Origin: Chrysomallon squamiferum
Taxonomy: Eukaryota > Animalia > Mollusca
Direction of reading: 5' to 3'
Assembly: GCA_012295275.1 (NCBI GenBank)
Contig: CM022672.1
Span: forward strand, 29,822,001 to 29,886,000
Length of the DNA stretch: 64,000 bases
Both the position numbers and the translations under genes were made by a program. Shown in pieces: positions 1 to 64,000 of the stretch (its first letter is position 1; every line of letters starts with the position of its first letter). The notes beneath the pieces were generated by a model. That model made no database searches, had not been told where the DNA came from, and saw only the letters and a list, made by a program, of their open reading frames with translations.

Positions 1-565
1 TATTTATAAGTCTCCCCCCACACACATATATCGAAGTTATTGTTAACGTTATGTTAAACATCGTGTGCGCGCGTGTGTGAATGCTTGTGTGTGAAAGTGA
101 TTTGTATTGTAAGCTATTTTTGAAAGATGACGTTACAGTATTATTCCTAGCACTTTAAACGTTATATCTCTCTGTTTATAGGTTACGAATTGTTAGAAAA
201 CTGAAATTAAGTCGAACATATTAATAAATAATTAAAGTAAATAAAACAAAATGAAACATAAATATGTGGTTTTCTTCCTTATCCTAGTACCGGCCCTGTG
301 CCCCTCCTCTGTGATTATTGTGAATCAGTCCTTGTTCAAACTCAAGCGTGCAGAGAAAAGGAAACATGAAATTTGATTTAACAGTATTATTTAAAACTCG
401 TGTCTACAGATCTCCGACTTCGGTATCGAAATCAGAATCTAGTCACGATTTTTGACATATCAGTTACTATGTTTTGTTGTTTGTGTGTGGTAATGAGAGA
501 GGGTGACAAAGAACATCCTTCATATCTGTGAATAGAACATTTTATACATTGTAGCAAACATTAAC

Positions 566-574
566 AATAATAAC

Positions 575-622
<48 letters not shown>

Positions 623-624
623 GC

Positions 625-667
<43 letters not shown>

Positions 668-735
668 GTAATAATTACAAAGACAACAACAACAATAAAG
701 AAATAAAAATAACAATAATAATAATAATAACAACA
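566..735. repeat. (AAT)n / (AAC)n microsatellite
   Basis: Direct reading; explains the poly-Ile/poly-Tyr ORFs at 520-783. Confidence 0.95.
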
Positions 736-1291
736 GTAACAGCAACAACACAAAATCAACAGAAAGAATAACGGTTGAGGCACACTACAAAAATAATCTG
801 TAAATTAAAAAAACAACAAAGTAGAAAACAATTTGGGAATAGAAAATAATATAACATAAACCCAATCTGCGTAACTAATCTAATTCAGTAAATGTTATTA
901 TTCTCAGTCGATAAAATAAATTTATTTCCCAATCTAACACTTAATTATGATATATACAGCTACTTTATAATCTGTTTATCTACCATATATTGAGAAGATA
1001 TGATTAAATATTATCTGAGTACCGCTAGTACCTTGAAAATCATATATATTTTTTTGTCAGTAATCTCACTTTTTCTTTCTTTAAACAAAGGAGTTACATT
1101 TATAATTTGATACATATAACTAATTTTATAAAATGACTGTCACAGTTTGCAACAATATAATTAATAGGAGACACAACAACCGGTTTGTAGGTGGTCAGTG
1201 TAAAATAATACACTTCTCCCCGCCAAAATTCATCCTGTTTAAACTTGAATACTGAACTGGCGAGTATCGTGTTTGTAAATATTATGTAGTT

Positions 1292-1584
<293 letters not shown>

Positions 1585-4500
1585 AGAAAATAACATTAAA
1601 ACAAAAAAACATAAAAATAAAAATCATTGTACTACTCTTAATTAATATTCTTCCTTTTAAATGCATTACCGATTGTAGAATAATTAGCTTATATCAAAAA
1701 CATGAAGCTCTTTAAGAAATTTATGTTCAAAATAATAAAATTATCTGTTAGTATCTGAAGTTTCTTGGATATTTTCTTATACTGTGAATTCTGCTATCAA
1801 TAACACTAATTTTGTTACAGTCTTGTCCTTGTTTTGGAACACTGTCATAAGGTACTTATTGATATTTGACTAAATTATTCAGAGTTGTAATGGCCACTAC
1901 AAGTCTAATCATATAAACAACTTCACAACTCGACCACTTCTAGTTGCAAATGTTCGTGGTTCAGAAGGTCAAGCATGTGACCTCCTTGAATCTTGTGCTT
2001 TTCCCTGTGTTGTCAGGCAGTTGTGTTTCGCTGTCGGCTTGTAGAGTTTCGCCACCAGGTGGTTTGGTCTTCATCGGCTTAAGATGAGAACGATTCAGAC
2101 GATATTCCACTCCGTTAGCACTTTCCACAATGAATGGTTTGAGTGTATTCGAGAATCTTTTATTTCAGCTGTAATACAGGTAAATGATGTCGGTTGGTAC
2201 ATAACAACATTTTTTCTTGGAGCAAGTTTACTCAAGTCACTTGACTTTTTTTATCATGTTGGTGTTTCTGGATGTTTTTGGCGATGCTGAAGCTGTTCAA
2301 CATTTGAATTATCTGACTGGAGGCGTTGAGCGGTTTGGCTGGTGCTGCTAATTTGTTGCCGATCGGAGTAGTTCTGTACGCCAACAAGACCAGATATGGA
2401 TCATGGCCGGAAATTTGAAATTTCTTCAGTAATTTTTTTTTACGATCAGTACCATATGGAATTTATCTGTTGTATGATATATGTCCATGAAGTGGTTTGC
2501 AATTTTTGGACCACTGGGAATTTGCTGTAGTAATCAGCTGTGATTAGGTACTGTGGTCCTTTGTACTCAAACAAGTTAGAGGCTACCTTTTGCCATGGGT
2601 AGCTTGGCACGCTGTGTGGAAACAATGTTTCCCTGGGCTGCTCTTTCGAGAACTGTACGTATGTTTTACATGAGACAGTCATCTTTTTAATATTTTTTGA
2701 GATAAGAGGCCAGAACAAGTAATTTATAGCCCTGAGCTGGCATTTTTTTCAGACCCAAGATGTCCGTGATGGATGATATTAAGCATCTGAGGACGCAGTT
2801 TGTCTGGGATTACTAGGCGGTCATCCTTCAAGACCAAGCCAGTCTCGGCTCTTAAATCTTCTCTGAAAGTCCAGTATTCTTTCAGATCAGGCGGACAATC
2901 AATACTATATTCTGGCCAACCACGGTATATATGTCCTTTAAATGACACAATTTTGCATCCTTTGTTCTACGGATTTCTTCCAGTCTGGCTCGAGTTGTGG
3001 GCAGACTGCTTGTAATAGTGGCAACTTCAAACATTGGTACTCCATTGTCAGAATCTGGGTTTTTTTCATGTAACTGACACCTGACAATACGCCAGCCAGC
3101 ATATTTGACTTCCCTGTGATATACTGAACTTCAATATCAGATTTTAACATTCTGAGCAGCAGACGCTATAACTGAGATATGCAATTGCAGTGCTTTTTTC
3201 CGTAAGCTTACGGTGACTAGCTTATTACAGACTTAATGTTTAATTTTCTAGAGCTCGACATGCAGCAACGAGTTCCAGTTCTGTATTTCTGTATCTTGAC
3301 TCAGCATCGGCGAGCGATCGACTGACATAGAATACAGATTTGTCATCCTGCATCAGTACGCAATCTACCTCTTTGACACTTGAACTGGAATTTGTCTGGG
3401 TTCAATTTAACACCATTTTCACGTGCTGTATCGAGAGTGTTGAGAATATTCGTTTTGTGAATCATTTCTCTTTTACACTGTTCGAATGTGTCATCTTCTG
3501 TACCACTTAGTTCATTCCAAATACGGTGTCTATCTTTTCCTGGAACCCATCACCACTCACCATTAAGCTAAATGGTAGTCTCGTCCAGCGGTAGGTCCCC
3601 GTGGCGTATCAAATGTACAGAGATTACTGCTTTGTTCATCAATGCCAATTTGCAATATCCATTCCGAGCATCCAGATACTGAAATGTGTGGCACCAATAA
3701 CTCTTAGTGTGACATCATAAATTGTGTGCACGTAATATGGATTTCGATTTTTGTCTTGTTTAGATCTCGACGATCCATATGGCTTTGATCTTTACCACTG
3801 TTGAGTTTGCCATTGAGTTTACTCATTTTGAACGTGTTGTAGGATTCCTAGTTCGTGCAGTCTTTGTAGACTGACTGCACATGAATGGGTACTTGCCAAA
3901 TGGAACAACCTGACCTGTCTCTGAGTGATATTCAGTCCATAGGAAACGGCCAATCCCCGCGAATTCACCACTGTACTACTGAAGCAAGTATTCTTTGGTT
4001 AATGGAAAAGAGTATTGTTTTCCTCGAATGTCAAACAGTTTTATTAACCCAATATGTTTGTTATTTTCAGTTTTCGTAACTGAAGATGTAAGCGGCCAGT
4101 TTAATTTCAGCAAGTTTAGATACTGAGCTGTAATATCCCAAATGAATGCAGGACCATTTGCATTCACGACTTCCCTTTGGACTTATTTGGGACGGTTGTT
4201 GTTTGAAGTTTGCATATATACCTGGTATAACCCCAAGTTGTGAATATCGATGTCTCCATAAGCGGATGGCTTGAACACGTATATTTCCTTCACAACTGCG
4301 GCACGTTCTATCCAGTGTACGTTGAAAGAGATTATTTATGTTTCTGCCTGAGATGGGTTATAATTTTTATCCCTGTTTCTCTTGAACTATGTGTTCTTTC
4401 TAACTATGTGTATGTCTTCTGTTTGGACTTGTTTATTTTTTGTAACTGTCTGTTTGCAGATTCTTCTGCTTTTAAAAGTGTCAAGACCATTTCATATATT

Positions 4501-5023
4501 AGTGTGTTCCCTTCTTCAAAGCAGGTTTTTTCTCATACGATCAGAATTTATGCCAAATACAAAGAAGTCTCTGAGGAAGCGGTTGTACTGTTCTGGAGGA
4601 TAATCTGCTTCTTTGTCACGGTGTGTAACTTGGCCACAAATTCTTCTCTGCATAAATTTTCTTGTGAAATATAATGCAGTGACCAGGAGGCCATTAACTC
4701 ATTTGATTGAGGTTTTGCGAAAATTTCGAGCCGTTGCTTTCTAGTTTATTAGTAAATTTTCATCTTCGTTGGACATTCCCCAACTACTGCAAAGTTTTAG
4801 GCCTAATTCACCTGTTCCGTAAAGGAGGTCTGCACATTTAATTCCTTCGTTCATGCAGGATATTGGACCTGTAAACAGCAGCTCGCATCTTTGTTTTCAA
4901 ATTTAAAAAAGTCTGAAAAGCCCGTCATCCGTGCCCCAATTCAAGTTCGGGCCCTTGTCTAACAATGCGGCGTTTCTAGCGTTTTACGTCAAACTTATAA
5001 TGTTGACTTGGCGATCACTTAAA

Positions 5024-5041
5024 ATCCGACTTCTGACACCA
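5024..5041 (-). promoter_or_regulatory. Primer-binding site complementary to the tRNA-Leu 3' end
   Basis: Minus strand reads TGGTGTCAGAAGTCGGAT directly after the LTR, one mismatch from the known tRNA-Leu PBS TGGTGTCAGAAGTGGGAT. Confidence 0.85.
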
Positions 5042-5185
5042 TGTATGAAGCTAACTAATGGTGTAGTGTGTTTCATTTGTTTATTCTTTCTTGTTACACT
5101 GAGCCTGCGACCAGGCCGGGCTGGGCCGGTAATCTACACTGCGCCCGTCTGGCGCATACACTTCTTACAATTAATGCATTTCACA
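5042..5185 (-). repeat. 5' LTR (144 bp, TGT...ACA termini)
   Basis: Abuts the PBS; similar to 1481-1572 (ggccggta-tctacactgcgc--gtctggcgc ... ttcttacaattaatgca-ttcaca). Confidence 0.85.
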
Positions 5186-5663
5186 AATAACGTAATATTT
5201 CGAGTTTACTAGACAGGAAACTAAGTTCTGTTCGTTCGTTAATACTTTTTTCCTTTTTGTTACTTTTTTATTTCGTTTTCAAATGTATATAAAAATTGCA
5301 TGTAGATAAATTATATATTTATTTACTGATTCTTGAACATGAAAATAAGAACTGTTATTTGATGTCTTTATCCAGTTTCTTTCATTAAGATTTATATAAA
5401 ATATGTAAGCAAATTATGTTATGTTCGTTTATTTATGCATAAGATGAAATAAACGACAGGCAGCCAAATAAATAAATTTGTATATTTTTGTCATTCATTT
5501 TTACTTCGTTTATTTTTGTATTTAATTTGTATGTAAAATGTAAATAAACCAGTTATATAGATATACAAATACATTTATCGAGTATTATTATTTACTTTTT
5601 GTTATATTTGTCTTTGCTTTCTGCACCCATTGTATAATACATAAAGCTGTAAAATAATAACTG

Positions 5664-5792
<129 letters not shown>

Positions 5793-5991
5793 GAATAATA
5801 GAGAGAAAATATTCTGGATATATGAATTATGGAAATGGGGAGAAATTACGCATGTTACCGTTAATCTTTTATGAACAAATCTTTGACTAATCCGGATGCT
5901 GTCTACTTCGGATACAGGCTGTAAATTCCATAACAAAAGAACAATTTATATAGTAATTAACATTGTCAATAGCTGCATACAATTTTATTTC

Positions 5992-6829
5992 ACTATACAG
6001 GAGAATAAATATATATTGTTATACTGTACAAAGATGTATCGTGTTAAAGAACGATACTGGTACCTGAATACACATTGTTATATTGTATAAAGATTTGTCA
6101 TGTTAAAAAACGATAGAAAGATTTATCGTGTTAATTCACGATACAGGAAAATAAGCATATATTGTTGTGTTAGCAAAGACTTATCATCTTAAATAACGAT
6201 ACTGGAGCATAAATATATATTGTTATCTTGTACAAAGACCTATCGTGTTAAAATAACGATACTGAAATATAAATATATACTGTTACAAATAAATAACGAC
6301 AGAAAGGTTTATAGTGTTAAATCACCATACCGTAACGGCATAGGTATATATTGTTATGTTGTACACAGACTTGATTAAGAATACTGTAACATAAATATAG
6401 GTTGTTGTCTGCTATACAGATTCATCGTGTTAAATAACGATAGTGGAATGTAAATATAAACTGTTATCTTGTACACAGACTTATCGTCTTAAAAAAACGA
6501 TACAAAAGTTTATCGTATTAATTCACAATACTGGAACATAAATATATATTGTTAACTTGTACACAGGTTTATGATGTTAAATAACGATACTGGAACGTCA
6601 ATATATATTGTTATATTGTACAAAGACTCATCGTGTTAAATAACAATACTGGAGTATAAATATATATTGTTATATTGCACAGAAACTTATCGTGTTAAAT
6701 AAAGACACTGGAACATAAATAAACATTGTTATACTGTGCAAAGGTTGATAACGTTAAATAACCTGACTGGAACATAAATATATATTATTATATTATGCAA
6801 ACTGTTATCATCTTAAATCATCATATCGT

Positions 6830-6870
<41 letters not shown>

Positions 6871-9800
6871 ATGTTGTAAAAAGACTGATCGTGTTAAATA
6901 ACGATACTCGGAAACAGATATATATTGTTGTCTTGTACAAAGACTATTGTGATAAATAACGTTACTGGAACATAAATATTTATTGTTACATTGTACAAAG
7001 GTTCATTGTGTTAAATAACGATACTGGATCGCAAATATATACTGTTGTCTTCTGCAAAGACTATCCTGTTAAATCACCATACTGGAATATAAATATGTTT
7101 TGTTATATTGTACGAAGAATCATCGTATTAAATAATTATACTGCAAAATAAAAAAGATTCTTATGCTCAACATAGGTTCATAAAGGTAAATAACGATACT
7201 GATCATAAATATATATCTTGTTATGATGTAGAACGACTTATCGTGTTGTGTAACTATACTGGAAGATAAATATATAGTGTTATGTTGTACAAAAGTTTAT
7301 CACGCTAAATAACCAGACTGGAACACAAATATAAAATGTTATATTGTACAAAGGTTTGTCGTGTTAAATAACGATACTGGAACGTAAATATATACTGCTA
7401 CATTGTACAAAGACTTTTCGTGTCAAATAACGATACTCTAACATAAAAAAAATAGATTTATATATTTTCCAAAGTTTTATCACGTTAACTAATGATACTG
7501 GAATTTAATATATATACTATATACTATAATATTCAACAAAGTTTTATCATGTTTAATTGCCGTACTATAACATAAATATATATTGTTATGTTGTACAAAG
7601 ACTTATCGTGATAACTAACGATAATGGAACATAAATATACATTGTTATATTGTACAAAGGGTTATTATTCTGAATCATCATATCGTGAAATAGATATATA
7701 TTGTTACGTTGTACAAAGATATATCGTTATGCTGTACAAACACTTATCGTGTTAAGTAACGATGCTATAATATGAATATATATTGTTGTCTTGTACACAG
7801 ATATACCATGCTAATTAAACGATACTAGAACATATATATATATATAGTTGTATTGTAGAAGGATTAATCGTGCAAAATAATGGTACTGGAACAGAAATAT
7901 ATATTGTTATGCTGTACAAATTTTCATCAAGTTAAATAACCATATTGGAACATAAATATATATTGTTACCTTGTACAAAGATGTATCATGTTACATAACG
8001 ATACAAAGATTTATCGTGTTGACAATACTGGAACATAAACATATATCTTTACATTGTACAAGGTTCATCGTGTTAAATAACGATACTGGAACACAGATAT
8101 ATATTATTATGTTGTACAAAGTCGTATCGTGTTAAGTAATGACTCTGTAAAAAATATATATTGCTATACTGTACAAAGGTCCATAACATTAGATAACCAT
8201 ACTGGAACACCAATACATATTGTTATATTGTATAAAGACTTACGTCTTAGATAACGATACTGCAACATAAATATATATTGTTATCTTGCACGAAGACTTA
8301 TCGTGTTAAAAAACAATATTTGAACATAAATATACATCGTTTTGCTGTACAAATGTTTATAACGTTAAACAACCATACTGAAGTACTACTATATATTCTT
8401 ATATTGTAGAGAGAATTGTCGCCTATTTAACGATACTGAGACATAAAGTATACTGTTATCTTGCACGAAGACTTATCGTTTTAAAAAACGATACTTGAAC
8501 ATAAATATACATCGTTATGCTGTACAAATGTTTATAACGTTAAACAAACATACTGAAGTATCACATTATATATTGTTATATTGTAGAAAGACTTATCAGT
8601 TTAAATAACGATACTGGAACATAAATATAAATATTGCAATATTTTACAGACTCATGCTGTTAAAAAAGCATAGTGTAACATAAATCTAAATTGTTATACT
8701 GTATAAAGGTTCCTAAAGGTAAATAGCCATACTGAAATATAAATATATATTGTTATATTGTAGAACGACTTATCGTGTTAAATAACGATACAGGAAAATA
8801 TATATATTATTATATTGTACAAAAGTGTATCAGACTAAATAACCAGACTGGTGGATAAATATATAATGTTATATTAAACAAAAGATTTATCGTATGAAAT
8901 TACAATACCAGAGCATAAATATATATTGGTATCGTGTTCAAAGTTTGATAATATTAAATAAGAATGCTGGAATATAATATATACTGTTATATTGTACAAA
9001 GGTTTATGATGTTAAATCATTATACCGCAAGATAAATATATATTGTTATATTGTTGATCAGACTTATCGTGTTAAATAACCATGCTGGAACATAAATATA
9101 CACTCTTATCGTGCATAAATACTTATCGTGTTAAATAACGATACTTGAAATTAAATATACATCGTTTTGCCGTACAAATGTTTATAACGTTAAACAAACA
9201 TACTGAAGTATCACATTATATATTGTTATATTGTAGAAAGACTTATCAGTTTAAATAACGATACTGGAACATAAATATAAATATTGCAATATTTTACAGA
9301 CTCATGCTGTTAAAAAAGCATAGTGTAACATAAATCTAAATTGTTATACTGTATAAAGGTTCATAAAGGTAAATAGCCATACTGAAATATAAATATATAT
9401 TGTTATATTGTAGAACGATTTATCGTGTTAAATAACGATACAGTAAAATAAATATATAGTGTTATACTGTACAAAAGTTTATCAGGCTAAATAACCACAC
9501 TGGTGGATAAATATATAATATTAGATTGAACAAAAGGTTTGTCGTATTAAATGAAGATACCAGAGCATAAATATATATTGTTATCTTGTTCAAAGTTTGA
9601 TCATGTTAAATAAGAATGCTGGAATATAATATATACTGTTATATTGTACAAAGGTTTATGATGTTAAATCATTGTACCGCAACATAAATATACATTGTTA
9701 TATTGTAGAAAGACTTATCGGGTTAAATAACGATACAGGAAAATAAATATATATTGTTATACTGTACAAAGACTAATCATGATAAATAAAGATACTATAT

Positions 9801-11095
9801 CATAAACATATATATAGTGTTATATTTGCAAAGCTTTGTCATGTTAAATAAAAATGCTGGAATATAATACATACTGTTATATTGTACAAGGGTTTATAAT
9901 CGTTATACCGCAACATAAATATATATTGTTATATCCTATTAAATAATGATATTGTAACATATCAAGATTTTTATACTGTACAAAGACTAATCCTATTAAA
10001 TAATCTTTTTGTAACATATAAACATTGTTATACTATACAAAGACTCATAAACTTAATTAACAATAAGGTTCAAAATTGTTATTTTGTAGAACGACTGATC
10101 TGTTAAATAAGGATTTTTGAACTTAAATATATATTGTTATATTGTCCAAAGCTTTATCGTGTTAATGAAAGAAAGCTACTAGAATATGATATACAATGTT
10201 ATATGGTACAAAGGTTTATCATGTTAAAAGACCATACCGTATTACAGATATATATATAGTTATGTTGTACGAAGACGCATTATGTTAAGTAACAATACTG
10301 GAAAATAAATATGTATTGTTACTTTGTACAGGGACTCCTCGAGTTAAATAATGATATTGGGGCATAAAATATATATTGTGATAGAGTACAAAGACTCATC
10401 GTATGAAATAATGATACAGGAACATAGGTATATATTCTTATATTTCACAAAGGTTTTTCGTATTAAATAACGTTACTGGAACATGGATATATAGTGTTAT
10501 CTTGTAGAAAGACTTATGCTGTTAAATAACGATACGGGAACAGAAATATATATTGTTACATTGTACAAAGATGTATCATGTTAAATAACGATTCAAATGT
10601 TTATCGTGTTAATTCACAATACTTTAACATAAATATAAATTATTAAATCACTGTATCATAATACCATAACAAAAACATATATTGTTGTCTTATACAAAGG
10701 TTTATAGTATTAAATAACGAGACTGGATCATGCGTGTGTTTGTGTGTATGTGTATGTGTGTATATATATTATGTTGTACAAAGACGTATTGTGTTAAAGA
10801 CGATAATAGAACATAGATATATATTGTTATATTGTACAAAGGTGTATGGTGTTAAATTAACATACTGGAAGATAAATATAAATTGTTATATTGCATAAAG
10901 TTTTATCCTGTTAAATAACGATACTGTAGTAAATATATACTGTTATATTGTATACAGATTTATCGTATTAAATAGCGACGCTGGACAATAAATAAAATTG
11001 TTATTTTGTACAATGATTTGTCGTGTTAAAAAATACTACTGTAAATAAATATATATGTTATATTGTAGATAATTTCATCTTGTTAAACAACAATG
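5992..11095. repeat. Satellite array, 59-bp monomer, roughly 85 diverged copies
   Basis: Consensus ~TTATCGTGTTAAATAACGATACTGGAACATAAATATATATTGTTATATTGTACAAAGAC; the TGGA anchor recurs at 6591, 6650 and 6709. Confidence 0.95.
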
Positions 11096-11671
11096 CAACA
11101 AGAGCAGTAATTAATTTCATATTAATATCTTAAGAAGTTCTGTTGTCATTAATACCCATATACAAAAAGTAATATATAGATTGTTTTTATATGCATTTAC
11201 ATGCAAGTTTATCTTCCTAAGAAAATGTACACGAATAGTATATTACTTTATGATCAGGGTACTAAGTAGTAATCAGTGTAATTTGAACTGTTATTAAACT
11301 AATGTACATGAAATACAAATGTGAGTATCATACGTTTTGAGAAATGATTATTTCAGCGTGATATATCAATCAAGATAATTAAATGGTGTTAATTTATAGG
11401 GGAAAAACGGTTTCTAAACGAAAATGATATCATATACAAAGGTTTGATTACACACAGGTATTTTCGACAATTCGTTCATGAGAAATATAAAGTTAATAAG
11501 TTGAATGGAAGTTTTCATACTCTATACTTTGTCAATGATAATCAAACAAGTTTAATTATTAAGAAAATGGATAATAGGTTTACCGTTTTGCAAAATGTTA
11601 TGCAGCCTAAAAAGTGTGAAAATGCATAAAATAGATAAATAAACAACATGAACTAAATAAACAGCATGAAA

Positions 11672-11710
<39 letters not shown>

Positions 11711-11749
11711 AATAGAATAAAATAAAATAATAATTTATGCAATTTCGAG

Positions 11750-12457
11750 CACCTTCTCTATGATAGAATATCTTGTCTTAATGTGCACTCGAACTTGTAT
11801 GACGTCATATTGGATGACTCGTATCCACAGACGATTCTGAGACGGGAATTTTCTTAACCAACTCACTGACGTAAAGCGTCGAACGTTCACCACAGGAACA
11901 GAACATGCTGTTGTTTATCTGGAATCACTGACTGTTTCTGGTTTTTTAGAATCGATCTTAGATTCCCTTTTTCTTTATTGTTTGCACTGATATTCTTTCC
12001 CACCTCATTTGGACTGTACTTTTTTTCTTCCAAGTTGAATGTAATTCACCTGAACCTTTTCAGGATCAGAACATTCGCATTTTTTGTTTCCGCCCCTGTA
12101 AAATATAGATAAATAGATAAACAAATGAATAAATAAAATAAAATAAATTAAGGTAATATATCAAATTAAATACACTAAAACAAAATAATGACATTATGAA
12201 AACCTCTTAAAATTTGTCTTGAGGTAAGCACGTACATTTAACTGTGCAAATAGTAAACAATTTTCAAAACATACGTATCAATGTGGATATTTTATTAAAT
12301 TATATAAAACAGAAGTTAGTACATAAATGCTACCAGTATGCCAAGTTTATTACATTGTATTTTTAAAAGAAATATGAAATGGTTACAGAATAAAGTTTGA
12401 GTGATCATAACCTACCTCAGTTAAATACTGCCTTGTATTATTATTGTTGTTGTTATT

Positions 12458-12507
<50 letters not shown>

Positions 12508-12997
12508 TATTATTATTAGCATTAGTTTCATCATCATCATCATCTAACAAGTATCAGTTGTTCCACGTAAATTTATAATAAGAACAAATTCTTCACCTGT
12601 ACTCCAATATGACATCAAACTATTAAAGATGACCTTCTGCGCCATATGTGGACCTGTTTGCTGTTTTACAGATGTTGAAACAGTTTCATTTTGACTTTCT
12701 TTGTCCTTCCAATAGTCCACAAGGGTATGAAACGACTTGTGTCGACTCTTAATCTGGATATTATCACCTTCCATCCCGTTAAGAAATGAAGGTAAAATAA
12801 TTATTAACTTAAGAAACTAACTTTGACAATCGCTAATTCTTAATTGTGTATCTAAGCAGTATCGTGACGTTATGAACCTTACGTCATTTCTTTTTATAGA
12901 ATAGACTAATCATTTATTAAAAAAATAAATAAATAATAAATTGATTGATTAATAATAATAATAATAATAAATAATAATAATAATATTATTGTTATTA

Positions 12998-13028
<31 letters not shown>

Positions 13029-13268
13029 GTTGTTGTTGTTATTGTTGTTGTTGTTATTTTTATAGTACTGGCTGGAAATGATGATGATGATAATAACAAT
13101 AGTAATAAATTAATAAAAAGATCAAGGAGAAAAATTTACAACTTTAATAAAAACGAAGGCATCAAAATGATTATAAGAAAATAACAAAAACAGTCACCGT
13201 AGAATAAAGTAATTTTTGTTACAGAATAATATTAATAGTAACGACGATGAGAGGATGCGAACAGTAGA

Positions 13269-13318
<50 letters not shown>

Positions 13319-14618
13319 CAACAACAACAACAACAACAATAACAACAACAGTAAAAGCTACTTTAATAGTAAGAACCAAATATTTCATAAACTTTTCTGG
13401 TCGATATTATTAATTCCTAGAATTAAGGTAATAGATTTCTCAGTTCTCCGTACATGATTATACAAACAAAGTAAATAAGAAAAATAAATAAATAAATGAA
13501 ACAGGCAGATTTTTAAAAGTAGTGTCGTCATATTTATCTTTGTGGCTGTCGGTAGTGTCATTGTTCTTATTGTTGTAACTGGAGTTGCTCCTATTCTTCT
13601 TGTTTGTGAGTTTATTGATTTATTATTTTCATTATTGCAGTCCTCGTTGTCATCATCGTTTTGAGCAGATAAAATACGGAATCAGTATAGTTTAACCAAC
13701 AAAATATAAAACTAATGTACACTCAGCTTATCCTAAAAGTTGTCGCACGACATTAGTAAAACAATTATTCTTGTTGAGTTCAGTTTAAGGAAAAACTTGT
13801 GTTCTCCTATAAAATATAAAACAAAGGGTTAACAAAATCGCTGTACCTCTAATTAAAATAATATAATCTCTTGTGTAGATCGTGAAATAACACTTAGTTT
13901 CAGCTTCTTTTCACCTTTTCAGTATAAATTCTAACTATGGTAAAGAAAATTATCGATACATCTCCTATATTTCTCAACACAGAGTCAGGGTCCTCTAATA
14001 AACTAAAGTTTAAAATTATCCTTCCATTTTTAATATTACGTATGTTTTACCTAAATCAATATCACAACGGTTTCACTTTAAACTCTGCTGTCGTTAATAA
14101 AAGCAAATAATATTTGTCTTCACACTTATGTAAAATATTCATAATAAAGGACATTAATATAAAAACACTAAGCCTGATGACTTAATGAAACAAAAAAAAA
14201 TAACAACAGAGAAGTAATAGATATCACCACTGTGGTTGTAAATGCTATTTATTAATAAATGTATTTTAAAGTTGAATCCTGTGTATTTACACTCCCAGTT
14301 GACACATCGCATCGCCACTTTCAATACAGCAGACAAAACGTGGAAACGACATATATTTCTGCTAAAGTCGCAGACAATACTACACAGGATTTACTTCATA
14401 TTTTACGTAAGTCTGTGATGGTTTTCCAACTTGATATCAAGTTTTCTGGTTTTTCTGGGATTTAGTCAGAGGCGGGTTGTATTTCTGTTTCTTCACAATT
14501 GATTTTAAGATTTTTAAGATTTTCTGGCATCTTTCCTTTCTGCCTTGTCTTCTAAATAAAAGTTTTTCTTGTTTTCTTTCTTTTGTTTTTTTTCAAACTG
14601 ACATTTTCTTGTGTGCGC
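11750..14618 (-). pseudogene. Possible decayed multi-exon gene remnant (Lys/Glu/Asn-rich), product unknown
   Basis: Exon-like islands between microsatellites: minus-strand acceptors ttttattcAG (exon from 14618) and tattttacAG (exon from 12095); ORF 12544-12774 with a cagGTGAAG donor near 12597; island 13530-13670. Frames are interrupted by stops. Confidence 0.25.
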
Positions 14619-15420
14619 CTGAATAAAATAAAATAAAATAAAAAATAACATCAAGAAGAAGAAGAAGAAGAAGAAGAAAAAATAATTAAATTAAATTAAA
14701 ATAAATGAAATTATAATACCTCTTGAAGTTTTTTGTCAGATATGCGTTAATAAATAAAATAAGTGTGTAATGTTTTATTAACTTCTATTAAATATAAATT
14801 AGTGTCAGTGATAACTGATCTATGATCATGATCATGATCATGATCATAATCATGACGATGATGATGATGATGATGATTATGATGATGGTGATTATTATTA
14901 TTATTATTATTATTATTCTACGCTAAGTCATTTTAGCGGTAGGTATCAAAAGAATTCACGGATCTAATGTCAAGTGACATATTTCTGCATGTTTGCATAC
15001 ATTCAGTACAAAGATGGGTTTTGATATCACGTCGCACATTATGATTTTAACCACGCTTTTGCAGTGTACTTTTCATACAGCGATAATCATCAGTAGCGAG
15101 TTTAAATCTTCAGTAGCGCGCTAGAAGTTGTGCACTGCCTGTCCTATGTAGAAAAAGTAAAAGCAGGACTAGGTACTCCTCCGTCACGTAGGCCAACATT
15201 TTTTCTTTATAGGGAATGATCTGAGAGTGAATTTATACATGCACTGGACCTATGGCTGTATTATTATTATTTCTATATCTTCGTGAACCTCACAAGATTG
15301 AAATTCTAGACCTAGGTCTCTGGTTTTGTTGAAAGGTAAAACATTTTTACTCCAGCAAACACGTGTTTGTGGGATATTGTAAACAGTTGACTACATTATG
15401 CTAAGTACACATAAGGCAAG

Positions 15421-15432
15421 TGCGCATGCGCG
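15421..15432. promoter_or_regulatory. NRF1-type palindromic motif TGCGCATGCGCG
   Basis: Matches the GCGCATGCGC core; a CCAAT box (agccaatcag) lies at ~16189-16198. Function not shown. Confidence 0.3.
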
Positions 15433-16875
15433 AATGTTAAAACGTTCGAACCTTATAAAATTTCGTGTCGGATACTCAGTTTACTAACATATTTTTTTCT
15501 TTCCTTTTTGCTGAGAAATGAAGCAATTTATTTATCCTGTAACTAAAGAAGCTCATAAAGTGTCATCTTATGCCATTTCCTTTTAATAATAATAATTAAT
15601 AATAATAATAATAATAATAAGAAGAAGAAGAAGAAGAAGAAGAAATAATGATTGCAAAATAAATTCGTTCCGATTAAAAATTAAAAATAAACAATAAGAA
15701 TAACATTCCGTTATTCCGGTCTTGTATGTTTGTATCTGTTGTGTTCGTTTTTAATGTTTTAATATTCAGTGTTTATGTGGTGCTCTGTACCATTTTTCAT
15801 ATTAACAGCTCGAGATTCATTTGTATGTGTGTATGTCTGTGTGTGTACGTGCGTGCGTGCGTGCGTGTGTGTGTGTGTTGTCAAACATTCAGAGAGATCT
15901 GTTTCAAAAGAAGTATTTGCACATATTTTACTAGCTGAATTATTCCTTTTAAGTTTTATTGTTATGGATGCATGTTTTTTAGTACTAGTTTTGTTAAATT
16001 GTATTACTGAGATGATGTCTTATACCAGATATCTACTTACCTCGTTTGTTTGTGCACCCACTAGTTATTATTTTGTTGTCTATTTAGTTCTGGAAATATT
16101 TCTCATAACTGACCTTCGACTCTACTTGTCTTCCTTTATCTCACTGGTGCTGCATCTTTCACCTAGTCAGATGTAGTTTGCAACGTTCAGCCAATCAGAA
16201 CGGCAAATGACGGTGCCTAAGTTCGTGTAAATATTAAAACAAGATATACAGGGATAGGAAAGGGGCCCGAAATCGCATGACAGTAAACTGATTTCTCATT
16301 GAAAACAAAGAATATTACACATGACACATTTTTTATTTATTTATGATAGATACTGTCACTGTTGCAGTATGTTATGGAGATGCAGCGTCGAACTTATAAA
16401 ATAGGAAATATCAGAAGAAATAAATTTTATAAAAGTTTGGTGTTTCATTCTAATCACTTTATTACAACTAACTAAAATCTTGTTCCATCAGTTATATACT
16501 TCATTTGGCTTTTCCCGTGTACCTATGTAGATATTAAATCTCGATGGTTCAAAAACAATAGAAGATGTTAATGACTGTTTAAAGGTTGTTTTTGAAGAAA
16601 TATATTACAAACTTACCTGTGCAAAGGTAAATATAGGTACACTTAAAGATTAGTTTCATAAATTGATTTTTAGTTAACACTGCACACATATCAAATGCGC
16701 ACATTCAAAAATCTACCTAATCAACAAAAACCGTTATCTGCGTATTTTGTGTTTTAATAAATATATATATTGTTATATTGTACAAGTTTATTTCGTTGGA
16801 ACAAAATATATAATAATCAACACAAAAAGAAATAAGTAACTATTTTTGATTTGAATTTTTTTCCCAAAAGCTGGG

Positions 16876-17105
16876 AGTGGGCCATTCCCGGAGGTACTGC
16901 AATACCGGGTCAACCCGTGCTAAAATAAATAAAACAACTGAAATAAAAAGGCGCGTGGCAGCAAGGCAGCAAAAGCCCCCTGACACTTCGCCTAGTTCCA
17001 AAAATCAGTTTAATATCGATGTCCCCCAATGGAGGACGTATCAGATATTAAGCTGATAAGAACAGATACTACACTTTGATCTTAGCCAAAAGGCCGAGAA
17101 GCGAT
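16876..17105 (-). pseudogene. RNU2: U2 snRNA copy 1, stem-loop III disrupted by ~41 extra nt
   Basis: 5' half identical to the other copies; 16920-16975 replaced by A-rich inserted or scrambled sequence. Confidence 0.8.
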
Positions 17106-17149
17106 AATATACACTTGTTAAGCAGATCATATAAATATTTAAGAAAGCA

Positions 17150-17164
17150 ATTTCACACTGGTGT
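17150..17164 (-). promoter_or_regulatory. PSE-like element of U2 (-59..-45), repeated in each unit
   Basis: ACACCAGTGTGAAAT, 12/15 identical to the U1 element at the same offset from +1. Confidence 0.75.
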
Positions 17165-17777
17165 GTCATTTTGAAATTATTTAGAAAGATAAGTAACTGT
17201 ATAACGAAGATAGGAATTTATGACAGAATTTAAAGGTTTAATAATACTTGTTTCTGGTGCCTTGCACTGTGTCATTTGAATAATATTTAAACAGAACTGT
17301 GCGTGAACTTAACATAAATGTGCACGTGTTGCATTCTTCCGATCTATGAAACGTAGCTCTGACGATTTTTCGTTCGCTGCATGCTAAAAATAACTTCTAT
17401 ACTTAGAAAAGCTTAGCTTCTCAGTCAGTGCAGCGTGCGTTCGAGCCCTTGCTGTTCATTTACAACCCAAGCGAAGAATTAGCTACAAGGACAAAATTAA
17501 GACAGTTTTTATTAACGTCTCGCGAAAGTCACAGTGAAAGAAATACATAATGGGCCATTGTGTTATAACTCGTTCGTTAGCCTCTGGTCAGTCACTGACA
17601 AACGTAAAAGTTTGAGCCCGATTATTAATTTTGTCGATTACCAGGTGCAACTGAGAGAAACACGCAACGCGTTTTAACGACCATTAAATAGCAATTTAAG
17701 AGAGTCACCCAACACTTGTTTCAAATGACTCGCCGAAAACATTTGGAATTTATTCTAGGAGATTGTTCATAAACGTG

Positions 17778-17792
17778 ATACCTGTGCGAAAT
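17778..17792 (+). promoter_or_regulatory. PSE-like element of U1 (-59..-45), repeated in each unit
   Basis: ATACCTGTGCGAAAT, same offset as the U2 element; followed by TATAAAAG at 17807 (-30). Confidence 0.75.
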
Positions 17793-17836
17793 AACGAAGG
17801 CGTTTCTATAAAAGAGGTTTTCACCCAAGTTCAAGC

Positions 17837-18001
17837 ATACTTACCTGGTACGGGAGGTCACCATGATCCGCAAGGTGGTCCCCCCAGGGCGAGGCCTTTC
17901 CATTGCACTCCGGTTGGGCTGACCCGTGCGATCGCCCCAAATGCGGGCGACTCGAGTACGTAATTTTTTAGTGTGGGGGTCTGCGTTCGCGCTAACCCCT
18001 G
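17837..18001 (+). ncRNA. RNU1: U1 snRNA copy 1
   Basis: ATACTTACCTGG 5' end, GGTCAC stem-loop I loop, U1A site ATTGCACTCC, Sm site AATTTTTTAG, stem-loop IV GCGTTCGCGC; 165 nt; two substitutions relative to copies 2-4. Confidence 0.97.
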
Positions 18002-19552
18002 AAAATTCAAAACAAAAAAACAGTTTCTTAAAAACCTCTCAAAATGCCCGTACTGCAAAGCGTCTTTCTCTCATTCACTTAGATGTTAACAATGCGATAC
18101 TGCTGCAACATGAAATTTTAGCTGCCTTCAGTTTAGAGAATTGCTCTAAGTAACTTCGTCAACGATAAATGGAAAAGAAAGCCTACGTTTTGCCTTTACC
18201 ATCAACTCTGTAGATTACCTTGTATCGTTCGTGTAAACTCGCCCAACTTCCAGACTGATAGCTTTAACTGTGACGTCAAATCTCATGTCAACAGTTTAAT
18301 TTTTGTCGACTTTCCGCAATTAGATAGCAAACGTTTCTGGAATGACCGACAATACACGTGTATCACGGGCCTCAGAGAAAACACTGTCAACCATAAAACC
18401 TGAAAACGAAATCAAACTGAATAAATTGTTGCTTTAACGGATATGATCTTCTGTGCGTTTTGTACACATTACGGAGTTAGCTTCCGCTTTATTTCATTCG
18501 TTTATTTCTACTTTGGAGACACTTCACACTTAACGACCGAGTACCGTTCCTGCGACTGAATCGTTTAGCGACATTTCAAGCATGCTGTACTGGAGTGAGT
18601 TTGTGGAAACCATTTTTTAGATATCGTTTCAATCTCACCTCTGCACCAGCAATAACCTTTTCAGTGGATTATAAAATGTTCATGATAGTAGTGTGCTGCA
18701 TACTGCAATATACCGGAATAGATGAAATCTTTACTTAGGTTTGGATTCTGTTTATTGCAGGTAATCGTTTCAAATCTGTTACCAATAGTTTATTCTATTT
18801 GTTTTGTTTTGTTTTGTTTTCTGTAATTTGCAACAGTCGTGGCCGTAGAAGACAGTTTTCGAATTCGAATGAAAGAGGAAACGAAAATACACGAGAGAAA
18901 CATTAAGCTCACGCAAGCATAAGAGAATAGCTCCGGAAGAAAATTTCCCTGAAGGATTCCACCGAGTTTATTCCAGCGACACTCTTTACAGTGACCGTCG
19001 ATTTTTTGTACAATTTTCAGCAGCCAAAATTACCATTATCGTAGACAACTGCACTACGCTTCGGCTCGCAGCCCGTTGTTAGTGCAGTAAACGAAATGAT
19101 ATGTTTCTTTCTCTATTTTACGATTGTTTTGTGTTATCTTCTGTTTCAAACTATTTGAAACAGTAGACAAAACTATTGATTAAAGTCAGTTACAGAAATT
19201 TGTCGTTCGCTGTGCGTAACCTGCCTTTACGTCAAACGGAGTAACTGTACTGAGTACTCGTTACGTCACCCATTATCCTGTTAATTACTGACGAGTCAGT
19301 TCGATAAGGTCATTTGCGCTGTTTCACTGTTAATTTATTTTATTTCGTTTTATTTCATTTCATTGTTTGGTTATTTTGTTACTTTTTTAGATGATGTTAC
19401 CATTTAATATATTATACTGACACAGTTAGTGAGGTTGTGTAATACAAATCGACATTTGCTAAAATAAATAAAACAGGACTGAAATAAATAAATAAATCAA
19501 CACAAAAAGAAATAAGTAACTATTTTTGATTTGAATTTTTTCCCAAAAAGGG

Positions 19553-19741
19553 AGTGGGCCATTCCCGGAGGTACTGCAATACCGGGTCAACCCGTGGCAA
19601 AGGCGGAGCAAGCCCCTGACACTTCGCCTAGTTCCAAAAATCAGTTTAATATCGATGTCCCCCAATGGAGGACGTATCAGATATTAAGCTGATAAGAACA
19701 GATACTACACTTTGATCTTAGCCAAAAGGCCGAGAAGCGAT
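19553..19741 (-). ncRNA. RNU2: U2 snRNA copy 2
   Basis: Minus strand ATCGCTTCTCGGCCTTTTGGCTAAGATCAAAGTGTAGTATCTGTTC, Sm site GATTTTTGG, loop IV ATTGCAGTAC; ~189 nt. Confidence 0.98.
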
Positions 19742-20472
19742 AATATACACTTGTTAAGCAGATCATATAAATATTTAAGAAAGCAATTTCACACTGGTGT
19801 GTCATTTTGAAATTATTTAGAAAGATAAGTAACTGTATAACGAAGATAGGAATTTATGACAGAATTTAAAGGTTTAATAATACTTGTTTCTGGTGCCTTG
19901 CACTGTGTCATTTGAATAATATTTAAACAGAACTGTGCGTGAACTTAACATAAATGTGCACGTGTTGCATTCTTCCGATCTATGAAACGTAGCTCTGACG
20001 ATTTTTCGTTCGCTGCATGCTAAAAATAACTTCTATACTTAGAAAAGCTTAGCTTCTCAGTCAGTGCAGCGTGCGTTCGAGCCCTTGCTGTTCATTTACA
20101 ACCCAAGCGAAGAATTAGCTACAAGGACAAAATTAAGACAGTTTTTATTAACGTCTCGCGAAAGTCACAGTGAAAGAAATACATAATGGGCCATTGTGTT
20201 ATAACTCGTTCGTTAGCCTCTGGTCAGTCACTGACAAACGTAAAAGTTTGAGCCCGATTATTAATTTTGTCGATTACCAGGTGCAACTGAGAGAAACACG
20301 CAACGCGTTTTAACGACCATTAAATAGCAATTTAAGAGAGTCACCCAACACTTGTTTCAAATGACTCGCCGAAAACATTTGGAATTTATTCTAGGAGATT
20401 GTTCATAAACGTGATACCTGTGCGAAATAACGAAGGCGTTTCTATAAAAGAGGTTTTCACCCAAGTTCAAGC

Positions 20473-20636
20473 ATACTTACCTGGTACGGGAGGTCACCAT
20501 GATCCGCAAGGTGGTCCTCCCAGGGCGAGGCCTTTCCATTGCACTCCGGTCGGGCTGACCCGTGCGATCGCCCCAAATGCGGGCGACTCGAGTACGTAAT
20601 TTTTTAGTGTGGGGTCTGCGTTCGCGCTAACCCCTG
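20473..20636 (+). ncRNA. RNU1: U1 snRNA copy 2
   Basis: As copy 1; one G fewer in stem-loop IV (possible homopolymer error). Confidence 0.97.
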
Positions 20637-22187
20637 AAAATTCAAAACAAAAAAACAGTTTCTTAAAAACCTCTCAAAATGCCCGTACTGCAAAGCGTCT
20701 TTCTCTCATTCACTTAGATGTTAACAATGCGATACTGCTGCAACATGAAATTTTAGCTGCCTTCAGTTTAGAGAATTGCTCTAAGTAACTTCGACAACGA
20801 TAAATGGAAAAGAAAGCCTACGTTTTGCCTTTACCATCAACTCTGTAGATTACCTTGTATCGTTCGTGTAAACTCGCCCAACTTCCAGACTGATAGCTTT
20901 AACTGTGACGTCAAATCTCATGTCAACAGTTTAATTTTTTTGTCGACTTTCCGCAATTAGATAGCAAACGTTTCTGGAATGACCGACAATACACGTGTAT
21001 CACGGGCCTCAGAGAAAACACTGTCAACCATAAAACCTGAAAACGAAATCAAACTGAATAAATTGTTGCTTTAACGGATATGATCTTCTGTGCGTTTTGT
21101 ACACATTACGGAGTTAGCTTCCGCTTTATTTCATTCGTTTATTTCTACTTTGGAGACACTTCACACTTAACGACCGAGTACCGTTCCTGCGACTGAATCG
21201 TTTAGCGACATTTCAAGCATGCTGTACTGGAGTGAGTTTGTGGAAACCATTTTTTAGATATCGTTTCAATCTCACCTCTGCACCAGCAATAACCTTTTCA
21301 GTGGATTATAAAATGTTCATGATAGTAGTGTGCTGCATACTGCAATATACCGGAATAGATGAAATCTTTACTTAGGTTTGGATTCTGTTTATTGCAGGTA
21401 ATCGTTTCAAATCTGTTACCAATAGTTTATTCTATTTGTTTTGTTTTGTTTTGTTTTCTGTAATTTGCAACAGTCGTGGCCGTAGAAGACAGTTTTCGAA
21501 TTCGAATGAAAGAGGAAACAAAAATACACGAGAGAAACATTAAGCTCACGCAAGCATAAGAGAATAGCTCCGGAAGAAAATTTCCCTGAAGGATTCCACC
21601 GAGTTTATTCCAGCGACACTCTTTACAGTGACCGTCGATTTTTTGTACAATTTTCAGCAGCCAAAATTACCATTATCGTAGACAACTGCACTACGCTTCG
21701 GCTCGCAGCCCGTTGTTAGTGCAGTAAACGAAATGATATGTTTCTTTCTCTATTTTACGATTGTTTTGTGTTATCTTCTGTTTCAAACTATTTGAAACAG
21801 TAGACAAAACTATTGATTAAAGTCAGTTACAGAAATTTGTCGTTCGCTGTGCGTAACCTGCCTTTACGTCAAACGGAGTAACTGTACTGAGTACTCGTTA
21901 CGTCACCCATTATCCTGTTAATTACTGACGAGTCAGTTCGATAAGGTCATTTGCGCTGTTTCACTGTTAATTTATTTTATTTCGTTTTATTTCATTTCAT
22001 TGTTTGGTTATTTTGTTTTTTTTTTTTAGATGATGTTACCATTTAATATATTACACTGACACAGTTAGTGAGGTTGTGTAATACAAATCGACATTTGCTA
22101 AAATAAATAAAACAGGACTGAAATAAATAAATCAACACAAAAAGAAATAAGTAACTATTTTTGATTTGAATTTTTTCCCAAAAAGGG

Positions 22188-22376
22188 AGTGGGCCATTCC
22201 CGGAGGTACTGCAATACCGGGTCAACCCGTGGCAAAGGCGGAGCAAGCCCCTGACACTTCGCCTAGTTCCAAAAATCAGTTTAATATCGATGTCCCCCAA
22301 TGGAGGACGTATCAGATATTAAGCTGATAAGAACAGATACTACACTTTGATCTTAGCCAAAAGGCCGAGAAGCGAT
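22188..22376 (-). ncRNA. RNU2: U2 snRNA copy 3
   Basis: Identical to copy 2 by eye. Confidence 0.98.
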
Positions 22377-23108
22377 AATATACACTTGTTAAGCAGATCA
22401 TATAAATATTTAAGAAAGCAATTTCACACTGGTGTGTCATTTTGAAATTATTTAGAAAGATAAGTAACTGTATAACGAAGATAGGAATTTATGACAGAAT
22501 TTAAAGGTTTAATAATACTTGTTTCTGGTGCCTTGCACTTGTGTCATTTGAATAATATTTAAACAGAACTGTGCGTGAACTTAACATAAATGTGCACGTG
22601 TTGCATTCTTCCGATCTATGAAACGTAGCTCTGACGATTTTTCGTTCGCTGCATGCTAAAAATAACTTCTATACTTAGAAAAGCTTAGCTTCTCAGTCAG
22701 TGCAGCGTGCGTTCGAGCCCTTGCTGTTCATTTACAACCCAAGCGAAGAATTAGCTACAAGGACAAAATTAAGACAGTTTTTATTAACGTCTCGCGAAAG
22801 TCACAGTGAAAGAAATACATAATGGGCCATTGTGTTATAACTCGTTCGTTAGCCTCTGGTCAGTCACTGACAAACGTAAAAGTTTGAGCCCGATTATTAA
22901 TTTTGTCGATTACCAGGTGCAACTGAGAGAAACACGCAACGCGTTTTAACGACCATTAAATAGCAATTTAAGAGAGTCACCCAACACTTGTTTCAAATGA
23001 CTCGCCGAAAACATTTGGAATTTATTCTAGGAGATTGTTCATAAACGTGATACCTGTGCGAAATAACGAAGGCGTTTCTATAAAAGAGGTTTTCACCCAA
23101 GTTCAAGC

Positions 23109-23273
23109 ATACTTACCTGGTACGGGAGGTCACCATGATCCGCAAGGTGGTCCTCCCAGGGCGAGGCCTTTCCATTGCACTCCGGTCGGGCTGACCCGTG
23201 CGATCGCCCCAAATGCGGGCGACTCGAGTACGTAATTTTTTAGTGTGGGGGTCTGCGTTCGCGCTAACCCCTG
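23109..23273 (+). ncRNA. RNU1: U1 snRNA copy 3
   Basis: Full U1 motif set, 165 nt. Confidence 0.98.
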
Positions 23274-24832
23274 AAAATTCAAAACAAAAAAACAGTTTCT
23301 TAAAACCTCTCAAAATGCCCGTACTGCAAAGCGTCTTTCTCTCATTCACTTAGATGTTAACAATGCGATACTGCTGCAACATGAAATTTTAGCTGCCTTC
23401 AGTTTAGAGAATTGCTCTAAGTAACTTCGACAACGATAAATGGAAAAGAAAGCCTACGTTTTGCCTTTACCATCAACTCTGTAGATTACCTTGTATCGTT
23501 CGTGTAAACTCGCCCAACTTCCAGACTGATAGCTTTAACTGTGACGTCAAATCAAATCTCATGTCAACAGTTTAATTTTTGTCGACTTTCCGCAATTAGA
23601 TAGCAAACGTTTCTGGAATGACCGACAATACACGTGTATCACGGGCCTCAGAGAAAACACTGTCAACCATAAAACCTGAAAACGAAATCAAACTGAATAA
23701 ATTGTTGCTTTAACGGATATGATCTTCTGTGCGTTTTGTACACATTACGGAGTTAGCTTCCGCTTTATTTCATTCGTTTATTTCTACTTTGGAGACACTT
23801 CACACTTAACGACCGAGTACCGTTCCTGCGACTGAATCGTTTAGCGACATTTCAAGCATGCTGTACTGGAGTGAGTTTGTGGAAACCATTTTTTAGATAT
23901 CGTTTCAATCTCACCTCTGCACCAGCAATAACCTTTTCAGTGGATTATAAAATGTTCATGATAGTAGTGTGCTGCATACTGCAATATACCGGAATAGATG
24001 AAATCTTTACTTAGGTTTGGATTCTGTTTATTGCAGGTAATCGTTTCAAATCTGTTACCAATAGTTTATTCTATTTGTTTTGTTTTGTTTTGTTTTCTGT
24101 AATTTGCAACAGTCGTGGCCGTAGAAGACAGTTTTCGAATTCGAATGAAAGAGGAAACGAAAATACACGAGAGAAACATTAAGCTCACGCAAGCATAAGA
24201 GAATAGCTCCGGAAGAAAATTTCCCTGAAGGATTCCACCGAGTTTATTCCAGCGACACTCTTTACAGTGACCGTCGATTTTTTTTTTTTGTACAATTTTC
24301 AGCAGCCAAAATTACCATTATCGTAGACAACTGCACTACGCTTCGGCTCGCAGCCCGTTGTTAGTGCAGTAAACGAAATGATATGTTTCTTTCTCTATTT
24401 TACGATTGTTTTGTGTTATCTTCTGTTTCAAACTATTTGAAACAGTAGACAAAACTATTGATTAAAGTCAGTTACAGAAATTTGTCGTTCGCTGTGCGTA
24501 ACCTGCCTTTACGTCAAACGGAGTAACTGTACTGAGTACTCGTTACGTCACCCATTATTATCCTGTTAATTACTGACGAGTCAGTTCGATAAGGTCATTT
24601 GCGCTGTTTCACTGTTAATTTATTTTATTTCGTTTTATTTCATTTCATTGTTTGGTTATTTTGTTACTTTTTTAGATGATGTTACCATTTAATATATTAC
24701 ACTGACACAGTTAGTGAGGTTGTGTAATACAAATCGACATTTGCTAAAATAAATAAAACAGGACTGAAATAAATAAATCAACACAAAAGAAATAAGTAAC
24801 TATTTTTGATTTGAATTTTTTCCCAAAAAGGG

Positions 24833-25021
24833 AGTGGGCCATTCCCGGAGGTACTGCAATACCGGGTCAACCCGTGGCAAAGGCGGAGCAAGCCCCTGAC
24901 ACTTCGCCTAGTTCCAAAAATCAGTTTAATATCGATGTCCCCCAATGGAGGACGTATCAGATATTAAGCTGATAAGAACAGATACTACACTTTGATCTTA
25001 GCCAAAAGGCCGAGAAGCGAT
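24833..25021 (-). ncRNA. RNU2: U2 snRNA copy 4
   Basis: Identical to copy 2 by eye. Confidence 0.98.
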
Positions 25022-25752
25022 AATATACACTTGTTAAGCAGATCATATAAATATTTAAGAAAGCAATTTCACACTGGTGTGTCATTTTGAAATTATTTAG
25101 AAAGATAAGTAACTGTATAACGAAGATAGGAATTTATGACAGAATTTAAAGGTTTAATAATACTTGTTTCTGGTGCCTTGCACTGTGTCATTTGAATAAT
25201 ATTTAAACAGAACTGTGCGTGAACTTAACATAAATGTGCACGTGTTGCATTCTTCCGATCTATGAAACGTAGCTCTGACGATTTTTCGTTCGCTGCATGC
25301 TAAAAATAACTTCTATACTTAGAAAAGCTTAGCTTCTCAGTCAGTGCAGCGTGCGTTCGAGCCCTTGCTGTTCATTTACAACCCAAGCGAAGAATTAGCT
25401 ACAAGGACAAAATTAAGACAGTTTTTATTAACGTCTCGCGAAAGTCACAGTGAAAGAAATACATAATGGGCCATTGTGTTATAACTCGTTCGTTAGCCTC
25501 TGGTCAGTCACTGACAAACGTAAAAGTTTGAGCCCGATTATTAATTTTGTCGATTACCAGGTGCAACTGAGAGAAACACGCAACGCGTTTTAACGACCAT
25601 TAAATAGCAATTTAAGAGAGTCACCCAACACTTGTTTCAAATGACTCGCCGAAAACATTTGGAATTTATTCTAGGAGATTGTTCATAAACGTGATACCTG
25701 TGCGAAATAACGAAGGCGTTTCTATAAAAGAGGTTTTCACCCAAGTTCAAGC

Positions 25753-25917
25753 ATACTTACCTGGTACGGGAGGTCACCATGATCCGCAAGGTGGTCCTCC
25801 CAGGGCGAGGCCTTTCCATTGCACTCCGGTCGGGCTGACCCGTGCGATCGCCCCAAATGCGGGCGACTCGAGTACGTAATTTTTTAGTGTGGGGGTCTGC
25901 GTTCGCGCTAACCCCTG
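25753..25917 (+). ncRNA. RNU1: U1 snRNA copy 4
   Basis: Full U1 motif set, 165 nt. Confidence 0.98.
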
Positions 25918-27464
25918 AAAATTCAAAACAAAAAAACAGTTTCTTAAAAACCTCTCAAAATGCCCGTACTGCAAAGCGTCTTTCTCTCATTCACTTAGAT
26001 GTTAACAATGCGATACTGCTGCAACATGAAATTTTAGCTGCCTTCAGTTTAGAGAATGCTCTCTAAGTAACTTCGACAACGATAAATGGAAAAGAAAGCC
26101 TACGTTTTGCCTTTACCATCAACTCTGTAGATTACCTTGTATCGTTCGTGTAAACTCGCCCAACTTCCAGACTGATAGCTTTAACTGTGACGTCAAATCT
26201 CATGTCAACAGTTTAATTTTTGTCGACTTTCCGCAATTAGATAGCAAACGTTTCTGGAATGACCGACAATACACGTGTATCACGGGCCTCAGAGAAAACA
26301 CTGTCAACCATAAAACCTGAAAACGAAATCAAACTGAATAAATTGTTGCTTTAACGGATATGATCTTCTGTGCGTTTTGTACACATTACGGAGTTAGCTT
26401 CCGCTTTATTTCATTCGTTTATTTCTACTTTGGAGACACTTCACACTTAACGACCGAGTACCGTTCCTGCGACTGAATCGTTTAGCGACATTTCAAGCAT
26501 GCTGTACTGGAGTGAGTTTGTGGAAACCATTTTTTAGATATCGTTTCAATCTCACCTCTGCACCAGCAATAACCTTTTCAGTGGATTATAAAATGTTCAT
26601 GATAGTAGTGTGCTGCATACTGCAATATACCGGAATAGATGAAATCTTTACTTAGGTTTGGATTCTGTTTATTGCAGGTAATCGTTTCAAATCTGTTACC
26701 AATAGTTTATTCTATTTGTTTTGTTTTGTTTTGTTTTCTGTAATTTGCAACAGTCGTGGCCGTAGAAGACAGTTTTCGAATTCGAATGAAAGAGGAAACG
26801 AAAATACACGAGAGAAACATTAAGCTCACGCAAGCATAAGAGAATAGCTCCGGAAGAAAATTTCCCTGAAGGATTCCACCGAGTTTATTCCAGCGACACT
26901 CTTTACAGTGACCGTCGATTTTTTGTACAATTTTCAGCAGCCAAAATTACCATTATCGTAGACAACTGCACTACGCTTCGGCTCGCAGCCCGTTGTTAGT
27001 GCAGTAAACGAAATGATATGTTTCTTTCTCTATTTTACGATTGTTTTGTGTTATCTTCTGTTTCAAACTATTTGAAACAGTAGACAAAACTATTGATTAA
27101 AGTCAGTTACAGAAATTTGTCGTTCGCTGTGCGTAACCTGCCTTTACGTCAAACGGAGTAACTGTACTGAGTACTCGTTACGTCACCCATTATCCTGTTA
27201 ATTACTGATGAGTCAGTTCGATAGGTCATTTGCGCTGTTTCACTGTTAATTTATTTTATTTCGTTTTATTTCATTTCATTGTTTGGTTATTTTGTTACTT
27301 TTTTAGATGATGTTACCATTTAATATATTACACTGACACAGTTAGTGAGGTTGTGTAATACAAATCGACATTTGCTAAAATAAATAAAACAGGACTGAAA
27401 TAAATAAATCAACACAAAAAGAAATAAGTAACTATTTTTGATTTGAATTTTTTCCCAAAAAGGG

Positions 27465-27653
27465 AGTGGGCCATTCCCGGAGGTACTGCAATACCGGGTC
27501 AACCCGTGGCAAAGGCGGAGCAAGCCCCTGACACTTCGCCTAGTTCCAAAAATCAGTTTAATATCGATGTCCCCCAATGGAGGACGTATCAGATATTAAG
27601 CTGATAAGAACAGATACTACACTTTGATCTTAGCCAAAAGGCCGAGAAGCGAT
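27465..27653 (-). ncRNA. RNU2: U2 snRNA copy 5 (upstream flank kept only to about -120)
   Basis: Gene body identical to copy 2; array homology breaks at ~27775. Confidence 0.95.
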
Positions 27654-27775
27654 AATATACACTTGTTAAGCAGATCATATAAATATTTAAGAAAGCAATT
27701 TCACACTGGTGTGTCATTTTGAAATTATTTAGAAAGATAAGTAACTGTGTAATGAAGATTGGAATTTATGACAAA

Positions 27776-28096
27776 ATTGTACCGAGTACTCGTTACCCAC
27801 TATGCTGTTAATTACTGATGAGTGAGTTCGATAAGGTCATTTGCGCTGTTTCATTGTTATTTTATTTTATTTCATTTTATTTCATTTCATTTTATTTTAT
27901 TTTTTTTGTTTTTTTTTTGTTATTATGTTCATTTTTTTGATGATGTTTCCATTTAATACAGAACATTTAATATATATTATACTGATACAGTTAGTGAGGT
28001 TGTGTAATACAAATCGCTATTTGAAAAAAGAAATAAAACAGGCCTGAAATAAATAAATTAATTAAAAAAAAAAGTAACTATTTTTTATTTGAATTT
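27776..28096. repeat. Diverged copy of the U2 3'-flank spacer
   Basis: Similar to 19245-19538 (gagtactcgtta...aagtaactatttt...tttgaattt). Confidence 0.85.
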
Positions 28097-28097
28097 G

Positions 28098-28860
28098 AAA
28101 ACACCAGTGTTTTAAGAATTTCTCTCTTCTGTTGGGCTGTTCTAATGCGGCAAAGTATTCAATTTCAGCTCCTGAATATACTAAGTGTTTAAAAAGTATC
28201 ATTTCTTTCCCTGTCTTATCTCCCTCTGATAATTTTCGTGTAGTCCAAATTACCAGAGAAAAGTCCCTAAATTCGATGCATCGTTTCCAGGTTTGTGTTT
28301 AATTCGAAAAATCATTCTATATGGATTTAGTTTGAACTTGGTGCCAAAAAGTGTTTTATAAAAGGGTTCAATACGTTTAATAAATGATTTAGTTTTGCAC
28401 CTGTGAAAAAAAAGCATGCAAGACCGAGTCCATCGCGACGCACACTAGGCATTGTGGAGTTGGCTCAATCTTCCAGTCATAAAGATGTTTTCTAACTGCA
28501 ACAACATGTCTAATCATTTTATAAATTAAATCATAATTATTATTTTCAATTAGGCCGGAGTTTAATTTCTGCCAGACATTTTTCCAATTTATGCTTTCAG
28601 TGAAAATGGTTTCCCATCTGATCTTAAAGGATGCATCTTTGTAAGTTCGTAAGAACAAAACCGTGTATACGTCTTTCGTTGTCGCAAGTGTCACGTCTTT
28701 TTTTGTATCAGCGACGGTGATACAGAAGATGGCGTCTAAGTCTCCGTCAAAAGGTTTATCAGTCATTAATGTCCTTAATACCGGTCGTGGAAAGTTGTCT
28801 TGTATGTCTTTTAGTTCACAATAAAAAAGTTTTCTTGCCACGAAGGTTTCAATGTACATT
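28098..28860 (-). mobile_element. L1/Tx1-type non-LTR retrotransposon ORF2 C-terminal fragment (zf-RVT / CCHC region), truncated at both ends
   Basis: INWKNVWQKL...YKMIRHVVAVRKHLYDWKIEPTPQCLVC...DSVLHAFF, frameshift, then CKTK...IWTTR...FLKHWC. Confidence 0.85.
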
Positions 28861-28940
28861 ATAGATTTTTGTATTCATATTATGTAAGCATAGCAATAAT
28901 AATAATCCATAATTGGTAACAGATAGCAAACATTTTTTTT

Positions 28941-29056
28941 AGTATTTTCTCTGAGGCCAGTGATACACGTGTATTGTCTGTCATTCCAGAAACGTTTGCT
29001 ATCTAATTACGGAATGTCGATACACATTAAACCCTTGACATTAGATTTCACCTCAG
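28941..29056 (-). repeat. Inverted, diverged fragment of the U1 downstream spacer
   Basis: Reverse complement of ~18270-18385 (ttctctgaggcc-gtgatacacgtgtattgtc-gtcattccagaaacgtttgctatctaatt). Confidence 0.85.
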
Positions 29057-29315
29057 ATTGGTATTGTGTGTCATTTTTCATTTGTATCCCTGAAAAACGT
29101 GTTTATTATTATTTTTTTTTTTTTTACTGATTTATTTATTATTAAATAGAAAGAGTCTACAGAACTAGCACAATTATTTGACCCAAATGTATCCAGTATC
29201 TGGATAAATGTGGCTGCTGTGTAAGTGTGTGTGTCCAAGAAATGTTTTGTACTAATATATATACATACATATATATAAATATATATATATTGTTTATAGT
29301 TCTGTTTGTTTGTCG

Positions 29316-29366
<51 letters not shown>

Positions 29367-30613
29367 TCCCCTCCCTAGTCTCTATGACCAAGTTTATTAG
29401 AATCAGAGTACAAATTAAGACTGCTATTGTTATGCAGTCGTGATGTCATCAGGTTTAGGCCGGATAGATTTGCTCTGACCTTTAGAAAGTAAAGTTTCTT
29501 GTTCTCTGAAACAAATAAAACTCAGAGTGTGTCACGCACTCATAAACTCTCGAAAATGGCATTTTAAATGAAGTAATAATTTGAAAGTGTAAAGATTTTT
29601 ACTAGGCCATGTATTCGTAACACCGAAGTGGGCATAAATAAGTAAATAAATAAATACTTTTGAACTTCGAGGTGAGTTTTGTTTCATCGATTCTTTGGTT
29701 TGTTTATCAAGTATCGACTGTCTACTGGGACGCTGATGAAGTAATCAATGACGTCTAAGATTTTTTGCTCTGACATGTAACCAGTAGAATCACAATAAAA
29801 ATAAATGAACCATAAACAGATCTGTCTTTCTTATATATATTTTATTGAACCTTCCATTCTTTTATTTGTAAATCATTAGAGGAAATGATTTGACTGTTTT
29901 TTTCCTGGCACTGTAAACATTTTGCAAAGATGTTGTTTATACTGGTAAGGTAATTAAATACGATCCTGCTTGAATTCATATTTTTTTTTAAAAAAAAAAA
30001 AAAAAAATAGAGAAAGAATCGGAAATATCGCTATTGTTCTGTACATTGTTCGTAAAATAAAATATTTATTACAACTGTCTACAAGTTACCTTCGTTGCAC
30101 AGGTTGCTAGCTTGTTTTAACTGTTTGCAATCTAAAATACTTTAATGTGTCCATAATTTGCTATTTACAACTATTCACAGTCAACTCTCTAACTGGCATT
30201 ATCTAGTTCAATGATTCACGATTCAGCTCAAACTTATTTTAATGTCCTGTACATTTCTGTTTTTAACTATTAATACTCAGTTGTTTAAATAGCATATTCT
30301 TAAAGTGCATCAGTGGCCGTTAGAATAAATGGTCTAATAAACGTATTTACATTTCGATGATGTTATTTTATTCTTTTGAATGACCTATGATCGCTTACTG
30401 CAAAGCATGACGGTAAAATAATAGTGTAACAATCAATCCCGCCATTTTACCAGTTTGCAACTGACGTCATAATTTCACCTTCGTCAGAGAGAACTTGGGG
30501 AGACAACTATGTTTTCTTACACAAGAAGAAACTTCGTTAATCTGTTTCCAATAAATCAGTCTCTAGACGGATTCTTTCTATCGCAGATTCCGGACAAAGT
30601 TTTTAAGAAATAA

Positions 30614-30700
<87 letters not shown>

Positions 30701-31077
30701 GTGTGTGTTTATTATTTTATTTATTTATCTATTTATTTATCTATTTATTCGTTCACTTATTTGTTATTATTTATTTAACTAGATGTTTATTATCGTCATT
30801 GTTGATTTTCTTGTTTTATTTAATTATCTCTGGTATTCTTTTTCCTTCATTTTTCTCTTGCTTTGTTGTTTCTCTTTTGTGTTTTGTGGAGTTTTTATGT
30901 TGTGTTTGTTTTATTTTATTTTACTTCTGTATTTATATATTTCTCTTCCTTTAATTTTCTTCCATTTATTTATTGATTTATCTTTTTCTTATCGTTCATT
31001 TTGTTTCTTTTCGTACTTAAAACTAATTTAGCTTATTTATATTTACTTTATTAGAAAATTTCTTCAATTTTTTAAAT

Positions 31078-31167
<90 letters not shown>

Positions 31168-31240
31168 TTTAAAATATTTATGGTTGTGTCTACATTGACC
31201 GTATATTTCAGAAATGAAACTGTTTTAATATTCGTTACAG

Positions 31241-31286
31241 ATGATTAGATATATCAGTCTTGGATTTATGTTCGTCTTGTTTCAAG
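31241..31286 (+). CDS. Extra copy of the signal-peptide exon (MIRYISLGFMFVLFQ); alternative or orphan first coding exon
   Basis: ttacAG|ATG...CAAG|GTAAGT, 46 nt, phase 1, near-identical to 36498-36543. Confidence 0.55.
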
Positions 31287-31385
31287 GTAAGTAATAAATT
31301 AATTTTAAGTTAAAAATGAAATTTGCAGATTTTCATTGTGTCGTAAATTCCAAGTATCTATTAATATGTTAATATTAATAATTTA

Positions 31386-31416
<31 letters not shown>

Positions 31417-31972
31417 AAAATTAGTATATTACTCTTACATTGCTCAATATAACAAATAGCCTATGTTATAATGTTAATATGCAAATGATAATTTCTTTTT
31501 ATGTAAACATTAGCAAAACTGTAAAGTTTAATGAACACATGGCAGTTATCATCTATGGTAACAAAAAATTAATGAATGTTTGGCGCCATTTTAAAAATTA
31601 TCTGCTGGCTCTGACGCTAGGTCACCTATAACGATATAAAATTATTTTCCGTCAGTTTCGTGTTACAGTTTAAATGCGGTCATGACATTTACGTAAGTCT
31701 AAGCATCACGAACGCCGGAAATATATCGATCTCTTCTTCTTCGAACATCGTGTGAAAATAAATCACAATTTTTTTCCACTCGATAATCTGTGTACAAACT
31801 CGCACGTTCCATAACGTCAGTATTTTCAAAAGACAGGAACCGTAATTCATCATGGAACCTGTCTGTAATGACCCCTGTATAAACGTGATTTCCAAGTCAA
31901 GGCGGATTATACGGGGTAAATGAGCTGATTTTTGCAATAACTATTCTGGAACTTCAGTGCATTATTTATTAT

Positions 31973-32005
<33 letters not shown>

Positions 32006-32399
32006 TATCCTAAGACCACTATTACTACTACTACTATACTACTACCACTACTACTACTAGTATTATGATTATCATTACTAATATTATTATTATTGCTTTT
32101 ACAACTATTGTTACTATTATTACAGTTATTATTACTACTACTACTACTATTATTATATTACTGTGACTGGTATTAGTGGTGTTGGTTTTGGTGTTGGGGT
32201 TGTTACACATTTTTACTGGTATCACATGTTACAAGCAGTGTCACTAATGTAAAACGACCCGTCTAATGGATAACTTAACAGAAAAGAATGCGAGGTCGTA
32301 ACCAACCCGTAAAACAACGAGTATCTTCTGCTGATTGGCACAAATCCTTATTTGGGCTGTAACATTCCCGCAGTGACTTTTAACCAATCAAAGGTAAAA

Positions 32400-33000
32400 C
32401 AACTCAAGAACTCATAGCGACGGATACAGACGCATTCGACGTTGTCACCTTGATCAGCAATCACGAGGTAATTTCGGAAAATGTGAATGTTGCCCGACAG
32501 TTCTTCTGCTTGGACATGACTCGCGAGTATTCAGACCACAGCAACACGTTGACGACGCTGAGTCCAAGGATGTTTTTGTACCATTCTGGCTGCAAAGGAG
32601 TCTGATAGTTTTATGCTTATGAATGACACCACGACTTGCTGCTGGAATAAAGGAAGGACGGTCGGGCTGATTCTGTTAACAGTGACCACTAAAGACTTCA
32701 CCTTTCCATACATTCCCTCTCACATTTTGACACACCTTCCACCACAAGGACGACCTCCTGAACCCAAAGAGTCGTCCCACTCGTTTTCTTCTTCTAAGGT
32801 AAACACGCCATCTTACATCAATTCTAAATAAACACAACCTGCTTTTATCAGTGAACAATACCCTCTGCCAGATGTTACGTCTGCAAACACCGGTCTTCAA
32901 GTTGCAGTGTCACTCTTGGTCTCTCTGTCCCTGTCTGATTGATGTCGTATTTCTCTTTCAGCTTACAGCACTGACGGGAACAAACAAAGATTCTCGTGAC
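32400..33000 (-). mobile_element. Degenerate Tc1-like DDE transposase remnant (unit A)
   Basis: WQRVLFTDKSRLCLFR.D.R.RVY.RR (compare VLFSDESRF...DGR.RVWRR), followed by VLPLFQQQ and NVLLW..YS; catalytic residues decayed. Confidence 0.8.
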
Positions 33001-33836
33001 AAAGGCAAAGACAGCTCCGACCTGTGCTAGACCAACGACTTCCTTGACGTTGGTCGGGTTCTCTTTCGTGGCAGTCTTTGTTGTGATTTTGTTCTCAATG
33101 TAGATGTCTGACGTGTTATACATTCTATGTCGTTTTCTATACACTAGCTTCATGTGTCATTACTGCTCTTCATAAAGCACCTACTTTTCATTTTTTCCCG
33201 CATTCTCATTATAACCGGCGTGACGTAGATAATTATTCTTCAAACACTGTTGCTACGTTTGGGCTTTGGGGTTCGCATTGATTAAATTTCAACTAGCTTT
33301 ACAGTTTTTCAAAAATTTCATTTATGCAGTGGAAAATATAGTTAGGCTATGTTCTGCGTGTGTGTGTATTTGTATACACACAAACACACACACAAACACA
33401 TACACACTCAGAAATGCTGTCATAGCAACAAAAAAAAAAAAAAAAACGATTATGGTTTTTATTCTCACATCGACAGTATCTATTTATTACAATATTTTAT
33501 AAACATCATTGAATTTACATAAATCTTTATTATCATGTTTACTCGAACTGCAAATTTCTATAGCATAGTGTTATTGAACTAGCTCAATGTACATGTAAGT
33601 TGTGAATGGATGACAAATACAAAGCAGAAACTGGCTGACACTCGTGTTTGACAGAGAAAGCAACCCAGAACAACTTGTACAAGCCGAGAGTAGGTGAAAC
33701 ATCGATGTAACGTATCACATAATTTGCATATAAAATATTTATCGCTGCTAATCAATAAGGAAGAACTGTTCCCTGATTTTGTAGCAAGTAATTACAACAC
33801 CATATATATCATTAAAATTTATCAAAGTGACTATTC

Positions 33837-33963
<127 letters not shown>

Positions 33964-35027
33964 CATTATTTTATAATGTTTAACATTTTATCCAGAATTC
34001 AAGTCTTTGTAACCCCCATTATAGTTCATATAAGATTATAATATTTTATCAATAATTTAAGTCTTTATAATTCCATGCGAATCCTCGAGTTTTTTGAGGA
34101 TCCTCTTTTATCTTAGTCTCATTAGTTAACATATTAACGCTAACACTCTCACGCTCAGACAAGCCAGAGTTTTGAAATCTAAGCCTGTGTTAGATGAGCA
34201 GCGACTTCCAGTATTGTCAGCCATATTTGAAATGATTAAACTGTATCTTTGCTGATACGAATAAACACTATAAATATAATCTGCATACATGTAGTCTTTG
34301 CGCCGCCATTTTACTCTTGCGTGACGTCACTGTATTTAGGCCAAACTGATTCATTCTAAATTTTCTTATAATTTCTTGGGTTGGGGCATATATTTATCAG
34401 TTCTCTGCATATACAATGACGTCATGAATACAATTTTGGAGGTGCAAAATTTATTTTCTGATTCTTCTACTAATAATATTAGTACACTACGGTCATGATA
34501 TATTTTCAAAGAAACAGCAGGAATAGGAATCGATCTGACGACCTATTATGCCCTGGACAAAGTGTTTGACTACGAATGTTAACGTTATTTGCATCTACTT
34601 GTACTGTACTGTATTGCTGAAACATTTTGCTTAGTGTTTATATTAAAACGTTATGTTGATGTTTACTTACCTGTCATGGATCAAATTGATCTAGACACAA
34701 GCATAGAAACGAGACGGTCTTCTATTATTATTGTTGTCTCAAACGTATTGTGTTCCTCTCTATAAAACCTGTTCCTCATCAATAAATTATGCTTACCAGA
34801 ACAAAAGAAATTAAAATGTTTATCTTGTCGTTATTTTAAAGAGGCTGTTATCGTCGAAATAGAAATGTTAAAAAGAAAAAAAAAAGAAAGAAAGAAAAAG
34901 TTAACGTCATTTTATACGTTGTGGTTTTTAACCATTCACGTCTAGAGCGCATGTGCACAGCATTTACACAATTGCTATTGTACACCATCAGTAATTATTT
35001 TATTATTATTATTATTATTATTATTTT

Positions 35028-35059
<32 letters not shown>

Positions 35060-35664
35060 TTTTATTATCCAATTTATTTTTATTTTTATCTTATTTTATT
35101 TTTGACGTCAAATACTAACGCTAACTTATGAAACAATTATTAGCACAAACCCAGGTCTGCATAGAGTATTTATACCAACAATAATATAACTGGTAAACAG
35201 GATTACAAAAAATACGTTAATGTCTCTATAACTGTACATCATATTAAAATTTACATATTAACTTCCGTGTTCAACTCCTGAGACTAACTCATAATTATGT
35301 AAGCAGGAAAATAACTGATGCTTCACAAAACTGAAGTAAATAAAATATTATTTTTATTATTGCTATTATTTGTTGTTTAATTAACACCGTGACAATATCG
35401 AATATCGATTCACGTCTTTTCATTGCTGTTGAAGATCATTAATTTTGTATTTTCATCGCATTAATCTTTTGTGTCATTTTAAAAATACTAAAAGTGAAAG
35501 AGCATGTTCTATTCATTATGAAATACTTTTGTCCAGAAGACTTATCAGGCTGTTTGTCATAATCTCTCTTAGCAACTATTGGACTCAGGTGAACGCAAAA
35601 ACTTATACGTGCTCCTAAGCGTGTACTGGATATATGCTATTACCTACGTATTATACGGTACGTT

Positions 35665-35814
<150 letters not shown>

Positions 35815-36334
35815 CTATCATCTCTCTTGGATCTATCTTCTCTCTTTCTCAAAAATATATATATATATATAAATATTTCTTTAATTATTTATTATTTATT
35901 CGTTCATTTATTCATTTATTTATTTATTAATTATTAAAAGCAGATGTGTATTATTATTGCTGTTGTTTTTGTTGTTTTATTTGATTATCTCTCGTTCCTT
36001 TTTCGCTCATAGATGTTTTTTTTTTTTTTTTTCTGTTAAAACAGATTTTATTTTGTTATTGTTTTTTTCAATATAATTTTTTAAGATCTCAATATATATA
36101 ACATTTACTTCTGTATTAATATATCTTTCTTTTCTTTAATTTTTTTTTCCTTTTATCGATCTATGTATCTATCTATCTATCTATCTGTCTGTCTGTCTAT
36201 CTATCTATTTATTTATCTATATGTCTTTCTTGTTTATCGTTAATTTTTATTTGTTTCTGCACTTAAAACTAATTTAGCTTATTTTTATTTACTTTATTAG
36301 AAAATTTCTTCCAATCTTTTTTAAATTCTATTCT

Positions 36335-36423
<89 letters not shown>

Positions 36424-36497
36424 ATTTAAACTATTTATGGTTGTCTCTACAATGACCGTATATTTCAGAAATGAAACTGTTTTAATATTCGTTACAG

Positions 36498-43228
<6,731 letters not shown>

Positions 43229-45164
43229 ACTTGTCAGTCAAATTAAATAAGAAATCAAAACTTTTCACTAGAAGCTTTTGGTAATCTCTCCAGTCTTGGA
43301 TCGAAGCTTATTCTGCGATTGTGCGAAATTTTGTTTCACTGCTTTTCAAGTTTCAACTTTTATTGTCAGCAAATACTTTTATTAATTATTTATTTATTTA
43401 TTTATGTTTAACTCTTTATTAAAATAACGCTGCTAGTCTAACTGTCACTTTAGAACAAAGCTGAATGTTCACTCTTTTCGTAAAACTTTATAAGGTTAGA
43501 AAGTTAAAAAAATAAATTACTTAATTAAAAAATAAGTATTAAATAACTAAAAATTAAATGTTATATATTCTACCACAACAAAGACCTTGAATATTATCAG
43601 TAGATATGCTCTAAGAACTCGTTTAGTTCACAAAATGAGCGAATTTCTGTCATTTGTCTGATTACGAACTATAACCACGATAAAATCTCCACAAACATTT
43701 CAAAACGTTCCAGTTATACTAAACTATTCGAAGATGAATTGTTCATACACTTTAAACCTTTACTATATTCCACGTATAACTAACATATCGATCCGTAGTA
43801 ATTTATATTCGCATCATTTGCTATCCCGAGTATCCTCTGGCGGAGAGCAGCTCAGGCGGACATTTTTCTGGATATCGCAGGTACTAGAAGAAACATGAGA
43901 TTTCTGTCATGACCGAGGTCGATTCAATCATGTTCGAATATTTCCGAATCGGTGATTTATGATAGGTTTCTATTTCTCAAAACCGGATTTATGAACGACT
44001 TACTTCGGTTTTCCTGTCGGTTTTCACGACAGAAAACTATCCTTTATAAAATCCTTACAAACTCATCAAACCACGTTCAATATAATCATTAATATACAAT
44101 TAATAATATCTTGTGCTTCAATTAATTCCTTTTATAATCCCGATGGAGGAATGTAATGCATTACTAAGTAGGAGAAATTAGATCACTGCCTATTTTCGGA
44201 ATTCCCTTTCGAAACTGTTTTGGTTACAAAACAAACTTTAGCTAATAATTTACTGGCCTGTTCATAGTGTTTCATAGCGTAGATGTTTTTGTTTGGTGTG
44301 TGTTTATTTTTTATTCTATTTTTTAGGTTTTTTTAGTTTTTTTTATTATTATTATTATTTTTTTTTTTTTTTTTTTATTTATTTTTTTGTTGTTGTTGTT
44401 GTTTTTGGTTTTAGTGTATGTGGTTTTTGTTTTGAGGGGCATTATATAATTTAAAGTTGATGAAGAAAATTCATAGTTTAAATTACTTTATATATTTAAA
44501 CTGTTAATTGTCTTTGTATAAACTTTTTTGTTTATATATTCAAGTGAAACGAGGAAGACTATCAGAAGTTCAAGTCTGTTCTCAGAAATGTAACACCTTT
44601 TGAGCGACATTGTATTTTGTGGTCTACTATGTAACTAGTAAAATGTAACTAGCGAAAATAAAGCACATGTTTCGATAAAACATCTGAAGACAATATTTTT
44701 GCGTAATTGAAATCAGAAAGTGTATCATACAAGTAACTCGGCTTTAAAATATATATCTAAACATCAATTTGTTTTGTGTCACAAATGTCGACTTGTGATG
44801 GTGTCCACGAAACAAAAACGCGATCCAGAATATTCCATAGAGCGAGGCATGTTCTGTGAACAAGTTTATTTCAGGTTTCCGTTGACGTCATTTCATGACG
44901 TAATGAAAAAGCCTAAGTATTTCGAACCTAAAAGTTGTTTCTTAGGGGTTGGAAATAATATACAATTAACGGTAATATGACAATAACAACAGCAGCAGCA
45001 ACAGTAATGACAACAACGTATTATTATTATTATTATTATTCTCATCATCATCATCATCATCTTTATAAAAGCAACAGCACATGGAGATATTAAAAAACAG
45101 GGGTTACAGGATTCATCAGATTGGCACAAAATAAGAGAGGAGATTCCTTTGATCTCTTCACCAT

Positions 45165-45765
45165 TGAAAGTAGCGTCAGGTACGAATTAATGTTGGGGAC
45201 TTGCATAGGATTAGGTTCAGAAGTTGAGCTAGTGTTACGGTTAAGGTTAGATTTAGGGTTAACTTTAGAGCGAGAGTTATCTAAATTTTAATACGAGTTT
45301 TATGATGAAGTCGAATATAATTTGAGGGTCTCGATTGGAAGTACCGTGAGGTTAAGAATTAATGCCTGGGACTTCGCTAGGATTAGGTTTAAGTTTCGGT
45401 TTAGCGTTAGCGTTAGGATCACGGTTAGCCTTAGAGCTAGTTATTTAAACTGTATTACGAGTGTTACAGTAATGTCCAAAATAATTTAAGGTCGCTATTG
45501 GAACTAACGTTAGGGTAAGAATTAATGTTGGCAACTTGCGTTGATTTATGTTTAGAATTTGAGACTGAGATAGGATTAATGTTAGGATTAGCGTTAGGGT
45601 TAGGTTTAGGACTAGAGTGAGGGTTATTTAAATTTTGTTACGAGAGTTATCATAATGATCAAAATAATTTGAATTTCACGATTGGATGTAGCATTCGGGT
45701 AGCATCAGATTATTTTCGGCAGCGTTATAACACTCGTAATACAATTTAGATAAGCATACCCTAAA
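45165..45765. repeat. About 3 copies of a ~165-175 bp repeat containing degenerate TTAGGG hexamers, plus an inverted partial copy
   Basis: GAATTAATG anchors at 45184, 45356, 45519; runs such as gttaggattagcgttagggttaggtttagg; 45705-45765 is the reverse complement of the unit tail. Confidence 0.75.
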
Positions 45766-45844
45766 ACCTTCGTCGCAAAGGACAACTCTGAAAATTAAAA
45801 GCTATTAAATGGCGACATCGTCCAGAAAAGTAAAATAATAACAA

Positions 45845-46672
45845 AACATGAAATAAAATGAAATAAACTAAAACAAAACTAAAATAAAACAGATTAGAAA
45901 CGATTACCTGCAATAAACAGAATCCAAACCTAAGTAAAGTGTATCAGAATAGATTTGATCTATTCCGGTATATTGCAATAAGAAACACATTACTATCATG
46001 AACATTTTATAATCCACTGAAAAGATTATTACTGGTGCAGAGGTGAGATTGAAACAATAGCTAAAAATGGTTTCCACAAACTAGCTCCAGTACAGCATGC
46101 TCGAAATATCGCTAAACGATTCAGTCGTAGGAACGGTACTCGGTCGTTAAGTGTGAAGTGTCTCCAAAGAAGAAATAAACGAATGAAATAAAGCGGAAGC
46201 TAACTCCGTAATGTGTACAAAACGCACAGAAGATCATATCCGTTAAAGCAACAATTTATTCAGTTTGATTTCGTTTTCTGGTTTCATGGTTGACAGTGTC
46301 TTCTCTGAGGCCCGTGATACACGTGTATTGTCGGTCATTCAAGAAACGTTTGCTATCTAATTGCGGAAAGTCGACAAAAATTAAACTGTTGACATGAGAT
46401 TTGACGTCACACTTAAAGGTATCAATCTGGAAGTTGGGCGAGTTTACACGAACAATACAAGGTAATCTACAGAGTTGATGATAAAGGCAAAACGTAAGCT
46501 TTTTTTTTCCATTTATCGTTGACAGTTAGAGCAATTCTCTAAACTGAAAGCAGCTAAAATTTCATGTTACAGCAGTATTGCATTGTTAATATGTAAGTGA
46601 ATGAGAGAAAGACGTTTTGCAGTACGGGCATTTTGAGAGGTTTTTAAGAAACTGTTTTTTGTTTTGAATTTT
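45845..46672 (-). repeat. Inverted orphan copy of the U1 downstream spacer
   Basis: Reverse complement of ~18002-18810, roughly 90-95% identical by eye. Confidence 0.95.
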
Positions 46673-46718
46673 CAGGGGTTAGCGCGAACGCAGACCACCG
46701 CACTAAAAAATTACATAC
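46673..46718 (-). pseudogene. RNU1: 3' fragment of U1 snRNA (nt ~120-165: Sm site and stem-loop IV)
   Basis: Minus strand GTATGTAATTTTTTAGTGCGGTGGTCTGCGTTCGCGCTAACCCCTG versus array GTACGTAATTTTTTAGTGTGGGGGTCTGCGTTCGCGCTAACCCCTG. Confidence 0.93.
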
Positions 46719-47314
46719 AAAAAGTAACCTGGTCTGCAGGCCTGGCCTAAAGAGCTGCAGATTGGGATGTCCAGGTCTAATTTTACTCATTGATATGTAA
46801 TGTCGAAAGCGTCATTACACGAGCCAATGACCGCTTCTACACACCAGTCTTTTAAGAACTTTTCTCTACTGTTAGGCCGTTCTAATGTTGCAATCTATTC
46901 ACTTTCAACCCTTGAATATACTAAGTGTTTAAAAAGTGTCATTTCTTTTCATGGCTTATCTCTTTAGTAATTTTCGTGTAGTCCTAATTACCCTTAGAGC
47001 TTTACACCAGAGAAAAATCCCTAAATTCGATCCATGGTTACCAGGTTTGTGTTTAATTCCAAAAATCATTCTATATGGATTTAGTTTGAACTTGGTGACG
47101 AAACGATTGTTAAAAATGGGTTCAATAAGTTTAATAATTGATTTAGTTTTGCACCAGTGAAAAAAGGCATGCAAGACCGAGTCACTGCGCACTGTGGAGT
47201 GGGCTGAATCTTCCACTCATAAAGATATTTTCTAACTGCAACAACATGTCTAATCATTTTATAAATTAAATCATAGTCATTATTTTCAATTAAACCAGAG
47301 TTTAATGACTGCCA
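46719..47314 (-). mobile_element. L1/Tx1-type retrotransposon 3' end (ORF2 C-terminus, stop at 46787-46789, ~68 nt 3' UTR) fused into U1
   Basis: DSVLHAFFHWCKTK...FLWCKALRVIRTTRK...EKFLKDWCVEAVIGSCNDAFDITYQ*; homologous to 28098-28575. Confidence 0.87.
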
Positions 47315-47654
47315 ATAAATCCGCCATTTTACCAGTTTACAACTGACATCATGAGTTCACTTTCATGTTACAGTTTAAATGCGGTCATGACATTTACGTA
47401 AGTCAAAGCATCACGAACGCCGGAAATATATCGATCTCTTCTTGTTCGAACATCGTGTGACAATGAATCACAAAGTTTTTCTACTCGATAATCTGTGTCA
47501 AACCCGTACATTCCATGACGTCAGTATTTTCAAAAGACAGAAACCCTAATTCATCAAGAAACCGGTAATGACTGCTGTGTAAACGTGACTTCCAAGTCAA
47601 GAAAGATTTTACGTGGTAAATGGCTACTACTACTACTACAACTACTACTACCAA

Positions 47655-47704
<50 letters not shown>

Positions 47705-48049
47705 TATGATGATTATTATTACTCATATTATTATTGCTATTACAACTATTATTAATAGTATCACTGTCATTATTACTACTACTATTTTTAATATTACTAT
47801 TGCTATAACAGCTATTAGTGGCGTTGGTGTTGTTACTGATTCTTACTTGTATGACCTGTACCCAGGTCATTTTGAAAGAGAAATTTGACTTGCAGGGTCA
47901 CTGCGATTTTACCTCAGGTAAAACCTGATGGATAACAGAACAGAAAAGAAAGCGTGGCCTTACCCAACCCGTAAAACAACGTGTAGCATTCCGGCAGTGA
48001 CTTTTAACCAATCAAATCTGTCCGCAGTGAAGTGTGTCGTTAGTAACTT

Positions 48050-48640
48050 TTCGACGAATACAGATGCCTTCGAAGTTGTCAGAATCGTCACCTTGATCAG
48101 CAATCACGAGGTAATTTCGGAAAATGTGAATGTTGTCCCACAGTTCTTCTGCTTGGACATGACTCGCGAGTATTCAGACCACAGCAACACGTTGACGACG
48201 CTGATTCCAAGGAAGTTTTGTAGGATTCTGGCTGCAAAGGAGTCTGATAGTTTTATGCTAATGAATAACACCACGACCTGCTGCCGGAATAAAGGAAGGA
48301 CAGTCGGGCTGATTCTGTTAACAGTGACCACTAAAGACTTCACCTTTCCATACATTCCTCTCACATTTTGACACACCCTCCACCACAAGGACGACCTCCT
48401 GAACCCAAAGAGTCGTCCCACTCGTTTTCTTCTTCTAAGGTAAACACGACATCTTCCATCAACTCTGAATAAACACAACCGGCTTTTATCAGTGAACAAT
48501 ACCGTCTGCTAGATGTTACGTCTGCAAACACCGGTCCTCAAGTTGCAGTGTCACTCTTGGTCTCTCTGTCCTTGTCTGTCTGATGTCGTATTTCTCTTTA
48601 AGTTTACAGCACAGTACGGGAACAAACAAAGGTTCTTTGG
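48050..48640 (-). mobile_element. Degenerate Tc1-like transposase remnant (unit B)
   Basis: FTDKSRLCLFRVDGRCRVYLRR...AARILQNFLG..VVNVLLWSEYS. Confidence 0.8.
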
Positions 48641-49382
48641 ATAAAAGCAAAGATAGCCCCGAACAGTGCAGACCCACGGCTTGTTTGACGTTGTTACAGT
48701 TGTCATTCGTGGCAGTCTTGTGGTGATTTTGTTGTCATTGTAGATGTGTGACGTGTTATGCCGTCTATGTCGTATTCTATACATTAGCTGCATGTGTCAT
48801 TACTGCTCTTCATAAAGCACGTGCTTTTCATTTTTTCGCGCTTTCTCATTTTAACCGGCTTAACGTAGATCATTATTCCTCAAACACTGTTGTTTCGTTT
48901 CCCTTTGTGTTTTGCACTATTAAATTTCAACTAGCTTTACAGTTTTTCTAAAATTTCATTTATGCAGTCGTAAAATATATTTTGGTCATGTTCTGCGTCT
49001 AGTGTTTTTGTTCTCACATCGAAAGTATCTATTTATTAAAATATTTTAAAAACATCATTGAATTTCCATAAACCTTTATTCTGACTTTAGTCGAACTGCA
49101 AATTTCTATAATACAGCATTATTGAACTATTTGAACGTACATGTAAGCTGTGAATGGATGAACATCTACAAAGCAGAAACTGGCTGACACTGCTCTCTGA
49201 CAGAGAGCAACCCAGAACAACTTGTACAAGCCGAGCGTAGGTGAAACATCGATGTAATGTATCACATAATTTGCATATAAAATATTTATTGCTGCAAATC
49301 AATAAGGAAGAACTATTCCCTGATTTTGTAGCAAATAATTACAACACCATATATACTCATCAAAATTTATCAAAGTGACTAT

Positions 49383-49513
<131 letters not shown>

Positions 49514-50600
49514 ATATTTTTATAATGTTTAATATTTTATCCAGAATTCAAGTCTTTGTAACCCCCATTATAGTTCGTATAAGATTATAATATTTTATCC
49601 ATAATTTAAAACTTTATAATTCCAAGCGAATCCCCAAGTTTCTGAGGATCCTCTTTTGTCTTAATCTCATTAGTTAACATATTAACACTAACACTCTCAC
49701 GCTCAGACAGGCTCGAATTTTGAAATCTAAGCCTGTGATAAATCAGCTTCGACTTCCAGAATTGTCAGTCATATTTGAAATAATTAAACTGTATCTTTGC
49801 TGATATGAACAAATAGTGTATATATAATCTGAATACATGTCTTTGCTCCGCCATTTTATTCTTGCGTGACGTCATTGTGTTTAGGCCGAACTGATTCATT
49901 CTAAAGTTTCTTATAATGTCTTGGGGGGCGGGAAATGTTTTTATCAGTTCTCTACATACACAGTGATGTCATGAATACAATTTTTGAGGTACAAAAGTCA
50001 TATTCTGATTCTGCTACTAATAATATTAGTACATTACGGTCATGATATATTTTCAAAGAAACAACAGCAACAGGAATCGATTATTATTGTTGTCTCAAGC
50101 GTCTTGTGTTAATCTCTATAAAACCTGTTCTTCATCAGTAAATTATGCTTACCAGAAGAAAAGAAATTAAAATGTTTATCTTGTCGTTATTTTAAAGAGA
50201 CTGTTATCGTGAAAATAAAAATGTTAGAAAGAAAAAAAAAAGAAATAAAGAAAAAGTTAACGTCATTTTATACGTTGTGGTTTTTAACCATTCACGTCTA
50301 GAGCGCATGTGCACAGCATTTACACAATTGCTATTGTACACCATCAGTAATTATTTTATTATTATTATTATTATTATTATTACTGGTGTTATTGTTGTTG
50401 TTGTTGCTATTGCTGTTATTTTTATTATTTGTTATTTATTTATTTTTTTAGTAGTAGTAGTAGTAGTAGTAGTAGTTAGTAGTAATAGTTTTAGGACTAG
50501 TAGTAGTAGTAGAAGTAATAACTAACAAGGTAAGTTGTAATAGTATTGGCTGTGATAGTAGTAGTTTTAGAATTAATACATTATTTATTTCATTATTACC

Positions 50601-50657
<57 letters not shown>

Positions 50658-51267
50658 TTTATTTTTTTTTTTTATTTTTTATTTATTTATTTATTTTATT
50701 AGCTAATTTATTTTAATTTTAATTTAATTTTATTTTTGACGTCAAATACTAACGCTAATTTACGAAACAATTATTAGCACAAACCCAGATCTGCATAGAG
50801 TATTTATACCAACAATAATATAACTGGTAAACAGGATTACAAAAAATACGTTAATGTCTCTATAACTGTACATCATATTAAAAATTACATATTAACTTCC
50901 GTGTAAAATTATAATAGGAAAATAACTGATGCTTCACAAAACTGAAGTAAATAAAAAATATATATTTTATTATTGCTATTATATCTTGATTAATTAACAC
51001 CGTGACAATATCGAATATCGATTCACGTCTTTTCATTGCTGTTGAAGATCATTAATTTTGTATTTTCATCGCATTAATCTTTTGTGTCAGTTTAAAAATA
51101 CTAAAAGTGAAAGAGCATGTTCTATTCATTATGAAATAATTTTCCCCAGAAGAGTTATCAGGCTGTTTGTCTTATCATCTACTGGACTCAGGAGAAGGCA
51201 AAAGCTTATACGTGCTTCTAAGCGTGTACTGGATATGTGCTATTACCTACGTATTATACGGTACGTT

Positions 51268-51382
<115 letters not shown>

Positions 51383-51667
51383 TTTGTTTAATTATTTATT
51401 ATTTATTCGTTCATTTATTCATTTATTGGTTCATGTATTCATTTATTTGTTATTATTTATTCAAGGACTTGTGTATTATTATTGTTGTTTTTTGTTGTTT
51501 TATTTGATTATCTCTGGTTCATTTTTCACTCATTCTCTTTTTCTTTTTCTGTTTGTTTGTTTCTGTTTATTTTGTTATTGTTTTTTCAATATAGTTTTAT
51601 ATATATAATTTTACTTCTATATTAAAATATCTTTCTTCCTTTATTTTTTTTCATTTTTCGATTTATG

Positions 51668-51724
<57 letters not shown>

Positions 51725-51879
51725 GTCTGTCTGTCTGTCTGTCTATCTATTTATTTATCTATCTGTCTTTTCTTGTTTATCGTTAATTTTTTTTTTTTTC
51801 TGCACTTAAAATTAATTTAGCTTATTTTTATTTACTTTATTAGAACATTTCTTCCAATTTTGTTTTAAATTCTATTCTA

Positions 51880-52001
<122 letters not shown>

Positions 52002-52098
52002 GTCTCTCTCTCTCTCTCAGCCCACTTTAAAATATTTATGGTTGTGTCTACATTGACCGTATATTTCAGAAATGAAACTGTTTTAATATTCGTTACAG

Positions 52099-52935
52099 AT
52101 GATCAGATACATAAGTCTTGGATTTATGTTCGTCTTGTTTCAAGGTAAGTAATAAATTAATTTTAAGTTAATAATAAAATTTGCAGATTTTGTGTGGTAA
52201 ATCGCAGATATATAGATAGATAGATAGATAGATAGACAGATTAGGTTGAGGAATAACTGATTGCGGTTAAATTAAATTTAATCATTACATAGATGAAAAC
52301 TTAATCTTACTTGATAACAAGATGGAATTCAATCAATGATGTGTTCTCCGTTGTTATTTACCACTTCTTCCCAACGGTCAATAAGTTTTTCGATGCCTCT
52401 GCAATAAATTTTAATCAATTATGAACCCAGTGGCGTATTCCTCAACCCAGTAAACAAACATTTACGTTTAAATCTTGAGTTGTGAACAAATCGATTTTTA
52501 CATACTTACAAGTAATTTCATTTTTATCCTTATTTTATTTGATTTTAATTTTTATTTTATTTTATTTATTTATTGATTATGTTTATTTGTTGTTTTACTT
52601 ATTATTTATTTATTCATTTATCTTTATTTATGTTTTTTTCTATTATTTATTTATTTATTTTTTTTTTTTTATTTTTTTATTAATTAATTTCTTCATTTAT
52701 TTTTTGTTTCTTCAATTCTTCAAATTCTTGTCTTTTTAAAGTGTATGTTACTATGTTGTTACCTTAAAAAAAAATGTAGTGTAAATATAATATGTCATTT
52801 CCGAGTGACTGTTCTGTTACTTTCATGTTAATGTTACATGTAGTTCGGTTAATAATATTACAGCGATTTAACACATTTTCTACAGTTAATCTATTTCTAC
52901 GGGTGTAAGTCTGTGCGCGAATTTGTAGGTGTATC

Positions 52936-52996
<61 letters not shown>

Positions 52997-54114
52997 CCCC
53001 ACATGATGTCCTACTAAATAAATATACATATAACTCTTTGATTTATTAAAAATGCATCACAAAATTATCGCTTTAGTTCAGACACTGCCAAGAGAAGGAA
53101 TTAAAAGCATATTTAATATTTCAGTGGCTATTAATTTGCCACTTTCAACTCATAGATGTAGCAGATTGCGTGTATAGCTTTTACTGGACTAGCTTGTGAA
53201 TATGTGTGTGTGTCTCTGTGTTTGTGTGTGTGTGTGTGCGCGCGCGCGTGTATGTGTGCTTGTCGAAAGAGAGACACCCAGTGATTAAATTCAAAACCTT
53301 TTAGAGGAGAGCTTGTGAAAATATGTGTTTGTGCGTGTATGTGTGCATGTTTCAATTCAGTTTTTCCTGTATTTGTTTTTAACGTGTGTGTTTGTTTGTT
53401 TTTCTCAGTCATCACCGGGACACCGTCAACGCCCGTAGTTTTGTATCTGCACACAGAAACACGAAGCTGGAACGAGGCTAATTACCAATGTGAGAAAGAC
53501 GAGCAGCGATTGGTTACTGTAAAGGACAGCGCTAAAAACCAGACTCTTTACGACATTGTTACTGAGTGGAAAACCGATCATGTTATGCAAGAAGATATAA
53601 TTAATATTTAGTTTTTTTAATCTTCTGTCTTTTAAATTAGAGCTGTTGTGTTGTTGCCATTCTCATATCAGTATGTACCGTGTAAAAATCGTGAAGCATT
53701 AGATCTACTGTAACAGAGTGTGTGTGGGTGGGTGTGAGTGTGTTTGTGTGTGTTAATGTATTGTACAATGACTCCAATTAATTTGATACGTAAGTTATTT
53801 TAAAGTGCAGATACAGATATAATGGCTTGTCTCACAAATGTTTCACAAAAAATTATTTAAAATTTAATAGATATATTCAAAACCAAAGAATACATACTGT
53901 GCAGTTTATCTCAAATTTAAAAAAGCACTTATCAGTGAGAAATTTGAGTTTTAGTTTGTAGTATGACAGTTTGGAAGTTCGAACACCGCTAGGAACTCTC
54001 ACTAACTATTTGTTTTGGGCTGCGCTCTTCTATTGATTTATCATTGGTATTCTATACACCTTTCTGATGATGCTATTCAAGCATACTACTCACACACACA
54101 TACAATAAAAAACA

Positions 54115-54161
<47 letters not shown>

Positions 54162-54190
54162 TAATAATAATAAAAATAATAATAATTATA

Positions 54191-54222
<32 letters not shown>

Positions 54223-54289
54223 CATCATCATTATCATTATAATTATTATTGTTCTTGTTATTATCAATTACTTTTTTGTTTTTTTTTTG

Positions 54290-54325
<36 letters not shown>

Positions 54326-55328
54326 GTATTATACAGCTAATTGAGAAAGCCAGTTAACAGCGTCATTGAACCTGGTTTCCTCTTTGATATCAATATTCAG
54401 TGAAAATCACAAACTGGTGGAAACGCACATACCATAGCCATGGTCAATTAAGTTGAATATTCTTTGTAATGTAAATATAACTAAAATTGTTTTCCTATTT
54501 ACAAATGAAAATATACTGCTGGTAGCTAGCTGTTCTTTCTCACAACAGCAAGAAAAAATATTAGTAATAATAACAATAACAACAACAACAGCAGCAGCAG
54601 CAGCAAAAAGAACAACATCAACAGTAAATAATAATAATAATGATAGTAAAAACAAGAAGAAGAACAACAAGAAGAAATATCAGAATAATAATAAATAATA
54701 ATTTAAAATAATAATAATACAAACAAAATACTTAAATTTACTGCCAGTAATTTACACCAACATTTCCAATGTGCCTGGTGTTTCTTTAACAACGTCATTT
54801 TATTGGTGACGTCAAATCATTGAACATTTATTAATACGTCAGCTTTGTAATAATAATAAAAATAATAATAATAACTAAATGAAATAGAAATAGAAATAAA
54901 ATTACGTTCACAGGATTTCTATTAAGCGTTTTAATATATTCGTCTTTGTATCGAAAATATTCGCAAAGCCGATTCACTTTTCGGAAACTTCCGTAATCAG
55001 ACAATGACGTCAACAATGCATTGACGTGCACGTCGTAAAATACACAGCGACAGTATTGAAACTTAATGTTCTTGCTTTTGTGAAAAATTATATAGTTTGC
55101 AACAAAGGTGAAATATTTCTTACACACAACAGAATACTGCTATTTCTAAAATCATTGTTTAACATTTTCTTATTTATTGTTTTATTTATTTATTAGTATT
55201 ATTAGTATTACTGTTGTTGTTGTTGTTGTTGTTGTTCTTACTGGTATTAGTGTTTATCATCATCATCATTATTACTATTATTATTATTATTCTTTATATA
55301 TTTATTTATTTATTATTATCATCATCAA

Positions 55329-55368
<40 letters not shown>

Positions 55369-57050
55369 TTATTTATTGATTTATTTATTATTCAGAGATG
55401 GTGATATATGGTTCGGACTGTACTATGACGTAGATCAAGCTAATTACAGCTGGACGGACTGTACTGAGCTGGGAAGCTTGACGATTTGGGACTCATCGGA
55501 ACCAAACTATATAAAACAAGACAGGTGCATACGAATACACACAGACACGTTTAAATGGAGAACGTGGCCTTGTGAACATTATCACCACTACATCTGCGAA
55601 GTGCCTCTAGGTGTGTAGTAACAACAATAACAATAACAACAACGACGACAACATAATAACAGCAGTAGTAGTAGTAGTAATAGTAGATATAGCTGTAGTT
55701 GCAGTAGTAGTTGTTGTTGTTCTAGATGTAGTAGTACCAACAATAGTAATAGCATCCAGGGCAGTAAATCTAATCCTAGTTTGTTTAGTATAAGAAGCGA
55801 CAGCAGTTTTATTAGTACTAAAACTGGAATAGAACAATAATAGCTTATACTCTCGTTTTGTTTAATAGTTTGGCTTTATCATTTATCCATAAGAGTACTG
55901 GTAGTAGTAGTAGTTGTAGTAGTAGTAGTAGTAGCAGTAGCAGTAATAGTCATAGTCATGGTAGTTTTAGTAGTAGTACAAGTAGTAGATAGCAATAGCA
56001 TTCGTATTAAAACTAGAGCAGAACAATAATATTTGATACTCTGACTATTTTGTAATAGTTATAATAATAGCTGTATTGTTGATACTATTATCCGCAGAAG
56101 TACTAATACTAGTAGTTGCAGTAGTAATAGCGAAAATAGTCGTAGAGATCCATAGTATTAGAACTACAATAAAACAATAATAACTGATACTCTCACCGTT
56201 TTGAAATAGTTATAGTAATAGCTGTATTCTTATTATCGTTATCCACAGTAGTAGTTTGACTAGTAGTAGTTGTAGGAGTAGTAGCGGTAGTACCAGTACT
56301 AGACAGCAATGGTATTAGTAATAGAGCAATATTAGTTTACACTCTCACTATATTATAATAGTTATAGTAACAGCAGTATCGTTGTTATTATCGTAGTGGT
56401 AGTAGTAGAAGCACTAACAGTAGTAACAGTTGTACTAGCAGTAGTAGTAATTTAATCAGTAATAGTAGTTGTAGTAGGAACAGTAATAATATGAGTAATA
56501 GCTATTGTAAAAATAACACCAGCTTCTGTAGTAGTACTTGTAATAGTATAGGATAAGAACTAGCAACAGCAGTAGTAGGAGTGGTAGAAGTAGTGACGGT
56601 AGTAAGTAGTAGTAATAGAAGAGGTAGTAGCAGTAGTGGTGGTAGAGGTAGTGACGATAATAAGAGAGGTAAAAGTAGTAGTAGGAGCAGGAGGAGTAGA
56701 AGTTGTTCTTGTCGTCGTTGTTGTATAGCTGAAATTGTAACCACGTTTACAGGTGAAACTGTAGTTTTTTTGTTTTTTTTTCTTTTTTTTTTCAGATTCT
56801 TGCTGGTTTGATGCTTACACACACAAAACTTTAACCGGAGATTTAGTTAATATGGGATTAACCGACTTGCCCGGATGTAAGAATATCTGCCTGACAATAG
56901 ATGAGACAAGCAAAGAGTGCGTGGCCTTCACCTTCACGGAGAAAGCCGAGTGTCTCCTTTTAATGCAAAACAACGTTTACGTAGACAACAACGTTCCTAG
57001 CATGGAATTCTACATGACAGCGACAACATCAGTAAAGCGTTGTTATCTAT
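52099..57050 (+). CDS. Paralog B of the CTLD-PAN gene, exons 1-4, cut off by the assembly gap; exon 2 donor is GC
   Basis: Exons 52099-52144, 53409-53586, 55396-55610, 56796-57050, same lengths as paralog A; donor reads AT|GCAAGA. Confidence 0.75.
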
Positions 57051-57364
57051 GTAAGTTCGATTTTTGTTACAAATGCGTGACTTTTAGCATTAAATTATCA
57101 ATTCTTTTGTAATAATGCACCACTTTATTACTATAACAGTTCGGCATCCTATAGCAAATAACAGCGACCTCTTACATTCAGTTTGTTTATAAAAAAAGTG
57201 TGTTAAATATACATTAACGTTACTAGAAATGCAGTGTTGGTTCTATCTTTCAACACTTGAAAAAAACAAATTCATGTTTCTTTGTAATTTGAATACTATC
57301 ATTCTTTCACACACACACACACACATGCGTACATTACATACATACATGCATGCATACAATACAT

Positions 57365-57564
57365 NNNNNNNNNNNNNNNNNNNNNNNNNNNNNNNNNNNN
57401 NNNNNNNNNNNNNNNNNNNNNNNNNNNNNNNNNNNNNNNNNNNNNNNNNNNNNNNNNNNNNNNNNNNNNNNNNNNNNNNNNNNNNNNNNNNNNNNNNNNN
57501 NNNNNNNNNNNNNNNNNNNNNNNNNNNNNNNNNNNNNNNNNNNNNNNNNNNNNNNNNNNNNNNN
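57365..57564. other. Scaffold gap (200 N)
   Basis: Direct reading. Confidence 1.
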
Positions 57565-58269
57565 CGCCGGAAATATATCGATCTCTTCTTCTTCGAACTT
57601 CGTTTGAAAATGAATCACAATGTTTTTCCACTCGATAATCTATGTACAAATGACTGCATTCCATGACGTCAGTATTTTCAAAAGACAGGAACCCTAATTC
57701 ATCACGAAACCGGTAATGACCGCTGTGTAAACGTGACTTCTAAGTCAAGGAAGATTTTACGGGGTAAATGGCTGCTACTACTACTACTACTAGTACTACT
57801 ACTATTACTACTACTACCACTACTACTACTACTATATGATGGTTATTATTACTAATATTATTATTGCTATCACAACTATCATTACTAGTATCACTGTTAT
57901 TACTACTACTACTATTTTTATTATAACTATTGTTATAACGGCTGTAGTGGTGTTCGTGTTGTTACTGATTCTTACCTGTACCCAGGTCATTCTGAAAGAG
58001 AAATTTGACTTGCAGGGTCACTGCGATTTTACCTGATGTAAAACCTGATGGATAACAGAACAGAAAAGAATGCGTGGCCTTAACCAACCCATAAAACAAC
58101 GAGTATCTTCGGCTGATTGACACAAAGCTTTATCTGGGCAGTAACATTCCGGCAGTGACTTTTAACCAATTAAATCTGTCCGCAATGAAATGTGTCGTTC
58201 GTAACGCTTCGTCATTAGATATAAAACACTGGTGAGACAAGAACACCTCAGGTGTACGTTACCAAAAGG

Positions 58270-58850
58270 TACAAACCACTCGAGAACTTATAGCGACGGA
58301 TACAGACGCATTCGACGTTGTCAGAATCGTCACCTTCATCAGCAATCACGAGGTAATTTCGGAAAATGTGAATGTTGTCCCACAGTTCTTCTGCTTGGAC
58401 ATGACTTGCGAGTATTCAGACCACAGCAACACGTTGCCGTTGCTGAGTCCAAGGAAGTTTTGTAGGATTCTGGCTGCAAAGGAGTCTGTTAGTTTTCTGC
58501 TTATGAATGACACCACGACTTGCTGCTGGAATAATGGAAGGACGGTCGGGCTGATTCTGTTAACAGTGACCACTGAAGACTTCACCTTTCCATACATTCC
58601 ATCCCACACCTTTACAAACTCTCCACCACAAGCGGCGACCTCCTGAACCCAAAGAGTCGTCCTATTCGTTCTCTTCTTCAACTCAGAATAAACACAACCG
58701 GCTTTTATCAGTGAACAATACCCTCTGCTAGATGTTACGTTCGCAAACACCGGTCCTCAAGTTGCAGTGTCACTCTTGGTCTCTCTGTCCTTGTCTGTCT
58801 GATGTCGTATTTCTCTTTAAGCTTACAGCACAGTACGGGAACAAACAAAG
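58270..58850 (-). mobile_element. Degenerate Tc1-like transposase remnant (unit C)
   Basis: VQEVAACGGEFVKVWDGM (compare VQERDRFGGGSVMVWGGI)...AARILQNFLG...NVLLWSEYS. Confidence 0.8.
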
Positions 58851-59603
58851 ATTCTTGCGACAAAGGCAAAGACAGCCCAGAACAGTGCCATACTCACGGC
58901 TTGTTTGACGTTGTTACAGTTGTCGTTCGTGGCAGTCTTGTGGTGATTTTGTTATCACTGTAGATGTGTGACGTGTTATACCGTCTATGTCGTATTCTAT
59001 ACATTAGCTGCATGTGTCATTACTGCTCTTCATAAAGCACGTGCTTTTCATTTTGTCGCGCTTTCTCAATTTAACCGGCTTAACGTAGATAATTATTCCT
59101 CAAACACTGTTGTTTGTTTCCCTTTGTGTTTTGCACTATTAAATTTCAACTAGCTTTACAGTTTATCTAAAATTTCATTTATGCAGTGGTAAAATATATT
59201 TTGGTCATGTTCTGCGTGTGTGGTTTTTGTTCTCACATCGAAAGTATTTATTTATTACAATATTTTATAAACATCATTGAATTTCCATAAACCTTTATTC
59301 TCACCTTTAGTCGAACTGCAAATTTCTATACTACAGCATTATTGAACTATTTGAATGTACATATCAGTTGTGAATGGATGAACAAATACAAAGCAGAAAC
59401 TGGCTGACACTGCTGTCTGACAGAGATCAACCCAGAACAACTTGTACAAGCCGAGAGTAGGTAAAACATCGATGTAACGTATCACATAATTTGCATATTA
59501 AATATTTATTGCTGCAAATCAATAAGGAAGAACTATTCCCTGATTTTGTAGCAAATAATTACAAGACCATATATATTCATCAAAATTTATCAAAGTGACT
59601 ATT

Positions 59604-59739
<136 letters not shown>

Positions 59740-60730
59740 CTTTTATAATGTTTAATATTTTATCCAGAATTTAAAACTTTATAATATCAAGCGAATCCCC
59801 AAGTTTCTGAGGATCCTCTTTTGTCTTATCCTCATTAGTTAACATATTAACACTAACACTCTCACGCTCAGAGAAGCTCGAATTTTGAAACCTAAGCCTG
59901 TGATAAATCAGCTTCGACTTCCAGAATTGTCAGTCATATTTGAAATAATTAAACTGAATCATTGCTGATACAAACAAATAGTCCATATATAATCTGAATA
60001 AATGTCTTTGCTCTTGCATGACGTCATTGTGTTTAGGCCGAACTGATTCATTCTAAAGTTTCTTATGATGTCTTTGGGGGGATGTTTTTATCAGTTCTCT
60101 ACATACACAGTGATGTCATGAATACAATTTTGGAGGTACAAAAGTCATGTTCTGATTCCGCTACTAATAATATTAGTACATTACGGTCATGATATATTGT
60201 CAAAGAAACAGCAGGAATAGGAATCGATTATTATTGTTATCTCAAGCGTCTTGTGTTAATCTCTATAAGACCTGTTCCTCATCAGTAAATTATGCTTACC
60301 AGAAGAAAAGAAATTAAAATGTTTATCTTGTCGTTATTTTAAAGAGACTGTTATCGTCAAAATAAAAATGTTAGAAAGAAAAGAAATAGAAAGAAATAAA
60401 AAGTAACCTCATTTTAAACGTTGTGGTTTTTAACCATTCACGTCTAGTCCGCATGTGCACAGCATTTACATAATTGCTATTCTACACCATCAGTAATTAT
60501 TTTATTATTATTATAATAATAATTATTATTACTGGTGTTGTTGTTGTTGTTGTTGTTGCTATTGCTGTTATTTTTATTATTTGTTATTTATTTATTTATT
60601 TATTTTAGTAGTAGTAGTAGTAGTTTTAGTAGTAGTAGTAGTATTAGGAGTAGTAGTAGAAGTAATAACTAACAAGGTAAGTTGTAATAGTATTGGCTGT
60701 GAAAGTAGTAGTTTTAGAAGTAATAAATTA

Positions 60731-60785
<55 letters not shown>

Positions 60786-61386
60786 TTTATTTATTTATTT
60801 ATTTATTTATTTATTTGTTTATTTATTTTATTAGCTAATTTATTTTAATTTTAATTTTATTTTATTTTTGACGTCAAATACTAAGGCTAATATACGAAAC
60901 AATTATTAGCACAAACCCAGGACTGCATAGAATATTTATAGCAACAATAATATAACTGGTAAACAGGATTACTAAAAAAAATGTAAACATTAACTTCAGT
61001 GTTCAACTCCTGAGACTAACTCATAAATATGTAAGCAGGAAAATAACTGATGCTTCACAAAACTCAAGTAAATAAAATATATTTTGTTTTATTATTGCTA
61101 TTATATGTTGTTTAAATAACACCGTGATAATATCGAATATCGATTCACGTCTTTTCATTGCTGTTGAAGATCATTAATTTTGCATTTTCATCGTGTCAGT
61201 TTAAAAATACTAAAAGTGAAAGAGCATGTTTTATTCATTATGAAATACTTTTCCCCAGAAGACTTATCAGGCTGTTTGTCATAATCTCTCTTAGCAACTA
61301 TTGGACTCAGGTGAAGGCAAAAGCTTATACGTGCTTCTAAGCGTGTACTGGATATGTGCTGTTACCTACGTATTATACGGTACGTT

Positions 61387-61494
<108 letters not shown>

Positions 61495-61576
61495 AAGCCC
61501 GCTTTAAAATATTTATGGTTGTGTCTCTTGTTGACCGTATATTTGAGAAATGAAACTGTTTTAATATTCGTTACAG

Positions 61577-62582
61577 ATGATTAGATACATCAGTCTTGGA
61601 TTTATCTTCGTTATCTTTCAAGGTAAGTAATAAATTAATTTTAAGTTAATAATGAAATTTCAGATTTTGTGTGGTAAATTGCATTATCTATTAACAAGTT
61701 AATTAATTGAATCTGTATGTATGTGTGTGTATCTCTGCGCGCGCGCGCTTGTGTGTGTGAGTGTGAAAATATTGGGTTGAGAAATAAGTCATTGTGGTTG
61801 AATTAAATTCAATCATTACATAGAAGAAAACTTAATCTTACTTGATAACAAGATGTAATTTAATCAATAATCTATTCTCCGTTGTTATTTTCCACTTTTT
61901 CCCGACGGTCAACAACTTTTTCGATGCCTCTGCAATAAATCTGAATCAATTATGAACCGTCTGTGTGTGTGTATATGTACACACACCCACGCACACAGAT
62001 ACAATGCAATAAACATTTCAGTATAAATCTTGAGTTGTGAACAATTAAACTATTTCGATTTTTGAATACTTATAAATAATTTCATTTTTATCCTTAATTT
62101 ATTTATTTTTTATTTTGTATTTACCTGTTGTTTATTTATTTGTTATATTTACTAATTGTTTTTCTATTTATTAATTTATTTATTTATTTACTTACTGATT
62201 TATTTTATTTCATTTTATTTTTTTTATTTTTATTTAAATGTTTATCTATTATTTATTTACTTAGTTTTATTTTTTTATATTAATTAATTACTTTATTTAT
62301 TTTCTGTTTCTTCTTTTCTTCAAATTTCTCTCTTTTTAAGTGTATATTAAAAGGTGTGTAAATATAATATGATATTTCCGATTCACATTTCTGTTACTTT
62401 CATGTTAACGTTACATGTAGTTCGGTTAATAATATCACAGCGATTTAACACATTTTCTACAGTTAATCTGTTTCTACGGCTGTAAGTCTGTGCGCGAATT
62501 TGTATGTGTATCTGTGTGTGTATGTGTGTGTGTGTGCGTCTGTGTGTTTGTACGTATATATGTGTGTTTGTACGTATATGTG

Positions 62583-62617
<35 letters not shown>

Positions 62618-63058
62618 CAAATTTATTTTACATAATTATATACAAAGTTCTTGTATATGGTTTATCTTTGTTAATAATAAAGTATAGTAAAGTTATATAA
62701 ATTAATTTTCCTTTCTTAATACACTCATGACATCAAGTCTTACGTAATAATAACGATACCTTAAAATGTTAAATATTAGCAATAACTATTGATGAAATTA
62801 GTAATATATCCCACACCCAGTGATTCAATTCAGTTTTCCTGTATTTGTTTTTAACGTGTGTGTTTGTTTGTTTTTCTCAGACATCACCGGGACACCGTCA
62901 ACGCCCGTAGTTTTGTATCTGCACACAGAAACACGAAGCTGGAACGAGGCTAATTACCAATGTGAGAAAGACCAGCAGCGATTGGTTACTGTAAAGGACA
63001 GCGCTAAAAACCAGACTCTTTACGACATTGTTACTCAGTGGAAAACCGATCATGTTAT
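61577..63058 (+). CDS. Paralog C of the CTLD-PAN gene, exons 1-2 (continues beyond the window)
   Basis: Exons 61577-61622 (MIRYISLGFIFVIFQ) and 62881-63058, canonical GT-AG sites. Confidence 0.8.
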
Positions 63059-63184
63059 GTAAGAAGATATAATTAATATTTTGTATTTTAAATCTTTGGT
63101 CTTTTAAATTAGACCGTTAGTGTTGTTGAGAATCTTATATTAGTGTGTACTTTATTATTATCGTGAAGCATTATATCCAATGGA

Positions 63185-63233
<49 letters not shown>

Positions 63234-64000
63234 GTGTTTCTTGGTGTGTGTATGTGTGTGTGTGTTTTAATGTATTGTAGAATCACTCACATTGATTTGC
63301 TACGTAAGTTATTTTAAAGTGAAGATACAGATATAATGGCTTGACTCACAACTGTTTAATATTTAATATATACATTCAAAAGTAAACAATATATATTATT
63401 ATTATTGTTATTATCATTATCATCATAATTATTATTGTAATTGTTATTGTTGTTATTGTTATATTATTTTTTTATCAATTACATATTTTGTTGTTTTGTG
63501 TTATCATGATTATTATTATTATAATTATGGTAATAAAAATAAATAAATAAAATAGAAATAGAAATAAAATTACGTTCACAGGATTTCTATTAGGCGTTTT
63601 AATATATTCGTCTTAGTATCGAAAATATTCGCAAATCCGATTCGATTTTCTGAAACTTCAGTAATCAGACAACGACATCAACATTGCATTGACGTGCACG
63701 TAGAAAATACAAACCGACAGTATTGAAGCTTAATGTTCTTGCTTAAACAAAATTGTAAAAGTTTATGTGGTTTGCAGTATACAACAAAGTTGAAATATTT
63801 CTTACACGCAACAGAATACTGCTATTTCTAAAATCTTTATTGAAAATATTCTTTTATCACAATTTTACAAAGACTTCGTACTAATCCAGTCTAAATTGTT
63901 ATTGTTGTTGTTGTTGTTGTTCTCACTGTTGTTTTTATTGTTCATGACGATGGTGTTGATTTTAAATCTTTTATTTATTTATTTATTTGTTTGTTTATTA

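What the first reader, a model, noticed from the sequence alone, without database searches (positions are those of the whole stretch)
46673..47314. Candidate U1-snRNA-targeting Tx1/L1 retrotransposon: 3' end fused inside U1 at nt 119/120
Seen: on the minus strand, an L1/Tx1-type ORF2 C-terminus ends at TGA, then a ~68 nt UTR ending ...CCAGGTTACTTTTT joins directly to GTATGTAATTTTTTAG. That is U1 nt 120 onward, in U1 sense orientation, just 5' of the Sm site, followed by ~830 bp of genuine U1 genomic spacer. The spacer shows this is a genomic U1 gene and not a retro-copied U1 RNA. Known: Tx1-clade elements are often sequence-specific for multicopy RNA genes (Keno in U2 snRNA, Mutsu in 5S, Dewa in tRNA arrays). 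Inference: this family may target U1 at a fixed site. Caveats: only one clean junction is visible, the 5' junction and any TSD are lost, and the second fragment at 28.1 kb may descend from the same insertion. I cannot tell whether a U1-specific family is already catalogued.
Basis: partly seen in the sequence, partly recalled or inferred. Interest (0 to 1): 0.85.

Follow-up and report, generated by a model that had tools for sequence, protein, structure and literature searches.

The report
Decayed LINE fused into U1 gene
A broken jumping-gene fragment is joined to the back part of a U1 spliceosomal RNA gene, but the joint is likely a deletion scar and not the element's landing site, although a related element in another animal does sit inside a U1 gene at a different position.

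Summary
A decayed L1/Tx1-type ORF2 end (stop 46787-46789, minus strand), 68 nt of UTR and T5 join U1 nt 120-165 plus about 820 bp of U1 flank. The fixed site at nt 119/120 is not supported. The closest relative with flanks (L002) shares the UTR motif but runs 152 nt further to poly(A), in non-U1 DNA. Two contigs of the same organism continue past the ORF without reaching U1. No 5' junction or target-site duplication was found. Two other samples carry a diverged UTR-like tail joined at U1 nt 114, and an RNA contig a third form at nt 114, so nt 120 is probably secondary. A looser link to snRNA genes holds: the second fragment abuts U2 flank DNA, and the sister clade (98/96 support) holds a full element inside U1 with a 15-bp duplication of nt 19-33. 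Best reading: an insertion in or beside a U1 gene later fused by deletion (0.5). A true nt 113/114 site stays possible (0.25). No printed U1-targeting LINE turned up in five searches; Repbase was not searchable. This scan has reported U1-targeting LINEs on other DNA.

The parts
46787..47314 (-). Decayed ORF2 C-terminal remnant of an L1/Tx1-type LINE (fragment A), two frameshifts, stop TGA at 46789-46787
   Evidence: tblastn of P0001, 59-66% identity; translation; DNA homology to fragment B starts at 47314
46719..46786 (-). 68-nt 3' UTR remnant with a predicted hairpin, ending in T5, no poly(A)
   Evidence: 46778-46725 aligns with the L002 UTR (0 of 2000 random window stretches score as high); fold -20.2 kcal/mol without shuffle control
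46673..46718 (-). U1 snRNA nt 120-165 (Sm site and stem-loop IV), 3 mismatches in 46
45803..46672 (-). U1 downstream genomic flank (to 45855) and, after a deletion, a short piece from the U2 end of the spacer; inverted relative to the array
   Evidence: 5.0% substitutions against the array unit
28101..28874 (-). Fragment B: second decayed ORF2 remnant, 161-aa open stretch with weak zf-RVT hit; lacks the last ~17 codons and the UTR
   Evidence: (E 0.0037, below cut-off); 11.6% substitutions against fragment A
27775..28100 (-). Degenerate copy of the U2 3' flank joined to the 3' break of fragment B, in U2 sense orientation
   Evidence: 77% by BLAST, 10.2% substitutions
28941..29055 (-). Inverted piece of U1 downstream flank just 5' of fragment B
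   Evidence: 87-90% to array units
16872..27653 (.). U1/U2 tandem array: U1 (+) at 17837-18001, 20473-20636, 23109-23273, 25753-25917; U2 (-) at 16872-17105, 19549-19741, 22184-22376, 24829-25021, 27461-27653
   Evidence: Rfam at gathering score; adjacent units differ by 0.1% substitutions

Best explanation
A decayed AP-endonuclease-type LINE fragment is joined to U1 nt 120-165 and its genomic flank, and the joint is likely a deletion breakpoint and not the element's own 3' end. Inferred order: the element inserted by target-primed reverse transcription in or beside a U1 gene of the U1/U2 array, in sense orientation, probably further 5' as its sister lineage does; a deletion removed the last ~150 nt of UTR, the poly(A) and the intervening U1 sequence, giving a T-tract joined to U1 nt 114; this fusion was copied, and the window's copy then lost about 7 more bases (apparent nt 120) and its 5' part. 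Shown: the anatomy, the longer UTR in L002, the nt 114 junctions, the U1 insertion of the sister-clade element. Inferred: the original insertion point, the deletion and the copying.
For: L002 (about 71% nt to fragment A) shares the UTR motif up to window 46725, then runs 152 nt to a 24-nt poly(A). L004 also ends in poly(A) after 483 nt. In one search, X1 record 6 has 221 letters and X7 record 28 has 94 letters beyond the ORF end with no joint to U1 listed, although U1 nt 120-165 and 570 nt of flank were in the stretch laid. No 5' junction near nt 105-135 among 11 loose ends from 105 contigs of 4 runs laid on a U1 gene. Deletions that fuse this kind of element to array DNA are seen elsewhere: fragment B to U2 flank, the X7 joint that skips 204 nt, and ORF2 cut at aa 1151 and joined to U1 upstream flank in L005-L007. 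For an origin in the array: both window fragments touch snRNA-unit DNA in sense orientation, and the family is sister to the clade holding L004 (SH-aLRT/UFBoot 98.2/96; 0.97 among 133 RTs).
Against: The nt 114 tail in X2 and X4 differs from the window's UTR end at 6 of 23 letters, more than one copied fusion predicts (P 0.02 at 10% divergence, 0.12 at 15%). No poly(A) junction in the 5' part of U1 was seen in organism A (0 of 7 loose ends in X2, X4, X6), so an original insertion further 5' is not shown. L002 is a different subfamily in probably another animal, so its UTR need not be that of this subfamily. One search missed the window's own junction, so its blanks are weak.
Confidence: 0.5

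Rival explanations
1. A subfamily really targets U1 at nt 113/114. It would end in a short T-rich tail without poly(A) and might use the U1 3' part (Sm site, stem-loop IV) as its RNA end, priming by annealing to the target so that each new insertion picks up fresh U1 sequence. The window's nt 120 would be a 7-base erosion of that junction.
For: X2 and X4 (two studies) each hold one contig whose loose end before U1 nt 114 matches the window's UTR end at 17 of 23 letters (best hit in the whole window; 3 of 5000 random stretches reach it), with 36 letters on U1 and 1 difference in X2. The UTR parts differ by 26% while the U1 parts differ from the array by 3-7%, as independent insertions would give. 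An RNA-library contig (X7) joins ORF2 to nt 114 through the same T run (30 letters on its shorter side, strand and DNA carry-over unknown).
Against: No poly(A) or 5' junction or duplication; both relatives with intact ends (L002, L004) have long UTRs and poly(A); two organism A contigs continue without U1; only 23 letters carry the divergence estimate; all junction contigs are low-depth singletons, with no sign of a young U1-resident family.
Confidence: 0.25
2. The family has no preference for U1. It targets another repeat or inserts loosely, and rearrangement at the edge of the U1/U2 array, next to a segmentally duplicated host region, brought decayed pieces together with snRNA DNA once.
For: The closest relative with both flanks (L002) has a 153-bp direct duplication in DNA with no U1, U2 or other credible Rfam match, between 90-bp inverted repeats. 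The region 27.7-29.1 kb and 45.8-47.4 kb is a mosaic of inverted and deleted array pieces. Fragments A and B differ by 11.6%, which does not exclude one ancestral insertion.
Against: Sister-clade element inside U1 with a clean duplication; both fragments in sense orientation to snRNA units; three junction forms at nt 114-120.
Confidence: 0.22

Closest known systems
Keno (Tx1 clade, AP-endonuclease LINE specific for U2 snRNA genes; Kojima and Fujiwara 2004, seen only as cited in passages of PMC4494074 and PMC4640811)
   Same: AP endonuclease + RT ORF2 (in intact relatives); association with snRNA genes in sense orientation.
   Different: Junction here is in U1 (nt 114-120) and beside U2 flank, not at the Keno site inside U2; precise poly(A)-to-target junction and duplication are absent; no Keno sequence was available for the tree.
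Element in loci L004-L007
   Same: Sister RT clade (51% RT identity to P0001); inserted in U1, sense orientation; also leaves deleted copies fused to array DNA.
   Different: Site is U1 nt 19-33 (15-bp duplication), 483-nt UTR and poly(A); 38% identity over ORF2. L004-L007 are 97-99% alike and count as one locus.
Dada-U1A/B_DR (passages of PMC3706591)
   Same: A mobile element specific for U1 snRNA genes.
   Different: DNA transposon with a DDE transposase and 6-bp duplication, no RT.
Tx1-Mar and Tx1L (Tx1 families that insert into DNA transposons; section 15 and passages of PMC4494074)
   Same: The closest relative L002 sits between 90-bp inverted repeats, which may be a non-autonomous DNA transposon (inference).
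   Different: The L002 target was not identified; its duplication is 153 bp.

Membership tests
L1/Tx1-type non-LTR retrotransposon | ORF2 with N-terminal AP endonuclease, RT and C-terminal cysteine-rich region | tested here: met
   In intact relatives P0001 and L004 ORF2 (Pfam PF03372, PF00078, PF13966); best solved match human L1 ORF2p, E 4e-86. The window holds only the C-terminal part.
Tx1 clade | RT groups with named Tx1 elements (Tx1L, Keno, Mutsu, Dewa) apart from L1 | not testable with these tools
   No named Tx1 sequence came back from any search; the trees hold unnamed relatives only.
Tx1 clade | ORF1 with a CCHC-type knuckle (feature recalled) | tested here: inconclusive
   No ORF1 in the window. 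L004 ORF1 has one C-x2-C-x3-H-x4-C motif by eye and no Pfam hit.
Keno | Insertion at the conserved site inside U2 snRNA genes | tested here: not met
   No U2 coding sequence next to either fragment or in 10 related loci searched.
   0 of 11 loose ends at nt 120; 2 of 11 at nt 114; one X7 joint at nt 114. Sensitivity is limited.
   L002 UTR continues 152 nt to poly(A); X1 record 6 and X7 record 28 run on without U1.
   Absent in the window and among loose ends, but contigs show presence, not absence.

The most novel reading that the evidence does not exclude
A LINE subfamily inserts at U1 nt 113/114 and has traded its distal UTR and poly(A) for the U1 3' end (Sm site and stem-loop IV), within a wider U1-targeting lineage that has moved its site from nt 19-33 to nt 114.
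Probability: 0.2. Interest if true: 0.75.

Novelty: new member of a known kind. Interest (0 to 1): 0.38.

Why it matters
Printed snRNA-specific elements found here are Keno and Utopia (U2), Dada (U1, U6) and a Tx1 family marked U5 in a figure legend. A LINE lineage in U1 genes would add a target, and a pair of relatives with different sites (U1 nt 19-33, a non-U1 repeat, perhaps nt 114) would be material for asking how AP endonucleases change specificity. The window itself is weak evidence for this: it holds decayed pieces whose junction is probably secondary. The clean case is L004.

Tried and rejected
No whole genome is held for this window, so copies could not be tabulated. C-terminal profile against metagenome contigs: 0 of 595 candidates; viral contigs: 0 of 47. 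The profile search of representatives gave relatives without context and was not used further. U1 and L002-UTR searches of the three assemblies behind L001-L003 gave no further junction. A by-eye likeness of the L002 duplication to U1 stem-loop IV was rejected (Rfam to E 10; nhmmer to E 1). The two X6 loose ends at U1 nt 29 and 32 begin with GATC, one matching U2 upstream DNA; I read them as proximity-ligation artefacts (library not on record). X4 loose ends at nt 27 and 98 are unexplained and not linked to this family. A retro-copied U1 RNA is rejected because 820 bp of genomic flank follow. A 3' transduction out of a U1-resident copy could not be shown: no empty site, poly(A) or duplication around 45800-47314. 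Summed contig depths were not used as copy numbers. L003, L008, L009 are distant or partial and showed no snRNA.

Full report
Observation. The window holds a tandem array of four U1 genes (+) and five U2 genes (-) at 16.9-27.7 kb. At 46718-45855 on the minus strand lies U1 nt 120-165 and its downstream flank, 91% to the array by BLAST and 5.0% diverged by substitutions. Directly 5' of it are 68 nt ending in T5 and a broken reading frame that stops at 46789-46787. A contig from run X4 carries the same junction with 3 differences (30 letters on the U1 side).

What the element is. The 161-aa open stretch of the second fragment (28392-28874) found two relatives among 173 candidates, including P0001, 1268 aa, 64% identical. 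P0001 has AP endonuclease, RT and zf-RVT domains and its best solved match is human L1 ORF2p. Its last residues align with the window's stop, so the window has the true ORF2 end. Assignment to Tx1 and not L1 rests on general likeness and on the behaviour of L004; no named Tx1 sequence was available.

Is the junction the element's 3' end? Host contigs in public assemblies gave flanks. L002 (92% aa in its best segment, about 71% nt to fragment A) shares the UTR motif with window 46778-46725 (0 of 2000 random stretches score as high), then continues 152 nt to a 24-nt poly(A). It is flanked by a perfect 153-bp direct repeat inside 90-bp inverted repeats, with no U1, U2 or credible Rfam match. In the window's own organism, X1 record 6 runs 221 letters and X7 record 28 runs 94 letters past the ORF end with no joint to U1 among the five joints listed. 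So the natural end probably lies beyond 46719.

Other junctions in U1. I laid four runs on one U1 gene (105 contigs, 11 loose ends). None was at nt 120, and none looked like a 5' junction near nt 105-135. Two, in X2 and X4 (studies P1 and P2), lie before nt 114; their loose letters match the window's UTR end at 17 of 23 positions, the best match in the whole window (3 of 5000 random stretches reach it; 13 of 18 and 6 of 5000 without the T run). An RNA-library contig in X7 joins ORF2 at 46923 through a T run to nt 114. The likely older junction is therefore T-tract|nt 114, and nt 120 is an eroded form. The 6 differences in 23 are more than one copied fusion predicts (P 0.02-0.12), which is the main result against my best reading. 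One search did not pick up the window's own junction, so its blanks are weak. In organism B (X10) one contig has an A-rich run joined at about U1 nt 9; its family is unknown.

The sister lineage. Four of six metagenome loci (L004-L007, 38-42% aa, 97-99% alike, so one locus) lie in a U1 array. L004 is a complete two-ORF element with U1 nt 1-33 before it, a 483-nt UTR, poly(A) and a 15-bp duplication of nt 19-33. These were found by protein patterns, not by U1. In RT trees the P0001 family is sister to the clade holding L004: 0.97 among 133 sequences (16 near-identical cluster members left out) and 98.2/96 among 41 (21 chosen from the first tree, 19 random, 1 outgroup). The targets of the other members of both clades are unknown. 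L005-L007 also show ORF2 cut at aa 1151 and fused to U1 upstream flank, the same kind of scar proposed here.

Second fragment. It breaks about 17 codons before the stop and joins a degenerate U2 3' flank about 10 nt after the U2 end, in U2 sense; an inverted piece of U1 flank lies just 5' of it. A and B differ by 11.6%, their flanks by 5.0% and 10.2% from the array, which neither proves nor excludes a common insertion.

Mechanism. Most likely (0.5): target-primed insertion in or beside a U1 gene of the array, then deletion of the distal UTR, poly(A) and intervening U1, then copying and further decay. Rivals: a true site at nt 113/114 with a poly(A)-less end (0.25); no U1 preference and a rearranged array edge (0.22). 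Target-primed reverse transcription is established knowledge for L1-type elements; the order of events is inference.

Literature. Five searches found no LINE specific for U1. I read passages and section 15 of PMC4494074 (Keno in U2; a U5 target in the Fig. [quoted passage not shown] Kojima and Fujiwara 2004 was seen only as cited. Supplements were not read and Repbase/Dfam could not be searched; either may list a U1-targeting Tx1 family. Earlier notes of this scan report U1-associated LINEs in other genomes, one at nt 23/24; none matched these sequences and none exist for this genome.

Verdict. Real feature, decayed, with the claimed site unsupported. New member of a known kind; interest 0.38.

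Noticed in passing
L004:23-6205: Complete two-ORF LINE inside a U1 gene, 15-bp duplication of U1 nt 19-33, poly(A); a tandem copy in L006 rebuilds a short U1 head. A cleaner U1-targeting case than the window.
   Followed up: partly
L002:1958-5149: 5'-truncated close relative with a perfect 153-bp target duplication, inside 90-bp inverted repeats (1492-1581, 5415-5504); target unidentified.
   Followed up: partly
protein clusters of P0001, P0002, P0003: Three and four full-length P0001-cluster members share longest-contig lengths 187276 and 613866, and 4 of 15 listed P0003-cluster members share a contig length with P0001/P0002-cluster members: a hint that subfamilies cluster at shared target loci.
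   Followed up: no
window 16872-17105 (-): U2 copy at the array edge with a 41-nt insertion and altered 3' part.
   Followed up: no
window 25753-25775, run X10: In organism B one contig has an A-rich tail joined at about U1 nt 9; element unknown.
   Followed up: no
window 46719-46728; 27425-27445; L001:3065-3080: The GTTAC-T-run at the junction resembles the U2 3' flank about 25 nt after U2 and a motif in the L001 UTR; T-rich, so possibly chance.
   Followed up: no
window 47313-47364 and 30430-30482: The 5' break of fragment A follows host DNA with CRE-like and YY1-like motifs (motifs recalled), present twice in the window.
   Followed up: no
window 30900-41500, 47357-57400, 57565-64000: Three-fold segmental duplication (80-93%) with exons that look like C-type lectin and apple domains by eye; not scanned.
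   Followed up: no
window 5985-11091; 2446-2748; 48104-48508: 59-bp satellite; a retroelement integrase-like remnant; a Tc1-like transposase remnant (the last two by eye).
   Followed up: no
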